From: Dipteris shenzhenensis
Taxonomy: Eukaryota
Length of the DNA: 64,000 bases
Assembly (NCBI GenBank): GCA_047967505.1
Contig: CM106538.1
Strand: one strand, 5' to 3'
Shown here: piece by piece, positions 1-64,000 of the stretch
Numbering within the stretch: position 1 is the stretch's first letter
Layout of the letters: the number at the start of each line of letters is the position of its first letter
Notes under the pieces: generated by a model
The model's database searches: none
What the model was told of the DNA's origin: nothing
What the model saw: only the letters and a program-made list of their open reading frames with translations
Made by a program: the position numbers and the translations under genes

Positions 1-784
1 CCTAGAAACCTTTGTAATGAGATTGTGAATAAACCATTCAGGACGAGCTTTTCCACAGGAATCAACAAGCAGATGCGCCAAATCTCCCCCCAAGCTTGAG
101 GAGCATCCCACCCTTCGAAGAAGGAAACCGTTTTGATTACCTCTGAAGCAGCAAGTAGTTCGATCACCGCACAATGAGTAGAAGTAAAGTCAAAATCCTC
201 CCAGCGTATCAGTAGTTCGTCACCATGAATCATCCACGGTGTGTCATTCCACCCGTCTTCACCATCAATAATGCACTGGGGACAATCAGCCATTGAAGGT
301 CAACATGAAGGTCAAGGAAGACATCTCGTGCATTGGTAGCCGTAAGGTGCGGAGGAACAGGCACCAATTCCTTAAACGCGTCGAGAAGTGACATAAATGT
401 CCACCCTTCTCGTGAGGCGTGCGTTTGTGAAATGAGCTTGGAGAAGTTCTGAATTGGCAATCTAGCAAGTGATGTGGATAGAGAACATAAAATGAAATAT
501 TTTTGCTTTTTACAACAAGAGAAAACTCCTTACGGTTAGAGGGTTACAGCTCACGCGATTTCAATATATGAACAAAAATCATTACATTTTTATCACTTCC
601 AACTTATTGGCCCAATGGTAAGACTTTCTTTTGTGAAGGGGGAGGTCTTGGGTTCCAATCCTACTCTTTAATAAAAAGAGAGGAGAGGAGAGGAGAAGGA
701 GAAGAGAAAGAGAAAGAGAAGAAGAAGACAAGAGATAGGGGGGGCGCGGGATCTGCTATTACTCTTTTGCAGGGGCTCAGGAAA

Positions 785-990
785 ACAGAACAGTCCGCGA
801 CCAGAGCAATCCAGAGAACTGTCGCGCAGAAAACTGTCTGCAACCAGAAGTCGCAGCAGTCCAGAGAACTGTCCGCAACTAGAAGTCGCGGCAGTCTAGA
901 AAACTGTCCGCAACCAGAAATCGCAACAGTCCAGAGAACTGAAGCGTAGAAAACTGTCCGCAACCAGAAATCGCGGCAGTCCAGAGAACT
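785..990. repeat. Short tandem repeats in the retroelement leader (cagtccagagaactgtc / gaaaactgtccgcaaccagaa units)
   Basis: Directly visible, 5-6 alternating degenerate units. Confidence 0.8.
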
Positions 991-1032
991 GTCATGCAGG
1001 AGGCGCACGAACGCGCAGTAGCTTAGAAAGAG

Positions 1033-1046
1033 CACAGATGGTATAA
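1033..1046 (-). promoter_or_regulatory. Degenerate primer-binding site (Tat-type TGGCGCCGTCTGTG-like)
   Basis: cacagatggtataa vs the expected cacagacggcgcca; mismatches are mostly transitions; 2 nt from the LTR edge. Confidence 0.4.
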
Positions 1047-1048
1047 TT

Positions 1049-2114
1049 TGTTGATGTAACCCGTACGAATAGAAGATTCGCCACCAGCCGTGGAGATTCG
1101 TATCCCAGCAGCCACACCAAAACTTTTAGCCGGAAAAGTTATCGAGATCAGAGGCTAGAGACTAAGTATGGCTACGCTCAAAGGCCATAGAGAAAAGGAG
1201 ATCACGAGGGCGAAGGGATGTCATAGGGGTGAACAAGGAATTAGAAGTGGAGGGAAGGAAAAGGGAGACTATGACACAAGGGGAAAGGGAGAGGGGGAAG
1301 AGAAGCATGTACATGATAGGAAGAGGAATGTTGAGATGTAGACATCAAGGGAAATGATCCATACTTTATTGGAAAGAAGGGATGAGAGGGAAATATCAAA
1401 ATACTAGCTAGGTGGCTTTACAAGAATGAGCGTGTCCCATCAAGGAAAAGCCCCTTCCTTTTATAGCCAAAAGAGGGGGGTCTCCCACATTAATGTATCC
1501 TCCCACATGCATGGTGTGTGTGGAAAAGTCTCTCATGTGGGCTAGGTGGGTACGCACTCTCAATTGTGTGTGACAACCCTTTGCCTCAATTTTCCACATA
1601 AATCAAGCCCCATATCTCAAGTCTATGATACTCCCTTGGTCTCTTTCCAATTTTATAATATGTTCAAACCTCTAGGAGGACAAGTGGAGGGTTGGCACAA
1701 GGAATCTTGCCACCTCATCCTACTTTCCCCATTATTTAACTAGCTCTCTTGGTCCTTCTATACCTCCCCCACATGGGCCTATCTCATATGGAGGGAATAA
1801 CTCAATATAATAGCCATCTCCACCCATTTTATATTGCTTCTCCCATGGACTTTGAGCCATATCTCACTTAATGCATCCTAGGTGGAGGGGTGGCACATGG
1901 AGGAGCCATGCCACCTTGCATTTTATAATATTACTATCATGGATTATGTACAACACACCTTATGGGTCCTCTTACATGGAAGGGTGGCACATGGTCATGC
2001 CCTGCCACCTCAACCTTGGGCCCTATGCACACCATATTTTATTATACTATTGCCACATGTACAAACACACATACATATTAATGCCTTTTTCTTTAGACAA
2101 TTTTATCCATAACA
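1049..2114 (-). repeat. Long terminal repeat (~1.07 kb)
   Basis: TG...CA ends with a short inverted terminus (tgtt/aaca). Minus-strand TATAAAA at ~1459-1465 followed by a pyrimidine-rich region. The partner LTR is not in the window. Confidence 0.55.
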
Positions 2115-3269
2115 GTGGTCATATACATCATTGTCTAGTCATGATGTGCGATTAGATGGTGGGTCAATGTTAGCTTGGGTGTAGCCAATCACGAAACTAT
2201 TTTCGGGACCATTTTAGGGCCACGACGGGATGCACTTTTGGGTGAATATTTGAATTTTGCATGGACCCACGCTCTCGTCGAAAATTTTCCCGACATCATG
2301 GAGGCACACTGGCATAATAATGAGATGCAATCTATTTGTTCAGAACACCACATAGCTCGACACATGGCATCTCTGCATTGCTTCACATAGTAGAGTCTCT
2401 GGCCTATGCCGCCTGATCAATTATCATCGTGCAGCCTTTTGCTGTAGATTTGCCACTTGTCACTGGGTACGCACCCATGCAGATCATTAAAATTAAAGGT
2501 TGGCTTGGAGAGACCACTGTGCTGGTTCTTCTCATAATAATTAGATGCAATCTATAATTCTAAACACCGCTGCAACGTAGTCTCTGTCCTGACCACCTGC
2601 CATCATGCAACCTTTTGCCACTTCTTTGCCTGCAACCCATGCAAATCATAGGTTGGCTTAGAGAGACCATTGCACTAGTTTTTGGCATAATAATGAGATG
2701 CAATCTATTATTCTAAGCATCATCTCAGTGCAGGCCTGGCCACCTGTCATCGCCTAGAATTCAAGGTTGTCTTCGAGAGACCACCACACTGGTTCTTGGA
2801 GTTATAGCTCCATTACTTATTTTTATGTGTTACAGGAGGAGATCTATGAAAGCCACCATGCTGGTTCTTGGAGTTATATATTTGTGTACTAAGGAGAATG
2901 TATTCCGTTGTGCAACCAAGCGAAATGCAATTGACTATATGGCCCTTGAGGGATCCCCTTTAAAGGCAAGGCCATATCTACATGCATTATACAATATCCA
3001 GGATGCCACTAGACAGAAATGGGATATCGATATGGTCCTTGCCCCTAAGGGGACCCCTTAAGGGCCATATCATCAATTGCATTTTTTGGAAGTTTAATTG
3101 TATTTTTCTAGATGTATCTCCATGCAACCACAATGATGGGGTTGTTGGAGTTATTTTAGCGCTATTTTGGTCATAAACCAAGGAAATTGTAGTCCTTCTT
3201 TCCTATTTTAGTCCTTGTTGTTACAGTAAATATAAATGATGGAAAAATTATAATTTATCAAGTGAAAAT

Positions 3270-3486
3270 TGTGCCATATAGCATGTGCAATCAAGGGGTA
3301 TTAAAAAAAGAACCTACCTACGGATTTTTATAACCTATTTATACCCCTTTTGTAAATTTTGATATTATTAAAGCATCTCCTATGTACATATATGTATATT
3401 TTCTATAACTCCATTATGTACAAATATAAAATCCCTTCCGTTGATCACATGATCTAACTTAAATATTTCTTAGTGGCCCCCTCGGG
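3270..3486. mobile_element. Truncated MITE of the CTCGGGGGGTCAC family
   Basis: Internal similarity to 4557-4816 (catgtgc..tcaaggggtattaaaaaa) and a degenerate right TIR gtggccccctcggg; left TIR missing. Confidence 0.5.
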
Positions 3487-3559
3487 CTCTCTTGGATGTT
3501 TTTTTGTATTAGACAACTCCAACTACTACATCCCATTTCTCGTAGCTTGTTTCCCGATG

Positions 3560-5530
3560 ATCATTAAATGCTTCCTCAACCTTGTGTTTGGGCTTGATAC
3601 ATTGCAAAACATAGTATGGGTCATCTTCCTCATTCTCCCCAAAGTCAACGACAACGACAATTGCAAAGTTATCACCCTCTTCCAGACAGTTAGTGAGGTA
3701 ATCAAAAGACTCCCCAAACTATGGTGAGGCATCTTTTGTCTCTCCATTGTTTTTCATGACATCTTCATGCAGAGAGAAAACTTGAATTTTCTCCCATCTC
3801 TTCAAGTTACAATGTCCTCACATTTGTCCCCTATGAGGCACACACTATGAAAACAAGAAAGTTTTCTTGTTTAGAGCACATGGTTGTTGAAAGTCCCCCA
3901 TATGCTATGCAAACTATGAGTTCCTTTGATGGCCCCACAATCGTGTCTATTTCTCCTTTGCAGCTCATTCACTTTCACTTCATGGACCACTCTATTCATG
4001 ACACTATTCTTGACGCTTTGTTTATTATATGTTTATTGCGCCCCTATGGGGAGGTTGGTTGTGAAAAGATCATGGGCATTATTGAGATTTTCTTGAGGGC
4101 ATCTTAGTTGGTGTTTGAATAGAGATCGCTTAATAATAGCGGGTACACATCCATCATGTTCCCCCTTGCCATAGCTAGACCCAAATAAATTCCACGTCAT
4201 GTTTAGATTGTAAGCATTGAGACAAAGTAGAATCCACATGGTGATTTAAACTGAGAGGAAGCACCATCTAACCACACCTATTACTATTTCATATTTTCTT
4301 GTACATGAGGATCATCATTTTTTAGCCATTCCCAATGAAACAAAAAAGCATGCTGCATAAATAAGGTGTCATGTTCCCTATCTGATTCATCCAAAATGTA
4401 GAAATAGTATGTGCATTACAGTAACCTGGACTCCAAGTTAGCAAGCATATTGGCATTAGTCATACAAGGAACAAGCAAATGATTGTACATGATATGCACT
4501 AGAGTTGACATCTGTTTGTTGTACCAGTGAACACTTTGTATCTCATCTTGTTCTCGCTTGGGGGGTGCACCACTAAGAAACCCTAGGTATCATGTGCGGT
4601 CAAGGGGTATTAAAAAACCCCTCAACTAAATTCTTTTTCCTAATAAAACAACCCCTCTTTACTTATGAACTAAACGATTTTTTTCTAAAGTTGAATTAAA
4701 AACCCCCTCCTGTTATTGTACATAAACTTGTTAAATTTTTGAAAAAGTGGAATTAAAATACCCCTCCTTTTGAATGCACATGGTACACTAAAATTTTGGG
4801 AGGTGAACCCCCCGAGTTTTCTTCAAATGAGTAATTTTGGGCAAAATCTATGACAAAGACAATATTGTCATGGGGAAAATTGGAAGGCACTTCCTGAACT
4901 GCTTATCTTGCCAGCTAGCTGTGAAATTGTGAAGCATGTATTTTGGGATAGATTGAACCAAGTGCTCTATAAGCTCTCTTAGCTTACTGCTTTTACACAA
5001 TAGCAGTCATATATTTTTCTCCAATCCTTTAACATTAACTGTTCAAATCTCCTCCATTTTAGAGTAGCAGGGTTGTCTTCCCTCACTTGGTTTGGGAGGA
5101 TATCATATTGCCTCTTCTTCAGATTTCCTTTTGTGCATGTGCCACGAATGCATTCAATGTGGTGCCACTCAAAGTCTCCCTTTGAATAGACTACTGGCCC
5201 CCACAGAGACCTTAGGCTACAAAACTGGGTCTCTCTAGCAACACATGATGAGGATCTAGGTGGCCTACAGACTGCACATTCATTAGTGAGACATGGGCAT
5301 CTATCTCCATGGAGTAATTCCAACACGACTAGATCTAAGTCGTTCAAAGCTCGTAGGGCCAGGTCAAAGTCTATGTGTGTTTTACAACAACACACATTCC
5401 TACTTTGAGTTTCTTGACTTACCAGGTCTTACATTGCTCAAAGCTCCTTTTCCCAATCAAAAGCTAACGGTTGTGAGCCATAAACTTCAAATACAACTCT
5501 GTCTACTCACCCAACCACCCAACATGTGGG
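3560..5530 (-). pseudogene. Sola2-like transposase pseudogene
   Basis: Motifs in order on -: CCCKTH (~5380), VIDFAQNYSF (~4825-4855), WLDGASSQFK (~4245-4275), YGKGEHDG (~4150-4175). Multiple stops and frameshifts plus a MITE insertion. 5' end approximate. Confidence 0.7.
4557..4816. mobile_element. MITE with ~15-bp TIRs, inserted in the Sola2-like transposase
   Basis: cttgggggggtgcacc ... ggtgaaccccccgag; AT-rich interior; interrupts the coding sequence right after DFAQNYSFEEN. Confidence 0.7.
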
Positions 5531-5643
5531 AAATAAAATTTCATTGAAACAAAAATAGTCTAATGAAGCTAATTAAACTAATCGAGCTACTAGAGAAATC
5601 AAAACAATTTCACTACTACAAAACAAAATGATTTCAACTACTA

Positions 5644-8600
5644 GGGTCAACGTTTTCTTGGGTGTAGCCAATCGCGAAACTATTTGCGGGGCCATTTTGG
5701 GGCCTTGACGTGATGCGCTTCTTGGTGAATATTTGAATTTTGCGTAGACCAACACTCTCGTTGGAAATTTTCCCAACATCATGAAGGTGCATTGATGTAA
5801 TAACGAGATGCAATCTTATCATGGTCAATAGCACAGAGCTCGACACATGGCACTATATGCATTTATTCATGAGCATATAGACTGCAACTCTACCTCTAGC
5901 TGGACTACATAACACAGCCTTTGCCTTGCCATGTTTGCTTGTGTAGCTTCACCATCTATTACTGTGTAACACAATATTTTGTTGCACTAACCACCGTGCT
6001 GATTCGAGCACAACCACGTTGGCCTGACTACAACACAAAAATTTTGCCTTGCCACCTATCATTGCATAGCTTTGCCATCTATCATTGTGCAACACAATCT
6101 TTTGCCACACGTTGACCACCGTGCTAGTTCAAGCAATGATGTTGGCATGGAGAGACCACCACATTGGCATGAACACCACTGTGGCATGTCAATCTCTAAT
6201 GGGACCCCTCAAGGTCCATATCTGCAACCATCACACTGGATGTTGGAACTATTTTAGTTCTAAACCAAGGAAAATATTGTTATTTTGGAGATATTTTAGT
6301 CGTGTTACTCCTTGTGCAACAATTTCTCAACCATCGCACATGTTCTTCGAGCTATTTTAGTTCCAAGCTAAAGAAAATGTAGAAATTTGCAATTTAGTAT
6401 AGTTTTCTTCTACCACCATGTTGGTTATTGGAGTTATCAAAGCTCTAAACCACCACGCTAGTTACTGGAACCATTTTCCTCAGGGGGGTCACTATGTATA
6501 AACCCTCTATATCACGTGCGTTCAAGGCCTATATTTAAAATCCCTTATCTGTAAATTTTTTCATTAATAAAATGTACCCCTTTTCTATACAAATCTGTAA
6601 TTTTTTTCCAAAACTGTTTTAAATAGTCCCTTATGTATATTTATTTCTGTAAATTTTAGAAATAAAAAATATCCTTCTGTTGAACTCACGTGATAGGGTT
6701 ACATATGATGAGTGACCCCCCCGAGCCATTTTCACTATAGCAACAATAGTTTTTTCAACAATTTCTTGTGCAACAATCCCTATGGTTGCAGTAAAATGTA
6801 AATGAGGGCATAAATATGCCATTTCTTCTTCTTTAGAGACACTTTCACCACTGAAGTAACAACAATGGAAGTTTTGGTGATAATGGTACTACTTTGAAAT
6901 TGAAACAAAAGAAATTACATCCGATAGTTTTTGCGATAATAGTATTGCATCGAAATTGAAACAAAATAAATTAGATCTGAAGCAAACACAAAATAGATTA
7001 CATACAAAGATGCTAGCACTTTGTTTTTGTGACACATCTTTAAGCACTTGTCAACACCATGACTATGGCAGGACTAAGTGTCACTTTTTGCCCTTGTTAG
7101 CACTTTCTTACACTTTTGACCTGGTGCCTTATATGCAAGGGACAATACGAGCACCTCATAGTGCTATCGTAGGTAGGACTTTCTTAAAATTTTGACTTGG
7201 AACTCCTCGTATGCATGGGACAATATGAGCTCACCTCATAATTGAAATAACCTTTTTCATAGCAACTTCTATCAAGGCACTGGAAGAGGGAACTCAACTT
7301 GGAGGTGAGCTCAATTAAGCACAACATTCGACAACGGATAGGGAACTAAATATGATAGTGAGCTCCAACACACTAACGCATTCTCTTAGTGTGTTAGAGC
7401 TGATTACCAAGTTGAGTTCCTTCCCTAGTGCCAAAGGTTGTGCGCAATTACAAGAGGCTCAACAACAAGTTGAGTTCTCTCCCAGTGCCTCATAGAATAA
7501 TGACAACCCATTTCCCTTGGCTCCCCATCTTGCAACATGGTTGGTCATGAGGTTTTTCTTTTAAGTCTTTCAAGGAATTGCCTTCGTCATAGCAACTTAT
7601 TTCAAGGCACTAGTGTGGTTATGAAGTAATTACTTCTTTCAAGGCACTGGAAGAGGGAACTCAACTTGGCGGTGAGCTCAATCAAGCACAACATTCGACA
7701 ATTGACAGTTGATAAGAAACTCAATTTGGTAGTGAGCTCCAGCACACTGATGCATGCTCTCAATGTGTTGTTACAACTTATCATTAAGTTGATTTCTCCT
7801 TCCCTAGTGCCAAAGGTTGTGCTCAATTATGAGAGTCTCATCACCAAGTTGAGTTCTCTGCCAGTGCTTGACCACTGCTTGATGAAATAATGCCGATCCA
7901 TTTCCCTTGGCTCCCCATCCTGTAACTCCCTTGATCATGGCTATGGCTGGTGGAGTGTTGCAGGATGGAGAGACAAGGCAAACAATGGATCCCATGACTT
8001 GGGAAGCATTATGAAGGGGCATTGAGGTTACAGCAGAAGATTCATCATAAGGGTAGAAGGGGGCTTGGAGAGAGCATGGAAGGGGGTAGGAGAGAAATTT
8101 TCCTGTTGTTTCTTTGCCCTTAAGGCCTTTATATAGCTATACTTGCTGCCCACCCACTCTTTTCCCCTTCGTTTCTTGTGTCAGTTGTGTAACTCTGGGT
8201 GCCTATTGCTGCTAAGAGCACACAATCCACCCACTGGATTTTGCTCGTAGCCTAGCCTAGCTTAGGCAGTCATCTACATCATCGTCTAGCCATGACATGT
8301 GATTAGATGGTTGCCATGCTAGAATTTCTTGGTCATTGGAGCCAAGATCATGATAATTCAATAGGAAGAGGGGGGAGGAGCAGCGGCACATGCACCCAGC
8401 TTACTAGTAGCCTAGCCTAGCCTGGGCGGTCATTTACATCATCGTCTAGCCAATGACAAGCAATTAGATGGTTGCCATGGGAGAATTTCTTAGTCATCAG
8501 AGTCAAGATCATATTAATTCAATGGGATGAGGGGGGAGGAGCAGTGGCACATACACCCAGCTTTGCTGGTAGCCCCCAGCCTTGCGTAGGCAGTCATATA

Positions 8601-10438
8601 CATCATCGTCTAGCCATGACGTTTGATTAGATGGTAATTCTATTAGTGTGATATGTTCTTATAGTCTATCTCAACTTAATGCTAGTTCTCATTCTAAACT
8701 ATTGTTATTACAGCCTGATAAACCAACTGAATGCTAATCTAAGCTTGTGAACTAGATGCAAAGTCATTGTTATTACAGTTTGATTATGGCTCGATGCTAA
8801 TCTGAGCTTGTGAATTAGATGGTCCCTCATGCATAGTCATTATTATTAGAGTCTGATTCTGGATCAATGCTAATCTGAGCTTGTGAATTAGATGGTCCCT
8901 CATGCACAATCATTGTTATTACAGTCTGATTTTGACTAAATGCTAATCTGAACCTATGAAATAGATTGTCACTCATGCATTGTCATTATCACTAAAACAA
9001 TCTCGGTGGTTGGTTGGGATTAGTATACTGTTTGGGATTTACATTTTTGCTTTTTCGAGAGAATATTGATTGGGATTTATTGAAACAAGTGCAGTGGTTA
9101 TTTGGGATTTTCTAAAGGTTATATTTTGTGGGGGTTGCAAGTAATTCTAAACCAACAAAAATGCATTTCATTTGTTGCCAGTGCCTACCTCCTCTAGCCT
9201 TAACTGGTGTTTGTGCTGACCCAATCATGATTCTAATGGTCAATAGCACAGAGCTCGGCACATGGAACTATATGCATTTACTCATGAGCACAGAGATTGT
9301 TGCTCTGACATCACACAGCCTTTGCCTTGCCATGTTTGTTGACCATCGTGTTGGTTCAAGCAATGACGTTGGCATGGAGAGACCACCACAAAGACCACTG
9401 TGGCATGACAATCTCTAAAGGGGCCCCCTCAAGGTCCATATCCGCAACCACCACGCTGGATGTTGGAGCTATTTTAGATCTAAATGGTGTTATTTTGGAG
9501 ATATTTTAGTTGTGCAACAATTTCTCAACGACCGCACACGTTCTTTGAGCTATTTTAGTTCCAAGCTAAGGAAAATGTAGACATTTGCAATTTAGTATAG
9601 TTTCCTTGCAACCACCGCGCTAGTTATTAGAGTTATTATAGTTCTAAACCACTATGTTGGTTATTGGAACCATTTTCACTACAATAACAACAATTTTTTC
9701 AAAAAATTCTTTTAGAGGCAACGGCTTTCTTCCTTGCAATTTCTTTCAAGGCAATGGCAGAATTATTCAAGAATTACTTCTTTCAAGGCATTGGAAGAGG
9801 GAACTCAACTTGGTGGCGGTGAGCTCAATCAAGCACAACATTCAACAGTCGATAGGGAACTCAATCTGGTGGTGAGCTCCAACACACTGATGCCTCAGTG
9901 TGTTATAGCTCATCACCAAGTTGCACTCTCCTTCCCCAATGCCGAAGGTTGTGCTCAATTATGAGAGTCTCATCACCAAGGTGAGTTCTCTGCCAGTGCC
10001 TGACGGAACAATGACGACCTGTTTCCCTTGGTTCCCCATCCTATAGCTCCCTTGGTCATGGCTTTGGTGGTGGAGTGTTGCAGGATGGAGAGCCAAGGCA
10101 AACAATGGATCCCATGACTTGGGCATTATCATGAAGGGGCATCGAGGTTGTAGTAGAAGATTCATCATAGGGGTAGAAGGGGCCTTGGAGAGAGCATGGA
10201 AGGGGGTAGGAGAGAAATTTTCCTAGGTGCGGTGAATTGTTTCTCTACCCTTAAGGCTTTTATATAGCTATACTTGCCACCCTCCCACTCTTTTCCCCCT
10301 TTTTTTTTGTGTCAGTTGTGTGACTCTAGGTGCCTATCACTACTAAGAGCACGCAATCCATCCACTAGATTTTGGTGGTAGCCCAGCTAGCATAGGCAAT
10401 CATCTACCGTTAATGTGTCTATCCTAAACTAGCTCGGT
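5644..10438. mobile_element. Sola2-family terminal and internal non-coding sequence with internal duplications
   Basis: Terminal motif at 5644 and the next ~200 bp match 2161-2390. Blocks 5810-6480 and 9230-9690 are duplicates, as are 7630-8270 and 9770-10400. ~160-bp x3 repeats at 8270-8635 and ~60-bp repeats at 8700-8990. Confidence 0.5.
6479..6725. mobile_element. MITE, 247 bp, 15-bp TIRs, 8-bp TSD CCATTTTC
   Basis: TIRs CTCAGGGGGGTCACT / AGTGACCCCCCCGAG (14/15). CCATTTTC at 6471-6478 and 6726-6733. The paralogous empty site at 9661-9690 has a single CCATTTTC. Confidence 0.9.
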
Positions 10439-12464
10439 GAGTCATTGTTTGCTTGGGTGTAGCCATTTTTGGTGAGGTTCATGGACTTTTCTGTATATAG
10501 GTATCTTGCATGACCCATAACTTATGCAGTGCTCAACGAAATTCGGCAAACTTTGTCTTCATGTTGTAGTACACATTCCAAATCGTAACATGAGACCAAA
10601 AAATTATGGAATAAGGATTTGGAACGAGACCATTAAAGCATTACAAGTGCTATGTTGCATGTAAAGCATGCATCCTGAAGACTATAGGATATAGCAATTT
10701 ATTCAAAAACATCAAAATTTTATTCTATACATACATGCAAGCAAGTAATCATTCAAAAGTACACTACGTAAGCTTCTCCTCAACCCAAGGACAAACCTAA
10801 ATGAGATCATTATGCATGGGTTAATGGGCCTCCAATGTTGTGCTAAATTGATGCATACCCATTTGAGGGAACACTCCATAACTTTTTTTGATTTGTTGAA
10901 AACCAAAACGGATTGAAAATTTGGAATCCAAACTATTGAGACTAGTGCATGGTGGTCTTAAAACATTGATAATTGGTATTGATATCTAGATTCACCCTAA
11001 AATGGAAGAAGTTGGAAAAGTGCAATTTGTGCATGTGAAAAGATATTTTAATAAATCCAACACTATTTACAATCTTAAATTGTTTCTTTTTCCATGCACT
11101 TGCTTTCTATATGGCTCATAAGCATACCAAAGGTCATTGCATTTAATAATATACAGCATCAAACCCGATAGCATGCCCTTTCGCTTATTTGTGTTTTAAA
11201 GCATTTTAGGCCACATTGCACTTGTTTGGGATATCCAATTCTGCTGACGTGTATCGCCTAAGGGGAGAAAAACGGCAGCTAAAATTTCACTACTCCCATG
11301 AATTTTGAATTTTCACACCTCCCATCAAATCTTGGAAGATTAAGTACCTGCAATCTACTCCTGCCCTCCTGCAAACGCCTTGTAATCCACACACACCTCG
11401 ACGTGACTGTGTGCAAACTTTGGTTTGCCATGATTGTCTTCTTTTGGGTAAGTCGTCTTCTATTCTTTGCTTGGCTCACAAGCTAGCTTCTCTCTGTTTT
11501 GGTTTGGCATTGTCGTATTTCACTAATCATCTCCATGGCAACATGCAGCTCGCCATGGCTTACAAGAGAAGAAAACAGAGGCTGCGAGATAGAAAAGCTA
11601 AAAAGCTTGGTTAGGGCACAAGGAATAGAAGACTCCTTATAGAGCAACAATAGGAAGAAACGAGTTGTGATGTCACAATTGGTGGTAGCATTTGAGAAAG
11701 CAGCATTAGGCCATTTAGGTAAATACCTTTCTCGAGTCTTCACAAGCTTAAGCCTGCACCCTAAAGTTCATAGTGACAACCCTACCAACATATTTTCGTG
11801 CTAAAACATCACCACTATTGCAATGACTTCTGCACTTAGTCTGTCTCTCCTTTTCTTTCATTATGTTGAAGCCCATAGACTACTCGGATAGGGACGATCA
11901 GGCATTTCTTCCACTCTTCATGCATCTCTTGAGAGTTTCTCCAAATAACAAGGACATTTGTAGAAAGCAGATGGGATGCAAGATGTTTGACGAGCACATC
12001 ATACACATTCTTGACACAATGCAAATCAGTGGTTGCCTAAACCATCCCGGTGGTTGTTTGTGATTAACCTTTGGGATAGTTTACTTATTTCATTTCTTAA
12101 TACAACGCAGGTCAATGGTTGCCTAAACTAGCATAGTGGTTGTTTGTGATTGTGAGCTTTGGGATAGTTTACCAGGCTAGCCTGGACTTAATGTGATTGT
12201 CCTAAACCATCCCTGTGGTTGGAATCTCATGCAACCGTGTGGCTGGTTCACATTAAACACCAAAACTAGGCTGGCTTGGACTTAATGTGATTGTCCTAAG
12301 CTAGCTCGGTGGTTGGAACATCATGCAATTGTTGTTGGGTTATCTCAAACACCAGTTATGTGATTGTCCTAAACCAGCCCGGATGGTTGGAATATCATGC
12401 AACCGTGTGGCTGGTTTAGCTCAAACACAAGAATCAAGCTGGCTTGGACTTAATCATGTGATTG
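10439..12464 (+). mobile_element. Sola2-like element, 5' end with decayed transposase N-terminus
   Basis: GAGTCATTGTTTGCTTGGGTGTAGCC terminus; colinear with 61117-63100; remnant LRVSPNNKDICRKQMGCK at ~11930-11980; intronic gtcctaaaccagcccggtggttg repeats at 12030-12460. Confidence 0.7.
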
Positions 12465-12886
12465 TTTGACCTCATATTTGGATTCCTCGTTGAATTCCGG
12501 TCATTTTGAGTACCAACATGACCATATTCTGATAAAATTTGGAAAAATGGTGTTTTTGTCATTTTGGCCTGTTTGGGGCCTATTTTGAGTCTGCGCTAGT
12601 CGGAGAAGCTCCCATTTCCAAAACCCGTCACCACCTCCCTTCCTCTCTTTCCTCATCTGGTCGGGGGGTGGGAGGCTGGTGAGGGGGGGGGGGAGGGGGG
12701 GTTGGCAACCGCAGCCGCCAGCCCCGAAATAGGCCCCAAACAGGCCAAAATGACAGAAACACCATTTTTCCAATTTTTATCAGAATATGGTCATGTTGGT
12801 ACTCAAAATGACCGGAATTTGACGAGGAATCCAAATATGAGGTCAAATCTATCAAATTATACACTTTGAAAGTAAACAAATTTCCC
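12465..12886. mobile_element. Foldback/MITE-like element with ~125-bp inverted repeats
   Basis: 12465-12589 and 12723-12847 are near-perfect reverse complements around a ~135-bp GC-rich spacer. The right arm may extend to ...tttccc (12886). No clear TSD. Confidence 0.7.
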
Positions 12887-13548
12887 ACATGCTCTCCCTT
12901 CCCCTTTACATTTAGTAGATGAACATAACTTTCACATTCCTCATCCTCTCTCTCCTCCTTGCACTCCTCTTTGCATACCTTATAAGTTCCCCCTCAACGT
13001 TCTCCACTATGATAATGAATATATGTTCCAACTCCCCTCTCCTCCCTTCTCCATGCCACCTTACCCATGCGCCTGTCCCTCCCCCTTTCCTTTATCTCCC
13101 CTCCCCCCCCTCTCTCCTCTTAACTGTAACCACAACCCCAAACTTTCAACCCACCCCACTCCATGACCCCCCCCCCTCTCTCTCTCTCAGGTGAATGAAA
13201 AGCTCGCAATATTCATGAAAATTGAAAAAAAGCTCATGACAAAAAGCTCACCAAAAAATCACACCCATATCAAACCATGGTATTAAAAAAACCATAGAGG
13301 CTACATTCATACAACATCTTGTTGTACCCGATGCCAAAATAGCATTTTTAAACTTGCTTAATGGCATTCATATAAACAAAAGTACCCAGGCGGTTGCAAA
13401 TCATCCACTTCTGTGATTCAAGGTCCTGCAAAAAAATAATTTAAAAAATCCATCAAGAGAAATCAAACTAAACTCAGTGCATAGTAATAATCGTAATAAA
13501 GCTTTTATCATATTAGAAAGATAACAAAGAAGCCCCTACCAAGTGTGT

Positions 13549-14166
13549 TTAATGCCCCTTTACAAAGTCATTGAATACATTCCAATCATTCTCATCTAAA
13601 GTATACTTATTGCTATTACACTCATAGGTGAGGTTTGCCAATGCAATTACGCTCTCAATATTTATCATGTCAAGGTCTGTAAGGTCATATGTGAAGCATC
13701 TTGAACCTTTTGCCTTTTGATACCACCCAAGCTGGACTTCTACTCCAAAAGGTCTATCTGAAAGGTTGAACCCTCTTTTATATTCCACATACCCCCCACC
13801 AACCTTTCTCCTCATTTTTTGAACTCGTCCAAGGTACCATATAGCTTGTGTTTTCTTTTTTTGCAAAGATCTTGGATTGCATTTCCTTTTGCTTTTCCTT
13901 GTTTTGTGTTCTTCATGAAAGAATATGGCACAATCGGAACCTATTTCAAATAGGTTCTCATTTGATGTAGCAAGAGGTATATCTTCCTTAGAGTAGTATA
14001 CTCCTTGGTGAACCCTTGTGAGTCTATCTTTAGAGAGTGTGGGATTTCCATTAAGTTGGCTTACCAATGTGGACTTGAAGAGAGTTTTACCATCAATGGT
14101 AACAACTGGGCTCACTGCTTCTTGTTCATCTAGGAGAGAATCCACCACATGTCTGATTTCACTTAT
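13549..14166 (-). pseudogene. C-terminal part of a probable DNA-transposon protein, cut by the Sola1-like insertion at 14167
   Basis: Open ~205-codon frame (KSTLVSQLNGNPTLSKDRLTRV...WYLGRVQKMRRK...LGWY). The part of the ORF-track call above 14166 is TIR sequence. Family not determined. Confidence 0.5.
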
Positions 14167-14708
14167 AACACTTATTTCATTAATTTTGGACTTGTCAATG
14201 TACAAATTCATTTTTACATATACTTTTGGACTAGTTTTCAGATAAAATTTAAGAAAAACCCAATCTTCAAAGCACATATAAAAACATAAAAACAAGCATT
14301 TTTTTATATATTTTTTAAGGACATGAAACTAAAATTATAAAATTTAACGCAGTCTAGATAAGTTACATGAAAAAATAAGATTAGGTTGTTGTAAACTCTC
14401 TTAATATTTAATGGTGTTAATAAACACCTTCAAAAGTTAAGCCTGAGATAAGTTACACAAAAAAGAGTGGTCCATTAATTGTAAACTCTCTTTATATTTA
14501 TAATAGTGTTTAGGAAACACTTTCAAAAGTTACAAGTGGAAGTAGCAAACTCTCACAATATTTATAATTTAGGTGTTGAAAAACACCAAAAGTTACAATA
14601 AGACTCTCATTGGAAGGCAAATTACACCAAAAGTTACAATAAGACTCTCACTGGAAGGCAAATTTATTTTCAAGACTACAGCCATTCAATTTGATGAATT
14701 TTCTATTT

Positions 14709-15143
14709 TCAAGTCCTTAGCCTAAATTCAACCCATTCAAGAGCTGAGCTCATCTCATCCTCATCGATGTAGTTAAAATTATAGAAGAGAAGTAAGGATT
14801 GATGAATTTTCTCCTGCATAACACTTTGTTTATTCTGAATGGCTTGTGCTTCCTTGGGGGAAAATCTTCCATAACGAGCCACATGCGAAGATATCTCACT
14901 TTGAAAGTCTATCAACTCTCTCCTATATGACTGCAATTTATCTATTTCAGTAGTAGCCATACTTATTTTTCTTTCCTCTTCCTTCTCTAAGCCCTTCTGA
15001 CAAGAAAAGTCATCCTTCTCGTACTGGGTTAATGGAGCTGGATTTTGCTTTCTCTCCTCTCTCTTTCCTTGGTTCTCGGCAATCCATTCTTTGAGGCTGC
15101 TAATGGCTTGCTCGACAGAATCGATTACCTTAAAAAGATCCAT
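14709..15143 (-). CDS. 144-aa helical/coiled-coil protein of unknown function (host element)
   Basis: MDLFKVIDSVEQAISSLKEWIAEN...; colinear paralogue of 17770-18222. The upstream part of the 365-aa ORF-track call is repeat-derived. Confidence 0.7.
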   Translation of the reverse strand: MDLFKVIDSVEQAISSLKEWIAENQGKREERKQNPAPLTQYEKDDFSCQKGLEKEEERKISMATTEIDKLQSYRRELIDFQSEISSHVARYGRFSPKEAQAIQNKQSVMQEKIHQSLLLFYNFNYIDEDEMSSALEWVEFRLRT

Positions 15144-15149
15144 AATGGC

Positions 15150-16270
15150 TGCAAGATGAAAGGAGTATGCTTGAGAAGAGGAGGTAAGGCTGCGGGCAAG
15201 ATGGAAGGAGCAAGCTTGAGGAGAGGAGTAAGGTAAGAAGAGTAAAGTGGAAGAAGTGTGGAGAGGAGTAAGGTAAGAAGAGTAAAGTGGAAGAAGTTTT
15301 TGCTGCGGGTGAGATATAGAAGATGAATGAGGTGAGGAAGGTAACGAGAGTGAGGAAAGATATAGAAGACTAACAAGGTGAGGAAGGTAACGAGAGTGAG
15401 GAAGAGAGTGAGGAAAGATATAGAAGACGAACGAGGTGAGGAAGGTAACGAGAGTGAGGAAGGTAACTAGAGGAGATAAGGCAAGATGAAAGGAGTATGC
15501 TTGAGAAGAGGAGGCAAGGCTGTGGGCAAGATGGAGGAGCAAGCTTGAGGAGAGGAAGGAGCAAGCTTGAGGAGAGGAAGGAGCAAGCTTGAGGAGAGGA
15601 GTAAGGTAAGAAGAGCAAAGTGGAAGAAGTGTCTGCTGCGGGTGAGATCTGCGGGTGAGATATAGAAGATGAACGACTACTAGGGAATTTATAGAACTAC
15701 AGATGCAAGACCGTAATGCGAGATGACTAGATGCAAGATCGTAATGCAAGACATTATAAAATAAAATGATGGGATGCAAGACCGTAATGGGAGACATTTG
15801 AGACATATAAGATAGTGATAGTACATTGAAATCTATAAAGTAAAATGATGGAACATAGGAATGATATAATTAATAGAATCTCATCATGAAGAGCAAAGTG
15901 CAAGAAGTGTCTGCTGCGGGTGAGATATAGAAGATGAACGACTACTAGGGAATTTATAGAACTACAGATGCAAGACCGTAATGCGAGATGACTAGATGCA
16001 AGATTGTAATGCGAGACATTATAAAATAAAATGATGGGATGCAAGACCGTAATGGGAGACATTTGAGACATATAAGATAGTGATAGTACATTGAAATCTA
16101 TAAAGTAAAATGATGGAACACAAGAATGATATAATTAATAGAATCTCATCATGAGATACTTGCTGTACATAATAAATGATAGATTTTGAGTACATTGAAA
16201 TCTATAAAATAAAGTGATGGAACATAAGAATGATATGATTATTAGATTCTCATCATAAGATATTTATTGT
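15150..16270. repeat. Purine-rich short tandem repeats and a ~265-bp duplication upstream of the helical ORF
   Basis: gaggagaggagtaaggtaagaag / gtgaggaaggtaacgaga units; 15610-15885 duplicated at 15888-16150. Confidence 0.8.
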
Positions 16271-16440
16271 ACATAATAAATTAGACTTTCAAAAAAGTAA
16301 AACCTAATGTATTGTAATGAAAAAATATCATAAAATATCCTAATGTATTGCAACATTTAACATAAGTTTTAAAAACACTATCATTAATCAATACAAACAA
16401 GATAAAAATCTTCAAGGACTCATGTTTCTTTCTACATGTT

Positions 16441-17178
16441 TTACAACTGCTGAATAGAGTCTGATGAGTCCTCTTGAGGCTGTGATTCTCTAAGAGTACA
16501 TTGAGTCTCTACTTGTGTGGATGGTGTACATTGAGATTCTACTTCTGGTGCAATCGGGATAGACTTAATCTCTTCCTCCTTTACAAGATGTGATGTTGTA
16601 GATGCACATTGAGTCTCCACTTCTTGTGTAGGAAGAATGCATTGAGTCTCTAATGTAGACTGTAATGCTTCTACTTGAGGCTGTGATACAGAAGGAGACT
16701 GAATTGTCTCTTCTTTTTCTTTGGCTCCCTCAGGTTCTTCATTGAGTCCATCATGTTGTTTCCCAATGATAGCAGTTAGATAGTGAACAGTCTTAGCCAC
16801 CAAATCTTGTAGCTCGAGCTTGGTATATGCTTCTATGGAGACATGTTCAAAAATTTCATTGAGATACAACATGAAGTTGTAGGCAATTCTCCACCCACTA
16901 CTAAACATGTCCTTTTGGTCCACTGCGAGGCGTGTCTAGAAATTTGGTTGGTCTTGATGCTCCCTGATTTTCATAATCGCAGAAACTAACTTGTTTGCAG
17001 ACCTGTCCATCATGACATATGACAAAGTGAATTTGTGTAGTAAATAGTAACTTGATGCATGTTCATAATGATATGATAAAAGAACACTTACTTGAACACC
17101 CCGTGAAAGCCTGTAATTGAGTTGACAAACCAACAATGGTTGTCATCAAGGTCCCATACTATCAGGCTTCAATGTGAA
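16441..17178 (-). pseudogene. Last two exons of the host element's ParB-Ulp1 gene (separated from the rest by the nested insertion)
   Basis: Exon 17178-17092 SH*SLIVWDLDDNHCWFVNS and exon 17002-16441 ...DQKDMFSSGWRIAYNF. Two stops and Cys->Ser at the catalytic position. These are exactly the exons missing after 46462. Confidence 0.85.
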
Positions 17179-17247
17179 CTACATCACCAATAAAGAGCGA
17201 TAAGATTTATCACAATATTAAGTATTAATTGACACAATATTATAAAT

Positions 17248-17273
17248 AACACCTATTTCATTAATTTTGGACT
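17248..17273 (+). repeat. Left TIR AACACCTATTTCATTAATTTTGGACT
   Basis: Exact reverse complement of 46398-46423. Confidence 0.95.
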
Positions 17274-17769
17274 CTTGCACTGTCCAAATTCATTTTGTGA
17301 GATAATTCTGGATAAAACATTTCAAAAAAAGAGGCTCTTATAAAACAAAACATTGAGTCAAAAAGGAAGATTTAAAAAAATCAAATTAGAAAAAATGACG
17401 TGAGATGTTAAAAATAGAGTACATCACATTGTTAAAAGAGACAAAAAAGTAAGATTTTAAAAAATCAAATTAGAAAAAATGGCGTGACATGTTATGAAAA
17501 CTAGAGTACATTTCAAAAAGAGCACATCACATTTGTAAAGAAGTAGATCATATTACTCAAAGCCATATGGTGCCAAAAAACACCTTAATACAGTCTCTCT
17601 TAACATCATCTTAACATCACATTTGTACAAGAAGTACTAGATCATATTACTCAAAGCCATATGGTGTCAAAAAACACCTTAATACAAGGCCATATGGTGT
17701 CAAAAAATACCTTAATACAAAGCCATATGGTGTCAAAAAACACCTTAATACAGTCTCTCTTATCTAAGT

Positions 17770-18222
17770 CTAGAAGATCTCATCATTGGTCTCTCTTATC
17801 TTCTCAACAACCCAATCCTTCACTGCCTCCACAGCTGTATCCTCAACATAATTACATGAGAAGAAGAAGTTTAAGCAATCACAAATTGTTTCTTTATAAT
17901 TTCTCTGAGAGGCTCTTATTGTTCTCTCAGCATCCGCATCAAATCGCCCATGACGAGAGCTACGATAACGCAGGTTACTTAAGAAATCTAATAGATCTTG
18001 TCGTGCTTTTATCATACGTCTTAGAAGTCTTTCACTATCTGCTATCTTGAGAGTCTCCTCCCTCTCTGCGTGCCTTTGTGCAGCAAATTCCTCTCTCTCC
18101 ATGTGTGTCAAAGGAGAACCTTGTCGAATTCTGGCCTCTCTCTGTGCTCCTTGGTCAGCAATCCATTCTTTGAGATTGTTAATTCCGAACTCCACGTTTT
18201 CGACAATGCCAAGGACATCCAT
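17770..18222 (-). CDS. 150-aa helical/coiled-coil protein of unknown function (nested element)
   Basis: Intact ORF; shares LKEWIA, PLTxxExxxF, GRF and NY motifs and relative position with 14709-15143. Confidence 0.7.
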   Translation of the reverse strand: MDVLGIVENVEFGINNLKEWIADQGAQREARIRQGSPLTHMEREEFAAQRHAEREETLKIADSERLLRRMIKARQDLLDFLSNLRYRSSRHGRFDADAERTIRASQRNYKETICDCLNFFFSCNYVEDTAVEAVKDWVVEKIRETNDEIF

Positions 18223-18249
18223 GGGTGGGGAGATGATAAAGAAAGGGAG

Positions 18250-19480
18250 ATGGACTACGATGCAAGAAAGAAGAGAGTGTCTGCGGAGGAAGAACTAGGA
18301 TAGAAGATTACTTGGTTATCAAGATGGATGAAAGAAGACTCTGAGAGTGTTTGCGGAAGGACTAGGATAGAAGAATACAAGTTAATGAGAAGCACTAGGA
18401 TGCAAGAAAGAAGAGAGTGTCTGCAAAAGAACTATGATAGAAGAATACTTGGTTATCAGGATGGATGAAAGAAGACTCTGAGAGTGTTTGCGGAAGGACT
18501 AGGATAGAAGAATACAAGAAGAATACAAGTTAATGTGAGAAGCACTAGGATGGATGAAAGAAGAGAGTGTTTGTGGAAGAACTAGGATAGAAGAATACTT
18601 GGTTATCAAGATGGATGAAAGAAGACTCTGAGAGTGTTTGGGGAAGGACTAGGATAGAAGAATACAAGTTACTCAGAAGGATACTTGGTTATCAGGATGG
18701 ATGAAAGAAGACTCTGAGAGTGTTTGCGGAAGGACTAGGATAGAAGAATACAAGTTACTCAGAAGGACTAGGATGTAAGAAATAAGAGAGTGTTTGTGGA
18801 AAGACTAGGATGGAAGAATACAAGTGCACTAAGGCACGATGTGTTCACTACGATAAGGATAAGGGTTGGAATAAAGTGAGTGGCACGATGTGTTCACTAT
18901 GATAAGGGTTGGAATAAAGCGAGTGGAGATTGAATGCTCTACTTTAAGTGAGTGGAGATGATAAGGATAAGGGTTGGAATAAAGTGAGAGAAGCATTGCG
19001 AATGCTCTACTTTAAGTGAGTGGAGACTGTCCAACTGAATAAAATTCTCATTACACAAGGATTTATTTCCAAATAATCACATCATCACACATTCATATCA
19101 TAAAATTGTGTGCATGAAGAAATATATTACAAATATTACATCATCACATATTCATATCAAAATTCTCATCACACAAGGATTTATTTTCAAATAATCACAT
19201 CATCACACATTCATATCATAAAATTGTGTGCATGAAGAAATATATTACAAATATTACATCATCACATATTCATATCAAAATTCTCATCACACAAGGATTT
19301 ATTTTCAAATAATCACATCATCACACATTCATATCATAAAATTGTGTGCATGAAATAAATATATTACAAATATTACATCATCAAATATTCATATCAGAAT
19401 TCCCATCACACAAGGATTTATTTCCAAATAATCACATCATCACACATTCATATCATAAAATTGTGTGCATAAAGAAATTA
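18250..19480. repeat. Tandem repeats between the helical ORF and the protease gene
   Basis: gaaggactaggatagaagaatac-type units at 18250-18830; 118-bp unit x~3.7 at 19041-19480. Confidence 0.85.
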
Positions 19481-19568
19481 TATAAATATCATGATTATGC
19501 CACTTAAGTAATAAGTCACAAATTGGTGTATAATCAACAAAAACTACAAACACAACATCATACATGCA

Positions 19569-22500
19569 TCACAACTCTTGTGATGCTTCTAGTGGAGACT
19601 CTGGCAACTCTTCGGACGCTTCCAATGGAGGCTGTGGTACTGTAGATGTACACTCGGTCTCTACTTCTTTTGTAGTATGTAGTGCTTTCGGAGTAGACTC
19701 AGTATCCTCTTCCTTAAATGCAAGCGGAGGCGGTGGCAACTCTTCTGATGCTTCTAGTGGAGGCTGTGGTGCTGTAGGTGTACATTGGGTCTCTACTTCT
19801 TCTGTAGTATGCAGTGCTTTCATAGTAGACTCAGTCTCCTCTTCCTTAAAGGGAAGCTCTGGTATTGCTTCAGTTGCACGTTGTATTCTAATGGTAGCAA
19901 TTAGGTCTCGAATGATTTCAGCCCTAAACAATTGTATATCCTCCTCTGAATATTTGAGCTCCAAAGAGTCTTCCGATGAGATCTGTGGCATAAGTGAGAA
20001 AATTTCTTTGAAAATCAACATGCAGTTGTAGGCAACTCTCCACCCACAACTATGCCCATCTTCCTGCTCTACTACTAAACGCTTTTGGAAGTCTACCGAG
20101 TCTTTGTACTGTCCTGTTTCTCTGATAGCAGATACCAACTTCTCAATCGACCTGCTCATCGTGACATATTAAAAAAACTTAGTGTATCTATCACATAAGG
20201 TACATAATATAGAAGTAACAACAGATTAATAGAATACTTACGTTTGCACTGAGCCATGAAAGCCTGCAATGGAGTTAACAAACCAACAATAGTTGTCTTC
20301 AAGGTTCCAAACCACCAGACTCCAATGTTCCCTACACGAATAATTAAGAACCATTATTATTTAACACAATGTTGCCAGTACAAGATGAAAATAAAGGTTG
20401 CCATGATACTTACATCTCATGATATGCCATAAATAGGACTCGCACGCCATGTAAATGTAAAGGCTGTAATAATTTACAAACATCAGCTATTGTCTTTCTG
20501 CTATCGCTAAGTATAGGAGAAAGGAGGGAATCCAACATATACGCACGATTTTGTACGACTCTACCAAATCGTGAGATAACTATACTGCACCAACAAATAA
20601 ATGAATATTAGCTTATTAGATTTAATCAAAATAAATGAATATTAGCTTATTAGCTTATTAGATTAAATCAAAATATTGAATTATCAAGTAGAGAAAAAGT
20701 TTGTATCAAACCTGAGAATGGCCATCATAACGTTGTTATTGACCTCATTTGAAGCTCTAGAGAGAATTGAAATCTCTTCTCCCCCAAATTCAAGATACTG
20801 AGGTCTATGTTGAATCATAACCCTAACATTAAAAGAGCTTCCCAATTCTTTTAATGAGGCCATGTTTGTAGAGTTGAGGTCATCTATCCTCTTTGACTCT
20901 TTGATGGCATTCATTTCGCAATCAATGATTGCTCGAATGGTACATGTTATAAATGCATAGAGATGCAAATCGGTATATGTTGATAGTGTGGTGTCATTTT
21001 GCATCTCAAAAATTTGACCAAGTACCAAAAAGCAATTGTAGCCCACCCTCCATCCACAATTATAGATGTGGCTATTATCTTGATGTGATACCTGACATGT
21101 TATATACTCTATTTGTTGTGCCAAGTCACATTGCCGCATTACTATGTCGATAGCATCTACTAATTTTCGAGCTGATCTGCATATCAAAACATATAACAAC
21201 AGTGAATATGTGCATTGCATATCAATCTACATGTCAAGAAGTGACAACAAGTGTAGTCTATACTTACTCTAACACATTGCCATGGACGGATGTCATTGAG
21301 TTTGCAAAGAAGCACTTCTTCGCAAGGATGTCCACGACTACCAGACTCCAATGTGAGCTGCATTATCAATAAAGAATAATTACTGTGTTTGAGACAATTC
21401 TAGCAAATGCAATAGGAAAAACAAGTAGGGTTTGATGCTTACTTCTCATAATATGCTGTAAAAATAACTCGTGCGTCATTCATAGGAATGTGCTTCAACC
21501 ACTTGCAAACATTCTCTATGGTTTCTTCTTTGTTGATAAGCACTTCCGAAATACGAGGATCGAGCATATATGAAACGCTTTGTATATTTTGCGGAAAATT
21601 TGCTATAACATTGCTATATTTAAAAAAAAAGTATTAGCTTCTTGGGTTTAATCAAAATAAGCAAAGTATAAAGCCAAGGAAAAGGCTGCATCAAACCTGA
21701 GGATGGTTGTAATGACTTTGACATTAACCTCATTCTTAGGATTCAAGAGGATTGAAATCTCTTCTTCACCAAATTCAAAAAAATGAGGTTGTTGTCGAAT
21801 TAACAACATAGCAGTGAATGAACTTCCAATCTGCTCCAATAGATTCATATTTTTATGACTCATCTTATTGAGGGAGTAGTCTACATCGTATTCTTCTTCA
21901 CTTGCTATGTCCTCCACATCCTCCTTCTGCCATAAAAATATAAAAAAGTTATGCGATGTACACATCCCAAATAAAGGCTTAAACAAGCAGATAAGGTTTC
22001 ATATATGCTTTCATTAGTGTAAGTCTCTCCTCTGCTTGGAGCAAAAATTTAAAAAGGTTTCATACACGCTTTCATTAGAGTGAGTCTCTCCTTCTCTTGG
22101 ATGAAAAATTTAAAAAGTTATGAGATTTACACATCCCAAATAAAAATAATGGTTTAAATAATCATAGAAGTATAAAGATAGCATGCTTTCATTAGACAAG
22201 TTATGAGATTTATACATCCCAAATAAAATTAATGGTTTAAATAATTATAAAAGTATAAAGATAGTATGCTTTCATTAAACTCATTCTCTTCTCCTTTTGG
22301 AGGAAAATATAAAAAAGTTATGAGATTTATACATCCCACTTAAAGGCTGGAACAAGTATACAAGTATAAAGATAAGGTTTTATACATGCTGCAATGTAGT
22401 CATATTTTCATGTTGTTTCCCAATGGTAGTAATTAGATGCTGAATACTCTCAGCCCGAAATGCTAGCAGATCAGCTTCTGTATATGATTCCATTTTGACT

Positions 22501-25500
22501 GGTAACTCCAGATCAAAAATCTCTCTAAGAAACAACATGCAGTTGTAGGCGACTCTCCACCCACAACTGTGTCCATCTTTTTGCTCCACTGGCAGACGTC
22601 TTTTGAATTCTACTTGATCTTGTTGCTCCATGGTTGTTCTGACAGCAGATACTAGCCGATATGCAGCACTGTCCAGCATGACATATGAAATATATTAATA
22701 TGTCATGATCATAAGATACAAAATAAGAAAGTATCAAAAATATTAAGAGAATAATTACCTTGGGGAGTTGGCATGATAGCCTTCTATTGAATTCACAAAC
22801 CATAAATGGTTGAGTTCAAGGTCCCAGAAGATCAGACTCCAATGTGAGCTACACGACCAGAATAAAAATGATTATTGTTTTACACAAACTTGCCAAAGAA
22901 ATAGTAAAAATAAGGTTAGAGTTGATACTTACGCCTCATGATAAGGCATTAAGATGACTCGCACCCCATCTAAATTCAAAGGGCTTAACCAGGTACAGAC
23001 ATCTTCTATAGTCTTTTGAGGAGAGCTAAGAATAGAAGAAAGGAGAGCATCGAGCATGTAGACACGATGCTGCACTGTACTAGGAAGTTGAGAAATAACT
23101 ACACTGCACCAAGAAATAAACAAACATTAGCTCATAGAATTGATTTGCATTCTGCACTAGGAAACTGATATATAACTGAACTGTGAATAAATAAACAAAT
23201 GTTAGCTTATTGAAGTAGCAATAAATAAATAAACATTACCTGAGAATGGCCAAGATAACGTTGTCATTAACCTCTTTTAAAGGATTGGAGAGGATTGAAA
23301 CCTCCTCTCTACCAAAGCTTAAATACTGAGGTTCTCGTTTCAAAACGATCTTAACTTGAAATGAGCTCTCCATTTTATCTAATGCAGCTAAATTTGATTT
23401 TTCAATCAAATTTAGAGGTGGTTGCATTGTTGAAGTGGAAGGGAGTGCCTCCGTATTGACTTCATCCATTTCTTCTCCCTCTATTGCCTGTAAATAAATA
23501 TGAGAGATTAGAGTCATTATCTTTAAATTTAAATCTTATTTAAAAAATTGTATTTAGTTGAGAAATAGAGAGTTCATACCGCTAAGTATTGTCGTAGTGG
23601 CCTTTTTTCATAACCCTGAGAGCCATAATTATCAAAGAGGGCATCATCATATTTGTCTTCATCCACCAACCTCTCTGTGAATGGGTCATGTAAGTCCATC
23701 TTTTCATCATTAACAACTGGGACATTATGATCTTCAAGGTAATCATCCATGTCATCGGTGTCCTTGTGGTCTATCTCTTTTTCATAGCCTGTGGTTAGAT
23801 CTGCTTGAAGCTGGAAATAGGCCATGAAATGCTTATTTTCAATAATATTGGTGGAGTTGCCTTTTCTTAGGAGATCCTCAAATAAATATCCCATCCTGCA
23901 CAAGGTGACCTCCCAACCTGCCGGCAGCAAATTCTCCATCATGGTAAGCAAGAGACTCCCACTTTTTGCAGGACTTCCGTAGTTGTTTTTCTGATAATGT
24001 ATGGACCTGGGAATATCTTGCTCTTCTAGCATCAATCTCAAATTATTTGAATTCCCTCTTATGTTCTTTTGTAAAGAGTGATCAGGGTTGGGACTCCGCA
24101 TACATAGAAAGAATGATTCAAGAGTTTGAATCGCTATGCCACATTCTCTCTTGCCTCTCTTTGCTGCATAAACACCACTATAGATCTTCAAATCTGATGA
24201 ATATGCTCGCTCTAGAGTAACCTGCATGGCTTCTTTGTCTTTTTTATCAACAAATATGACAATGTTACAAATCGCCACTTTGCTAATGGTGGTATATACT
24301 ATTCTATCAATGAAGTTATGGATATCATCGCTAGAAACTTCATTGATAAAGAATAGTTGTGGCTTATCCCATGCTGACTCATTCTTAAAGAAGTCATCTT
24401 CTGAGACTCCCCTGAAGTTGACAAGCTTTCCAGACTCTGCCGTAACCTCTACATTGAATTGAAAGCTTTGGTGCATATCTGTTGGCATTCTTATCTCGCT
24501 GATTAATCTTTCCACATATGCAACCACCTGTTGTGGGATCTCTTTTCTCATATAAGAGGTTACTATTTCCGACCCATCTTCATCCTTTTTAATCCACCTG
24601 TTGGCCCATAGCTTTACCTTGGGTGTTGACAAAGAAGCTATATGCTTCACCACATTATAGTCAATGTTGCAATGAGTAAGTGGAATTTGTTTCTCTGACA
24701 GCAAATACTTGATGGCACTATGCACTGCATCACGCCTCACCTGTACATTGATGCATTCTTCCATGCAGTGGTCTTTGTCTTTTTTTCCAAAAAACCATTC
24801 TTTCTTTAAAATTCTTTGTGCTGCCATGGATGCATACTTATCAGGTAAGTACTTTACAGGCCTCCACATCCTTGCCGTCAACTCCTTCTTATCCATTACC
24901 TTTGACTTGCCGGAGATAAACAAAGGAGCTTCATAGGTCAGCTGTCCACGCTCACAAGCAATGCACGTTTCAAGCATCTCATTGAACACTTCAACAGGAC
25001 GAAAGATGATAGAAGTATAGTCGGCATATCTGTCCCTCACCACCTTGAGGCTTGTCATACTTTCTTCCCGCTCTTGGGTTCCCCTAGGCACAACTGCACT
25101 CAAAGAAGTATAAAAGTTTGTGAGTGTGTCGGCGTCTGCTTTTGTGACCTTTCGCTTCAAATCAGGATTTGGGGAACCAAATGTTGTCCATATCACCCTT
25201 GCCTTCTGTAAGACCTCTGATGTTGAGGATATCTTACGCTTTCCATGGACATAATGATTAAGTCTTTCGGACTCAATCAAATATTTAATCTCATGCTTGA
25301 ATATACAGATCGTTGCAGGATAATAATGGAATGAGCTTATCTTTACAAATTGTTCTGGAGTGAGTCTTTTGCCCTCCTTTGCTTCCCTTGCGATCTGATT
25401 ACAAGCATAAGCCCAATGTTGACCATCAATGGGCTGGAATCTGCAATGAAGGAGAAATTCCTTCTTGACTTCCTTTAGCATATTCTCTCCTTGTGCCTCT

Positions 25501-26789
25501 TCGCCTCGTTCATGTGGAATATTTTTTAGAGTGTTTTTAAAGAATTGACTGAAGATCTCCTCGAAATGTGTAGGCCCTGTAAATGTTATTTGATCCAGAA
25601 AACTATTTTTGGTTGGACAAAACATTATTGGGCGCAAGACCACATTACTTGCCACAGGTTTCTTGCCATCTCTCAAAGCCTCGTATATTTGCATTGCATA
25701 GGATATATCAAGGCTTCGGCTATTAGTAAACAGAGCTGCAGCTTCCACATCTTTGGCATTCACAAACCACGTCCTTTGACCCCAGATATATCCCACATCA
25801 TCATCTGTAACTGCTTCATTAAGACGCAGATTAAGATTTTTAATTGATGTGAGTTCATCTTGATCATCTTCAGCCTCGGATTCTGAGTCTTCTTCATCTT
25901 TCTCTTTTTTTGACTGTTTTTCATCCACATTATCTTTCTCTACAGTGGGACGATGTCTTTTCTTACTGCTTGGAACCGTGGCTCTTGCAGTACTAGCCTT
26001 TTGCATTTCACGTCGTGGCTTGCTAGCAAGAGCTTCTAGCATAACTGCAGTGGATCGACCTTGATCTTCTTCAATTTTTGCTAATTCCCGTGCACTCAAG
26101 GCTTGTTTTTCATCATCCTTAGTTACATTCACCATTTCTGGCTCTACAAGTTTGCGCTCATCTTCTACAGGTTTGTGACAGTGTGCCTGTTCTTCTTGTC
26201 CCTGCATTGAAGTCTGAGCTTTTTGATCTCCTTCATGTGATGATTCTTGCATATGGAGAGCATATTCTGCATCCTGAAAGTATTCAAGCATTATCTTTGC
26301 ATGCATCATTTTTGCCACCACACTAGGAAATTGCTCCCAAGTATATGAAAGAGTCTCCAATGCCCTTTGCAACTCTGGAAACTTTGATGGTTGAGGAGGA
26401 GGCATCACAAAGGTCTTTGCGTCTCTCCTTGACACAATAAAATGCATACCGCCAACTTCAGGATCTGAACTCTTTGTTAAAATATCCACAAATGTGTCTT
26501 TTCGCTGAATTATTATGCCTACTACAAGGCTTGAAGTCATATCTTTTTTGAAGAAAGTAGCATCCCATGGATCTTCAACACCATTGAACTCCCTTTTTGA
26601 CATAAGTAGAAAGAGTCTCTTTTCCTTTTGATGAAGAAACCAGGCTCTTCTACCCATGTGATATCGAGTCCACCTACCAAAGCCATTGGGGCTATATTCC
26701 TTTCCTTTGAAATTCAAAGTGACATCAGAAACCCATTCTCTGATCTCAGAGTCATCTAGCATAGCCATCACATTAGCTGATTGCTCCAT
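19569..26789 (-). CDS. Spliced ~1,933-aa protein: ParB/Srx-like (DGQH) domain + degenerate methyltransferase-like domain + 3x Ulp1/C48 cysteine protease
   Basis: Inferred GT-AG coding exons: 26789-23580, 23487-23240, 23103-22933, 22848-22759, 22668-22386, 21926-21697, 21613-21443, 21357-21268, 21176-20712, 20584-20414, 20331-20242, 20151-19569. They total 5,802 nt and join in frame with no stop. Each protease repeat has 171-nt and 90-nt exons with HWSL...NS and Q...CGWRV motifs. Confidence 0.8.
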
Positions 26790-27923
26790 AATCCTACAAG
26801 AAAAGATAATGAAGAATTTAGATACATACAAGTAAAGTACAATATACAACCCTTGATACAATAAATGTGGAAAATAGCCCAAAAGGCTTTACAAGGCTTC
26901 ATATGGCAATAAATGTGGGAAATAGCCTAAAAGGCTTTACAAGGCTTAAATATTTGTACAAATGTAAAAGAATTAGCCAATAAAGCTTTACAAGTAATAT
27001 AAAATGTCGTCTAGTGATAAAGCTTCAATCTTCGTGAAGATTCATGTAATCTATCCATCCATTGATATCTGAGCACTGATACCCAACTGTTGCAATCTAT
27101 CCACTAAAAACTGTTCCACTGATATCCACTTATGCAGCCCACATGATATCCGCTTATGCATCCCACTGATACTCGTTAATTAGTGAATGGTCGGGATGGT
27201 CGGGTTTATTACAAGGCGCTTCATATGACAATAAATGTAAAAAATAGCATAAAAGGCTTTACAAGGATTTTTATGACAATAAATGAGCTTAAATATTTAT
27301 ACAAATGCAATAAAAATAACCAATAATCATCAAGCTCCAATATGTCCCATGACATGTAATCTGTCCACTGATATATGCAATCTGTCCACTGATATCTGCT
27401 CATGCAATCTGTCCACTGATATTTGCTCATGCAATCTGCCCACTGATAAACTTCTTGGTAAATGGTAAAAGGTCTTATTTAATAGCATGTTATGAGTGTT
27501 AAACCGCATGTGAGCGAAGGGACTGACAACGAATAGGAACTAGTTAGAAAAATTTGAGCATGGCTTCGATTGGCAACTTGGAGAATTGTCTCTCCTCTAA
27601 GGCAATCTAATCTATGCTAAACTATGCTAAACCAACCGTCGAAGCGAAGAAAAGCAATAAATAATTTCTTTTTCTGTGTTCATTTTAATGTGCTGGGGTT
27701 TAAGAGGCTTAAATATGCAAAAGAAGGGGTTGTGATGTAGAGGCTAAACCTGCATGTGATATAAATAAAGAACAAGTATCTAAAGAAAAGTTAACATTTT
27801 TCAATTTAAAAGATGAATATATATAAAAACATTATCTCACTTTCAAAATAAACCATAAATTCACTCTTTTATAATTTTTTAAAAGTATAATATAAAGTAT
27901 GTAAATATATAAAACTCTCTTTA

Positions 27924-27925
<2 letters not shown>

Positions 27926-27966
<41 letters not shown>

Positions 27967-28183
27967 CCTAAATCTCTTTGCAGCCATAGTCAAGACACCT
28001 CATTCTCTCTCTTAATCTCTCTCTCTCTCTCTATAACTCTTAAACCCTAAACCCTAAACCCTAAACCGGCTTCTCTCTCTTAATCTCTCTCCCTCTCTCT
28101 CCTCTCTCTTTCTTTCTCTCCCTACTCTTCTCTCTCATTTAAAAATATAATATAAAAGATGTAAATATATAAAACTCTCTTTA

Positions 28184-28217
<34 letters not shown>

Positions 28218-28367
28218 CTAAATCTCCTTGTAGTCATAGTCAAGACACCTCATTCTCTCTCTTAATCTCTCTCTCTCTCTCTTTGACAACTCTTAAGTAT
28301 TTTTCTCTCTATCCTCATCCCACTTATTCTCTCTCTCCCTCTCTCTCCCTCTAGCACAGAAGTTTCA

Positions 28368-28403
<36 letters not shown>

Positions 28404-28920
28404 TCTCTCCCTAAGTCTCCCTCTTCTCTTCTCTCTCTCTCTCTCTTTTCCTCTCTCCTCTCGCCACGTTTCATTCCTATAAACTTTCTCTCTCTCTCCC
28501 TCTCTCTCTTTCTCTCTCTCCCTCTCTCTCTTTCTCTCTCCCTCTCTCTCCCTCCCTCAAGTAGCCACGGCCCCCAAGAGACCCGCTTCTCTCTCTTAAT
28601 CTCTCTCCCCCTCTCTCCTCACTCCTTACCAGCTTCTCTCTCTTAATCTCTCTCCGCCTCTCTCCTCTCTCTTTCTTTCCCTCCCTACTCTTCTCTCTCT
28701 TAATCTCTCTCCGCCTCTCTCCTCTCTCTTTCTTTCCCTCCCTACTCTTCTCTCTCTTAATCTCTCTCCGCCTCTCTCCTCTCTCTTTCTTTCCCTCCCT
28801 ACTCTTCTCTCTCATTTAAGGAGCCCCTATTCTCTGTGTGAATCTCTCTCTCTCTCTCTCCCTCTCTTAAGGAGCCCCTCTTCTCTCTCTTAATTTCTCT
28901 CTTTCCCTCCCTCCCTATTC
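27926..28920. repeat. (CT)n microsatellite and CT-rich repeats with a short (CCCTAAA)3 tract at ~28041-28067
   Basis: Directly visible; includes a ~59-bp unit x3 at 28630-28810. Confidence 0.9.
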
Positions 28921-30113
28921 TCCCATTTCTCAAATTTACAAACTCGAATATAAATAAAAAACTAATTAAAATAGAACTCAAAAACTCAAATAAGAAACTA
29001 ATCCCTATTCTCCCATTTCTCAAATTTACAAACTCGAATATAAATAAAAAACTAATTAAAATAGAACTCAAAAACTCAAATAAGAAACTAATTTAAAAAG
29101 AATTGTAATGCCTTCTAAAAGACCACCCTCCTCAAAAACTTTAAGAATAAACTAATTGAAAAAGAATTATAAGTAAAGAAAAAGAATTACAATACGAATT
29201 TTAAGAAATAGAACTCAAAAACCTTAACAAGAAACTAATTGAAAAGAATTGTAAGTAAAGAAATAGAATTACAAGACGAATAAAAAAGAATGCAAGTACC
29301 TGGAAAAAGTGGAAAAAGTGAAAAAAGTAAGGCTCGGCTTATCCTTTCTCTTCCGCTCTTGGTTGCTTCAATGAAACGAGGAGAGAGTTAAAACTAGTCC
29401 ACTCCTACACATAAATTTGAATTTTCAAAAAAGAGAGGGAAATTTGAATTCATTATAAATTTGAATTCAAATTTGTGTTCAACATTCTTCTTATACGTTC
29501 CTTTTGAATTCAAATTTATGTTCAACATTCTTCTTGATACTTTCTTCAACATTCTTCTCGATTCTTGTAAGTCCTTTTCATTCTCGTAAGTCCTTTTCAT
29601 GTAAGTCCTTTTCATTCTCGTACGTCCTTTTCATTCTTCTCGTAAGTCAAATCTTATTTTTCGTTCTTGCTCGTGATAGTAAGTCAAATCCTCCTCTCCC
29701 ATCTCTCTCTCCTTCTCTCTCTCTCCTCTCTCTCCTCTCCTTCCCTCCATCCATCCCTCGACCCAATCCTCTCCTCCAACCTCCTTCCCTCCCCTCCCCT
29801 TCCTCCGCCGCCAAAACTCCTCCCTTCCCTCCGCTCTCCCTCCTTCCCCAAAATCCCTCTCCCCTCTTGCTACCCTTCCCCTCTCCCGTCGCCTAACCTC
29901 TTCCTCCCCTACCCCTTTTTCCCCCTACCCCTTTTAACCTTCCTAAATTTTCCCCACCCCCCTTGGCGACCCCCCCAACCTTTCCACCCTCTTCCCCACT
30001 CTCCCTTTGGCCCCCCCTCCCTCCTTCCTTGGCGACCCCCCCCTCCTCTCACCCAGCTCCCCCTCCGCCCTCCCTGGGGCTGGCCGCCAGCCCCCCCCTC
30101 TCCTCACTCCCTG

Positions 30114-31591
30114 GGCTGGCGGCCGCGGCCGCCAGCCCCCCCCCCTCCTCACCCAGCCCCTCCCCCTCTTCACCCTCCCCCCCTCTTCCCAACCCACCCA
30201 TCCCGCTCCCTGGCTGGCGGCCGCGGCCGCCAGCCCCCCCCCTCCTCTCACCCAGCCCCCCCCTTCTCCTTCCTCTCTCCCTAGGCTGGCGGCCGCGGCC
30301 GCCAGCCCCCCCCCCCTCCCTCTCACCCACCCGCCACCCCTCCCCCCCCTTCACCCTCCTTGGCTGGCGGCCGCGGCCGCCAGCCCCCCCCCCCTCTCCT
30401 CTCTCCCTTTCCCGCTCCCTGGCTGGCGGCCGCGGCCGCCAGCCCCCCCCCCCTCCTCTCACCCACCCCCCACCCCTCCCCACCCATCCCGCTCCCTGGC
30501 TGGCGGCCGCGGCCGCCAGCCCCCCCCCCCTCTCCTCTCTCCCTGGCTGGCGGCCGCGGCCGCCAGCCCCCCCCCCCCTCCTCTCACCCACCCCCCACCC
30601 CTCCCCACCCATCCCGCTCCCTGGCTGGCGGCCGCGGTCGCCAGCCCCCCCCCCCCCCCTCTCCTCTCTCCCAGCCCCCCCCCCCTCTCCTCTCTCCCTG
30701 GCTGGCGGCCGCGGCCGCCAGCCCCCCCCCCCCTCCTCTCACCCACCCCCCACCCCTCCCCACCCATCCCGCTCCCCTGGCTGGCGGCCGCGGCCGCCAG
30801 CCCCCCCCCCCCTCTCCTCTCTCCCCCCTCCTCTCACCCAGCCCGCCCCCCCTCTCCTCTCTCCCTGGCTGGCGGCCGCGGCCGCCAGCCCCCCCCCCCT
30901 CTCCTCTCTCCCCCCTCCTCTCACCCAGCCCCCCCTCTCCTCTCTCCCTGGGCTAGCGGCCGCGGCCGCCAGCCCCCCCCCCTCTCCTCTCTCCCAGCCC
31001 CCCCCCCCCTCTCCTCTCTCCCTGGCTGGCGGCCGCGGCCGCTTGCCCCCCCCCCCCTCCTCTCACCCACCCCCCACCCCTCCCCACCCATCCCGCTCCC
31101 TGGCTGGCGGCCGCGGCCGCCAGCCCCCCCCCCCCTCTCCTCTCTCCCAGCCCCCCCCCCCTCTCCTCTCTCCCTGGCTGGCGGCCGCGGCCGCCAGCCC
31201 CCCCCCCCCTCCTCTCACCCACCCCCCACCCCTCCCCACCCATCCCGCTCCCTGGCTGGCGGCCGCGGCCGCCAGCCCCCCCCCCCCTCTCCCTCTCTCC
31301 CCCCTCCTCTCACCCAGCCCGCCCCCCCTCTCCTCTCTCCCTGGCTGGCGGCCGCGGCCGCCAGCCCCCCCCCCCTTCTCACCCACCCCCCACCCCTCCC
31401 CCCCTCCTCTCACCCAGCCCCTCCCCCTCTTCACCCTCCCCCCCCGCTTCCCAACCCACCCCCCCCCTTCCCTGGGCTGGCGGCCGCGGCCGCCAGCCCC
31501 CCCCCCCCCTTTCGCAACCCCTCCCCCACCCCCCCTTCCCCCCCTCAGCCGCTCCCCCACCCTCCCGGGCTGGCGGCCGCGGCCGCCAGCC
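30114..31591. repeat. Array of 19 copies of the 24-bp palindrome GGCTGGCGGCCGCGGCCGCCAGCC in C-rich spacers
   Basis: Counted by eye: 16 perfect, 3 with 1-2 mismatches; period roughly 55-145 bp. Confidence 0.92.
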
Positions 31592-31994
31592 CCCCCTCTT
31601 CACCGCGCCCCCCCCCCTCCCCCTCCTCCCCCCTCCCCCCCCTCTTCACCCTCCCCCCCCTCCCCCCCTCAGCCGCGGCTCCCTCCCTCCCCCTCTCAGC
31701 CGCTCCCCCCTCCTCTCGCTGCGCCCCCCCTCCCCCTCTCAGCCGCTCCCCCCTCCTCCTCCCAGCCTCCCCTCTGCACCCACCCGCTTCCCTCCCACCC
31801 GCCGCGCCAGCCTCCCCTCCCACCCTCACACCCACCTCCCTCTTCGCCCCTTCTTCCCCTCCCTTCCTCCTCCCTCCCGTCCCACCCTCTTCCTCCCCTC
31901 CCTTCCTCCTCCCTCCCCTCCCCTGAACCTTTCTCTCTCTAATTTCTCTCTCTTTAAATTTTAAAAAAGAAACTAGAAAAAAAAGTTTGCAAGT

Positions 31995-32230
31995 ACCTGG
32001 AAACAGTTTGTAAGTTTGCTCTTTCTTGCTTTCTTGCTCTTCCTTCCTTGCTCTCTTGATCGTCCTTGCTTTCTTGCTTGAATGAAATGAGGGGAGAAAG
32101 AATGAATGAAGGAAGACTATATATAAGAAAAATTAGGTTTTCCTCCTCCTCTCCTATTGGCTTTCCATTCCTCCCCTCTCTCCTATTGGCTTTTCATTTA
32201 TCTCCTCTCCCATTGGCTCCCATTACTCCC
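31995..32230 (-). promoter_or_regulatory. Putative promoter and non-coding first exon of the ParB-Ulp1 gene
   Basis: On -: several CCAAT boxes (32155-32220), AAAACCTAA, TATATATA (~32118-32126), then a CCAG|GTAC donor at ~31998. The same arrangement occurs at 55540-55735 in the host copy. Confidence 0.55.
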
Positions 32231-32889
32231 CCTCTCCTATTGAACCCCCATCCCTCATCCATTAGCCCTCCTCCCATCCATCCATTTCTTCTTCCTCCCC
32301 ATTGCCACCACTCCCATCCCACATTTCCACCACGTCCCATTTTCCAAAATCCCATATTTCCCCATCTCACCCTTCTCTTTTTCATCCCCTATTAACTTCC
32401 TCACTCATTTCACTCCCTTATTAGCCTACTCCCCTATTACTTTCCCCTCTCCCATTCCATTCTTCCCTCCCCACTCTCACTTCCACTTCCCATTACTCAC
32501 TTGCCATTTAAAAACTATTAATATATTATTATACTATTTTTTATACTAATTATCATACACCCTTATTACTTCCCTATCCGATTCCACTCCTCCCTCCTCA
32601 TTCCCACTTCCACTTCCCATTACTCACTTGCTATACACATTTGCAAACTATTAATATATTATTACATGATTTTTTATACTATTTGTAAACTTACATATGG
32701 GCAAAATCACAGGTGTCAAAGCGATCCTATTGTGGTCATACAACAACTGTGCTTTTATTCAAGGGTATATTTATCCTCATCAACAAGCTTATTTACTCAA
32801 GGTATGAAGTGCATAATTTGTGCACTAGGTGTTTACTTTGTGCCAAAATTGTTTGCCACACACACACACACATATACATATACCTAGAA

Positions 32890-35800
32890 TTTTCTAATAT
32901 TATCGCATCTACATTTCTCCAATGGGCATAAAACTTTGTACACTCCTCAACCTAGGTCTTATTGACTTGCATTCAAAGTGGTGCACCCATCTCATAAGTA
33001 CTTGTTCGGATAACACACCTCCTATGTATTTTATGACGATTGTGCATACCACTAGGAACAAAATGGTGTATCATGTGAGACAGACTATGCAAAGCATATG
33101 CAATGGACACAAGACTTTACACGTTCCTCAACCTAGGCAGTATTGACTTGTGTGCAAAGTGGCATCCCCATCCGATAAGTACTTGTTCGAAAAATACACC
33201 TACGATCGTGTTTTTTGACGATTATGCATGACACTAAGGCAATAATGGTGTTTTATGCTTGATCGACAATGCAAAGCATATCCGATGGGCACAATACTTT
33301 GCACACACCTTCAACTAGGTAGAATCGACTTACATGCAAAGTGGCATGCCCATCCCATAAGTGCTTGATCCTATAACATACCTAGAAACGTGTTTTTTGA
33401 CGGATGTGCATGACACTAGAGTAAAAATAGTATTTAATGCTCGATAGACCATGCAAAGGATATCCGATGGGCACAAAACTTTTCGTACGCCTCAACCTAG
33501 GTGGTATTGAAATGTTCTCAATGAGGCACACCCATCCGATAAGTACTTGGTCGGATAACACACCTAATGGCGTGTTTTTTTGTGAATGTGCATGTCATTA
33601 GGAAAAAAATGATGTATAATGCGTGATCGACCATGCAAATCATATCCGATGGTGACAATACTTTGTACGCACCTCAACGTAGTTAAAAAGGACTTGCGTG
33701 CAAAGTGGAGCCCCCATATGATAAATATTTATTTGAATAACACACCTATGGCCGTGTTTTTATATGGTTGTGCATGACACTAAGGCAAAAACGGTGTGTT
33801 ATGCTTGATCGACAATGCAAAGCATATCCGATGGGCACGATACTTTGCACACACCTTCAACTAGGTGTAATTGACTTACATGCAAAGTGGCACGCCCATC
33901 GCATAAGTGCTTGATCAGATAACACACCTAGCAGTGTGTTTTTTTACGAATGTGCATGGCACTAAGGCAAAAATGGAATTTAATGCTCGATCGACCATGC
34001 AAAGCATAACCTATTGGGCACGATACTTTGCACACACCTTCAACTAGGTGGAATTGACTTACATGCAAAGTGGCATTCCCATCGCATAAGTGCTTGATCG
34101 GATAACACACCTAGCAGCGTGTTTTTTTACGGATGTGCATGGCACTAAGGCAAAAATGGTATTTAATGCTCGATCGACCATGCAAAGCATATCCGATGGG
34201 CATAATACTTTTCCTATACCTCAACCTAATTGTTATTAAAATGTTGTCAAAGAGGCACATCCATCCGATAAGTACTTGGTCAGATAACATACCCAAGGGC
34301 GTGTTTTTTTGCGGATGTGCATACCACTAGGGAAAAAATGGTGTATAATGCGTGATCGACCATGCAAATCATATCCGATGGTGACAATACTTTGCATGCA
34401 CCTCAATGTACTTAAAACGGACTTGCGTTCAAAGTGGAGCCCCCATCTGATAAGTACTTATTTGAATAACACACCTATGGCCGTGTTTTTATATGATTGT
34501 GCATGACACTAAGGCAAAAACGGTGTGTTATGCTTGATCAACCATGCAAATCATATCCGAAGGTGACAATACTTTGCACACACCTCAAACTAGTTGAAAC
34601 GGACTTGCGTGCAAACTAGAGCCCCCATCCGATAAGTACTAGTTTGAATAACACATCTAGGACTGCGTTTTTTTACGAATGTGCATGACACTAAGATAAA
34701 AACGGTGTTTTATGCTTGATCGACAATGCAAATCATATCCGATGGGCACAATACTTTGCACACACCTTCAACTAGGTAGAATCGACTTACATGCAAAGTG
34801 GCATGCCCGTCCCATAAGTGCTTGATCCTATAACATACCTAGAAACGTGTTTTTTGACGGATGTGCATGACACTAGAGTAAAAATAGAATTTAATGCTCG
34901 ATAGACCATGCAAAGGATATCCGATGGGCACAAAACTTTTCGTACGCCTCAACCTAGGTGGTATTGAAATGTTCTCAATGAGGCACACCCATCCGATAAG
35001 TACTTGGTCAGATAACACACCTAATGGCGTGTTTTTTTGTGAATGTGCATGTCATTAGGAAAAAAATGATGTATAATGCGTGATCGACCATGCAAATCAT
35101 ATCTGATGGTGACAATACTTTGCACGCACCTCAACGTAGTTAAAACGGACTTGCGTGCAAAGTGGAGGCCCCATCTGATAAGTATTTATTTGAATAACAC
35201 ACCTATGGCCGTGTTTTTATATGGTTGTGCATGACACTAAGGCAAAAACAGTGTGTTATGCTTGATCGACAATGCAAAGCATATCCGATGGGCACAATAC
35301 TTTGCACACACCTTCAACTAGGTGGAATTAACTTACATGCAAAGTGGCACGCCCATCGCATAAGTGCTTGATCAGATAACACACCTAGCAGCGTGTTTTT
35401 CTACGGATGTGCATGGCACTAAGGTAAAAATGGTATTTAATGCTTGATCCACCATGCAAAGCATATCCGATGGGCACAATACTTTGCACATACCTTTAAC
35501 TAGGTGGAATTGACTTACATGCAAAGTGGCACGCCCATCGCATAAGTGCTTGATCAGATAACACACCTAGCAGCGTGTTTTTTTACGGATGTGCATGGCA
35601 CTAAGGCAAAAATGGAATTTAATGCTCGATCGACCATGCAAAGCATATTCGATGGGCACGATACTTTGCACACACCTTCAACTAAGTGGAATTGACTTAC
35701 ATGCAAAGTGGCATTCCCATCGCATAAGTGCTTGATCGGATAACACACCTAGCAGCGTGTTTTTTTACGGATGTGCATGGCACTAAGGCAAAAATGGAAT

Positions 35801-38800
35801 TTAATGCTCGATCGACCATGCAAAGCATATCTGATGGGCATAACACTTTACCTATACCTCAACTTAGGTTGTATTAAAATGTTGTCAAAGAGGCACACCC
35901 ATCTGATAAGTACTTGGTCAGATAACATACCTAAGGGCGTGTTTTTTTGCGAATGTGCATGCCACTAGGGAAAAAACGGTGTATAATGCGTGATCGACCA
36001 TGTAAATCATATCCGATGGTGACAATACTTTGCACGCACCTCAACGTAGTTAAAACGGACTTGCGTGCAAAGTGGAGGCCTCATCTGATAAGTATTTATT
36101 TGAATAACACACCTATGGCCGTGTTTTTATATGGTTGTGCATGACACTAAGGCAAAAACAGTGTGTTATGCTTGATCGACAATGCAAAGCATATCCGATG
36201 GGCACAATACTTTGCACACACCTTCAACTAGGTGGAATTAACTTACATGCAAAGTGGCACGCCCATCGCATAAGTGCTTGATTAGATAACACACCTAGCA
36301 TCGTATTTTTTTACGGATGTGCATGGCACTAAGGCAAAAATGGTATTTAATGCTCGATCAACCATGCAAAGCATATCCGATGGGCACAATACTTTGCACA
36401 TACCTTTAACTAGGTGGAATTGACTTACATGCAAAGTGGCACGCCCATCCCGTAAGTGCTTGATTGGATAACATACCTATCAGCGTGTTTTTTTACGGAT
36501 GTGCATGAAACTAGAGCAAAAATAGTATTTAATGGTCGATCGACCATGCAAAGCATATCCGATGGGCACAATACTTTGCACACACCTTCAACTAGGTGGA
36601 ATTGACTTACATGAAAAGTGGCACGCCCATCGCATAAGTGCTTGATCAGATAACAAACGTAGAAGTGTGTTTTTTAACGGATGTGCATGGCACTAAGGCA
36701 AAAATGGTATTTAATGCTCGATCGACCATGCAAAGCATATCCGCGATTGGCACGATCCTTCAACTAGGTGGAATTGACTTACATGCAAAGTGGCATTCCC
36801 ATCGCATAAGTGCTTGATCGGATAACACACCTAGCAGCGTGTTTTTTTACGGATGTGCATGGCACTAAGGCAAAAATGGTATTTAATGCTCGATCGACCA
36901 TGCAAAGCATATCCAATGGGTAAAATACTTTTCCTATACTTCAACTTAGGTCGTATTAAAATGTTGTCAAAGAGGCACACCCATCCGATAAGCACTTGGT
37001 CAGATAACATACCTAAGGGCGTGTTTTTTTGCGGATGTGCATACCACTAGGGAAAAAACAGTGTATAATGCGTGATCAACCATGCAAATCATATCCGATG
37101 GTGACAATACTTTACACCTCAACCTAGTGGAAACGGACTTGCATGAAAATTGGAGCCCTTATCCGATAAGTACTAGTTTGAATAATACACCTAGGACCGT
37201 GTTTTTTCATGGTTGTGCATGACACCAAGGCAAAAACGGTGTCTTATGCTTGATCGACAATGCAAAGCATATCCGATGGGCACAAAACTTTGCACACACC
37301 TTCAACTAGGTGGAATCGACTTACATGCAAAGTGGCACACCCATCCCATAAGTGCTTGATTGGATAACATACCTAGCAGCGTGTTTTTTGACGGAAGTGC
37401 ATGACACTAGAGTAAAAATAGTATTTAATACTCGATTGACCATGCAAAGGATATCTGATGGGCACAATACTTTTCACACACTTTCAACTAGGTGGAATTG
37501 ACTTACATGCAAAGTGGCATTCCCATCGCATAAGTGCTTGATCGGATAACACACCTAGGAGCGTGTTTTTTTACGGATGTGCATGGCACTAAGGCAAAAA
37601 TGGTATTTACTGCTCGATCGACCATGCAAAGCATATCCGATGGGCATAATACTTTTCTCATACCTCAACCTAGGTGGTATTAAAATGTTGTCAAAGAGGC
37701 ACACCCATCCGATAAGTACTTGGTCAGATAACATACCTAAGGGCGTGTTTTTTTGCGGATGTGCATACCACTAGGAAAAAAACGGTGTATAATGCGTGAT
37801 CAACCATGCAAATCATATCCGATGGTGACAATACTTTGCACACACCTCAACCTAGTGGAAACGGACTTGCATGCAAATTGGAGCCCTTATCCGATAAGTA
37901 CTAGTTTGAATAACACATCTAGGACTGCGTTTTTTTACGAATGTGCATGACACTAAGATAAAAACGGTGTTTTATGCTTGATCGACAATGCAAAGCATAT
38001 CTGATGGGCACAATACTTTGCACACAACTTCAACTAGGTGGAATCGACTTACATGCAAAGTGGCACGCCCATCCCATAAGTTCTTGATCGGATAACATAC
38101 CTAGAAGCGTGTTTTTTGACGGATGTGCATGACACTAGAGCAAAAATAGTATTTAATGCTCGATCGACCATGCAAAGCATATCCGATGGGCACAAAACTT
38201 TTCGTATGCCTCAACCTAGGTGGTATTGAAATGTTCGCAATGAGGCACACCCATCCGATATGTAATTGGTCAGATAACACACCTAGTAGCGTGTTTTTTT
38301 ACGGATGTGCATGGCACTAAGGCAAAAATGGTATTTAATGCTCGATCCACCATGCAAAGCATATCCGATGGGCACGATACTTTGCACACACCTTCAACTA
38401 GGTGGAATAGACTTATATGCAAAGCGGCACGCGCATCCCATAAGTGCTTGATTGGATTACATACCTAGCAACGTGTTTTTTGACGGATGTGCATGACACT
38501 AGAGCAAAAATAGTATTTAATGCTCGATCGACCATGCAAAGCATATCCGATGGACACAAAACGTTTCTTACGCCTTAACCTAGGTGGTATTGAAATGTTC
38601 TCAATGAGGCACACCCATTCGATAAGTACTTGGTCAATTAACACACCTAATGGCGTGTATTTTTGCGGATGTGCATATCATTAGGAAAAAAATGGTGTAT
38701 AATGCGTGATCGACCATGCAAATCATATCCGATGGTGACAATACTTTGCACGCACCTCAATATAGTTAAAACGGACTTGCGTGCAAAGTGGAGCCCCCAT

Positions 38801-41130
38801 CTGATAAGTACTTATTTGAATAACACACCTATGGCCGTGTTTTTATATGGTTGTGCATGACACTAAGGCAAAAACGGTGTGTTATGCTTGATCGACAATG
38901 CAAAGCATATCCGATGAATACAATACTTTGCACACACCTTCAACTAGGTGTAATTGACTTACATGCAAAGTGGCACGCCCATCGCATAAGTGCTTGATCA
39001 GATAACACACCTAGCAGCGTGTTTTTTTACGGATGTGCATGGCACTAAGGCAAAAATGGTATTTAATGCTCGATCGACCATGCAAAGCATATCCGATGGG
39101 CACGATACTTTGCACACACCTTCAACTAGCTAGAATCGACTTACATGCAAAGTGGCATGCCCATCCCATAAGTGCTTGATCCTATAACATACCTAGAAAC
39201 GTGTTTTTTGACGGATGTGCATGACACTAGAGTAAAAATAGTATTTAATGCTCGATAGACCATGCAAAGGATATCCGATGGGCACAAAACTTTTCGTACG
39301 CCTCAACCTAGGTGGTATTGAAATGTTCTCAATGAGGCACACCCATCCGATAAGTACTTGGTCAAATAACACACCTAATGGCGTGTTTTTTTGCGGATGT
39401 GCATATCATTAGGAAAAAAATAGTATATAATGCGTGATCGACCATGCAAATCATATTTGATGGTGACAATACGTTGCATGCACCTCAACGTAGTTGAAAC
39501 GAACTTGCGTGCAAAGTGGATCCCCCATCTGATAAGTACTTATTTGAATATCACACCTATGGCCGTATTTTTATATGGTTGTGCATGACACTAAGGCAGA
39601 AACGATGTGTTATGCTCGATCGACAATACAAAGCATATCCGATGAACACAATACTTTGCACACACCTTCAACTAGGTGTAATTGACTTACATGCAAAGTG
39701 GCACGCCCATCGCATAAGTGCTTGATCAGATAACACACCTAGCAGCGTGTTTTTTTACGGATGTGCATGGCACTAAGGCAAAAATGGTATTTAATGCTCA
39801 ATCAGCCATGCAAATCATATTGGATGGCCACGATAATTTGCACACATCTTCAACTAGGTGTAATTGACTCACATGCAAAGTGGCATTCCCATTGCATAAG
39901 TTCTTGATCGGATAACACACCTAGCAGCGTGTTTTTTTACGAATGTGCGTGGCACTAAGGCAAAAATGGTATTTAATGCTCGATCGACCATGCAAAGCAT
40001 ATCCGATGGGCATAATACTTTTCTTATACCTCAACCTAGGTGGTATTAAAATGTTGTCAAAGAGGTACACCCATCCGATAAGTACTTGGTCAGATAACAT
40101 ACCTAAGGGCGTGTTTTTTTGCGGATGTGCATACCACTAGGGAAAAACGGTGTATAATGCGTGATCGGCCATGCAAATCATATCTGATGGTGACAATACT
40201 TTGCACACACCTCAACCTAGTTGAAACAGACTTGCGTGCAAACTAGAGCCCCCATCCGATAAGTACTAGTCTGAATAACACATCTAGGACTGCGTTTTTT
40301 GACGAATGTGCATGGCACTAAGGCAAAAATGGTATTTAATGCTCGATCGACCATGCAAAGGATATCCAATGGGCACAAAACTTTTTTTACGCCTCAACCT
40401 AGGTGGTATTGAAATGTTCTCAATGAGGCACACCCATCCGATAAGTACTTGGTCAGATAACACACCTAATGGCGTGTTTTTGTGCGAATGTGCATATCAT
40501 TAGGGAAAAAATGGTGTATAATGCGTGATCGACCATGCAAATCATATCCGATGGTGACAATACTTTGCATGCACCTCAATGTAGTTAAAACGGACTTGCG
40601 TGCAAAGTGGAGCCCCCATCTGATAAGTACTTATTTGAATAACACACCTATGGCCATGTTTTTATATGGTTGTGCATGACAGTAAGGCAGAAATAGTGTG
40701 TTATGCTTGATCGACAATGCAAAGCATATTGGATGGGCACAATACTTTGCACACACCTTCAACTAGGTGGAATTGACTTACATGCAAAGTGGCATTCCCA
40801 TCGCATAAGTACTTAATCGGATAACACACCTAGCAGCGTGTTTTTTTTATGGATGTGCATGATAGGAGCAAAAATAGTATTTAATGCTCGATGGACCATG
40901 CAAAGCATATCCGATGGGCACAACACTTTTTGTACACCTCAACTAGGTGGAATTGACTTACATGCAAAGTGGCACCCGCATCCGTACCTAGTGTTTGATT
41001 GGATACGTACCTAGTAGGCTCATGTTTTTTTACGGATGTGCATGACACTAGAGCAAAAATAGTATTTAATGCTAGATTGACCATGCAAAGGATAACTTGG
41101 CATGTCCATCTGATGAGTATTTGATCGCAT
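32890..41130. repeat. 182-bp satellite, ~45 monomers, several recurring subtypes
   Basis: Period 182 (e.g. gataac at 34101 and 34283). Each unit contains the dyad GATGGGC-N5-ACTTTGCA...TGCAAAGT-N5-GCCCATC. Confidence 0.95.
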
Positions 41131-41258
41131 AACTTCTCCCACTAATAAATTAAGTACTAATTAAAAATTATAATAAATAAGTAGATTATTAAAAAGAGAC
41201 TAATATTTATGTAATTGTTGCCACTGCAGCTTGCTTGCGAAGGACTCTCACAAAGGAG

Positions 41259-44200
41259 ATGGCTATAGATTTTGTTCCAGGGATGGATGTGATTTTATGT
41301 AGCAAAAGAGAAGTAGTTGCATTTGCTACAATCCATGATAGTGATCCCAATTCTCTTTGCCACTTTCGAAGACTTGGCGAAGATAAGGTAGCAGTTACTG
41401 TATCAAAGATTCTTAGCGCACATGTTGAGCTAAAGTATAAATGTGGAGATATGGAAACACTTGGAGATGTTATGCCCTACAATACATCCAACAAATCATT
41501 TATAGCATGGGACAAAGATGAGACTTATGCAACAGACATTATCAAGAATACAAAGTGCACCACCTTGGATTTTACTATAGGGGACATTCTACAAATGAGA
41601 TCATTTGCAAATAAGATTGTAGCAGAAGGTGAAGTATTGGGATTTGAACAAGTGGAGCAATGGTCATTTGCGCAGATGAGGATTCTAAAAGTCACTGATG
41701 ATGGTATGGTTGATAACATAACATCCTTATGTGATCCCTACTATGAGGTAGGCAAGAATATGAGATGGAGCATGCAATTTTTAAACATGAGAAAGAGGCA
41801 CGTGGTTTTCAATGATAAAGACAACGCATACTACAATATCAAAGGACCTAAAAAGCGTGCCCATGTGCCAGGCTCTATCACTTCAAATGTGGATGATTTC
41901 AATATACTCAATTATAGAAGTGACATCTTATCTGGAGTGGATGAGTTCATTGGTTCCAAGAAACAAAATGATTTTAGAAGCGAAGCCTTATCTGGGGTGG
42001 ATGAATTCTTGCACAGTGAGAAGGGCAAAGGTTTCAATAGCGATGTCTTGTCAAGTGTGGATGAGTTCATGCATATTAACAAACCTGGTGTCAATCAAGG
42101 TTGTGGATTTGTGAAATCCATGCAAGATGTCCCAATGAGTGATGTTCTCTCAGGAGTGGAAGAGTTTCAAGGTTCTCAATACTCTCGTAGAATATTGAAT
42201 TCATTGAATGGTCCTAAGAGTATGTTAAAAATGAGGATGAGATCAACAGAGGATTATTCAGTATTTAACTTTGATTGTGATATGAACAAGGATGCAACGA
42301 CCAATCATGGATGCTTGGTTACAAACAAATGTGAGGAGAAGAAGTGCATAAATACAGATAACAATGTGTACGAGGAACGAAAACGGTCATACATATGCAT
42401 GAAGAGAAAGAGAATCCAGGCAGATCCACAAAAGCAACCAAAGAGGAAGAGAGTAATGAAGGAGGAGAACATGTTAAATGCATTGGGATATCTATGTTGC
42501 AAGCGAAGATGTATGCGCTTCATTGATCTTGCAGACATCAGGGAATGTAGAGGACACGTGTGGCAAAGAAGGGGAAGCGAAAGAAATGAATACCTTCTCA
42601 CAAGTCTCTCTTGCTTTCTTCAGAATGGCAATAAAAGGCTAAGTTCAAGACAAAAGGTAAAACCTCTCGTAAATGGAAAAAGGATTTGCAATAAGGCATA
42701 TCGCAATATTACTGGATTATCCCATGGTACATATTGGGATTTAGTCACCAAGGCAAAGGGCGGCAACAAATTTAGCATTCACGGTAATAGAGGAAGGTCC
42801 AAATCAAGAATCTCAACTGTCAGGGCAGCAGCAATTTTACAAGACTTCATACATGAAAATGCTTTGCCTCAACCCCATATATCTACCAAACTCCCTAACG
42901 GTGACGCGATCACTGAAATGCACCTTCCAATGGGCTTGACAAAGCTCGAAGTATTTGACTCTATTGCAGAAAAGCAAAGGCAAAGAGGGGATGCTGTAGC
43001 TTCTTCTCATACTTTGTATACTCTTTGGAAGAAGAACTTTGGATATGTTAAAATCCCAAGGAGGCAAAAAATGTCAAAGTGCAATGTCTGTGATGATTTA
43101 AAGCGAGCGATTGAGAGTGCAACATGTCCAAATCAAAGGGAATTATACAAAAAAAACTGAAAATCTCATCATGACCTTATTCGACATTCCAGACAAAAAT
43201 ATGCATTTTGGAAGGAGCAAGCTATTTCGCATCCTGATGACTACATGTGTCTTATTGTAGATGGCATGGATCAGAATACAACAACATTGCCTCGTTTTGT
43301 TGCCACTCCACCTAAATTACAAGGAAAGCACTTTCTAAAGACACATCTATGTGTAGTGTTAGTGCATGGAATTAAGTTCTTTGCAGATATATGGATTGAT
43401 TCCTTGCATCTACATGATAGCAATCAAGTTGTAACATCTATTATGAAGGCAATTCGCAATGTACATGCAGAAAAAGGTCGCCTGCCACCGACTTTGAGAA
43501 TACAAGCTGATAATTGCTGGCGAGAAAATAAGAATGTACTTATGTTTGCCTTCTGCTCCATGCTAGTTGCTCATCGAATCTTCAATGAGGTCGAATGTGG
43601 ATTTTTGTATGTTGGGCATACACATGAGGATATCGATCAAGTTTTTAGCACAGTCTCAACGGAGCTTAAATGCAAGGATGTGGAGACAATAGATGACTTG
43701 GTAAGAAGATGTGGCAGGCAAGTTGGTGGTCGTAAGGAAAGTACAGTATGTGAGAGGCTCGAAAGAATGTATGATTGGAAGAGCTTCATTCTACCTTTCA
43801 TACAAACGGGTGGTGATGCATTGACAGGTCATACCAATCCACACTACTTTCGTTTTTTTTTTAAAGATGAAAAACCCGTAATGCAATGGCAACAGTATTC
43901 TCATGATACAAAATGGGAACCTGAAGAACCTTACAGTCTCTTAACTTCAATTCCCAGCAAGGAAAGGTATCCAACATGGGCTCCTATACAAGAATTTAAT
44001 GAGAGGTCTAATTGTGAAATAGATGGATTAAAAGCATTTATTACATACAAAGAGGAAATGCTCCAGAGATATCCTGATTCGAAGCCTGCTTGGAGAGAAC
44101 ACACTACCACTGTAATTAACAAGACACGAAATTTAATAAAGGACCTTGAGAGAATGCGAGGCTCAAAGGATGTCAAGGAAGAATGCAATATGTTTTGGCC

Positions 44201-44729
44201 AAATGTTCATAACGATTTGCGCCCAGCTCCAGTCTTTGAAAATGATTTTGTATCATTACTCCCACGTCCATATTGTGGACCGAAGAAGAGAGAGTTTATG
44301 CCACAAGTAGATATAGAGGTTGATTGTTTTGTTGTGGTTCGGCCATCGGATGATGAATATGAGAATGTGAAGTTTTGGGTTGCAAAAGTAGTTGATGTGC
44401 AAAGAGATGACCAAGGGAGAGCTACAACATTTACAGCGGTATGGTATGAGCCAAAGGGCAGGAAGGAGAATATGGATAACAACACATTATATACTAATTG
44501 TATAATGAAGGAGTGGGTCCCAAATGATGAAGCAGTCTCTCAAGTTTCGACAGAGACAATCATAGTGTCTTGGCATTCAAGGGCAAAGAAATCAAAGAAG
44601 CACATGGGATATGAGGTAGAAGGAAAAATAAAAATACCACAGCAAACTATTTTGCATATACACGAATTTTTAAGGATGCTCGCCATGGAGGAAGTAGAAG
44701 GAGATAGCGCAAATGAAGAATGTCGATGA
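41259..44729 (+). pseudogene. Sola1-like DDD transposase (~1,155 codons) with a single in-frame stop at 43158-43160
   Basis: ORFs 41235-43160 and 43245-44729 are in the same frame. Motifs: CCKRRC, ICNKAY, KCNVC, IVDGMDQ, QADNCWRENKN, FLYVGHTHEDIDQ. Splice acceptor at 41229 with branch-like gactaat, then ATG at 41259. Confidence 0.85.
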
Positions 44730-46290
44730 TTAAAGCTTTGTATTGAAGTCCATTGATTTAGAAGGATTTTATTTGGGTACTAGGCAAGGAGCCAATCCAA
44801 GACAATTATAATCAGAGTCATCACCTCGTATGTCAAATAAGAGTCAAAATATGCACTGGATGTCACCCAAGGGTCAAGGCTTGCCAAGACACAATAGGGA
44901 GTTAATGCAGATGGCACCTGGCAAGGGACTATCACATTGAGCAATAAGACAATGGGGAGTCAATGCACCCAAGGGGCAAGGGTAGGCAAGATAACTTGTG
45001 GGAGTTAATGCAGATGGCACCTGTATTTTGCACTGGATGTCACCCAAGGGTCATACACGAATTTTTAAGGATGCTCGCCATGGAGGAAGTAGAAGGAGAT
45101 AGCGCAAATGAAGAATGTCCATGATTAAAGCTTTGTATTGAAGTCCATTGATTCAGAAGGATTTTATTTGGGTACTAGGCAAGGAGCCAATCTAAGACAA
45201 TTATAATCAGAGTCATCACCTCGTATGTCAAATAAGAGTCAAAATATGCACTGGATGTCACCCAAGGGTCAAGGCTTGCCAAGACAATAGGGAGTTAATG
45301 CAGATGGCACCTGGCAAGGGACTATCACATTGAGCAATAAGACAATGGGGAGTCAATGCACCCAAGGGGCAAGGCTTGGCAAGATAACTTGTGGGAGTTA
45401 ATGCAGATGGCACCTGTATTTTGCACTGGATGTCACCCAAGGGTCAAGGCTTGGCAAGACAACAGGGAGTTAATGCAGATGGCACCTGGCAAGGGACTAT
45501 CGCATTGAGCAATAAGACAATGGGGAGTCAATGCACCCAAGGGGCAAGGCTTGGCAAGACAAGCCTAGGTCAAATTATGCAGATGGCAACTGGCAAGGGA
45601 CTGTCGTGACATTGAGCAATAAGACAATGGGGTGTCAAATTATGCAGATGGCACGAATTGAGGCTCTTTAAGAGCAACAATTTAAATTGTAAACATATGT
45701 TCAATCTATATCATTTTGGATATAAAGACTGTAGCTAAGAGCAACGTCTCTCAATGTAATCATATACATAATTTAGCTACAATTGCTATTATCCCTCTTT
45801 GGTCTTATGGCATCATGTCTTCTTTCTATTTATTAAAAGTTTTGTTAAATTTTGTGCATATTGCCGAGTGACAATGTTATTTTCATGAAATATTTAAGTC
45901 TCCTTTCATGGATTTATAAATTTATCATGTCAATGAAAAACGTCAAGGAAAAATATTTAAAATAATTAAATTAACAAATAACTTAGATATAGCTAGAATT
46001 TCTAATATAGGATTATTTCAAATTCTTGCATGTTGGTGTAAAAGTATAGATTGAAAAAACAATATTTGTATGTGAATATGATAGAGCCACAAAGTGAACT
46101 TTTGATTTGGGAAGGAAAAACGTCAAGGAAAAATATTAAAAATAATTAAATTAACAAATAACTTAGATATAGCTAGAATTTCTAATATAGGATTATTTCA
46201 AATTCTTGCATGTTGGTGCAAAAGTATAGATTGAAAAAACAATATTTTTATGTGAATATGACAGTGCCACAAAGTGAACTTTTGATTTGG
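44658..46290. repeat. Sub-terminal duplications: 395-bp duplication including the transposase 3' end, ~175-bp units, and a 180-bp unit x2
   Basis: cacgaatttttaagg at 44661 and 45056; tgcactggatgtcaccc at 44852, 45029, 45247 and 45422; gaaaaacgtcaagg at 45935 and 46115. Confidence 0.85.
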
Positions 46291-46397
46291 GAAGAAACTT
46301 TTTAGAAAGTAAAATTTTGATTTGGAAAGGATATTTTCATAAAGTAAAGTTTTCATTTGGGAAGGATTTTTGGGCTTCGTCCAAAAACAACACAAAA

Positions 46398-46423
46398 AGT
46401 CCAAAATTAATGAAATAGGTGTT
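46398..46423 (-). repeat. Right TIR
   Basis: AGTCCAAAATTAATGAAATAGGTGTT followed by TSD AAAT. Confidence 0.95.
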
Positions 46424-46461
46424 AAATAAGAGAGTAAAAGAAAGATTGAGACCATACTTAC

Positions 46462-49400
46462 TTCTCATAGTATGGCATAAAGACAAGTAGTATGCCATCC
46501 AAGTCTAAAGGTTGTAGAATTGAACAAACATCATCTACTATCTTCTTGGTATCACTAAGTACAGCTGAAAGAAGAGAATCGAGCATACAAACGCGATTCT
46601 GTACTAATCTAGGAAAATGAGATATAACCGTACTACAGCAATAAATAAACAAATGTTAGAAGCAGATTGAATCAAATGATTGAAGTATCAAGTCAAGAGA
46701 TGTTCATATCAAACCTGAGGATGGCCATCATGACTTTGTCATTAGCCTCTTTCAAAGGGTCGGAGAGGATTATAACTTCCTCGCTACCAAAAGCCAAAAC
46801 ACGAGGTTGCTTGCTAATGATGACCTTAACCTCAGAAGAGCTCCCCATTTCGTCCAATACAGCGGTTACATCAGGACAACTTATGGGCGTAGCAACCAAT
46901 GTTTCCTCTGGATGCTCCACCACGTTATCAATAAATGCCTTAATGATAGATGACATAAATGCATATAGATGCAAGTCTGTATATGTGGACAATGAGGTTT
47001 CACCGCCTCTCAAATCAAAAATTTGAGCAAGGAGCAAGAAGCAGTTATATCCAACTCTCCACCCACAACTGTGGTCATCATTCTGCTTCGCTGCAGGGCA
47101 TGTTACATACTCTATTTGATCTTCCAAGTCACCCTCCATTTGCATAAGTGCATCTGTAGCACTTACCAACTTTCGAGCAGATCTACACATCAAAATAGAA
47201 AACATAAATGAATGTGCGCATTGCATAGGATGCATCTCATTGACATAATTATGACACAAGTAGGTTATACTTACTCTGACACACTGCCATGGATAGATGC
47301 TATTGAATTGACAAAGAAGCATTGCTTGGCTAAGATGTCCACAATTACCAAGCTCCAATGCAAGCTGCATTATCAATTAAGAATAATTATTATTTAATAT
47401 AATCCTCCACAATGTAAGAGATAAGCTAGGTAGGGATTGATACTCACTCCTCGTGATATGCGGTAAAGATAACTCGCGCCGCAGTCAAATCAATAGGTTG
47501 CAACCACCTAAAAATGTCATCTATGGTCTTCTCCTTATTGCTAAGTACACTAGAAACAAGAGGATCGACCATATATGCACATCTTTGTATATATAGCGGA
47601 AGCTGTTGTAAAACCATACTGCAATAAAAAGAAAAGAATATTAGTTCATTTGATCCAATGGAAATACAAAAGCATAAAGTCAGTAAAAAGTTTGTGTCAA
47701 ACCTGAGGATGGCTATTATAACCTTGTCATTGACCTCTTTCTTGAAGTTTATGAGGATTGAAATATCCTCTTCATCGAATATAAAAGTAAGAGGTTGTTC
47801 TTGAACTTGAAACCTAACTTGAAATGACTTCTCCATTTGCTGCAATGTATGATTATTTTCTAGAGTCATCCGATGGATAGCCAGAGCAGCTTTGCTTTCT
47901 TGAGATGAGCTTTCATGATTCTCTGCTCCAACTATGTCCTCCTCATCCTCCTCCTCTCCCTTCTCCTATAAAAGGATAAAATAATTATGAGATTCAAAAT
48001 TTTAAATTAATTATAAATTTAAAAAGACCTTTAAATGAATAAAGAAAATTAAACATAAGTCTTCATACCTCTACATATCTTCGTGGTCTTTTTATGTAAC
48101 CTTCAGAGGCAAGGTCAGTGTCATATCCATCTTCCTCTGCTTCCTTGCTATCGCTGGTATCCTCACTATTATATCCAGAGCTTTGATCATTTTCATCATC
48201 TTTCTTGCTCTCATCGTACATGATCTGCTCTATGTCATCCTCTTCATGTGAGATCGGACCTTTCTTATCAAACTTTATTGTGAGAGAAGCCACGGTATCA
48301 AGGTATTCCAAGCAAGTAGGGCTCTCAATAATATTTACATTGTGTCCTTTTCTGATAAGAGCTTCAAACAGATGTCCCATTCGGCACAATGTGACTTCCC
48401 ATCCAGACGGTAGCAAAAATTCCATCATACTAATTAAAAGATCAGCACTTTTTGCTGGCCTTTCATAGTGATTTGCATTGCGATGGAGGGGACTTGGAGC
48501 TTCATGCTCTTCCAGCAGTAGTTGCAATCTCTTTGCATTCCCTCTTATATTGTTTTGTAAGGAGTGATCATTATAAGGGCTCTTCATGCACAAGAAAAAG
48601 GTTTCTAGACTCGGTATCTTGAGACCGCATTCTCTCTTGTCCCTTTTTCTTGAGTATATCCCATTGTAAATCTTGAGCTCATTGCCATATTGTTTTTCTA
48701 GGGTAGCAGACATTTGTTCCTTGTCATCTTTATCAGCAAATATGACTATATTACATTGTCCCACTCTACCAATGGTGGTATGTAATATTCTGTCAAGGAG
48801 TGGATGGATGTCATCCGCTGATATTTCATAGACAAAGAAAAGCTGAGGTCTCTCCCAAGCAGTGTCGTCGGACAAAAAATCACTCAATGAAACTCCCTTG
48901 CACTCAACACTCTTTCCAGACTCTGAAATGATTTCATGTATGAAATAAAAGCCCTTGTTCAAAGTCTTTTCTTTTCTGAGAGTGTGGTTATTGATGACTT
49001 TTTGTGCATATGCATACACATTTTCCGGAATGTCACTTCTCATAGAGGGAGTAATTTCAGATCCATCATCTTCTACCTTCACCCATTTATGCGCCCAAGC
49101 CTTCTATTTAGTTGACGGTAAAGCTGATGCCATCTGCCTCACAATGTTATGATCAATTTTACATTGGCTGATTGGAATATTTTTTTCTCCCAATAAATAT
49201 TCAATTGCACTCTTTACTGCATCACGCTTGACCTGTTGGATGATGTTATCTTCCATGCAATGATCTTTATCCTTTTTGCCAAAAAACCATTCTTTTGACA
49301 TTAATTTCTCTGCAGCAAGACTTGCGTATTTATCTGGTAGGTTTCTTAAAGGCCTCCACATCCGAGCTGTCATCTCTTTTTTCTCAATCTTCTTTTCCTT

Positions 49401-51455
49401 CTCTTTAATCAATGATGGAGCCTCATATGTAACATCTCCTTTCTCACATGCAAGACACACGTCTTTGATCTGATGAAAAACTTCATCACTACGGAAAAGT
49501 ATGCTTGTGTAGTCTTGATATCTATCCCTTACTGTCTTGAAGCTTGTAATCACCTCAGCTCTTTCCTGCTTTCCCCTTGGTACAATGGCACTCAAGCATG
49601 TGTAGAAGTCAACAAGATTATCCGCTTCCACTTTAGTTGCAGTTCTTTTGAGAGTGGTCAAAGGAGAATTAAAAGTTTTCCATATGGTCCTAGCTTTGAG
49701 CAACATCTCTGAAGTGGAGGTGATTTTTCGTAGTGCATAAATGTCATGATTAAGTCTTTCCGACTCAATCAAATATTTCTTCTCGTTCTTGAAGATACAG
49801 ATGCATGCAGAATAGTAGTGAAATTGAGGCACACTCGCGAAAGTTTGATAAGTAATTTCTCCTTTCTTGTATGCATCTCTAGAGCGCTCATTACAAGCAT
49901 AGGCATAGTGCTGACCATCTATTGCCTCAAATGTACAATGAGCTAAGAAATTTCTCTTGGCATCCCTTATATGTCGTTCTGGATCATTCACTGAACTCTG
50001 TCCTTCTTGAAGTGAGGGAACTTGTTTTCCGAGGAACTTAGTGAATTGCATCTCAAAATCTATAGGCTGAGAGAAATTGATGGATTGACTATAATCTCCC
50101 ATGACTGGCCAAAATGTTCTTGGACGGAGTACCAAATTAGAAACAACTGGTTTTTTTCCATCAATCAAAGCCTGAAAAATCTTTTCAGCATAGGCTGTAT
50201 CTAAGGTCCTGCTGTTGGTGAAGACACTTGCTTTGACCACTGTTGAAGCATGTATAACTTGAGTCTTCTGGCCCCATATATATCCTGGATCCTCATCTGT
50301 CACAGCCTCATTCAAGCAAAGATTTAGGTTCTTCATTGATAACATTTCTGCTTCTAGATCTGACTCCATTTCAAGACCCTCCGCATTCTCTTCATGTTCT
50401 TCCTCTTCTCTTCTTTGCCCTTTCTTTGTATATGAACGACCTCTTTTTCCAGTTATAGGACTTGGAATTGTAGCTCATGAAGTACTTGCCTTTTGCATTT
50501 GACGTCGAGGTTTATTTTTTAGAGGCTCAATGTGAACTGCTTTAGATCGCCCTACTTCTTCTTCTATTGCGTCAACTTCAGGTATACTTAAGGGCTTCAC
50601 TTGTTTTGTTATTCCATCAACTTCATGAGTTACACCATCTAAGTGAGTAATACCATGAACAAGAGATGTGTGTGAATGTCCTGTCTTATCTGATGCATGT
50701 CGTGTCTCACTCAATTCAATTTCTGTCTGAGATGCATGTGCATGTCCGGTCTCCACCAATTCAATTCCTGTCTCAGATGTAGATCCCTTGTAAGCATCCA
50801 CGTGTACAAGACCCTCATCCATTGCTACAATGTGTTCTGTCTCATCCACTCCACTTCCTCTCTCATTTGTATTACCATGAACCAAATCTACATGGCGTGT
50901 CTCATCACTTCCTTTCTCATGTGTGGATTCTTGCACCTTAGGTCCCTCCAATGAAGTTGAACCTTGTTGGATGACACCCTGAAAGTATTCAAGGATAATC
51001 TTTGACTGCATTTTTCTTGCTTCCTCAATGGGAAATTCCTCCCACACATGTTGAAGGATCTCCAATGCAGGAACCAATTCAAGAAATCTAGGTGCTTTTG
51101 GCAGCGGCATCACAAAGTGTATTGCATCTTTCTTAGAAAGAAGAAACGATCTGTTGCTCATTCTTGACTTTGTGTAAATCATCATTGTAGTGCTGTCTTT
51201 TTCAATTTTTATTCCTACTAAAGTGCCCCCTTGAATCAAATTGCTCTTGGAGAAAGATACATTTGATGCGCACTCATCTTTCTCCAACTCTCTCTTTGTC
51301 ATCACTAGAATGAGATTTCCTTTACTTAAGACCAAGAACCATGCTTTCTTTGTTGTGTCAACAACTGTCCAGTTTGTGAAGTCCTTTGGGGCATAAATTC
51401 TTCCATTGTATTTCAGTGTCATACCATTGACAAATGCTGTAGCCTCAAGATCCAT
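46462..51455 (-). pseudogene. Host-element ParB/Srx-like + methyltransferase-like + Ulp1 gene (continues at 17178-16441)
   Basis: Large exon 51455-48069 in one frame with two premature stops (50475, 49104) and motif FEAIDGQHYAYAC. Exons 47965-47703, 47618-47448 (171 nt), 47364-47275 (90 nt), 47182-46715, 46632-46462 (171 nt). Colinear with 19569-26789. Confidence 0.85.
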
Positions 51456-53909
51456 CCTGTATTCAAGCACAACACAAATTTTAAGTACTTTGACAAACTA
51501 CAATTACTTTGAAAAATCAAAAGTACAATGAGTCCCATTAATACACCTCAAGTTTGTATTCTTCCCAATCATATAAGTATCAATTTCATGCTTTGGGAAT
51601 AGCCTAAAAGGCTTTACAAGGCTTAGAGCATAAATGCTTTGGGAATAGCCTAAAAGTCTTTACAAGGCTTAGAGCATAAATGCTTTGGGAATAGCCTAAA
51701 AGGCTTTACAAGGCTTAGAGCATAAATGTGAAAAAAAATAAGGATTTACAATGATCTCTGAATACAAATTTGAAGTCTGTCATATATAAGTACAAAATGC
51801 TCTGTCAACTCCTGCAACTAATATAAGTGTAAAATGCTCTGTCAACTTCCACAACTGTAATCTGTCATGTCCACTGATACAACTTTCAATCATCTTGAAA
51901 GTTTAAAAACCTTAATCGTTGCTTAAATGGTAGGGTTGTTGTGACTGTGAAACCGAATGTGAACGAATGGACTGACTCCGATTAGGAACTAGTCGGGAAA
52001 TTTTGAGCATGGCTTTGATTGGTTTTTTTGGAGTTCTCTCCTCTAAGGACAAACTAATCTATGCTAATCTAGACTACACCAACCGTCGAAGCGAAGAAAA
52101 GCAAGAAATAATTTCTTTTCCATTGTTCTTTTTAATATCCTTAGGTTGCGAATTAAAAGGAAAAAATAATCTTTCCATTATTCTTTTTAATACACTAAGG
52201 TTGTGAGTTTAAAAAAGATAAAATTTATATTTTATCTTTTTTAAACTCACACCCCTTTCTCTCTCTCTCTCCCCCCCTTCTCTCTCGCTGCCGCCCCCAT
52301 CCTCCCACCCCACCTTCCCCATTCTCACTCCCACGCCCACGTCCATTCTTTCACCTTCCCCATTCCCACTCCCTCTCCCACTCCCATCCTCCCACCCCTT
52401 TCTCTCTCTCTCCCCCTCCATTCTCTCTCGCTGCCGTGGCAGTGGCCCCCCCCTTCTCTCTCTCTCTCTTCTCCTTCTCATTTTAAAAAAGATAAAATTT
52501 ATATTTTCAAAAACTAATTTACTTACAACTCATAAGAATTGAACATTCACATTAATAAGAAGTTAAAATCTTAATAAATTTGAATTTATATAATAAAAAC
52601 TATAAAGTAGTTTAACTTAAAGTTTATGAAAAAATAATGTAAAATAAAGAAAACAAGACTTAAAATTAAAAATTTAATATTTACCTAGAAGAATATATTA
52701 ATTCTCCCTAAAAAGAAATAAATTAAAGTAATAATAACGAATATTCTCCCTAAAAAGAAATAAATTAAAGTAATAATAACGAATGTAAGTTAAACTACTT
52801 TTAAAATTTTAATTTAAAATGTAATAAAATTAAAATTATACTCTTTATATTCCAAAACAAAATGCATTATAGTCTAAATTAAACTAGTAAATTAAAAATG
52901 AAAGTGAAACTCATTTTAAATTCAAAAACAAAGAAAAATTTAAAATTCAAGTTTCTACAAGTTTTGCTTTTAGCATACATTTGTCTTTTCACATCCACGC
53001 GTTTGTCTTTTGAAACACAAGGTTGTCTTTTATCACAATTTTCACATCCACGCGTTTGTCTTTTGAAACACAAGGTTGTCTTTTATCACAATTTTCAAGT
53101 TTTCACACGTTTGTCTTTTCAAACACAAGGATTCATAGTTTAAAAAAAGGCGGGAAATTTTGAAATTCTAGTTTCCACACGTTTCTCTTTTCAAACACCA
53201 AGGTTTATAGTTTTGTTTATTTAAGTTTCGACTAAATCACACACCAATCTCCTCTAATATGCCTCATTGATCATAGCTCCCAAATTCTTCCATCAAAACA
53301 TCTCTCCTTTATCTCTTCTTGATCGTCGCCCACTCATTTTTTCTCCTCATTGGTAAGATTTTTTATCTCGATCGTACTTTCTCTTGTGCCCTTCCTCTCT
53401 AAATTTTCATCAAACACCAAGGTTTATAGTTTTGTTTGTTTAAGTTTAGACTAAATCACATACCAATCTCCTCTCATATGCCTCATTGATCGTAGCTTCT
53501 TCATCTTGTCTCGATCGTCGCCCACTCATTTCTCCTCTTCATTGGTAAGATTTTCTATCTCGATCTCTTCATCTTGTCTCGATCGTCGCCCACTCATTTC
53601 TCCTCTTCATTGGTAAGATTTTCTATCTCGATCGTACTTTCTTGTGTCCTCCCTCTCTAAATTTTCATCTCTCTCACTCTTCTCTCTCTCTCTTTCCTCT
53701 CCGCTCTAGTCTACGTTTCCTCTCATCTTAGTCTACTCTCTCCCCTCCTCTTCATTTCTCCTCTCTCTCTCTCTCTCCCTTTCTCCTCACCTTTTTCCTC
53801 TCTCTCACTTGCGCTCCCCACTCTCTCTCTCACTTGCCGCGATCTCCCCCCCTCCCCTCTCTCTCTCTCTCCTCCCCCTCTCTCTCTCTCTCTCTCCACC
53901 CCTCCCTCT

Positions 53910-55450
53910 CTTTCGCTGCCGCAGCAGCGGCCCCTCCCCTCCTCTCTCTCTCTCCCTCCCCCTCTCTCTCGCTCTCGCATCTCCCCCCTACTCTCTCTCC
54001 CCCCCCTCCTCTCTCCCTGCCGCGGTAGCGGCCCCCCCTCTCTCTTCCCTCTCCCCACCCCTTCCCTCTCCCCCTCTCCCCCTCTCTCTCTCCCTCCCCT
54101 CTCTCTCGCTACCCCCCCTTCTCTCTCTCCCCCCCCTCCCTCTCTCGTTGCCGCGGCAGCGGCCGCGGCCCCCCCCCTTCTCTCTCTCTCCCCCTCCCCT
54201 CTCTCTCGCTCCCTCCGCCCCCTCCCCGCTTCCCTCTCCCCCCCCTACCCCTCTCTCGCTGCCGTGGCAGTGGCCGCGGCCGCCCCCCTTCTCTCTCTCT
54301 CCCCCTTCCCTCTCTCTCGCTGCCCCCGGCCCCTCCCCCCTTCCCTCTCCCCCCCCCTCCCCCTCTCTCGCTGCCGCGGCAGCGGCCGCGGCCCCCCCCC
54401 CTTCCCTCTCCCCCCTCTCTTGCTCCCCCCTCCCTCTCTCTCCCCCCTTCCCTCTCCCCCCCCCTCCCCCTCTCTCGCTGCCGCGGCAGCGGCCGCAGCC
54501 CCCCCTTTCTCTCTCTCCTCCCCTCCCTTTCCCCCCCCCCCTTCTCTCTCCCCTCCCCTCCTTCTCTCGCTGCCGTTGCCGTGACAGCGGCCCCCCCTCT
54601 CTCTCTCTTCCCCCCCCTTCCCTCTCGCTGTCCCCTCTCTCCCCCCTTCCCTCTCCCCCCCTCCCCCTCTCTCGCTGCCGCTGCCGCGGCAGCAGCCCCC
54701 TCCCTCCCCTCTCCCCCCTCCCCCTCTCTCGCTGCCGCGGCAGCGGCAGCGGCCCCCTCCCCTCCCTCTCCCTCCTCCCTCTCACCGCCCCCCTCCCCTC
54801 CCTCTCCCCCCTCCCTCTCACCGCCCCCCCTTCTCTCTCCCCCCCCCCTTGCCCCCGCCCCCCCCCTTCCCTCTCCCCCCCCTCCCCCTCTCTCGCTGTC
54901 GCTGCCGCGGCCCCCTCCCCTCCCTCTTCCCCCCCCCTCCCCCCTCCCCCTCTCTCGTTGCCGCTGCCGCGGCAGCGACTCCCTCCCCTCCCTCTCCCCC
55001 CTCCCTCTCACCGCCCCCCCTCCCTCTCTCGCCGCGGCCCCCATCCCTCCCTCTCCCCTCTCCCTCTCACCGCCCCCCCTTCCCTCTCCCCCCCCTCCCC
55101 CTCTCTCGCTGCCGCGGCAGCGGCAGCGGCCCCCTCCCCTCCCTCTCCCCCCTCGCCTCCCCTCCCTCTTCCCCCTCTCTATCCCTGCCCCTCCCTCCCT
55201 CTCTCGCCGCCCCCCCTCCCTCTCCCCTCCCCTCTCCCTCCCCTCCCTCCCCCCCTCTGCACTGCCGCGGCAGCGGCCTCCCCCTCTCCTCTCTCTCTCC
55301 CCCCCCTCGCTGCTTCTCCCCTCTCTCCCCTCTCTTTTCCCCCTCCCCCTTCTCTCCCCCCTCCCTTTCTCTCCCCTCTCTTTCCTCCCCCTTCTCTCGT
55401 CTCTCTCCCTCTCTCTTTCTTTCTCTCTTTTGCTGCCGAGGCAGCAAGAC
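53910..55450. repeat. Array of ~13 palindromes CGCTGCCGCGGCAGCG (and variants) in CT-rich spacers
   Basis: Perfect copies at ~54369, 54476, 54730, 54962, 55107; the others carry transitions. Same position as the 30114-31591 array. Confidence 0.85.
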
Positions 55451-55539
55451 TCTCTCTCTTCTTTTCTCTCTCTAAAAATCTTTCCTTCACTTTTCTCTCT
55501 CTATAATAAAATTTCAAAGAATACAAATTTTAAAAACAG

Positions 55540-55735
55540 TACCTGGAAAAAAGTTGAAATCGATGCTTGTGCTTGCTTTTGCTCTGCCTCCTCTTTTTGC
55601 TTCTCCTCTTGCTCTTCCTTGTTGAAATGAGAGAAACAATGAGAGAAGGAGAGTATATATAAGAAAAACTAGGGTTTTAAGTGCTTCTCTCTCATTGGTC
55701 CTTCTATAACATTATCTCCTCTCCCATTGGCCTCT
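55540..55735 (-). promoter_or_regulatory. Putative promoter and first exon of the host ParB-Ulp1 gene
   Basis: On -: CCAAT boxes, telo-box-like AAACCCTAG, TATATATA, CCAG|GTAC donor; homologous to 31995-32230. Confidence 0.55.
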
Positions 55736-55764
55736 CTATTAGATTATCTTCTCTCTCTCTCCCA

Positions 55765-56665
55765 CCCACTCCCATCCTCCCACCCCATTCCCACTCCCAC
55801 TCCCACCCCCATCCTCCCACCCCACCTCCCCCATTCTCACTCCCACGCCCACGCCCATTCTTTCACCTTCCCCATTTCCACTCCCTCTCCCACTCCCATC
55901 CTCCCACCCCACCCCTCCCACTCCCACCCTCACTCCACCCCCACCTCCCCCATTCCCACTCCCACTCCCACTCCCATTCTCCCACCCACTCACATCCTCC
56001 CACCTACACCTCTCACTCCCACTCCCATCCTCCCACCCCCACCCCTCCCCCCCCATTCCCACTCCCACTCCCATTCTCCCACCCTTATCCTCCCACCTCA
56101 CCCCTCCCACTCCCATCCTCCCACTCCCTCTCCCACTCCCACTCCCACTCCCATTTTCCCACCCCCCCACCTCCCCCATTCCCACTCCCACTCCCATTTT
56201 CCCACCCCCCCCACCTCCCCCACTCCCACTCCCTCCCCCATCCTCCCACCCCACCCCTCCCACTTCCACCCCCACCTCCCCCATTCCCACTCCCATCCTC
56301 CCACCTCACCCCTCCCACTTCCACCCCCACCTCCCCCATTCCCACTCCCTCTCCCACTCCCATCCTCCCACTCCCACTCCCCACCCCACCCCTCCCACTC
56401 CCACTCCCATCCTCCCATCCTCCCACCCTCACCCCACCCCCACCTCCCCCATTCCCACTCCCTCTCCCACTCCCACTCCCATTCTCCCACCCCCACCTCC
56501 CCCATTCCCACTCCCTCTCCCACTCCCACTCCCATCCTCCAACCCCCACCCCCACCGCCCCCATTCCCACTCCCTCTCCCACTCTCCCTTTCTCCCACTA
56601 CCACCCTCCCACACTCCCTTTCTCCACTTTCCCACTCTCCCTTTCTCCCACTACCACCCTCCCAA
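55765..56665. repeat. Degenerate (CCCACT/CCCATC)n hexamer tract
   Basis: Directly visible. Confidence 0.9.
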
Positions 56666-56741
56666 CTATCAATTCCACTATTACTTATGAATTCTAATTA
56701 AAACTATTACTTAAATAAATGATATTACTTGAAAACACTCA

Positions 56742-57688
56742 TAGGATTTAAGGTTTAGGATTTCGTGGTTTGGGTTTAGGATTTGGGGTTTAGTGAGTTA
56801 GGGTTTAGGGTTTAGGGTTCAAGGTTTGAGGGTTAGGGTTTGGGGGTTAGGGTTTAGAGTTTGGTGGTTTAGGGTTTAGGGTTTAGGGGTTAGGGTTTAG
56901 GATTTAGGGTTTAGGGGTTAGGGTTTGGGGGTTAGGGTTTAGGGTTTAGGGTTTGGGGGTAGGGTTTAGGGTTTGGGAGTTAGAGTTTAAGGTTTAGGGT
57001 TTAGGGTTTGGGGTTTAGGGTTTGGGGTTTAGGGTTTGGGAGTTAGGGTTTAGGGTTTAGGGTTTGGGAGTTAGGGTTTAGGGTTTAGGGTTTAGGGTTC
57101 AGGGTTTAGGGTTTAGGGTTTGGGGTTTAGGGTTTGGGATTTAGGGTTTAGGAGTTAGGGTTTAGGGTTTAGGGTTTGGGATTTAGGGTTTAGGGTTTAG
57201 GGTTTGGGAGTTAGGGTTTAGGGTTTAGGATTTAGGGTTTAGGGTTTAGGGTTTGGGGGTGAGGGTTTGGGGGTTTAGGGTTTAGGGTTTAGGGTTTAGG
57301 GTTTAGGGTTTGGGGGTTAGGGTTAAGGGCTTAGGGTTTAGGATCTAGGGTCTAGGAGTTAGGGTTTAGAGTTTAGGGTTTGGGGGTTAGGGTTAAGGGT
57401 TTAGGGTTTAGGGTTTAGGGTTTCGGGTTTTGGGTTTGGGAGTTAGGGTTTAGGGTTTGGGGTTTAGGAGTTAGGGTTTAGGGTTTAGGGTTTGGGGGTT
57501 AGGGTTTAGGGTTTAGGGTTTAGGGTTTAGGGTTTGGGAGTTAGGGTTTAGGGTTTAGGAGTTAGGGTTTAGGGTTTGGGGTTTAGGGTTTGGGGTTTAG
57601 GGTTTAGGGTTTGGGAGTTAGGATTTGGGGTTTGGGGGTTAGGGTTTAGGGTTTGGGGTTTGGGGGTTAGGGTTTAGGGTTTAGGGTT
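56742..57688 (+). repeat. Interstitial plant telomeric repeat (TTTAGGG)n, degenerate, ~940 bp
   Basis: About 130 TTTAGGG/TTTGGGG/GTTAGGG units. Confidence 0.95.
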
Positions 57689-57826
57689 GTTATTGGTTAG
57701 TGTCTAATTAAATTTTCAAACACGTTCTGGATTTTTAAATCATTACTAAAGTAGATTATTGAGAAGAGACTAATGTTCTTTATAATGGTTGTTACAGCTT
57801 GTTTGCAGAGGAAACTCACAAAGGAG

Positions 57827-60800
57827 ATGGCTACAAAATTTATTCCGGGGATGGAGGTGATTTTATGTTGCAAAAGAGAAGTAGTTGCATTTGCTACAAT
57901 CCATGAAAGTGATCCAAATTCTATTTGTCACTTTAGAAGACTTGGCGAAGATAAGGTAGCGGTTATCGTATCAAGGATTCTTAGTGCACATGTTGAGCTA
58001 AAGCATAAGTGTGGGGATATGGAAATACTTGGAGATGTTATGCCCTATAATACTTCCAACAAAGCATTTATTGCATGGGACAGAGATGAGACTTATCCAG
58101 CACATGTCATCAGGAATACAAAGTGCATATCTTTGGATTTTAGAGTGGGAGATATTTTACAAATGTTATCATTTACAAATAAGTATGTAGCAGAAGGTCA
58201 AGTCTTGGGATTTGAACAAGTTGAACACTGGACATTTGCGCAGATGAGAATTCAAAAAGTTACTGATGATGGTATGGATGATAACTCAATGTCATTGGAT
58301 GGTCCCTATTATGAGGTAGGTAAGGATTTGAGATGGAGCATGCAATTTTTAAAGATTGGAAAGACTCGGCATGTGGTTTTTAATGACAAACATAATGTAT
58401 ACTACAACATCAAAGAATTGAAAGAATATGCCAATGTACCAAGCTCTATTCCTTCAGAGATGGATGATTCCAATGCACTCAACTATAGCACTGACGTCTT
58501 ATCAGAAGTCGATGAGTTCATTGGTACCGAGAAAGAAAAATATTTCACAAGTGATGCCTTATCCGGGGGGATGAGTTCATGCACATTGAGAACTTGGGCA
58601 AAGATGTGAAAAGTGTTATATCTTCAAGCATGGATGGCTTCATGGATACTGATAAAGTTCTTGGAGTCAAAGCAGGTAACTATGGAATTATGGAAATCAT
58701 GCACGATAGTATAATGAGTGATGTTCTCTCTGGAGTAGAGGAGTTTCAAGACTATGGAGTTATGAAATCCATAGAAAGTGCATCAATGAGCGATGTTCTC
58801 TCAGGAATAGATGAGTTTGAAGATCATTCTGGACACTCTATCACCACTGACTATGGAGTTATGAAATCCATAGAAAGTGCATCAATGAGTGATGTTCTCT
58901 CAGGAATAGATGAGTTTGAAGATCATTCGGGACACTCTAATGCCATTGTGACAAGTGGTTCTACGATTGTATCAAAAGTAGGGATGAGATCAACAAAGGA
59001 CTATTCGGTGTTTGACTTTGATTGTGAACTTGTAAATGTTACAAATGGTTTGACAAATGTATCAAAAGAAAGGATGACATCAACAAAGGAATATTCAGTA
59101 TTTGACTATCAGAGTGATAAGATCAAGGATGCAACATCTCATGAAAACAACGTGACAAATAAATCTTACAAGGAGAACTACACAAATCCAAATAAGAATG
59201 AACAGAAGGTCCCAAAACGGACATACAGATGCATGAAAAGACAACGAGTGCAGGCAGATCCAGAAAAGCAACCAAAGAGAATAAGAGTAATGAATGAAGA
59301 TGTTATGCTAAAAGCAATGCGATCTACATGCTGTAAGCATACATGTATGCGATCCATTAACTTACATGACATCAAGGGTTGTAGAGAACATGTCTGGCAA
59401 AGGAAAGGAAGCAGAAGAAATGAATACCTACTCACGAGATTGTCTTGCTTTCTTGTAAATGATAAGAGAAGGCAAAGTTCAGGACATCAAATAAGGCCTC
59501 TTATAAATGGAAAAAGTATATGCAATAATGCATATCGCATTATTACAGGATTATCACATGGCACATATTGGAATTTGGCTAATAAAGCAAAGTATGGAGT
59601 TAAATTTAACATTCATGGAAACATAGGAAGGCCCAAAACAAGAGCCTCAACGGTTGCGGCAACAGCAATTTTGAAAGATTACATTTATGAAAATGCTTTA
59701 CCGCAACCCCACCTATCAGAAATGCATCTTTCGATAGGTTTGACCAAAAAAGAAGTATTTAACTCTATTGGAGAAACACAGAGGCAAAGAGGGCATGCAC
59801 CGGCATCTTTTCATACTTTGTATACTCTTTGGAAAAAAAGCTTTGGACATGTTAAAATCCCAAAGAGGCAAAAAATGTCAAAGTGCAACGACTGTGATGA
59901 TCTAAAGCGAGCACTTGAGAGTGCAACATCTCCAGAACAAAAAGAAGCTTACAAAAGAAAGAGAGAATTTCATCATGGACTTGTTCGACATTCTAGAATA
60001 AAATATACATTTTGGAAGGAGCAAGCTATTTCTCACCCAAATGAGTACATGTGCATTATTTAGATGGTATGGATCAAAATACAACAACATTACCTCGATT
60101 CGTTAACACTCCACCTAAGCTACAAGGCAAATACTTTTTAAAGACACATCTATGTGGAGTGTTAGTGCACGGATTTAAGTTTTTTGCAGACATATGGATT
60201 GATTCCTTGCATCTACACGATAGCAATCAAGTTGTAACATCCGTTATGAAGGCAATTCACAATGTACATGCAGAAAAAGGTCGCCTACCAGCAACTTTGA
60301 GAATACAAGCAGACAATTGCGGACGAGAGAATAAGAATGTACTCTTCTTTGCATTTTGCTCAATGCTAATCGCTCATAGAATCTTCAATGAGATTGAAGT
60401 TGGGTTTTTGTTGGTTGGGCACACACATGAGGATATCGATCAGGTATTTAGCATAGTTTCAAGAGAACTAAAACACAAGGACATGGAGACAATGGATGAC
60501 TTGATAAGAAAATGCGGGAGGCAAGTTGGTGGCCGTAAGGAAGGAACAATATGCTCAATGGTTGAGAGGATGTATGATTGGAAGAGCTTTATTCTACCTT
60601 TCATACAAAAAGGTGGTGATGCCCTGATTGGTCATAGCGCTCCACACTATTTTCGATTTTTCTTAAAGGATGAAAAACCAGTGATGCAATGGCAACACTA
60701 TTCTCTTGATACAAAATGGGAACCTGAAGAACCTTACTCTCTCTTAACTTCAATCCCGAGCAAAGAAATGCATCCAACATGGGCTCCTATAAAAGAATTC

Positions 60801-61025
60801 AGAGAGAAATCCAAAGGTGAAATAGAAGGCTTAAAAGCTTTTATTGCATACAAAGAGGAAATGCTCCGGAGATTTCCTGATTGGAAGCCCTCTTGGAAGG
60901 AACACACTACTGTTGTAATTAGCAAGACCTACCAATTGATAAAGGACCTTGCAAAAATGTGAGAAGATGATATTAAGGCAGAACGGCCTTTATTTTGGCC
61001 AAATGTTGCTAATGACTTGCGTCCT
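57827..61025 (+). pseudogene. Host-element Sola1-like transposase, disrupted and 3'-truncated
   Basis: Colinear with 41259-44229. Frameshifts at ~58570 and ~60060, stop at 60960; DGMDQ, DNCGRENKN and VGHTHEDIDQ retained; splice acceptor at 57797. Confidence 0.88.
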
Positions 61026-61116
61026 TAGAATGAGAACTAGCATCAAGCTGGAGATAGACTATAAGAACATATCACACTATTAGAATTACCATCTAATCAC
61101 ACATCCTGAGCAACTA

Positions 61117-64000
61117 GGGTCATTGTTTGCTTGGGTGTAGCCATTTTTGGTGAGGTTCAGGGACTTTTCTGTATATGGGTATATATATGGGTATATTGCA
61201 TGACCCATAACTTATGCATTGCTCAACAGGATTCGGCAAACTTAGTCTTCAAGTTATAGTACACATTCCAAACTTGAACATGAGAGCAAAAAAATATAGA
61301 ATAAGGATTTGGAATGAGGTTGTTAAAGCATTACAAGTGCTATATTGCATGTGAAGCATGCATCTTGAAGACTATAGGATATAGCAATTTATTCAAAAAC
61401 ATCAAAATTTTGTGCTAAAGATACATGCAACCAAGTAATCATTCTAAAGTACACTACGAGAGCTTCTTCTCAACCCAAGGACACACCTAAATGAGATCAT
61501 TATGCATGGGTTAATGGGCCTCCAATGTTGTGCTAAAGTGATGCATACCCATTTGAGGGCATACTCCATAACTTTCTTTTGATGTGTTGAAATTGAAAAT
61601 TTGGAATCCAAACTATTGGAACTAGTGCATGGTGGTCTTAAAACATGGATAGTTGGTGGTATTGGTATCTAGATTTACCCTAAAATGGAAGAACTTGAAA
61701 AAGTGCAATTTGTGCATGTGCAAAGATATTTGAATAAATCCAACACTATTTAGAATTTTGAATTATTTCTTTTTCCATGCACTTGCTTGCTATATGGCTC
61801 ATAAGCATGCCAAAGGTCATTGCATTTAATAATACATAGCATCAAACCCGATAGTGTGCCCTTTGGCCTATTTGTGTTTTGAAGCATTTTAGGCCACATT
61901 GCACTTGTTTGGGATATCTAATTCTGCTAACGTGTATCATCAGAGGGGGAAAAACTGACGGCTAAAATTTCACTACCCTACAAAATTTGAATTTTCACAC
62001 CTCCTGCCCATCAAATCTTAAAAGATTAAGTACCTACAACCTGCCCCCACCTCGCAAATGCCGTGCAACCTGCACGCACCTCGACATGACCTTGTGCAGA
62101 CTTTGGTTTGCCATTGTCTTCTTTCAGGTATGTTGTCTTCTATTCTTTGCTTGCCTCACTAGCTAGCTTCTCTGTGTGTATTCTAGACTGATCGTGGCCA
62201 TGGCATCAATGGCAACATGCAGCTCACCATGGCTTGTAAGAGAAGCAGACAGAGGTTGCGAGATAGGAAAGCCGAAAAGCTAGGTCACGGCAACAAAAGA
62301 TACATTTGTAACATCTGCGAAGGGAGAAACAATGAGAACAAAGAAGATTACTTGTAGAGCAGTAGCAAGAAGCAGTTGCAGATGGACACATTCGATCATT
62401 GCCATCGGAGCGAAGAACACGAGCTGTGGTGTCACGATTGGTGGGAGCATTAAAGGCAACAACATCAGGCCATTCACATGATTACCAGTCTTGAGTCTTC
62501 ACAAGCTTTAGCCTGCACCCTAAAGTTCATAGAGTAACAACCCTACCAACACCTCAGGAGATGCACACCGAAGAGGGGATGCTCTCTAACCTGAGAAATG
62601 GCCTACAGAAAGTGAAAGGGGTGCATAGCTTAGATCAACTAGCTGCAAAGAGGGCGACATTAGCTATGTTGATGTCCCCTAAAACAAAGGAGAAATGGCT
62701 TGAGTGCACAATGTCAAAGATGTTGTCAATCAGATGGACCAACATGGCTCTAGCAGTTGAACGTAGAGTAGAAGCAATGCACGATCATCCCAATACGAGA
62801 AGTCTGTGGGCTTCAACAAAACACAAGAAAAGGAGAGACAGCCTAAGTGCAGAATTCATTGCTACAGTGATGACGTTTTGGCACAAAAATACGAGAGTTT
62901 CTCTAAATAGAAAGGACATCTGTAAGAAGCAAACGGGATGTAAGGTTTTGAGGAGAACATCATACACATGCTAGATACAATGCAGGTCAGTGGTGCCTAA
63001 ACTAGCCCGGTGGTTGTTTGTGATTAAGCTTTGGGATAGTTTACTTGTTTCTTTTCTTAAACTAGGCTTGGACTAAATGTGATTGTCCTAAACCAGCCCG
63101 GTGGTTGGAACATCATGCAACCATAGGCTGGTTCAGCTCAATCTCTAGTGATATGATTGTCTTGAACTAGCGTAGTTGAACAGACATTAGTTATTGTCCA
63201 GCCTGGTGGCATGGTTGAGCAAAAATTAACAGCAATATATTGTTATTTTACTAAACCAGCTCGGTGGTTGGAACATCATGCACCCATGGCTGCTTCAGCT
63301 CAATCACTAGTTATGTGATTGTCCTCAACTAGCGTGGTTGAACAGACATTAGTTATTGACCAGCCCGGTGGTTGAAATTATTGTGTTTCTAAGTACTTAA
63401 ATTCATTACATTTAATTTCCTGCTATTCGGGTCATATACCACTATTAAATTGTGGAATTTAGAAATGAAAAGCAATATATTGTTATTTTCTAATGGTGAA
63501 ATTCAAAAATGAAAAGCAATATACTTGTTATTGTCTAATATGTGAAGTTGAGACCGTCAGGCTAAACCATCCCGATGGTTGAAACTGTGATAGTGTCCTA
63601 AACCATCTCGGTGGTTGAAACTATGACTATCGTAAACGTGTCCTAAACCAGCCCGATGATTGAAATTGTGGTTGTCCTAAACCATCACGATGATTGAAAA
63701 TTATTTTATATACTTTAATTAGATTATGTTTTGTATGCTTTTAGTAGTAGCAAAAAGGGGGCTCATTGTTCTATTGTTCCCGCATGTTGGGTCAGTAGAT
63801 GGAGTTGTATCTCAAGTTTGAGGATTAGAATCCGGACATTACAATTGGGTAGAGGAACTTTTGAGCATTGTAAGCCTTCGTACGTCTGGAAACTCAAAGA
63901 CAAGAATGTTTGTTGTTGCAAAACACACATAGACTTTGACCTAGCCTAGCAAGCTATGAATGACTTGAGATCTGGTCGTGTTAGAGCATTGCTCCATGGG
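61117..64000 (+). mobile_element. Sola2-like element 5' end with decayed transposase N-terminal exons
   Basis: GGGTCATTGTTTGCTTGGGTGTAGCC terminus; RRDSLS...FW...TRVS..RKDICKK (62561-62974); KPSYV..LKDKNVCCCKTHIDFDLA (63870-63946), matching 4979-5450 on the opposite strand. Confidence 0.75.

Follow-up and report, generated by a model that had tools for sequence, protein, structure and literature searches.

The 64,000-nucleotide stretch of Dipteris shenzhenensis DNA analysed here (the window) carries on its minus strand a long spliced gene, gene A, together with a diverged paralogue (copy B) and a decayed piece of a third copy (remnant C), and on its plus strand two copies of a DUF7869 transposase-like gene (Table 1). 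The curated model of gene A has 5,805 nt with the stop codon, of which 5,802 nt encode 1,934 amino acids. It contains no internal stop and all 11 introns are of the GT-AG type. The model equals, at the coordinates given there, the in-frame chain of 12 exons and 5,802 nt proposed by the first-pass annotation, and it bears out the statement made there that fragments in the ORF track hide an intact gene of about 1,930 codons. Gene A is absent from that track because its three 90-nt exons are below the listing size and because an apparent in-frame stop, the TGA at 23574-23576, is intronic and part of the first donor (G/GTATGA, the slash marking the end of the exon).

Table 1. Features of the window and their coordinates (aa, residues of the gene A product)
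Feature	Position	Strand	Remarks
Gene A, whole	19569..26789	-	12 exons, 11 GT-AG introns, 1,934 codons + stop
Gene A, exons 1-4	26789-23580, 23487-23240, 23103-22933, 22848-22759	-	curated model
Gene A, exons 5-8	22668-22386, 21926-21697, 21613-21443, 21357-21268	-	curated model
Gene A, exons 9-12	21176-20712, 20584-20414, 20331-20242, 20154-19569	-	curated model
Gene A, exon 1 (aa 1-1070)	23580..26789	-	3' limit is the donor G/GTATGA
N-terminal conserved domain (aa 1-170)	26280..26789	-	36% identity to copy B
Predicted ParB/sulfiredoxin-fold domain (aa about 327-520)	25230..25811	-	TNSR, LRPI, IDGQHW (25430-25416), ESERLN (25274-25257)
Helical middle region (aa about 521-773)	24471..25229	-	between ParB-like and methyltransferase-like domains
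Putative beta-class N6/N4 DNA-methyltransferase-like domain (aa about 774-1009)	23763..24470	-	structural match, moderate support
Ulp1-type unit 1 (aa 1071-1334)	22386..23487	-	exons of 248, 171, 90 and 283 nt; His1212, Asn1229, Cys1275
Ulp1-type unit 2 (aa 1335-1600)	20870..21926	-	His1470, Asn1487, Cys1538
Ulp1-type unit 3 (aa 1601-1934)	19569..20869	-	His1712, Asn1729, Cys1776
215-bp block upstream of gene A	27488..27700		82% identity to 51937-52147 upstream of copy B
Copy B, diverged paralogue	46462..51455	-	one full protease unit and start of a second; 3' end gone
Remnant C, decayed third-copy piece	16453..17210	-	last protease exons and tail, with stops; tblastn of units against the window
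DUF7869 transposase-like gene, copy 1	41259..44729	+	1,156 codons; one in-frame TGA at 43158
DUF7869 transposase-like gene, copy 2	57827..61024	+	about 80% identity to copy 1; frameshifted

The exon structure of gene A is real and far better than expected by chance. A splice-chain dynamic programme applied to the protease region reached a score of 2265 with 10 introns, compared to 1218-1365 with 16-17 introns on the opposite strand, and none of 30 dinucleotide shuffles attained the real score (maximum 1464). The GC content is 40.5% in the exons versus 27.4% in the introns, and exons of 171 nt and 90 nt with phase-2 junctions repeat across all three protease units. Exon 1 and exon 2 are separated by a gap of 92 nt. 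The four sequencing runs that contain the stretch are DNA contigs; from the sequence, splicing of gene A in vivo is predicted to follow this chain, including the junction that would join exon 1 to the protease exons.

Copy B has two in-frame stops in its large exon (TGA at 50475-50477 and TAG at 49104-49106). The first donor, G/GTATGA, is common to A and B and the acceptors are in phase 0 in both. Although its DNA is only about 70% identical to that of A, copy B has protease exons of 171, 90, 468 and 171 nt, and its spliced protease part is free of stops over 387 codons. For the large exon the comparison of A and B gave a dN of 0.42 and a dS of 1.89, and the in-frame pN/pS was 0.47 as compared to 1.01 and 1.18 after shifting the frame. 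The protease exons gave 0.51 in frame versus 1.13 and 1.03. Both parts of gene A are thus under purifying selection, and only in the proposed frame. In near-identical DNA from the other runs, the two indels within the gene span are both intronic (introns make up 19.6% of the span), and 14 of the 29 listed exonic substitutions are synonymous in a tally for which 34 of 243 listed differences were examined. Between A and B the upstream 215-bp block is better conserved than the coding sequence. A separate comparison within the protease part showed 71-78% similarity for introns 1-3 and 67-78% for the exons, which counts against the explanation preferred below.

The predicted product of gene A starts with the conserved N-terminal domain, for which neither Pfam nor the Atlas gave a match for aa 1-170, followed by a linker of acidic and basic low complexity (aa about 170-325). 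Behind the linker, the large exon encodes TNSRSLDISYAMQIYEALRDGKKPVASNVVLRPI...FQPIDGQHW with IDGQH at aa 454-458, the string RSLD..IDGQH to which the first-pass annotation had drawn attention as resembling the ParB/sulfiredoxin (Srx) fold. An AF2 model of this DGQH domain folded alone has a pLDDT of 77 and a pTM of 0.70, and its best structural match is B. subtilis ParB-CDP (6sdk_B; VIA Z 8.5, rmsd 2.8, 95 residues aligned), followed by M. xanthus ParB (8.2 and 8.1), PadC (8.1), Noc (7.5), C. crescentus ParB (7.5) and sulfiredoxin (7.0). The first 19 rows of the ranking, down to Z 5.5, all have the ParB/Srx fold and the next row has 4.8. In a wide unbiased structural search all seven chains with Z≥5 belong to this fold, and among the structural matches overall are nucleotide-bound ParB, KorB, the serine kinase SerK, SbnI and SspE. 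The models thus show a predicted ParB/Srx fold for aa about 327-520, and the modelling check upholds the earlier assignment at the level of the fold. Searches for curated ParB matches with Pfam (P0001 at E≤1, 18 family members at E up to 10) and for solved ParB proteins with phmmer against the PDB (E≤10) gave none, and Foldseek returned no match at E≤0.001 for either the ParB-like or the methylase-like model. As no sequence profile recognises the ParB-like domain, its support is at fold level only.

Arginine-bearing nucleotide/phosphate motifs are typical for this fold, namely GxxR in ParB, GGCHR in Srx and DGQHR in DndB-type proteins. In the window DGQH is followed by W in copy A and by Y in copy B, exactly as noted in the first pass, so that the signature Arg is missing in both copies. 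The next residue also varies (I, V or F) in the DGQH motif of seven relatives, none of which has Arg directly after His. All through the family the motifs TN.R and S.R.N are retained, and the conserved motifs of gene A follow the order of the ParB boxes. The bacterial ParB N-domain, its relatives and sulfiredoxin resemble aa about 327-520 in fold (Z 8.5-7.0, 93-99 residues aligned). Compared to bacterial ParB, however, the domain of gene A has DGQH and W/Y in place of the Arg-rich GxxR-type motif, lacks a sequence-profile match, contains an inserted helical hairpin of about 45 residues and is found in a eukaryotic transposon setting. Residues 18-377 of the model can be aligned with the complete chains of KorB, Noc and ParB, but with a high rmsd (5.9-13 A). 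This is suggestive only, and the helical middle region may be the counterpart of the central DNA-binding domain of ParB-type proteins.

Between the ParB-like domain and the proteases lies a further putative domain, which was missed in the first-pass interpretation although that interpretation holds for the other two. Against M1.HpyAVI-SAM this region gave a VIA Z of 7.3 over 155 aligned residues (rmsd 3.9) from a model with a low pLDDT of about 45-68. At least 10 beta-class enzymes follow at Z 5.5-6.8 and the best unrelated row has 5.0; with Foldseek the probability was up to 0.82 and the best E 0.15. In the model, the order of secondary-structure elements and the fold resemble those of the beta-class methyltransferases with their permuted Rossmann fold (M1.HpyAVI, MboIIA, RsrI, M.BceJIV and PvuII; Z 7.3-5.5), whereas neither motif IV nor the SAM-binding loop has been kept. 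With positions set from the strand order of the model, FFINEVS in A and FDCRR-type sequences in the relatives stand where motif IV (D/N/S-P-P-Y/F) is expected, and CRMGYLF in A and QGLTATV-type sequences in the relatives where motif I (the FxGxG SAM loop) is expected. Motif IV and the glycine loop are replaced in the two copies of the window and in four relatives that cover the region. An hhalign comparison of a six-sequence family profile with 10 PF01555 proteins (E. coli YhdJ and nine phage enzymes, four of the 10 confirmed by Pfam) gave a probability of 0.45% and thus no profile support, and no Pfam match to the domain was found among 18 family members at E up to 10. There is moderate support that aa about 774-1009 adopt a beta-class DNA methyltransferase fold without the catalytic motifs. 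Since the catalytic and SAM-binding motifs are lost, the domain probably serves to read DNA and has no enzymatic role. In bacteria and phages, beta-class methyltransferases frequently have a ParB-like domain fused to their N-terminus. The ParB-then-methylase order of such fusions matches the one predicted for gene A, and a ParB domain was found in none of three phage methylases in which it was sought.

The remaining exons encode three tandem repeats, which were already described in the first pass as Ulp1-type proteases. Units 1, 2 and 3 align to the fern protein P0023 with E values of 3e-34, 1e-34 and 7e-33, and the spliced units match its aa 152-412 without gaps at any splice junction. P0023 was also the hit of a profile search with exon 4 (E 7.8e-9) and carries PF02902 (Peptidase_C48) at aa 223-372 (E 5.2e-6, 26.9 bits versus a cut-off of 20.7), so that the earlier assignment is supported across the junctions. 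PF02902 did not match single-exon pieces of gene A, as expected for fragments, and the sole natural match of the exon 4 profile in the PDB was Ulp2 (5lnb_B), weak at E 0.34. All three units have His, Gln (in EQKDGHSCGW) and Cys in C48 order; His1470 of unit 2 is encoded by one of the 90-nt exons missing from the ORF track (21357-21268). The catalytic Asp of C48 (about 17 residues past His, a position set by motif spacing and not by structural alignment) is Asn in all three units, in copy B and in P0023. Asn for Asp together with an (S/N)CGWRV active-site motif is common to the gene A units, P0023 and P0024. By sequence, the three repeats and P0023 fall into one Ulp1 (C48) subfamily. With no Arg in the ParB/Srx motif and Asn in place of the C48 Asp, either activity may be lost or altered. 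The C-terminal tail of unit 3 is a Pro/Glu-rich repeat (132-bp unit, 1.9 copies, 19602-19857).

The family of gene A is very rare, with 14 relatives among 1.84 billion representative proteins. Three relatives of full length, P0006, P0012 and P0020, lack the protease part and are without a Pfam match. As the family is missing from Pfam, automatic annotation is blind to it. Features of a protein language model for aa 320-1010 placed DUF3723 clusters nearest (score 0.95, 182 of 256 features shared), whereas the Pfam model of DUF3723 (PF12520) matched not one of the 18 members (E≤10). A relationship of the gene A core with DUF3723 is thus a lead only. In fungal Starship elements DUF3723 is a conserved accessory gene whose function is tabulated as unknown (PMC9156397). 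It is thus, as is proposed for gene A, an accessory gene of a large mobile element, with a likeness indicated by the language model only.

A DUF7869 gene is found near each full copy, and A, B and remnant C lie within 64 kb. The PF25273 match of DUF7869 copy 1 spans 43164-44729 (E 1.1e-52). The order gene, C-rich array, tandem repeats, transposase is present twice in the window, which is repeat-rich and includes TTTAGGG repeats. Neither terminal inverted repeats nor target duplications were found: the flanking sequences of the two genes did not match convincingly in inverted orientation, and the window has no complete recent copy for comparison. As both DUF7869 genes are damaged and copies B and C decayed, the family may be immobile here.

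We consider it somewhat more probable than not that gene A belongs, as an accessory gene that is still intact, to a large family of DNA transposons marked by a DUF7869 transposase-like gene, encoding an element-binding protein that brings protease activity. The proposed domain order would be the N-terminal domain, the disordered charged linker, the ParB/Srx fold, the helical region, the methylase-like domain and three Ulp1 units. The ParB-like and methylase-like modules would bind the DNA or chromatin of the element itself, and at this site the proteases could strip SUMO or another modifier related to ubiquitin off silencing factors or off the transposition machinery. As a result the element may stay active or expressed. 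What we infer for the product is binding of DNA and of a nucleotide, protease activity with its substrate and an anti-silencing role, and by analogy a clamp that would deliver deSUMOylase or deubiquitinase activity to the chromatin of the element, as suggested in the first pass, is plausible.

Ulp1/SENP (C48) domains also occur in Mutator-like, CACTA, Ginger2 and Zisupton elements. These transposon-borne domains are of the C48 type and share His, Gln and Cys with gene A, which differs from them by the triple tandem arrangement, by Asn for Asp and by the fusion to ParB-like and methylase-like domains instead of a transposase. A close parallel in design is VANC/Kaonashi (KIU) of the Arabidopsis Vandal elements (non-TIR Mutator-like), an accessory gene apart from the transposase, as is proposed for gene A, which binds its own elements sequence-specifically, has a Ulp1 domain and leads to hypomethylation (PMC13317346). 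It joins an element-recognising part to Ulp1 and relieves silencing of its own family, whereas recognition and anti-silencing would be predictions in the case of gene A (PMC13317346). VANC has one Ulp1 and neither a ParB nor a methylase fold, whereas gene A has three Ulp1 units and its partner transposase is of the DUF7869 and not the Mutator type. A combination of a ParB fold, a methylase fold and three SUMO-protease-type domains was not found described.

The locus could also make two products, a large ORF read to the TGA at 23574 and protease exons that form a separate or silent gene, with the fusion absent or a minor isoform. This is unlikely. There is indeed an in-frame stop one codon past exon 1 in A and B, which would give a 1,071-aa protein from an unspliced message, and the three full-length relatives (P0006, P0012 and P0020) do without the protease part. 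However, the apparent stop lies in a canonical donor that is kept in two copies with saturated synonymous sites, both acceptors are in phase 0 with a pyrimidine tract ahead, the 92-nt gap is too small for a promoter and the protease exons are selected in the same frame. Equally unlikely is a domesticated host gene, in which an immobile copy A would be retained for a function in chromatin or the SUMO pathway. Against it speak three copies in 64 kb of repeat-rich DNA, two of them placed alike with respect to a DUF7869 gene and C-rich arrays, and a count of 14 relatives in 1.84 billion representative proteins, which does not agree with conservation as a host gene. In favour are the 1,934 intact codons of A next to damage in B, in C and in both transposase genes, an excess of synonymous changes in near-identical copies of other samples (14 of 29 listed) and the failure to find element ends in the window.

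With the motif IV and glycine loop replaced in both window copies and four relatives, the ParB/Srx signature Arg absent and no profile similarity to true methylases, it is quite improbable that the module is enzymatic, either as a ParB-like nuclease or NTP-dependent enzyme or as an active atypical methylase marking the element, comparable to prokaryotic ParB-methylase and Dnd/Ssp-type systems. For such an enzyme speak the structural matches to nucleotide-bound ParB, KorB, SerK, SbnI and SspE and to SAM-bound beta-class methylases, as well as the family-wide conservation of TN.R and S.R.N. That gene A is a transposon gene in decay, without a function today and with a reading frame kept open by chance alone, would suit a neighbourhood of pseudogenes but is very improbable, given 1,934 stop-free codons in DNA of 35-40% GC which controls never came near, frame-specific purifying selection and the retention of His, Asn, Gln and Cys in each of the three units (12 of 12 catalytic-type residues). 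The accessory-gene reading remains the one we prefer. In a wider and distinctly unlikely version, the ParB-like and methylase-like core would define a family of accessory proteins of mobile elements, widespread in eukaryotes, missing from Pfam and derived from prokaryotic or phage ParB-methyltransferase fusions, with Starship DUF3723 as one branch. Gene A would then encode a nucleotide-gated DNA clamp that loads on the element, spreads over it and carries three SUMO-type proteases along its chromatin to remove silencing marks. If true, a bacterial-style partition and spreading machine would have been reused for anti-silencing in eukaryotes.

The ParB-CTPase fold has a central place in the biology of bacterial chromosomes and plasmids, and sulfiredoxin is almost the only representative known from eukaryotes. 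If the DUF3723 link holds, a conserved Starship gene with a function tabulated as unknown (PMC9156397) would obtain its first structural hypothesis from gene A. If the accessory-gene reading is true, gene A would be a second, independent design of the VANC/KIU type and would make the role of transposon-borne Ulp1 easier to study, and a large ParB-like protein under selection in a eukaryotic transposon, above all one joined to a methylase-like DNA reader and three Ulp1 proteases, would broaden the known roles of the fold.

Gene A, the predicted gene which combines a ParB-like part with three Ulp1-type protease units, starts on the minus strand within a stop-to-stop frame of 1,104 codons, in which the ATG at 26789 gives 1,071 residues. 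Downstream of this large ORF there are shorter open pieces that share repeated protein motifs. A dynamic programme, which links GT-AG introns and maximises length, was used to build the splice chain. As length is what it maximises, its first model (5,958 nt) made exons 2 and 6 too long and misinterpreted protease unit 2, and it was replaced once the junctions had been read individually; the loss of the His in unit 2 was an artefact of that first model and was ruled out by the curated junctions. The curated gene has 12 exons and 5,805 nt including the stop codon (1,934 codons), exactly the length of the 12-exon in-frame gene put forward in the first-pass annotation. All 11 introns are of the GT-AG type, ten of 82-136 nt and one of 459 nt, with mostly G/GTAAGT-like donors and (C/T)AG acceptors after pyrimidine tracts. 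The first donor, GCG/GTATGA, contains the stop codon that closes the large ORF. The three protease units are built alike, with a variable first exon and then exons of 171, 90 and ~283 nt joined in phase 2, and one fused exon connects a protease unit with the next.

Chance controls were run for the protease region. The real region gives a chain score of 2265 with 10 introns, whereas the opposite strand reaches 1218-1365 with 16-17 introns and dinucleotide shuffles (n=30, best of three phases each) have a mean score of 1157 and a maximum of 1464. The GC content is 40.5% in the exons of gene A against 27.4% in the introns; outside the repeat arrays the window has 33-46% GC and is eukaryotic DNA.

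The diverged paralogue copy B shows 66-70% DNA identity to gene A. It has the same first donor (GAG/GTATGA) with a phase-0 acceptor, and exons of 171, 90, 468 and 171 nt are retained with canonical splice sites. The large exon of copy B is interrupted in frame by a TGA and a TAG, and the copy lacks its 3' end; in the spliced protease part none of the 387 codons is a stop. The two large exons are 50% identical overall (36-58% by segment), with dN 0.42 and dS 1.89. For these exons pN/pS is 0.47 in frame and 1.01 and 1.18 in the shifted frames, and for the protease exons 0.51 in frame and 1.13 and 1.03 in the shifted frames. Therefore, it is precisely in these frames that both parts of the gene evolved as protein. 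Between the copies, introns 1-3 of the protease part share 71-78% identity, no lower than the exons; short introns rich in splice signals, gene conversion and an over-fitted global alignment may contribute to this. A third, decayed fragment, remnant C, contains the last protease exons with stops.

Variation was followed in sequencing runs that contain the stretch. There are four such public runs, all represented by DNA contigs and three of them labelled 'algae metagenome', and their contigs cover gene A at 90-99% identity and contain no spliced junctions. Both indels reported within the gene A span are intronic, with introns accounting for 19.6% of its length: a 42-nt deletion in contigs of two runs (X1 and X2) and a 1-nt deletion in all four. 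In a partial list of 243 substitutions 34 fall within gene A, of which 29 are exonic and 14 of these synonymous. The numbers are small, and the pattern hints at selection on the gene A frames, with which it agrees.

The single protease exons have no match in Pfam. When the fourth exons of the three units were combined into a profile, it matched two of the longer database proteins at E ≤ 0.01, one of them P0023, a protein of 503 aa from the fern Adiantum nelumboides (E 7.8e-9). P0023 has a Peptidase_C48 domain at aa 223-372 (E 5.2e-6, above the curated cut-off). Each of the spliced units 1-3 aligns to P0023 aa ~152-412 with 28-30% identity (E 1e-33 to 1e-34), and there is no gap at any of the predicted junctions, which is also independent support for the predicted splice sites. 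All three units retain the HW motif with the His, a Gln that precedes the Cys by 5-8 residues, and (S/N)CGWRV with the Cys itself. At the position of the C48 Asp all three have F-x-N-S, and the Asn is found in copy B and P0023 as well. From the kinship to P0023 and the kept His, Asn and Cys, the units are therefore predicted proteases of a C48 subfamily with a His-Asn-Cys arrangement, and the proposal of three tandem Ulp1-type proteases is borne out at the family level. P0023 belongs to the same Ulp1 subfamily, with an EDGHSCGWRV motif and Asn replacing Asp. It also contains a histone H3 fold (E 8e-23), and histone H3 alone appears among the 60 PDB matches listed for it; P0023 is either a genuine fusion of histone and protease or results from a gene model that merges two genes. 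The top PDB matches of the exon-4 profile are de novo designed TIM barrels and were taken as spurious.

The large exon belongs to a family that is rare and missing from Pfam. Pfam gave no match for the query protein P0001 from this exon (E ≤ 1) or for 14 relatives (E ≤ 0.01), and no relevant match for 18 aligned family members (E ≤ 10); a phmmer search of the PDB with P0001 had no match either. Those 14 relatives are all that HMMER, run exhaustively over 1.84 billion representative proteins, recovered at E ≤ 0.001; four reach E ≤ 1e-10, and no relative reaches E ≤ 1e-30. The lycophyte Diphasiastrum complanatum contributes one, annotated as hypothetical, and the others come without a name from metagenomes or assemblies. 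Three long relatives (1,097-1,488 aa) align across the entire aa 320-1010 and are without the proteases. The family consensus retains TN.R, LRP, EP(V/I)DGQH...AC and Y...S.R.N. No relatives were detected by a word-indexed homologue search with the large exon, when metagenomes were scanned with P0017 or the WEPVDGQ clade alignment, or in viral contig scans, and an Atlas search with the N-terminal 175 residues of the gene A protein had no usable match.

To assign the fold we relied on structural models. AlphaFold2 with the family alignment gave a pLDDT of 64 for aa 320-1010, and for the ParB-like part alone (aa 325-545) a pLDDT of 77 and a pTM of 0.70. In the PDB, neither model had a Foldseek match at E ≤ 0.001. 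In a structural search of the ParB-like model against all representatives, all seven rows with Z of at least 5 have the ParB/Srx fold (PadC 7.8, Arabidopsis sulfiredoxin 7.2, KorB-CTP 6.9, pNOB8 ParB 6.3, human sulfiredoxin 6.0, serine kinase SerK 5.6 and Atu1540 5.0) and the next row is at 4.8. When the model was re-aligned to the top 1,000 Foldseek chains, B. subtilis ParB-CDP had a Z of 8.5 (rmsd 2.8, 95 aligned), followed by M. xanthus ParB (8.2 and 8.1), PadC (8.1), Noc and C. crescentus ParB (7.5 each) and sulfiredoxin (7.0); rows 1-19 are all of the ParB/Srx fold, after which the values fall to 4.8. As all 19 leading rows here and all seven in the representative search share this fold, the DGQH region does model as ParB/Srx-like and the fold claim of the first-pass annotation stands. 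In difference to ParB, the gene A domain has an extra helical hairpin (model residues ~80-126) and lacks the signature Arg.

Behind the ParB-like part, model residues 455-690 (aa ~774-1009) resemble beta-class N6/N4 DNA methyltransferases in the structure search; this domain had been missed in the first-pass domain list. The Z scores are 7.3 for M1.HpyAVI-SAM, 6.8 for both MboIIA and a type III Mod subunit, 6.7 for RsrI and M.BceJIV, 6.4 for PvuII and TTHA0409, and 5.5 for CcrM and a rotifer N4 methylase, with macrodomains and other unrelated rows at 5.0 or less. The same beta-class enzymes have the top Foldseek probabilities (0.82 and 0.77, E 0.15 or worse), and in our reading the predicted order of strands and helices would agree with the permuted beta-class plan. 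Several points speak against the assignment: this region of the AlphaFold2 model is weak, the hhalign probability for ten true PF01555 proteins is 0.45%, and at the motif IV and SAM loop positions the residues are unrelated in each of the six sequences covering them. On this modelling we lean slightly towards a methylase-like fold that would not be an enzyme. The order ParB then methylase is common in bacteria and phages; none of three phage methylases examined for a ParB part has one.

Two other relationships were considered. In a language-model search aa 320-1010 came nearest to fungal DUF3723 clusters (0.95). DUF3723 is an accessory gene of Starships, and a table in PMC9156397 gives its function as unknown; the DUF3723 Pfam model has no match to the family, so this likeness is a lead only, and no paper treating DUF3723 together with ParB was found in the literature searched. 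An origin from Polinton- or giant-virus-type viruses was dropped because no viral relatives were found in the viral contig scans and the window shows no capsid or other viral genes. The neighbours of gene A are listed in the table.

Positions of gene A, its copies and the neighbouring features in the window
Feature	Position	Strand	Details
Block recurring downstream of DUF7869 copy 2	10441-12250		85% identical to 61119-63135
Large imperfect palindrome	12453-12860		408 bp, ~80% identical to own reverse complement
Frames downstream of gene A	13549-18294	-	
259-aa frame	13549-14328	-	downstream of gene A
Paralogous helical pieces	14709-15869, 17770-18294	-	LKEWIA...REE motif common to both
Remnant C	16453-17210		
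Gene A	19569-26789	-	
Deletion variant, 42 nt	20624-20665		intron 9
Deletion variant, 1 nt	21405		intron 7
Stop-to-stop frame of large exon	23574-26888	-	
215-bp block	27488-27700, 51937-52147		upstream of gene A and copy B; 82% identical vs 66-70% coding
C-rich arrays	29646-32132, 53661-56700	+	up to 77% GC vs otherwise ~40%; each between ParB-protease gene and DUF7869 gene
182-bp satellite	32918-41094		45 copies
DUF7869 copy 1	41259-44729	+	1,156 codons, single in-frame TGA at 43158-43160
Copy B	46.4-51.5 kb	-	
Telomere-type array	56742-57688		plant-type TTTAGGG (printed TAGGGTT), ~135 tandem copies, window-internal
DUF7869 copy 2	57827-61024	+	frameshifted
Block downstream of DUF7869 copy 2	61119-63135		

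Both full copies show the same order: the gene on the minus strand, ~1 kb of upstream DNA, the C-rich array, tandem repeats and a transposase-like DUF7869 gene on the plus strand. For the 215-bp block in the upstream DNA, a role as regulatory site, 5' exon or element end is possible; the whole window, this block included, has no match to an Rfam family. The C-rich arrays have periods of ~78 and ~111 bp and contain GC palindromes of the GGCGGCCGCGGCCGCC type. The telomere-type array ends ~60 bp before a block common to both DUF7869 genes, and the 182-bp satellite takes the equivalent place in front of the other one. The DUF7869 domain is recognised by Pfam (E 1.1e-52) and the two genes are ~80% identical; the long N-terminal part of copy 1 has no Pfam match, the transposase-like sequence has none in the PDB, and no mention of DUF7869 was found in the literature searched. 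The block recurring at the left suggests, from sequence similarity, a third, partly deleted unit of the large repeat. It sits upstream of the 13.5-18.3 kb frames, which have no Pfam match and may be further genes of the same element. A search for terminal inverted repeats gave short matches at chance level only.

The finding is real: the ParB reading holds at the level of the fold and the protease reading at the level of the family. A combination of a ParB-like protein, a transposable element, a eukaryote and a SUMO protease was not found in the literature searched, and the titles and abstracts of the listed papers include no ParB-Ulp1 transposon fusion. The nearest functional precedent for the gene A protein is VANC/KIU of the Arabidopsis Vandal elements. 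This accessory protein recognises motifs belonging to the element family that encodes it and leads to hypomethylation and escape from silencing, and its Kaonashi branch carries a Ulp1 domain with a role given as unknown (PMC13317346). By analogy, the ParB-like and methylase-like modules would tether the gene A protein to the DNA of the element, and the three proteases could then strip SUMO-type modifiers from nearby chromatin or from transposition proteins. Gene A, with its splicing and activities as predicted, is a new domain combination among the transposon accessory proteins that carry Ulp1 domains.

What the first reader, a model, noticed from the sequence alone, without database searches (positions are those of the whole stretch)
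30114..31591. Array of 19 near-identical 24-bp palindromes in the cargo gene's predicted first intron: candidate parS-like binding sites
Seen: GGCTGGCGGCCG|CGGCCGCCAGCC is held nearly invariant while the C-rich spacers vary. The array lies between the putative promoter (~32120) and the ParB-like coding exon. Established: ParB dimers load at clustered palindromic parS sites, and VANDAL anti-silencing proteins act through arrayed motifs in their own elements. Inference: these are cognate sites for the element's own protein.
Basis: partly seen in the sequence, partly recalled or inferred. Interest (0 to 1): 0.85.

Follow-up and report, generated by a model that had tools for sequence, protein, structure and literature searches.

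The report
Palindrome array beside transposon ParB-like gene
A real array of 19 near-identical 24-bp palindromes sits in the probable leader intron of a mobile-element gene whose protein combines a ParB-like fold with a methyltransferase-like fold. Similar arrays beside ParB-like transposon genes are already reported from red algae, where self-binding has been proposed but never tested.

Summary
There are 19 copies of GGCTGGCGGCCGCGGCCGCCAGCC at 30114-31591, 16 of them exact, against 0 expected by chance.

The array lies in a 77% GC tract that is G-rich on the sense strand. It sits between a conserved CCAAT/TATA promoter with a splice donor (about 32128-31996, minus strand) and an acceptor just before the ATG at 26789.

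The intact 1071-aa ORF has no sequence-level family match. By predicted fold it is ParB/Srx-like (best Z 7.0) followed by a beta-class N6A/N4C DNA-methyltransferase-like domain (Z 10-12, Foldseek E 1.7e-5). That domain lacks the usual catalytic motifs.

A second, decaying copy of the gene in the window is 50% identical in protein, with dS saturated and dN/dS 0.21. It has the same layout but a different 16-bp palindrome, and the two palindromes share the core GCCGCGGC.

Part of the "invariance" comes from a recent 476-bp higher-order duplication. The older flank units still keep exact palindromes beside diverged spacers.

Petroll et al. 2025 already describe tandem inverted-repeat arrays beside ParB-like accessory genes in red-algal transposons and propose self-binding. 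This case is therefore a new variant of a known, untested kind. Binding itself could not be tested here.

The parts
30114..31591 (.). Array A: 19 copies of the 24-bp palindrome GGCTGGCGGCCGCGGCCGCCAGCC (two overlapping NotI sites, central CCGCGG), separated by spacers of 23-108 bp
   Evidence: 0 of 100 shuffles gave a match
30078..30092 (.). Shortened 15-bp palindrome GGCTGGC-C-GCCAGCC, which lacks the inner GGCCGCGGCC block
   Evidence: read from the sequence
29690..31950 (-). GC-rich, strand-asymmetric tract holding the array: 63.6% C on the plus strand, so G-rich on the gene's sense strand. It has 33 G-quadruplex-type motifs on the minus strand and 0 on the plus strand.
32118..32216 (-). 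Promoter-like region: TATA box (32118-32128), a telo-box-like AAACCTAA just upstream of it, and CCAAT boxes at 32156-32160, 32185-32189 and 32212-32216. The TATA block and two of the CCAAT boxes are conserved in copy B.
31990..32000 (-). Putative 5' splice donor CCAG|GTACTTG (exon 1 ends at 31997). The 12-mer TTTCCAGGTACT is identical in copy B.
26789..26800 (-). Putative 3' splice acceptor cttgtag|G (AG at 26795-26794), followed by the ATG at 26789
23574..26789 (-). Intact ORF of 1071 aa plus stop codon: the ParB/Srx-like plus methyltransferase-like accessory protein
25239..25787 (-). ParB/Srx-like fold (protein residues about 335-517) with the DGQHW motif
23787..24467 (-). Beta-class N6A/N4C DNA-methyltransferase-like fold (residues about 775-1001), without a DPPY-type or FxGxG motif
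27488..27700 (-). Conserved non-coding block inside the putative intron, 82% identical over 214 bp to 51937-52147 of copy B. Its function is unknown; it could be an alternative promoter or exon.
53914..55446 (.). Array B: 14 copies (5 exact) of the 16-bp palindrome CGCTGCCGCGGCAGCG in a C/T-rich tract, at the same position relative to the copy-B gene
48066..51455 (-). Copy B of the gene, with 2 in-frame stop codons and 50% protein identity to copy A
55538..55663 (-). Copy B promoter-like region: TATA box at 55653-55663 and donor CCAG|GTACT at 55546-55538
41193..44729 (+). Divergently oriented DUF7869 gene with one in-frame stop at 43158-43160. It is a putative transposase, carrying the family motifs DGMDQ..QADNC..GHTHEDID.
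57755..60962 (+). Copy B of the DUF7869 gene, split over three reading frames

Best explanation
The array is a cis-acting recognition platform kept by the mobile element. Each palindrome is a site for a dimeric sequence-specific DNA-binding protein. The most likely binder is the product of the gene the array sits in, a ParB/Srx-fold plus methyltransferase-fold accessory protein.

Many sites just downstream of the element's own promoter would give high-avidity, element-specific loading. The most probable outcome is self-marking or self-regulation of the element's chromatin or transcription: anti-silencing or autoregulation, as with VANC on VANDALs, or KorB and VirB among ParB relatives.

Shown here: the array, its position, the protein folds, and the co-occurrence in two old lineages. 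Inferred: the binding, the identity of the binder, and the outcome.
For: 1. The array is real and non-random.
2. It lies 405 bp downstream of a putative donor that follows a CCAAT/TATA promoter. Both features are conserved in the second copy.
3. Two of two gene copies in the window carry a palindrome array at the same place.
4. The two copies are 50% identical in protein, with dS saturated (1.9) and dN/dS 0.21. They therefore split long ago while under selection.
5. Both arrays still share the core GCCGCGGC. All 34 CCGCGG sites of the 64-kb window lie in the two tracts.
6. The outer arms of the palindromes differ between the lineages, as expected if site and protein specificity diverge together.
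7. Array integrity tracks gene integrity. Copy A has an intact ORF and 16 of 19 exact palindromes. Copy B has 2 stops and 5 of 14 exact; 11 of its 13 changes in the 11 in-register copies are C>T or G>A (3 register-shifted copies were left out).
8. Flank units keep exact palindromes beside diverged spacers.
9. The protein has a ParB/Srx-like fold (PadC Z 7.0, KorB 6.3, Srx 5.9 and 5.4, SerK 5.4) and a DNA-methyltransferase-like fold (the top 11 rows are all beta-class N6A/N4C DNA MTases, Z 10.1-12.1; 35 Foldseek matches at E<=0.001).
10. Petroll et al. [quoted passage not shown]
11. The Ectocarpus Sola1-1_Ec32 element carries a ParB-like plus MTase gene on the strand opposite the transposase (PMC12477816, passages read).
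Against: - No binding data of any kind exist.
- The ParB/Srx fold alone does not bind DNA; Srx and SerK do not. The helical part after it matched ParB HTH regions only weakly (pNOB8 ParB-N Z 4.8, Spo0J Z 4.1).
- The fold evidence for ParB is middling: model pLDDT 68.7, Z 7.0, and no Foldseek match at E<=0.001.
- There is no sequence-level family match in Pfam, NCBIfam, PADLOC or PDB.
- The Box II arginines needed for NTP binding in ParB-type proteins are absent (their role read in passages of PMC12704722).
- Much of the palindrome identity reflects a recent 476-bp duplication. All 4 palindrome substitutions lie in that young part.
- Palindromes shared by all units could be homogenised by gene conversion without any selection.
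- The sample is only 2 gene copies, and no genome is held to test more.
Confidence: 0.4

Rival explanations
1. The array is a neutral GC-rich minisatellite. It grew by slippage and unequal exchange, and the palindrome is simply part of the repeat unit. Concerted evolution or gene conversion keeps it uniform, and no protein reads it.
For: - A 476-bp higher-order repeat at 97% identity, and a 78-bp period with 10.9 copies.
- Same-type spacers in the core are 89-100% identical.
- All 4 palindrome substitutions fall in the core.
- The element is full of other satellites: a 182-bp unit in 45 copies, a (TTTAGGG)n array, and CCCACT repeats.
- Spacing between palindromes is irregular, 47-132 bp centre to centre.
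Against: - Two lineages with saturated synonymous divergence both keep a palindrome array at the same position, with a shared 8-bp core found nowhere else in 64 kb.
- Flank units keep 7 of 7 exact palindromes beside spacers that differ by 4-23%.
- The same association is reported across Plavaka families in a red alga.
Confidence: 0.25
2. The tract is a structure-forming or epigenetic control region that acts without the element's own protein. The options are:
- a CpG- and G4-rich leader or intron whose sense strand forms G-quadruplexes or R-loops;
- palindromes that pair in the transcript into 24-bp duplexes, giving small-RNA precursors or pausing and splicing control;
- a methylation target or host-factor binding island, like the GC-rich leader of maize Spm (recalled, not checked in any call).
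For: - Twenty-one G4-type motifs on the sense strand of the array and 0 on the other strand. The palindromes hold 84% of the array's CpG.
- The sense RNA of 30400-30830 folds with neighbouring palindromes paired: -183.5 kcal/mol, z = -10.3, with 0 of 100 shuffles folding as well.
- Copy B's palindromes have decayed mostly by C>T and G>A (11 of 13 changes), as expected of methylated cytosines.
Against: - No RNA run is available, so transcription, splicing and small RNAs are all unknown.
- Structure formation needs self-complementarity but not the conservation of one exact 24-mer or of a shared core between lineages.
- It does not explain the repeated association with ParB-like genes reported in red algae.
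Confidence: 0.22
3. The palindromes are bound by another element protein, such as the DUF7869 putative transposase encoded divergently, as internal transposase-binding or enhancer sites.
For: - A DUF7869 gene with a D..D..E-like motif and Cys-rich N-terminal blocks lies divergently in both copies.
- Transposases commonly bind repeated subterminal motifs (general knowledge).
Against: - The array is internal. No terminal inverted repeats were found, and no palindrome copies lie near any candidate end.
- The array lies inside the ParB-like gene's leader, not in the transposase gene's.
Confidence: 0.08
4. It is a true parS-type partition site: a ParABS-like segregation system for an extrachromosomal form of the element.
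For: Clustered palindromes next to a gene with a ParB-like fold.
Against: - The Box II arginine motif is absent.
- No ParA-like ORF was found among the 10 large ORFs scanned.
- The gene is fused to a methyltransferase-like domain rather than an HTH plus dimerisation architecture.
- The locus is chromosomal, with decayed copies.
Confidence: 0.03

Closest known systems
PAG3 (ParB-like plus 2OG-oxygenase accessory gene) with adjacent tandem arrays of inverted repeats in Plavaka (EnSpm/CACTA) transposons of the red alga Bostrychia moritziana (Petroll et al. 2025, bioRxiv 10.1101/2025.02.11.637652; section 8 read)
   Same: - A giant DNA-transposon context.
- An accessory gene with a ParB-like domain.
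- A tandem array of inverted repeats next to that gene.
- The authors propose the same thing: the protein binds and modifies its own element, by analogy with VANDAL. It is untested there too.
   Different: - The second domain here is methyltransferase-like, not a 2OG oxygenase.
- The partner gene is a DUF7869 protein. No Plavaka, EnSpm or KDZ Pfam family hit any of the 10 ORFs scanned.
- The array lies in the gene's own leader intron.
- The paper's repeat sequences and figures were not available to me, so the repeats could not be compared.
ParB-like plus N4C/N6A DNA-methyltransferase accessory protein of the 21.5-kb Sola1-1_Ec32 transposon of Ectocarpus (PMC12477816; passages read). ParB-N6_N4_Mtase fusions are also frequent in phages and prophages (PMC12704722; passages read).
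   Same: - The domain order: a ParB-like fold followed by a beta-class amino-methyltransferase fold.
- The gene lies on the strand opposite the putative transposase.
- Size of about 1100 aa.
   Different: - No sequence-level match to ParBc or N6_N4_Mtase models.
- No DPPY-type motif in 7 of 7 family members, and no FxGxG in copy A, copy B or P0005, so the domain is probably inactive.
- The passages I read in that paper mention no palindrome array.
- Whether DUF7869 is a Sola1 transposase was not tested.
VANC anti-silencing proteins of Arabidopsis VANDAL (Mutator-like) elements and their tandemly repeated target motifs (Hosaka et al. 2017, PMC5735166; abstract read)
   Same: - An element-encoded protein proposed to act on arrayed motifs in non-coding parts of its own element.
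- The target motifs form tandem repeats that differ between related elements, as arrays A and B do here.
   Different: - VANC is not ParB-like, and its motifs are short and not palindromic (recalled).
- The element here shows no Mutator transposase.
ParB-family transcription regulators acting at palindromic sites: KorB of plasmid RK2 (second-best structural match) and the anti-silencer VirB of Shigella (search listing and starts of abstracts only)
   Same: A ParB-fold protein that recognises palindromic sites and regulates, or un-silences, promoters of its own mobile element.
   Different: - These are bacterial and work as CTP-dependent clamps.
- The protein here lacks the Box II arginines and carries an extra methyltransferase-like domain.
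- It has 19 clustered sites, rather than single or dispersed operators.

Membership tests
parS / ParABS partition system | Clustered palindromic sites | tested here: met
   19 copies of a perfect 24-bp palindrome
parS / ParABS partition system | A ParB with the N-terminal CTPase fold carrying the Box II GERRxRA arginines | tested here: not met
   The fold is ParB/Srx-like, but the motif reads DGQHW/Y/I/V followed by xxAC, with no arginines, in all members that cover it.
parS / ParABS partition system | An HTH DNA-binding domain and a C-terminal dimerisation domain after the N-terminal fold | tested here: inconclusive
   The helical region 221-361 of the model matches ParB HTH-containing chains only weakly (Z 4.1-4.8). 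The C-terminus is methyltransferase-like instead.
parS / ParABS partition system | A ParA ATPase partner nearby | tested here: not met
   No ParA-type Pfam hit in the 10 large ORFs scanned. Smaller or spliced genes were not examined.
parS / ParABS partition system | Specific binding of the protein to the site | not testable with these tools
   Needs EMSA, DAP-seq or ChIP.
Algal transposon ParB-like accessory gene with adjacent inverted-repeat array (PAG3 type, Petroll et al. 2025) | An accessory protein with a ParB-like domain | tested here: met
   At fold level only: the five best VIA rows are all ParB/Srx fold, Z 5.4-7.0. There is no sequence-model hit.
Algal transposon ParB-like accessory gene with adjacent inverted-repeat array (PAG3 type, Petroll et al. 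2025) | A tandem array of inverted repeats next to the gene | tested here: met
   Present in 2 of 2 gene copies in the window.
Algal transposon ParB-like accessory gene with adjacent inverted-repeat array (PAG3 type, Petroll et al. 2025) | A 2OG-dependent oxygenase domain | tested here: not met
   The C-terminal domain matches beta-class DNA methyltransferases.
Algal transposon ParB-like accessory gene with adjacent inverted-repeat array (PAG3 type, Petroll et al. 2025) | Carried by a DD(E/D) DNA transposon with defined ends | tested here: inconclusive
   A DUF7869 gene with a D..D..E-like motif lies beside the gene in both copies. No terminal inverted repeats or target-site duplications were found.
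ParB-like plus N6/N4 DNA methyltransferase fusion (Ectocarpus Sola1-1_Ec32 type; phage ParB-MTase fusions) | A ParB-like fold followed by a beta-class amino-methyltransferase fold | tested here: met
ParB-like plus N6/N4 DNA methyltransferase fusion (Ectocarpus Sola1-1_Ec32 type; phage ParB-MTase fusions) | Catalytic motif IV (D/N/S)PP(Y/F/W/H) and SAM motif I FxGxG | tested here: not met
   No motif IV in 7 of 7 members. No FxGxG-type match in copy A, copy B or P0005; scattered matches in four longer relatives were not mapped to the domain. At the expected places the sequence reads FFINEVSS and VTLCRMGY (placed by eye against the model's strands).
ParB-like plus N6/N4 DNA methyltransferase fusion (Ectocarpus Sola1-1_Ec32 type; phage ParB-MTase fusions) | Encoded on the strand opposite the transposase | tested here: met
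   Divergent from the DUF7869 gene in both copies.
VANDAL / VANC system | A Mutator-like (MURA) transposase and a VANC homologue | tested here: not met
   No MULE or Mutator Pfam hit in the 10 large ORFs.

The most novel reading that the evidence does not exclude
A eukaryotic DNA-transposon lineage has taken a phage-type ParB-methyltransferase fusion, lost its catalytic motifs, and turned it into a sequence-specific reader. The result would be element-specific self-recognition, either anti-silencing or copy-number autoregulation. Site and protein specificity would have switched between lineages: a 24-bp versus a 16-bp palindrome around a shared GCCGCGGC core.
Probability: 0.3. Interest if true: 0.8.

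Novelty: new variant of a known kind. Interest (0 to 1): 0.5.

Why it matters
Whether transposon-encoded ParB-like accessory proteins recognise arrays in their own element is an open hypothesis. It appears in two recent algal genome papers and has never been tested.

This locus offers an unusually clean test case. It has an intact 1071-aa ORF next to 16 exact copies of a 24-bp palindrome. It also has a natural specificity control in the diverged sister copy, which carries a different palindrome.

If binding is shown, it would be a second, independent instance of sequence-specific self-recognition by a transposon accessory protein, after VANC/VANDAL. It would also be a eukaryotic use of the ParB fold on DNA. 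If binding fails, the repeated association of palindrome arrays with these genes needs another explanation, such as structure, small RNAs or methylation.

Tried and rejected
**Sequence searches with the protein, all blank**
- No Pfam, NCBIfam, PADLOC or PDB-sequence match for the protein or its relatives.
- The word-indexed search of 5.8 billion proteins found nothing at near lengths.
- tblastn against phage records found nothing.

**Leads that did not hold or were not checked**
- The protein-atlas lead to DUF3723 (score 0.94, 164 shared features) was not backed by Pfam. I dropped it.
- Whether DUF7869 is a Sola1 transposase was not tested. No paper holds the term DUF7869, and a DUF7869 profile had no PDB sequence match.
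- The GC-rich Spm leader analogy is recalled only. A literature search for it found nothing.
- A GCC-box or host AP2/ERF reading of the GCCGCC inside palindrome A is recall only. The motif is not shared by palindrome B, so I did not pursue it.

**Searching beyond the window**
- No whole genome is held, so the family-wide census could not be run.
- A metagenome scan with the 24-mer found 6 single, non-arrayed matches in 61-73% GC contigs, unrelated in context.
- Earlier findings of this scan: nothing for this genome, sequence or words.

**Sequencing runs**
- No RNA holder was listed.
- Laying four DNA contig sets showed the flanks in independent data, but no contig spans a palindrome. Short contigs break at the poly-C runs. 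This says nothing about array variation.

**Other blanks**
- Homodimer prediction of the ParB-like region gave no answer.
- The VIA second look (pdb_via) was unavailable twice.
- Rfam gave no match at gathering thresholds in the window, and only one chance-level row in 26700-32400. No tRNA genes were found.
- No terminal inverted repeats were found for copy B.
- The proline-rich and glycine-rich ORFs across the tract follow from the lack of A/T and were not treated as genes.
- The supplements of both algal papers were not seen. They may hold the repeat sequences and element models needed for a direct comparison.
Full report
**The observation**

The 24-mer GGCTGGCGGCCGCGGCCGCCAGCC occurs 19 times (up to 3 mismatches) in the window. 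All copies lie between 30114 and 31591. Sixteen are exact. None of 100 dinucleotide-preserving shuffles gave a single match.

Spacers are 23-108 bp. A shortened version, GGCTGGC-C-GCCAGCC, lies at 30078-30092.

The array sits in a tract of 77% GC with GC skew -0.64. On the plus strand the array is 64.6% C. Of its 234 G, 208 lie inside the palindromes, as do 76 of its 90 CpG. The palindromes are thus islands of strand symmetry in an otherwise polypyrimidine/polypurine tract. The long proline- or glycine-rich ORFs across it follow from its composition.

**How much of the 'invariance' is informative**

TRF reports a 476-bp higher-order repeat at 97% identity over 30516-31376. In this core the spacers fall into three types, each 89-100% identical within its type. 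The three same-type pairs I aligned have no substitutions. All four palindrome substitutions lie in this core (copies 8, 12, 13). Identity there therefore reflects recent duplication.

The flanks carry the signal. Palindromes 1-5, 18 and 19 are exact (7 of 7). Their spacers differ from their nearest relatives by 4-23% in substitutions plus many indels. At the pooled per-lineage spacer rate, the chance of no change in 168 palindrome sites is about 6e-5. This figure is crude for two reasons. Low-complexity alignments are uncertain. And gene conversion among the 19 shared palindromes could produce the same pattern without selection.

**Gene context**

The gene is on the minus strand. Upstream features:
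- three CCAAT boxes, at 32156-32216;
- a telo-box-like AAACCTAA;
- a TATA box at 32118-32128;
- about 120 nt further on, CCAG|GTACTTG, with exon 1 ending at 31997.

An acceptor, cttgtag|G, lies 4 nt before the ATG at 26789. The ORF 26789-23577 is intact and encodes 1071 aa.

The array starts 405 bp after the putative donor and ends 3.3 kb before the ATG. 'First intron' is therefore plausible. It is unproven, because no RNA run holds this sequence.

A 214-bp block in the same interval (27700-27488) is 82% identical to copy B. That is more conserved than the coding sequence. It could be an alternative promoter or exon.

**A second copy as a natural comparison**

The window holds a second, diverged copy of the whole unit. 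It comprises:
- the gene at 51455-48066, with two in-frame stops;
- a C/T-rich tract at 53700-55450;
- a promoter-like region near 55660.

The promoter alignment keeps two CCAAT boxes, the AAAMCCTARTTTTTCTTATATATA block and the 12-mer TTTCCAGGTACT. An AG again precedes the ATG.

The proteins are 50% identical (524 of 1044 aligned residues). Synonymous sites are saturated (pS 0.69, dS 1.9) and dN/dS is 0.21. The two copies are therefore old lineages that diverged under selection, not a recent local duplicate.

Copy B has its own array: 14 copies of the 16-bp palindrome CGCTGCCGCGGCAGCG, 5 of them exact. The two palindromes share the core GCCGCGGC. All 34 CCGCGG sites of the 64-kb window lie in the two tracts.

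In copy B, I counted changes in the 11 in-register palindromes and left out 3 register-shifted copies. Eleven of the 13 changes are C>T or G>A. This is the pattern expected from deamination of methylated cytosines in a silenced, decaying copy.

Array integrity thus tracks gene integrity, but the sample is only two.

**What the protein is**

No Pfam, NCBIfam, PADLOC or PDB-sequence match exists for the protein or its relatives. An exhaustive phmmer search of 1.84 billion representatives found 14 weak relatives, the best at E 7e-17. One is a hypothetical protein of the lycophyte Diphasiastrum complanatum. The relatives share TNxRxL, LRP and EPVDGQHxxxAC.

*ParB-like part.* An AlphaFold2 model of residues 300-660 has pLDDT 68.7.
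- In VIA-align the five best of 48,161 chains are all ParB/Srx-fold proteins: PadC (Z 7.0, rmsd 3.1, 99 residues aligned), KorB (6.3), Arabidopsis and human sulfiredoxin (5.9 and 5.4) and SerK (5.4).
- In Foldseek, 9 of the first 13 listed rows are ParB or Noc, but only at E 0.08-1.
- The ParB-like fold is therefore moderately supported.
- The Box II arginines are missing (DGQHW). Passages I read in PMC12704722 describe this arginine as needed for NTP binding.
- A helix-turn-helix domain is not established.

*Methyltransferase-like part.* The model of residues 640-1071 is poor overall (pLDDT 50.8) but has a core at 60-85.
- That core matches beta-class N6A/N4C DNA methyltransferases. The top 11 VIA rows are all of this family (M.MboIIA, M.BceJIV, M1.HpyAVI, M.RsrI, M.PvuII, CcrM and others), at Z 10.1-12.1. 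Unrelated folds score 6.8 or less.
- Foldseek gives 35 matches at E<=0.001, the best at 1.7e-5.
- No (D/N/S)PP(Y/F/W/H) motif occurs in any of the 7 family members examined. No FxGxG-type motif occurs in copy A, copy B or P0005.
- Where the model's strands place these motifs, the sequence reads FFINEVSS and VTLCRMGY (placed by eye).
- I infer that the domain is catalytically inactive or strongly derived.

**The neighbour**

In both copies a DUF7869 gene lies divergently on the plus strand (E 1e-52 and 9e-52). Copy A has one in-frame stop and copy B is frameshifted.

Its family is about 1000 aa long and is spread over streptophytes, chordates and hemichordates. It conserves DGMDQ, QADNC and GHTHEDID blocks plus Cys-rich N-terminal blocks. 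I read this as a DD(E/D)-type transposase by inference. No paper holds the term, and no PDB sequence matches.

No terminal inverted repeats were found. Mobility is therefore inferred from the duplicated, decaying gene pair.

No Mutator-type hit exists among the 10 ORFs scanned, so 'VANDAL' is not supported.

**What is already in print**

- Petroll et al. 2025 (bioRxiv 10.1101/2025.02.11.637652; section 8 read) describe PAG3, a ParB-like plus 2OG-oxygenase accessory gene of red-algal Plavaka transposons. They state that tandem arrays of inverted repeats lie adjacent to PAG3 across Plavaka families. They propose that PAG3 binds and modifies its own element and draw the VANDAL analogy.
- The Ectocarpus TE paper (PMC12477816; passages read) describes a ParB-like plus N4C/N6A methyltransferase gene on the strand opposite the transposase in Sola1-1_Ec32. 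[quoted passage not shown]
- PMC12704722 (passages read) shows that ParB-fold fusions to N6_N4 methyltransferases are frequent in phages.
- VANC targets form tandem repeats that differ between related elements (PMC5735166; abstract read).

The locus here combines the domain architecture of the Ectocarpus case with the array of the Bostrychia case, in a different element type.

**Most likely mechanism and its rivals**

My leading reading (confidence 0.4) is that the palindromes are binding sites for a dimeric protein, most likely the gene's own product. Nineteen sites just downstream of the element's promoter would then give element-specific loading that marks or regulates the element, through anti-silencing or autoregulation.
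- Shown: the array, its position, the folds, and the conservation of the design across two old lineages.
- Inferred: the binding, the binder and the outcome.

The rivals are:
- a neutral minisatellite homogenised by concerted evolution (0.25);
- a structure or epigenetic control tract acting without the protein (0.22). In its favour, the sense strand has 21 G4-type motifs, and neighbouring palindromes pair in a predicted RNA fold at z = -10.3;
- binding by the DUF7869 protein (0.08);
- a true partition site (0.03).

**Verdict**

The finding is a new variant of a known, hypothesis-level kind. It is of moderate interest, mainly as a very clean test case.

Noticed in passing
window 32918-41094: A 182-bp satellite in 45 copies (77% matches) fills the space between the divergently oriented ParB-like and DUF7869 genes of copy A.
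   Followed up: partly
window 56742-57688 and 28041-28067: At the place corresponding to copy A's satellite, copy B holds an interstitial telomere-like (TTTAGGG)n array of about 135 units. A four-unit run lies in copy A's putative intron. A telo-box-like motif also sits just upstream of both TATA boxes.
   Followed up: partly
window 27488-27700 and 51937-52147: A non-coding block of 214 bp is 82% identical between the two copies. It is better conserved than the coding sequence (66%), lies about 700-900 bp upstream of each ATG, and has no Rfam match. It may be an alternative promoter, exon or other cis element.
   Followed up: partly
window 55765-56612: A C-rich CCCACT/CCCATCCT repeat tract lies upstream of copy B's promoter, with 28 G4-type motifs on the minus strand. 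Copy A has no equivalent of this length.
   Followed up: no
window 16447-23388 and 46696-47845: Several tandem paralogous ORFs lie downstream of the ParB-like gene in both copies and share a DGHSCGWRVAYNC motif. Pfam gave no hit at E<=0.01 for the three I scanned, so a ULP1-like protease reading is unconfirmed.
   Followed up: partly
window 10441-11618 and 61119-62292: An 85% identical 1.2-kb segment lies downstream of copy B's DUF7869 gene and again near the left of the window. It may be the tail of a third element copy.
   Followed up: no
window 52199-52507: A small insert-like segment in copy B's putative intron is bounded by 26-nt inverted repeats. It carries GA-rich sequence and two degenerate copy-B-type palindromes (52287, 52429).
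   Followed up: no
window 43158-43160: A single in-frame TGA splits the otherwise continuous 1177-codon DUF7869 reading frame of copy A. It could mark a pseudogene or a read-through; I did not examine this.
   Followed up: no

Follow-up and report, generated by a model that had tools for sequence, protein, structure and literature searches.

The 182-bp tandem array described here is best explained as passenger DNA that a giant cut-and-paste transposon carries in its hypervariable spacer, a reading to which we assign a probability of roughly 0.6. The carrier is a 29.2-kb element (E1) that has a DUF7869 DDE transposase gene and, on the opposite strand, a 1104-aa ParB/Srx-like accessory gene. At one point of the spacer, ~100 bp before the transposase ATG, the DNA differs from copy to copy. 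This hot spot holds the 182-bp satellite in E1, telomere-type heptamers in a second copy (E2) and unrelated sequence in copies found in public contigs. From a few initial monomers, which may have been born at the hot spot or captured from elsewhere, the array would have grown and been rearranged on the spot through unequal exchange and conversion of multi-monomer blocks, producing its four-monomer higher-order unit, in which the count of E-type monomers varies, and its poorly homogenised edges.

Transposon Anatomy and Nesting

E1 and E2 both lie in the window, by which we mean the whole stretch of 64,000 nucleotides analyzed here. E1 is bounded by exact inverted copies of a 27-nt word, TAACACCTATTTCATTAATTTTGGACT, and the same word with one mismatch (14166–14192, +) forms the left terminal inverted repeat (TIR) of E2. 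These three matches in the window compare with 0.00 expected from 100 shuffles. The elements and their ends are as follows:

17247–46424, + strand: E1, the array carrier, 29,178 bp, with the exact 27-nt inverted word at its ends
17247–17273, + strand: left TIR of E1
46398–46424, − strand: right TIR of E1
14166–17246, + strand: left part of E2, beginning with the E2 TIR and severed by the E1 insertion
46425–63135, + strand: remainder of E2, with family homology to 61024 and then another repeat

E1 is inserted into an older, decayed E2 of the same family. The left ends of the two elements align at offset 0 (66 nt, 82%), and when 17247–46424 is removed, the E2 homology crosses the junction in a single 1914-bp blastn HSP. 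The second element posited by an earlier sequence-only reading of this DNA is present. With its bounding TIRs and DDE-type transposase, E1 has the makeup of a TIR DNA transposon. Its flanks permit a target duplication of AAAT (4 bp), or of AA (2 bp) if the repeat starts with TA, and with the duplication removed, the interrupted E2 stretch equals the paralogous E1 stretch in length (17 nt between anchors). Sola elements make 4-bp target duplications. No inverted match was found for TIRs closely flanking either the transposase gene or the array, and no right end of E2 was found within the window; the repeat that follows 61024 in E2 is also present at 10441–12250.

The Transposase Gene and Its Upstream Region

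The transposase genes of the two elements and the region directly upstream are as follows:

41259–44729, + strand: gene A1 of E1, a 1156-codon DUF7869 DDE-type transposase ORF with an in-frame TGA at 43158–43160
57827–61025, + strand: gene A2 of E2, frameshifted, with many stops and truncated at A1 residue 989
41150–41258, + strand: transposase upstream region, conserved and AT-rich, with TATA-like words

A1 matches PF25273 (DUF7869) with an E value of 1.1e-52. The residues D, D and E of IVDGMDQ, QADN and HTHEDID, respectively, do not vary across 13 sequences, and they probably form the catalytic triad. The transposase profile of A1 returned 0 matches among PDB sequences, and no paper was found in the literature under the name DUF7869. 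Aligned segments of A2 and A1 share 53–80% protein identity, and the transposase DNA of E1 and E2 is ~80% identical.

The upstream region could be either a promoter/5′UTR or the end of an intron. An AG at 41229 lies 96 nt past the end of the array, the ATG follows at 41259, and the stretch 41179–41320 aligns with 57749–57890, with CAG|CTTG conserved in both copies. The claim that this AG is a splice acceptor conserved in both elements stands as far as conservation of the sequence goes, the acceptor itself being putative. That the array lies within a 5′UTR intron of the transposase gene, an arrangement compatible with its being passenger DNA, strikes us as distinctly unlikely. A conserved pyrimidine-rich run with CAG|CTTG after it, located 30 nt ahead of the ATG in both copies, would suit such an intron, but the conserved block spans just ~80–110 nt, comes directly after both arrays and contains TATA-like, AT-rich words, and a core promoter would fit it equally well. 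Moreover, neither a conserved exon nor a GT donor is visible upstream of the arrays, GTAAAC being found in E1 only. The A1 ORF also requires no upstream coding exon, as it is already N-terminally longer than its best relative (330 residues before the aligned part vs 162). Taken together, these features do not bear out the earlier description of the array as probably intronic. Separately, a Ulp1-like reading of small minus-strand ORFs with a CGWRVAYNC word was dropped, as no Pfam match was obtained.

Structure of the 182-bp Array

The array occupies the following interval:

32918–41133, + strand: 182-bp array of 45 monomers, with four main types, a B-E-C-D higher-order unit and diverged edge monomers

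Tandem Repeats Finder delimits it at 32918–41094 (period 182, 45.0 copies, 77% matches, 2% indels, score 8164), and a monomer profile pushes the degenerate last unit to 41133. All 45 monomers are arranged head-to-tail in + orientation and measure 169–183 nt. The array ends ~125 bp upstream of the transposase ATG and is internal to E1, lying 15.7 kb from one end of the element and 5.3 kb from the other. Tandem Repeats Finder and the TIR word thus agree with the original description of ~45 nucleosome-sized monomers inside the TIRs, just upstream of the transposase ORF.

In order, the monomer types read ABCD BECD BBCD BEECD BEEECD BECD BCECD BECD BECD FD BGH. Identity is 0.89–0.915 within types vs 0.73–0.815 between types, and near-identical pairs recur at lags of 5, 8, 24 and 32 monomers. 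As a kilobase-scale array of monomers at least 100 bp long, with higher-order and subfamily structure, it qualifies as satellite DNA. The four-monomer higher-order structure and the diverged edges are those expected from unequal exchange in place. The types differ from one another by 18–27%, which is as deep as the divergence of the E1 and E2 transposase DNA, yet E2 is without the monomer, which implies either that the array had its separate types by the time it was acquired or that E2 once had it and no longer does. An origin in place after the E1/E2 split is hence not the sole reading.

The array also stands apart in base composition, with a CpG observed/expected ratio of 0.82 vs 0.33–0.46 elsewhere in the element and window, an excess that by our estimate is not significant when counted as one 182-nt sequence with 7 CpG. 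This higher value could mean that the array has another origin or is differently methylated. An RNA-gene origin of the monomer was rejected, as no Rfam family reached its gathering score in the window. A sub-threshold match to SCARNA7 (20.2 bits vs 65) was noted at 32820–32971.

A Hypervariable Site in the Spacer

The site of the array was compared between E1 and E2 with reference to the following features:

27900–32703, + strand: spacer, with a CT microsatellite, C-rich minisatellites (78-nt unit × 10.9) and a 127-nt × 2 repeat
32704–32917, + strand: E1-only stretch of ~214 bp that separates the last E1/E2 homology from the array
56742–57688, + strand: telomere-type array of E2, degenerate (TTTAGGG)n of the plant type, at the same place as the 182-bp array in E1

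In E1, the spacer between the two divergent genes consists entirely of tandem and low-complexity DNA, and the array site adjoins a pyrimidine/C-rich tract of 4–5 kb (GC 0.774 and GC skew −0.64 at 30–32 kb). Homology between E1 and E2 ends at ~32703/56741 and restarts at ~41150–41179/57700–57749. Between these homology blocks E2 contains (TTTAGGG)n only, ~0.95 kb or ~135 degenerate heptamers, and 56 of the 57 exact TTTAGGG words of the window fall in 56–58 kb. As an internal tandem run of the telomere unit, this block is an interstitial telomeric repeat. No trace of the 182-bp monomer was found in E2 with nhmmer.

Further copies come from contigs of public runs (X1, X2 and X3). Two contigs from X2 and two from X3 match the transposase side and then diverge upstream of 41152/41160. 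That E2 is without the monomer and that other copies diverge at this same place points to a hypervariable, repeat-prone spacer site, and the array, missing from both E2 and these copies, does not belong to the conserved makeup of the element. We infer that breakage at the pyrimidine-rich tract drives turnover of the site. Among 80 loci of distant transposase relatives, amounting to 409,416 bases of mostly short contigs at 25–42% identity, a set of limited weight given this distance and length, repeats with a period of at least 30 all had at most 6.5 copies, and no telomere runs were found.

The Array Junction and Monomer Abundance in Other Individuals

The stretch of the window from 40860 to 45100, which includes ~1.3 monomers, was compared with the contigs of the public runs. 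The junction between the array end and the transposase upstream region is bridged by X1 record 1 (41044–41338) and by X2 record 9 (41079–41331), contigs that derive from two runs of two studies and are ~1% different from the window. The junction is thus present in other individuals, and its recovery in two runs makes an assembly artefact unlikely. A further run, X5, gave no matching contig, from which nothing follows.

Monomer abundance bears on where the array came from. It might be a host satellite, perhaps subtelomeric, that was captured by the element and is also arrayed outside it, in which case exchange with chromosome-end DNA would have left E1 with satellite and E2 with telomere repeats. 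We consider this rather unlikely, even though several features would fit it: the telomere-type repeat that E2 has at this position (~0.95 kb), the ~214 bp of E1-only DNA that accompanies the array, monomer types as diverged as the two elements themselves, and an array less CpG-depleted than its surroundings. A precedent may be seen in a similar 171-bp Chenopodium satellite, which is described both inside a CACTA element and, in another species, without CACTA (PMC8978399). Set against these points is the summed contig depth, which for the monomer bin (40860–41001) is 1043 in X1 and 391 in X2, vs ~48–180 and ~8–30, respectively, for the transposase bins. The window itself holds 25.7 bin-equivalents at ≥80% identity per one to two transposase copies. 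Summed contig depth is not a copy number, and the contigs are from related individuals; as a weak measure, it amounts to about one array's worth of monomers and appears to require none beyond those in the E1 array. Also, all eight of the monomer-side loose-end variants checked in the runs occur inside the E1 array with 0–2 mismatches, and a 22-nt monomer word had 0 matches in JGI metagenome contigs, a collection that may lack the organism. Within the window, no monomer-like DNA was found outside 32918–41133, the four nhmmer matches there being insignificant at E 0.87–7.2.

Returning to the array as passenger DNA, these observations are consistent with its confinement to the E1 locus or lineage, although further monomer copies may exist elsewhere in the genome. 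They also count against the earlier proposal that the element can seed satellite arrays: E2 is without the monomer and has telomere-type repeats in its place, other copies diverge there, and the depth, weak as that measure is, calls for a single array.

The Accessory Gene and a Possible Protein-Binding Role

The gene divergent from the transposase is present in both elements:

23574–26888, − strand: gene B1 of E1, an intact 1104-codon stop-to-stop frame, ParB/Srx-like in its middle at about residues 350–630
48063–51497, − strand: gene B2 of E2, a 3435-nt frame with two in-frame stops and 51% protein identity to B1

In a VIA wide search with a model of the B1 middle region (pLDDT 64.8), the best 6 of 48,161 chains were all of ParB/Srx type, with Z scores in the middling range of 4.7–6.0 (rmsd 2.9–4.3, 89–123 aligned). 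These are PadC (Z 6.0), two sulfiredoxins (5.4 and 4.7), KorB (5.2), pNOB8 ParB-N (5.1) and a serine kinase (4.7). Foldseek returned no match to the B1 model at E ≤ 0.001, and a Pfam search with B1 gave no hit, nor any ParB family at E ≤ 10. The alignment of protein B contains a conserved (V/I)DGQH..AC block, which we take to resemble the DGQHR motif; the NCBIfam DGQHR model had no significant match, its E of 0.14 being obtained in one of ten members and at another stretch. The label ParB-like cargo, applied to this gene from sequence, can accordingly be kept as a weak fold-level match, but not as membership of a Pfam ParB family.

Sequence searches with protein B returned little. A word-indexed search gave none among 8000 candidates, and a search of 1.84 billion representatives gave 14 weak matches (best E 6.8e-17), seven of which have no informative Pfam family. 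There was no useful match to PDB sequences. For the C-terminal part of B1, a poor model (pLDDT 48.0) matched several N4/N6 methyltransferases (Z 3.9–5.0, 118–139 aligned, rmsd 4.9–6.9), and this part is possibly a degenerate N4/N6 DNA-methyltransferase fold. It had no Pfam hit, and the (D/S/N)PP(Y/F) motif is not visible in the alignment. Where the catalytic motif would lie, the sequence is FFINEV/FFVYEI, suggesting that such a domain may be inactive.

Plasmid partition sites are built of tandem repeats, and by analogy the array might act in cis as a platform to which the ParB/Srx-like protein of the element binds. If so, it would be a eukaryotic transposon counterpart of such sites and might confer a chromatin state of its own, a segregation function or persistence of the excised copy; in that case the telomere-type array of E2 would offer a different platform at this docking point. 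The intact B1 frame and its ParB/Srx fold matches lend themselves to this idea, as does the suggestion that ParB-plus-methyltransferase proteins of giant algal transposons may bind and modify their own element (PMC12477816). Nonetheless, we judge it highly improbable: the sister element and other copies are without the array, which is then no family feature, neither Pfam nor NCBIfam gave a significant ParB or DGQHR match, and the fold scores are middling. The imperfect dyad in the consensus monomer, which would otherwise favor this reading, was rejected as a conserved feature, because it forms a perfect stem of at least 6 bp in just 2 of the 45 monomers and its columns are no better conserved than the monomer as a whole (0.844 vs 0.851). 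The same figures weigh on the segregation or centromere role that the sequence-only reading had thought worth testing, for which only the 182-bp length speaks. That length alone is insufficient to define a centromeric satellite, and on present evidence the E1 array has no bearing on centromere origin. As passenger DNA, the array would be without function.

Comparison with Known Systems

TIR transposons that house satellite arrays have been described before, among them the CACTA element Jozin and Tetris. Jozin of Chenopodium quinoa is described as a 16.5-kb CACTA-like element with a 5,550-bp array (171 bp × 32.5) (PMC8978399), and it resembles E1 in that a kilobase-scale array of nucleosome-sized monomers lies between transposon ends beside the coding part. 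According to that description, however, the Jozin array is present in at least four copies, with consensus monomers 97.7–98.8% alike, lies near the 3′ end and is dispersed by FISH, whereas the array described here is found in one of two copies and lies between divergent genes, upstream of a transposase of DUF7869 type rather than Transposase_21. In the Drosophila virilis foldback transposon Tetris/TIR-220, internal tandem repeats of ~200 bp are reported to grow into kilobase satellite-like arrays (PMC4079207). The Tetris repeats belong to its TIRs, and arrays beyond the element have been documented, whereas the E1 array is internal. Short internal arrays of plant LTR retrotransposons are likewise described as occasionally expanding to satellites that map to primary constrictions (PMC7004042), the carrier here being a DNA transposon instead.

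The telomere-type block of E2, which stands where relatives carry other DNA, recalls the short vertebrate TTAGGG interstitial blocks that are described as inserted at double-strand breaks (PMC2246262, PMC8537989), although it is ~0.95 kb of degenerate TTTAGGG within a transposon, and a similar mechanism would be a matter of inference. E1 and E2 together offer a fully resolved example of a satellite-like array housed in a mobile element, and with turnover pinned to one spot, they provide a place to study the birth of tandem arrays and of interstitial telomere repeats.

With respect to the element as a whole, the closest parallel may be the giant Sola-1 of Ectocarpus (21.5 kb), which is described as carrying an opposite-strand gene of 1104 aa that encodes a ParB-like plus N4/N6 DNA-methyltransferase protein (PMC12477816). 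The excerpted account of Sola-1 mentions no satellite array. E1 is similarly a giant TIR element (29.2 kb) with a large opposite-strand accessory gene of 1104 codons, a likeness drawn from the published description and coupled here with ParB/Srx fold matches and a weak methyltransferase signal at Z 4.4–5.0. E1, probably from an alga, thereby enlarges the small set of giant DNA transposons that carry a ParB-like accessory gene.

Nested Copies of a Giant TIR Element

Self-comparison of the window with blastn showed a large unit present in two diverged copies, in both of which the order is a minus-strand gene of ~1100 codons, a spacer of 4-5 kb, a tandem array, and a long plus-strand ORF.

Principal features of the two element copies
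17247-17273 (+) and 46398-46424 (-), both exact, and 14166-14192 (+), one mismatch: 27-nt TIR word; chance expectation 0.00
17247-46424: element E1, 29,178 bp, complete copy between the 27-nt inverted words
23574-26888 (-): B1, accessory gene of E1, intact, roughly 1100-codon class (product P0001)
48063-51497 (-): B2, accessory gene of E2, 2 stops
41259-44729 (+): A1, transposase ORF of E1, 1156 codons, one in-frame TGA at 43158-43160
57827-61025 (+): A2, transposase ORF of E2, frameshifted, truncated at residue 989
56742-57688: degenerate plant-type telomere repeat of E2, ~0.95 kb

Removal of 17247-46424 by script joined the left DNA (from 14166) and the right DNA into a second element, E2, whose left end aligns with that of E1 at offset 0 (66 nt, 82%) and whose homology to E1 crosses the junction as one 1914-bp HSP. 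Taken together, these observations indicate that E1, a complete copy, landed within an older member of its own family, E2. Decay is further advanced in E2, where A2 is broken and truncated and B2 contains stops; protein identity is 51% for B1/B2 and 53-80% over the aligned segments of A1/A2. The flanks of E1 permit a 4-bp AAAT duplication, or one of 2 bp should the repeat begin TA, and with the candidate duplication removed the interrupted E2 stretch is as long as its E1 paralogue, both of which are weak evidence.

A further repeat with 85% identity lies upstream of E2 (10441-12250) and after the truncated A2 (61119-63135), with one piece inverted (11791-11927/62755-62891), and is probably another mobile element. 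Near its first copy is an inverted repeat (12465-12593/12719-12847; 129 nt, 95% complementary, 125-nt spacer). Three minus-strand ORFs of the E1 and E2 left arms (16441-16935, 19569-20168, and 20684-21226) share a CGWRVAYNC(M/F)L-like word; an Ulp1-like protease was the first idea for these ORFs and was rejected, there being no Pfam match for 19569-20168 and 20684-21226.

Extent of the 182-bp Array

Tandem Repeats Finder reported an array at 32918-41094 (period 182, 45.0 copies, 77% matches, 2% indels, score 8164), and in-register cutting yielded 45 monomers of 169-183 nt, every one in + orientation, which bears out the ~45 nucleosome-sized monomers described in the sequence-only reading. The profile built from these monomers covers 32918-41133, an interval that falls between the inverted 27-nt words, as that reading had also claimed. 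Elsewhere in the window the profile detected no monomer-like DNA, four outside matches having E values of only 0.87-7.2. No inverted repeats were found adjoining the transposase gene or flanking the 182-bp repeats, and the array is accordingly internal cargo of E1 rather than a separate insertion with recognizable ends.

The junction between the last, degenerate monomer and the region upstream of A1 is spanned by contigs of two public sequencing runs from two studies (X1 record 1, 41044-41338; X2 record 9, 41079-41331) whose transposase-gene sequence diverges ~1% from that of the window. This bridging by independent studies argues against an artefact of assembly. Both runs also contain contigs that loop back by approximately one period.

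A Hypervariable Site in the Spacer

In both elements the spacer combines a CT microsatellite with C-rich minisatellites; GC content rises to 0.774, with a GC skew of -0.64. E1 and E2 are alignable up to ~32703 and 56741, respectively, on the leftward side of the filling, and their alignment resumes at ~41150-41179 and 57700-57749. Between these ends E1 holds ~214 bp of unique DNA and the 182-bp array, and the sole filling of E2 at the same place is the telomere-type repeat, which contains 56 of the 57 exact TTTAGGG heptamers in the window. Moreover, other transposase-side relatives (two contigs each from X2 and a third public run, X3) become unrelated upstream of 41152/41160, and their loose ends are absent from the window at ≤4 substitutions. 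The presence of at least three different fillings at one point is indicative of a hypervariable site, and judging from the copies compared, the 182-bp array does not belong to the conserved parts of the element.

The minisatellites, C-rich on the + strand, occupy 29970-31950 in E1 (unit 78 nt x 10.9, containing GGCGGCCGCGGCCGCC) and 53660-56665 in E2 (unit 111 nt), and long spurious frames appear over them in ORF lists. Variants in the telomere-type array include TTGGGGG and TTAGGG, and its G-rich strand reads toward the transposase gene. On the gene-B side of the E1 CT-rich spacer is a (TAAACCC) x 3.9 run (28041-28067), which may represent either a telobox-like promoter motif or a remnant; the matching E2 kilobase (52-53 kb) has two exact CCCTAAA.

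The array had also been proposed to lie, probably, within an intron of the transposase gene, and an acceptor-like CAG|CTTG before the A1 ATG is indeed conserved in both element copies. This conservation, however, covers all of the 80-110 nt that precede the ATG and starts immediately downstream of both arrays. On the upstream side of the arrays, E1 and E2 have only weak low-complexity similarity and no donor in common. A1 read from its ATG at 41259 has 330 residues preceding the part aligned to its best relative, versus 162 in that relative, and thus needs no upstream coding exon. An intronic location of the array is, in our view, unlikely.

The two copies show a giant TIR element whose spacer is wholly tandem DNA, with one spacer point filled differently in each copy and an array marked by unequal exchange. 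In terms of mechanism, the long pyrimidine/purine-asymmetric, G-run-rich tract beside the site may promote stalling and breakage. The breaks would be repaired with whatever is available, for instance repeats made by telomerase (E2) or a handful of monomers (E1). The arrays would afterwards enlarge through slippage and unequal exchange, and that of E1 would be carried passively as the element moves. For interstitial telomere repeats, insertion at breaks is described as supported in vertebrates (PMC2246262, PMC8537989).

Organization and Age of the Array

Clustering separated the monomers into four main types (11 B, 10 C, 10 D, 10 E), the singletons A, F, G, and H being placed at or near the two edges. 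The resulting string, ABCD BECD BBCD BEECD BEEECD BECD BCECD BECD BECD FD BGH, describes a four-monomer higher-order unit in which the number of E monomers varies. Monomers of one type share 0.89-0.915 identity and those of different types 0.73-0.815, and the closest pairs (0.978-1.0) are separated by 5, 8, 24, and 32 monomers. Such a pattern would be expected if multi-monomer blocks undergo unequal exchange and conversion while the edges are poorly homogenized. Divergence between types is as deep as that of A1 from A2 (~80% DNA identity by self-blastn), and the array is therefore old. It may either have been acquired already diversified or have formerly existed in the E2 lineage and been replaced there.

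CpG observed/expected is 0.82 in the array (32918-41133) versus 0.33-0.46 in A1, A2, B1, B2, the E1 left arm, and window positions 1-14000, an excess that is not significant when the 45 monomers are taken as one sequence. Across 315 cells at consensus CpG sites, 180 read CG, 97 TG/CA, and 38 other. A conserved dyad in the monomer was considered and rejected, as a perfect stem of ≥6 bp occurs in 2 of the 45 monomers and the dyad columns are no better conserved (0.844) than the monomer as a whole (0.851).

Spread of the Monomer and Known Systems

Within 40860-45100, the stretch covered by the depth comparison, summed word depth in the monomer bin (40860-41001) was 1043 in X1 and 391 in X2, versus ~48-180 and 8-30 in the transposase bins, although summed contig depth is no copy number. 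Window places matching this bin at ≥80% total 25.7 bin lengths per one or two transposase copies, and all eight of the monomer-side loose-end variants checked occur in this array with 0-2 mismatches. The data from X1 and X2 therefore need no monomers beyond this array, which, as a weak pointer, gives no sign that the element has seeded satellite arrays as had been suggested. A 22-nt monomer word had no match in JGI metagenome contigs.

Satellite arrays within TIR transposons are already known. A CACTA-like element of Chenopodium quinoa is described as containing a 171-bp repeat array of 5,550 bp (PMC8978399), Tetris of Drosophila virilis as supplying the TIR-220 satellite (PMC4079207), and short internal arrays of plant LTR retrotransposons as often expanding (PMC7004042). 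E1 differs from these cases in its combination of a DUF7869 transposase with a ParB-like partner, in the placement of the array in the spacer of divergent genes, and in having around it a sister element with telomere-type repeats at the same point. The array is thus a good example, but not one of a new kind.

Transposase and Accessory Genes

A1 matches Pfam DUF7869 (E 1.1e-52), as do all 27 of its database relatives (best relative 35% identity, E 1.2e-87), and the IVDGMDQ, QADN, and HTHEDID blocks keep D, D, and E unchanged in 13 sequences. A1 fits a DDE transposase in sequence, with these three residues as its putative catalytic set. Its TGA (43158-43160) directly follows a run of eight A, where the alignment to relatives stays in frame, and is either a base-call error or a nonsense change that would leave this copy non-autonomous; the site is not among the public-contig differences listed. 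A 396-bp tandem duplication (44658-45446, 98% identity) straddles the A1 ORF end and repeats its last 22 codons at 45053-45118, and the E1 tail as far as the right TIR is filled with other tandem repeats (104 nt x 2, 180 nt x 2, 35 nt x 2.9).

With respect to B1, no Pfam family was found even at E≤10, DUF3723 included, a word-indexed search gave no match, and only 14 weak matches emerged among 1.84 billion representatives, having in common a block TNxR ... LRP ... (V/I)DGQH..AC ... RLN. Foldseek returned nothing for a model of the block region (pLDDT 64.8 overall, 70-88 in the core). With an exhaustive aligner, the best 6 of 48,161 chains were all of ParB/Srx fold. These are PadC (Z 6.0, rmsd 2.9, 96 aligned), sulfiredoxins of plant and human origin, KorB, pNOB8 ParB-N, and a serine kinase. 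For the ParB-like cargo of the sequence-only reading, fold comparison gives weak support, and a ParB fold would not imply segregation. The C-terminal region (poor model, pLDDT 48.0) gave its longest matches to N4/N6 DNA methyltransferases (Z 3.9-5.0); FFINEV, FFVYEI, and FFINEL at the expected place of the catalytic motif in the aligned sequences suggest that this methyltransferase-like domain may be inactive. Both hints agree with the published description of a 21.5-kb Sola-1 element of Ectocarpus (PMC12477816). The public runs containing the window's DNA are labelled algal metagenomes.

In language-model features, the ESM Atlas clusters nearest to P0001 residues 340-1075 are fungal proteins (scores 0.94-0.95; 169-183 of 256 features in common), 17-51% of which carry DUF3723, described as a conserved accessory gene of the fungal Starship giant transposons (PMC9156397). 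As a lead, fungal and algal giant transposons may share a type of accessory protein.

Follow-up and report, generated by a model that had tools for sequence, protein, structure and literature searches.

The window analyzed here, a stretch of DNA of 64 kb taken as a whole, contains two diverged sister copies of a large eukaryotic mobile element, A (~20.0-45.4 kb) and B (~46.4-61.0 kb), placed side by side in the same orientation; the initial annotation presumed one of them to be nested. Each copy carries a DUF7869 gene on the plus strand, an orphan gene of ~1100 aa on the minus strand and, within the window solely between these two divergent genes, an array of short palindromes (Table 1). The palindromes of the two arrays share a core and differ in their arms, which raises the question of what maintains such sites and what might read them. 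Our tentative answer, to which we assign a little less than an even chance, is that the arrays constitute iteron-like dyad sites for a dimeric DNA-binding protein encoded by the element.

The arrays are real, non-random and located at homologous positions. The window contains 32 occurrences of GCCGCGGC (19 in array A, 13 in array B and none elsewhere) against an expectation of 0.09, and the two arrays account for 25 of its 47 perfect palindromes whose arms measure at least 6; among the many other tandem-repeat families of the window, none has a conserved palindrome of this size. Both palindromes have an outer GCTG...CAGC and a central CCGCGG in common, and those of array A carry an additional GCGG/CCGC on each side. 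The sister copies thus bear distinct palindromes built on a common core (CGCTGCCGCGGCAGCG in B, GGCTGGCGGCCGCGGCCGCCAGCC in A), as the initial annotation had proposed, and its claim that they occupy the same position is borne out by conserved flanks, a 210-bp non-coding block on one side and a TATA/CCAAT block on the other. The palindromes are G+C-balanced islands in spacers of ~92-94% pyrimidine and just 2-4.5% G, and hold 94 of the 107 CpGs of array A and 49 of the 77 of array B. Folded as DNA, they form hairpins of -14.3 and -12.8 kcal/mol (z -3.5 and -2.5).

Table 1. Coordinates of arrays, conserved blocks and genes in the window, and palindromic sites at the loci of distant DUF7869 relatives (L numbers).
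Feature	Position	Strand	Description
Array A	30113..31592	.	19 sites of 24-bp GGCTGGCGGCCGCGGCCGCCAGCC, 16 perfect (24/26-bp palindromes)
Array B	53910..55450	.	~14 CCGCGG-centered sites, pyrimidine-rich spacers; consensus CGCTGCCGCGGCAGCG
Perfect CGCTGCCGCGGCAGCG sites, array B	54369, 54476, 54730, 54962, 55107		16-bp palindrome
Perfect shorter versions, array B	54680 and 55262		14-bp and 12-bp
Mini-array of B-type units	52252..52479	.	1.5 kb left of array B
Conserved non-coding block	51937..52147 (B) / 27488-27700 (A)	.	210-bp, 82% identity
Promoter-like block, B	55538..55732	-	CCAAT 55689, 55721; TATA 55654-55668
Promoter-like block, A	31992..32218	-	CCAAT 32207; TATA 32118-32132; donor-like 31992-32002
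DUF7869 gene, A	41193..44729	+	1177 codons, one in-frame TGA at 43158
DUF7869 gene, B	57755..61025	+	three frames (frameshifted); conserved parts 72-80% aa identical to A
Orphan gene, A	23574..26888	-	open frame, 1104 codons
Orphan gene, B	48063..51497	-	two internal in-frame stops; 51% aa identical to A
L068 group	3-4 kb upstream of domain		T[AG]GTGGCCAC[CT]A x18, mostly in a 1.1-kb array
L080	7036-7782, upstream		~28-bp palindromic units
L004	~-1330 to -390 of ATG		TTTGGCCATATGGCCAAA-type sites x7, near full-length gene
L005			19-27-bp dyads x7
L019 and L028			palindrome x6 and x2, respectively
L018			palindrome x5
L022			palindrome x4, 30-48 bp
L046			palindrome x2

Both arrays are composed of head-to-tail tandem units with concerted evolution and are therefore minisatellites in form, which is compatible with a function. 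Internal homogenization, previously claimed for each array, is evident in A, where 16 of 19 sites are perfect, modal spacing is ~78 bp (TRF period 78, 10.9 copies) and a 476-bp higher-order repeat (1.8 copies) reaches 97%; the identical 24-mer recurs there at spacings of 47-132 bp, in three or more types of unit that differ in their left flanks. For B the claim holds only weakly, since the perfect 16-mer is present at 5 of the 14 CCGCGG-centered sites and the remaining ~9 copies are decayed. By our own reading of the match table, 7 of the 10 changes from consensus in B are CpG to TpG/CpA, and the array looks decayed at its CpGs, not homogenized. A search for CGCTGCCGCGGCAGCG with up to 2 mismatches returned 15 matches (0.00 expected in shuffles), three of them slippage registers of neighboring sites and one, at 52429, outside the main array; the latter is the only palindrome of the mini-array, a decayed one (52429-52444) identical to the decayed copy at 54257. 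TRF periods in B are 111 and 226, and a second core (GCCGCGGCC) often follows CGCTGCCGCGGCAGCG.

Several of these properties would be expected of neutral minisatellites, in which self-complementary GC-triplet or hexamer units turn over by slippage, unequal exchange and hairpin-templated correction and have no function, a reading that we consider unlikely. TRF describes plain head-to-tail arrays, B decays at CpGs, and GCN-hexamer motifs visibly slip in B (GCTGCC x2 at 54673-54684; GGCAGC x2 at 54738-54751 and 55115-55128), while the center of the A palindrome is itself (GGCCGC)x2. Self-complementary repeats can regain symmetry through hairpin-templated correction. Selection for dyad symmetry, proposed in the initial annotation, finds no support within the arrays: all three imperfect sites of array A (30632, 30960 and 31033) have just one arm changed, and mirrored positions do not covary above independence in A or in the arrays of the relatives L068 and L004. 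In B a single pair exceeds independence, reflecting two site types. If neutral, the arrays would provide a clear case of self-complementary minisatellites retaining their symmetry through mutation alone.

Comparison of the genes of the two copies yields dN/dS values of 0.17-0.34 at dS 0.44-2.2, which, judged by substitution rates, shows A and B to be separate lineages with both genes under purifying selection, not dead duplicates. Given this depth under purifying selection, non-coding sequence common to A and B is probably constrained. The 210-bp block is more similar between the copies than is the neighboring coding sequence, and the survival of the common palindrome core at dS of at least 0.44 is left unexplained by neutral turnover.

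On their other side, a conserved TATA accompanied by NF-Y-like CCAAT boxes lies 200-530 bp from the end of the arrays. These promoter-like blocks may direct transcription of the minus strand, whose product may be spliced: ~100 nt past the TATA of B, a conserved donor-like TTCCAG/GTACT (55538-55548) points into the array, and an acceptor-like AG stands immediately 5′ of the ATG in both copies of the minus-strand gene. To the left of array A (29290-29390), the donor module recurs in partial form. The proximity of a promoter is also what would be expected if the sites served a transcription factor or chromatin reader of the host, or were targets of CpG methylation and silencing, the array then being an enhancer, a silencer or a CpG-island-like module of the neighboring CCAAT/TATA promoter. 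The palindromes hold nearly all CpGs of the region, the decay of B is of the CpG-deamination type expected of methylated sites, CCGCGG would fit a CGCG box, and GCCGCC is present in the arms of A. Sites for host factors should nevertheless resemble each other across the elements of one host instead of being private to a lineage, and the relatives use quite different dyads, so that we judge this explanation improbable.

The same transcript layout, with CCAAT, TATA and the donor-like module on the minus strand, would place the array in a first intron or 5′ leader, where it could act as a nucleic-acid structure, forming hairpins, cruciforms or G-quadruplexes/i-motifs involved in RNA processing or small-RNA production, or acting as a recombination or replication hotspot. 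The stability of the DNA hairpins and the C-runs of the spacers, which are G-runs on the minus strand, are in line with this possibility, as is the acceptor-like AG. We nonetheless hold it to be very improbable: the L004 and L068 arrays lie upstream of a plus-sense gene and are not rich in G/C-runs, at 8-12 bp the stems are short for the biogenesis of small RNAs, and the dyad of L068 has a weak fold (-4.0 kcal/mol, z -2.0). Across the whole window, neither Rfam at gathering thresholds nor a tRNA scan found anything.

A reader encoded by the element can be sought in the plus-strand gene, whose product matches DUF7869 with an E-value of 1e-52. DUF7869, a Pfam domain whose function is unknown, is nonetheless common, with at least 526 confirmed relatives in a metagenome scan and others in sea-urchin, oyster and mussel proteins; a viral contig collection contained no relative, and a full-text search of the accessible literature found no paper naming the domain. 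The nearest relatives include P0002, at 57% identity, and P0007, P0008, P0010, P0016 and P0018, whose contigs measure 280-670 kb. An AF2 model (pLDDT 76.9) aligned with VIA-align places DDE transposase or integrase chains at all of ranks 1-19, among them RSV integrase (Z 8.8, rmsd 3.1, 140 aligned), Mos1 (Z 8.8, 160 aligned), IstA (Z 8.6) and Metnase (Z 8.4), scores just above the caution bar of Z 8 set by the tool. Foldseek matches of the model are weak (E 4e-3 or worse) and point to the same fold; searches of PDB sequences with the DUF7869 part, singly or as a profile, gave no match. As modeled, the DUF7869 domain is an RNase H-like DDE transposase core. Across 25 aligned sequences, conservation of the acidic positions D33/D36 (DGMDQ), D116 (QADN) and E155/D156/D158 (HTHEDID) is complete or reaches 90% or more, and the three catalytic residues would be drawn from these.

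In the model of the A protein, an N-terminal region and a Cys-rich, winged-helix-like module precede the DDE core, and a BAH-like barrel forms the C-terminal part. The module just upstream of the core resembles cullin WHB, RFX5, CENP-B, the TnsB DNA-binding domain and ArgR in weak matches of Z 5-7, below the trust bar of Z 8, and a word-based search with the N-terminal module alone found no homologue among longer proteins. In A, the N-terminal module comprises residues ~436-655. Under the explanation we prefer, the arrays would lie in the 5′ control region of the element, each palindrome would be recognized by a dimeric protein encoded by the element, and this module of the putative DUF7869-type DDE transposase would be the likeliest reader. 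By analogy with the subterminal repeats of cut-and-paste transposons, serial sites may recruit or multimerize the protein on its own element; alternatively or in addition, they may mediate auto-regulation of the adjacent CCAAT/TATA promoter. Unequal exchange and hexamer slippage would drive concerted evolution of the array, and because the array evolves in concert, each subfamily would fix its own variant. With arrays at the same place in both copies, and with distant relatives having different palindromes of their own, the enzyme that the element encodes probably docks at these sites.

Among 80 distant DUF7869 loci from metagenomes (25-41% identity), at least 8 non-redundant loci have their own repeated palindrome, and in three or four lineages an array lies 0.2-4 kb upstream of the DUF7869 gene. 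Repeated palindromes were found in 11 of 77 sources, or 9 once two microsatellite-like cases are dropped, against 0 of 77 for repeated mirror repeats, which served as the control. The latter was used in place of a count of repeated 10-mers, a poor statistic owing to overlapping words within each repeat, in which 10 of 1260 were palindromic where 2.5 were expected, a 4-fold excess. Where 3 kb or more of sequence precedes the domain, as in 13 non-redundant relatives, only 6 show clear repeated palindromes, and a relaxed scan for quasi-palindromes added AT-rich noise only. In L004, decayed copies identified by eye extend the array to ~-1450 to -230; L068 and L080 have palindromic sites on both sides of the gene, and no such site was found in L048, L049 or L053, which fall within the GTGGCCAC clade. 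These observations support palindromes as a recurrent, lineage-specific feature of DUF7869-encoding elements. They also bear on neutral turnover, which leaves unexplained both the recurrence of unrelated palindromes near DUF7869 genes in several deep clades and the absence of repeated mirror repeats; moreover, AT-containing cores such as CCATATGG, GTGGCCAC and GCTTAAGC are not slippage-prone, and some dyads, e.g. those of L004, sit in unique, non-tandem spacers.

Two of the relatives, L018 and L022, differ in having long palindromes (30-150 bp) dispersed through the locus in the manner of foldback mini-elements. Their arrangement lends some weight to the idea that the palindromes are relics of abutted ends, each a head-to-head junction of terminal inverted repeats, amounting to a minimal gene-less derivative or a circle junction, and later tandemly amplified. 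Terminal inverted repeats were not found for any copy, with no inverted repeat of at least 150 nt in the window and no convincing terminal inverted repeat around L080; the dyads of A and B, at 16-24 bp, are short for paired ends, and the half-site is not seen at any recognizable element boundary. We see only a slight chance that this origin is the correct one.

We compared motif type with protein phylogeny, as the initial annotation had suggested. In a tree built from 82 DUF7869 domain rows, every one of the five motif groups that have at least 2 rows makes up one side of a branch, and the 9 groups require 8 motif changes, the minimum, compared to a mean of 12.4 for shuffled labels (0 of 200 as low), with the groups defined post hoc, after inspection, and host genome confounded with clade. 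Motif type thus follows the DUF7869 tree. Because relatives share DNA by descent, the tree speaks for inheritance with turnover, not for co-evolution as such. The initial interpretation is thereby supported in part: lineage-specific palindromes recur, and subfamily-specific co-evolution between site and protein is conjectural. The putative DNA-binding module is 68-75% identical in amino acids between A and B, and its dN/dS of 0.25-0.27 reveals no faster change than in the rest of the protein.

Arrays of short sites bound by an element's own protein are known. Transposase-binding subterminal repeats include the 12-bp motifs of En/Spm bound by TnpA and the AAACGG repeats of Ac/Ds, and iterons or families of repeats are exemplified by EBV oriP with EBNA1, papillomavirus E2 sites and plasmid iterons. 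In maize Spm, the downstream control region (DCR) is a GC-rich, CpG-rich, repetitive target of methylation next to the promoter, and internal minisatellites or satellites of transposable elements comprise arrays inside foldback elements and MITE-derived satellites. The arrays described here resemble subterminal repeats in presenting many copies of a short, family-specific motif (19 in A, ~14 in B, with analogues in L004, L068 and L080) clustered over ~1 kb that lie 5′ to a transposase gene. They differ in that their sites are perfect dyads of 16-24 bp, not short direct or inverted half-sites, and in that the A and B sites are set in a regular minisatellite with pyrimidine spacers, between divergent genes, where a subterminal position would be conjectural. 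With iteron arrays they share ~20 tandem units, one palindromic site in each, and a motif private to the element; unlike origin binders, the protein encoded here would be a DDE enzyme, and an episomal state is conjectural, as is any part of the array in replication or partition. The likeness to the Spm DCR, one by description, lies in a GC-rich and CpG-rich repetitive block adjoining the element's promoter, and to our knowledge the DCR does not consist of arrayed perfect palindromes. Head-to-tail units, concerted evolution and higher-order repeats are shared with internal minisatellites, for which we know of no dyad core conserved at one position between diverged subfamilies. By this comparison, the arrays would belong with the known arrays of transposase-binding repeats, as a variant. 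In Hermes, GTGGC repeats are bound by BED domains, according to one report (PMC10368747).

Among transposon families, the DDE RNase H-like core of the DUF7869 model recalls the Zator superfamily and the prokaryotic ISAzo13 transposases (PF07592). PF07592 is annotated on 11% of the members of a protein-atlas cluster of DUF7869 proteins, reached via homologue P0031; when 25 DUF7869 proteins were scanned, none reached it, even at a threshold of E up to 1. Neither element ends nor target duplications were found for the copies described here. We know of no palindrome arrays in Zator, and the accessible portions of the Zator literature yielded no description of any. According to PMC10045372, Zator is similar to ISAzo13 and produces target duplications of 3 bp.

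A wider reading, possible but doubtful when its parts are taken jointly, would make DUF7869 elements a widespread and essentially undescribed family of eukaryotic DDE transposons, with a transposase in which a winged-helix-like module and a BAH-like chromatin reader accompany the DDE core. Upstream of the transposase gene, each lineage would carry a private, iteron-like array of perfect palindromes that diversifies with the protein and on which the transposase would land or multimerize; in a bolder version, the array could tether an extrachromosomal intermediate in the manner of a family of repeats. A literature search returned no paper that brings a DDE transposase and a BAH domain together in a transposon context. 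If the wider reading is true, A and B constitute a natural specificity-switch pair, with the same core and different arms. Together, the DDE core, the lineage-private palindrome arrays and a sister pair differing in its arms suggest a concrete, testable mechanism for DUF7869, and the A and B proteins with their sites offer a ready pair for studying how the site specificity of transposases evolves.

The second gene of the element is more isolated. The 1104-aa minus-strand protein belongs to none of the Pfam or NCBIfam families (E up to 1), and has no match among PDB sequences and no homologue in the 80 related DUF7869 loci; 14 weak relatives, all partial, were found among 1.8 billion representatives (best E 7e-17). 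An IDGQHW stretch in this protein resembles the DGQHR motifs of ParB/DndB, a similarity without support from searches. Beyond the minus-strand genes, tblastx finds conservation in all frames without a clear additional gene. Element A also hosts a 182-bp satellite.

The palindrome arrays A and B are real and homologous in position, lying in two collinear, identically oriented copies (A and B) of one large mobile element in eukaryotic DNA, as shown by self-comparison and tblastn, which did not establish nesting of either copy. Each copy presents the same order of features, namely minus-strand gene, 210-bp block, CT-rich DNA, palindrome array, TATA/CCAAT block, repeats and plus-strand DUF7869 gene. 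Array B is a 1.5-kb block of strong strand asymmetry (GC 0.67, GC skew -0.72), in which spacers are about 94% pyrimidine and the palindromes are G+C-balanced against them. Its 16-mer, CGCTGCCGCGGCAGCG, has 15 matches with at most two mismatches, where none is expected, and is perfect at five copies; in array A, 16 of the 19 sites are perfect over 24-26 bp and the other three are altered on one arm only. All 32 occurrences of the GCCGCGGC octamer in the window fall inside the two arrays (0.09 expected), bearing out the palindromes reported in the initial annotation.

The same annotation described each array as internally homogenised, which holds for array A, where TRF reports a 476-bp higher-order repeat (1.8 copies, 97%), but not for array B, where the perfect 16-mer occupies only 5 of 14 CCGCGG-centred sites. 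By our reading of the match table, 7 of 10 changes from consensus in array B are CpG to TpG or CpA, a signature of methylated-CpG decay; a host-factor or methylation module serving the neighbouring promoter would be a rather improbable account of the arrays. Both motifs share GCTG...CAGC and CCGCGG, with GCGG/CCGC added on each side in A, and both are composed of GCN hexamers. Since slippage of these hexamers is visible in array B, symmetric change need not amount to two selected substitutions. In array A and in two distant arrays (L068, L004), complementarity of mirrored positions does not exceed the level predicted by independence, giving no compensatory signal within arrays, and the one excess in array B (12 of 14, 7.5 expected) reflects its two site types. 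That the arrays are a self-complementary minisatellite devoid of function is a reading to be weighed, which we consider unlikely.

Features of the window and repeated palindromes of distant DUF7869 loci (L numbers, from metagenomes)
Feature	Position	Strand	Properties
Element A	~20.0-45.4 kb
Element B	~46.4-61.0 kb
Minus-strand gene A	23574-26888	-	~1100 codons, open
Minus-strand gene B	48063-51497	-	~1100 codons; 2 internal stops
AATAGCCTAAAAGGCTTTACAAGGCTT motif	26880-27290 (A), 51588-51728 (B)		conserved; 3-5 repeats just upstream of minus-strand gene
Conserved non-coding block	27488-27700 (A), 51937-52147 (B)		210 bp, 82% identity A vs B
Interstitial telomere repeat	28041-28067 (A spacer)		short, plant-type, TAAACCC x3.9
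Partial second copy of 'exon plus TTCCAG/GTACT' module	29290-29390		left of array A
Array A	30113-31592		19 sites of GGCTGGCGGCCGCGGCCGCCAGCC
Array B	53910-55450
TATA TATATATAAGAAAAA	32118 (A), 55654 (B)
Telo-box-like TAGGGTTT	55668-55680		directly after TATA in B; TTAGGTTTT in A
182-bp satellite	32918-41094 (A)		45 units, ~77% match, higher-order structure
CCCACTCCCAC-type repeats	55750-56660 (B)
Other tandem array	56742-57688 (B)
Plus-strand gene A	41193-44729	+	DUF7869, E 1e-52; one in-frame TGA
Plus-strand gene B	57755-61025	+	DUF7869, E 1e-52; frameshifted
Linker peptide repeat	41900-42200 (A), 58700-59000 (B)		3-4 copies, SDVLSGVDEF-like
C-terminal beta-barrel	44300-44700 (A)		BAH-like
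1.2-kb repeat	10441-11618, 61119-62292		85% identity
Self-complementary stretch	12453-12860		408 bp
L068/L069/L075 (near-identical)	3-4 kb upstream of domain		T[AG]GTGGCCAC[CT]A x18, mostly in 1.1-kb array, spacing 24 or 50 bp
L080	2.1-2.8 kb upstream		array of ~28-bp dyads, core as in L068 group
L004	646-1572		seven TTTGGCCATATGGCCAAA-type sites, each with short conserved tail; unique spacers
L005			19-27-bp dyads x7
L019 (x6), sister L028 (x2)			TCAC[TC]CGCG-S-CGCG[AG]GTGA
L018			five sites, centre TTCCGGCGATCGCCGGAA
L022			30-48-bp palindromes x4; sister L071 has one, same arms
L046			20-bp dyads x2
Long palindrome, L018	1586-1737		152 bp
Long palindrome, L074	4967-5032		66 bp

The arrays are one instance of a recurrent pattern within a large and unstudied family of transposases. 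Among the metagenome matches listed, we compared 80 loci at 25-41% identity, none of them close to copies A and B, and many have repeated palindromes peculiar to themselves. Clear repeated dyads occur in only 6 of the 13 non-redundant loci having at least 3 kb upstream, and three loci inside the GTGGCCAC clade (L048, L049, L053) contain not one such site. The L004 sites lie upstream of the ATG (~1975) of an uninterrupted, near full-length gene, and by eye their series extends over 529-1740 with decayed copies. As a control we used mirror repeats, which have equal chance expectation (higher on skewed strands); these yielded 53 sites and no repeated core in any of 77 sources, against 176 palindromic sites with a repeated core in 11 sources, or 9 after two microsatellite-like cases are dropped. 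The very long perfect or near-perfect palindromes of L018 and L074, formed around their lineage's dyad, resemble foldback mini-elements.

The proposal that palindrome type follows protein phylogeny agrees with a quick maximum-likelihood tree of 82 DUF7869 domain rows, 63 of which, mostly from short contigs, carry no motif. Each motif group with at least two rows forms one side of a branch, and the nine groups need 8 changes, the minimum (shuffled labels: mean 12.4, 0 of 200 as low), with groups drawn up after inspection, relatives sharing DNA by descent and clade confounded with host. This supports lineage-specific dyads tracking protein clade, one part of what the initial annotation proposed; its other parts, selection for symmetry and co-evolution of site and protein, are hypotheses. 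Tentatively, the best-supported reading takes the arrays as putative sites of dyad symmetry at which a dimeric protein encoded by the element would bind. They would then correspond to the subterminal binding repeats known from hAT, CACTA and other transposons and would resemble iteron or family-of-repeats arrays in their form. Against a function of this kind weigh the loci and clade members that lack dyads, the motif groups drawn up after inspection, shared descent and host confounding, the lack of compensatory change, the hexamer slippage and the ordinary divergence of the candidate DNA-binding module. That the arrays are abutted, amplified element ends is very improbable. With the finding, DUF7869, so far a domain of unknown function, becomes a system that can be tested.

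For the DUF7869 part, a word-indexed search gives 59 relatives, among them uncharacterised sea urchin, oyster and mussel proteins, and a full-text literature search found no paper naming the domain; DGMDQ, QADN and HTHEDID are common to 25 aligned sequences. When its AF2 model (pLDDT 76.9) is compared exhaustively with known structures, the best-ranked matches are all DDE transposase/integrase cores (RSV integrase Z 8.8, Mos1 Z 8.8, IstA Z 8.6, Metnase Z 8.4), and the weak Foldseek matches return the same fold. A candidate link to the Zator/ISAzo13 group rests on the protein atlas, which places PF07592 on 11% of members of one DUF7869 cluster, and on PMC10045372; none of 25 DUF7869 proteins scanned matched PF07592. 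Just upstream of the core, a module with conserved cysteines and a CxxC (pLDDT 74) resembles winged-helix DNA-binding domains at Z 5-7, below the trust bar of the comparison tool; between A and B this candidate DNA-binding module has not diverged beyond the remainder of the protein (dN/dS 0.25-0.27). The linker of the plus-strand protein, which holds the peptide repeat, is the least conserved part (48% identity, dN/dS 0.54). By Foldseek the C-terminal barrel resembles BAH domains (EBS 5z8n_B, polybromo 1w4s) with probability 1.00 but E ~0.02 over 91 columns; if a transposase carries such a chromatin reader, its integration would probably be targeted. The protein of the minus-strand gene is an orphan: Pfam, NCBIfam and PDB searches gave no match, and no more than 14 weak, partial relatives turned up.

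The TATA sequences stand with NF-Y-like CCAAT boxes in a conserved block that reads, on the minus strand, CCAAT, TATA, about 100 nt and a conserved TTCCAG/GTACT; an acceptor-like AG immediately precedes the ATG of both minus-strand genes. From this order, the arrays may lie within the first intron or leader of the minus-strand gene, where a role as nucleic-acid structure element in the transcript or intron is improbable. Array A is bracketed by two copies of the 'exon plus TTCCAG/GTACT' module, one of them partial, and array B has one. The TAAACCC run and the telo-box-like sequence may be plant-style promoter motifs. Better kept than adjacent coding sequence (66% nucleotide identity), the 210-bp block carries a minus-strand CCAAT, has no Rfam match and could be a proximal promoter or untranslated exon of the minus-strand gene. 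The AATAGCCTAAAAGGCTTTACAAGGCTT motif contains the dyad AGCCT AAA AGGCT (5-bp stem, 3-nt loop).

Both genes diverged under purifying selection (dN/dS 0.17-0.34). Their dS is sharply unequal, 0.44-0.56 for the plus-strand gene and ~2.2 (saturated) for the minus-strand gene, so that the copies are mosaic or have exchanged sequence. Modules may have been swapped, the neighbouring copies may have undergone gene conversion, or the two halves may have separate histories. Intergenic DNA is mostly unalignable, as expected of unconstrained non-coding DNA at such dS. The 182-bp satellite separates promoter block and DUF7869 gene in A, and other repeats take its place in B. The 1.2-kb repeat starts where similarity of B to A stops, and is probably another repeat family truncating the 3' part of B.
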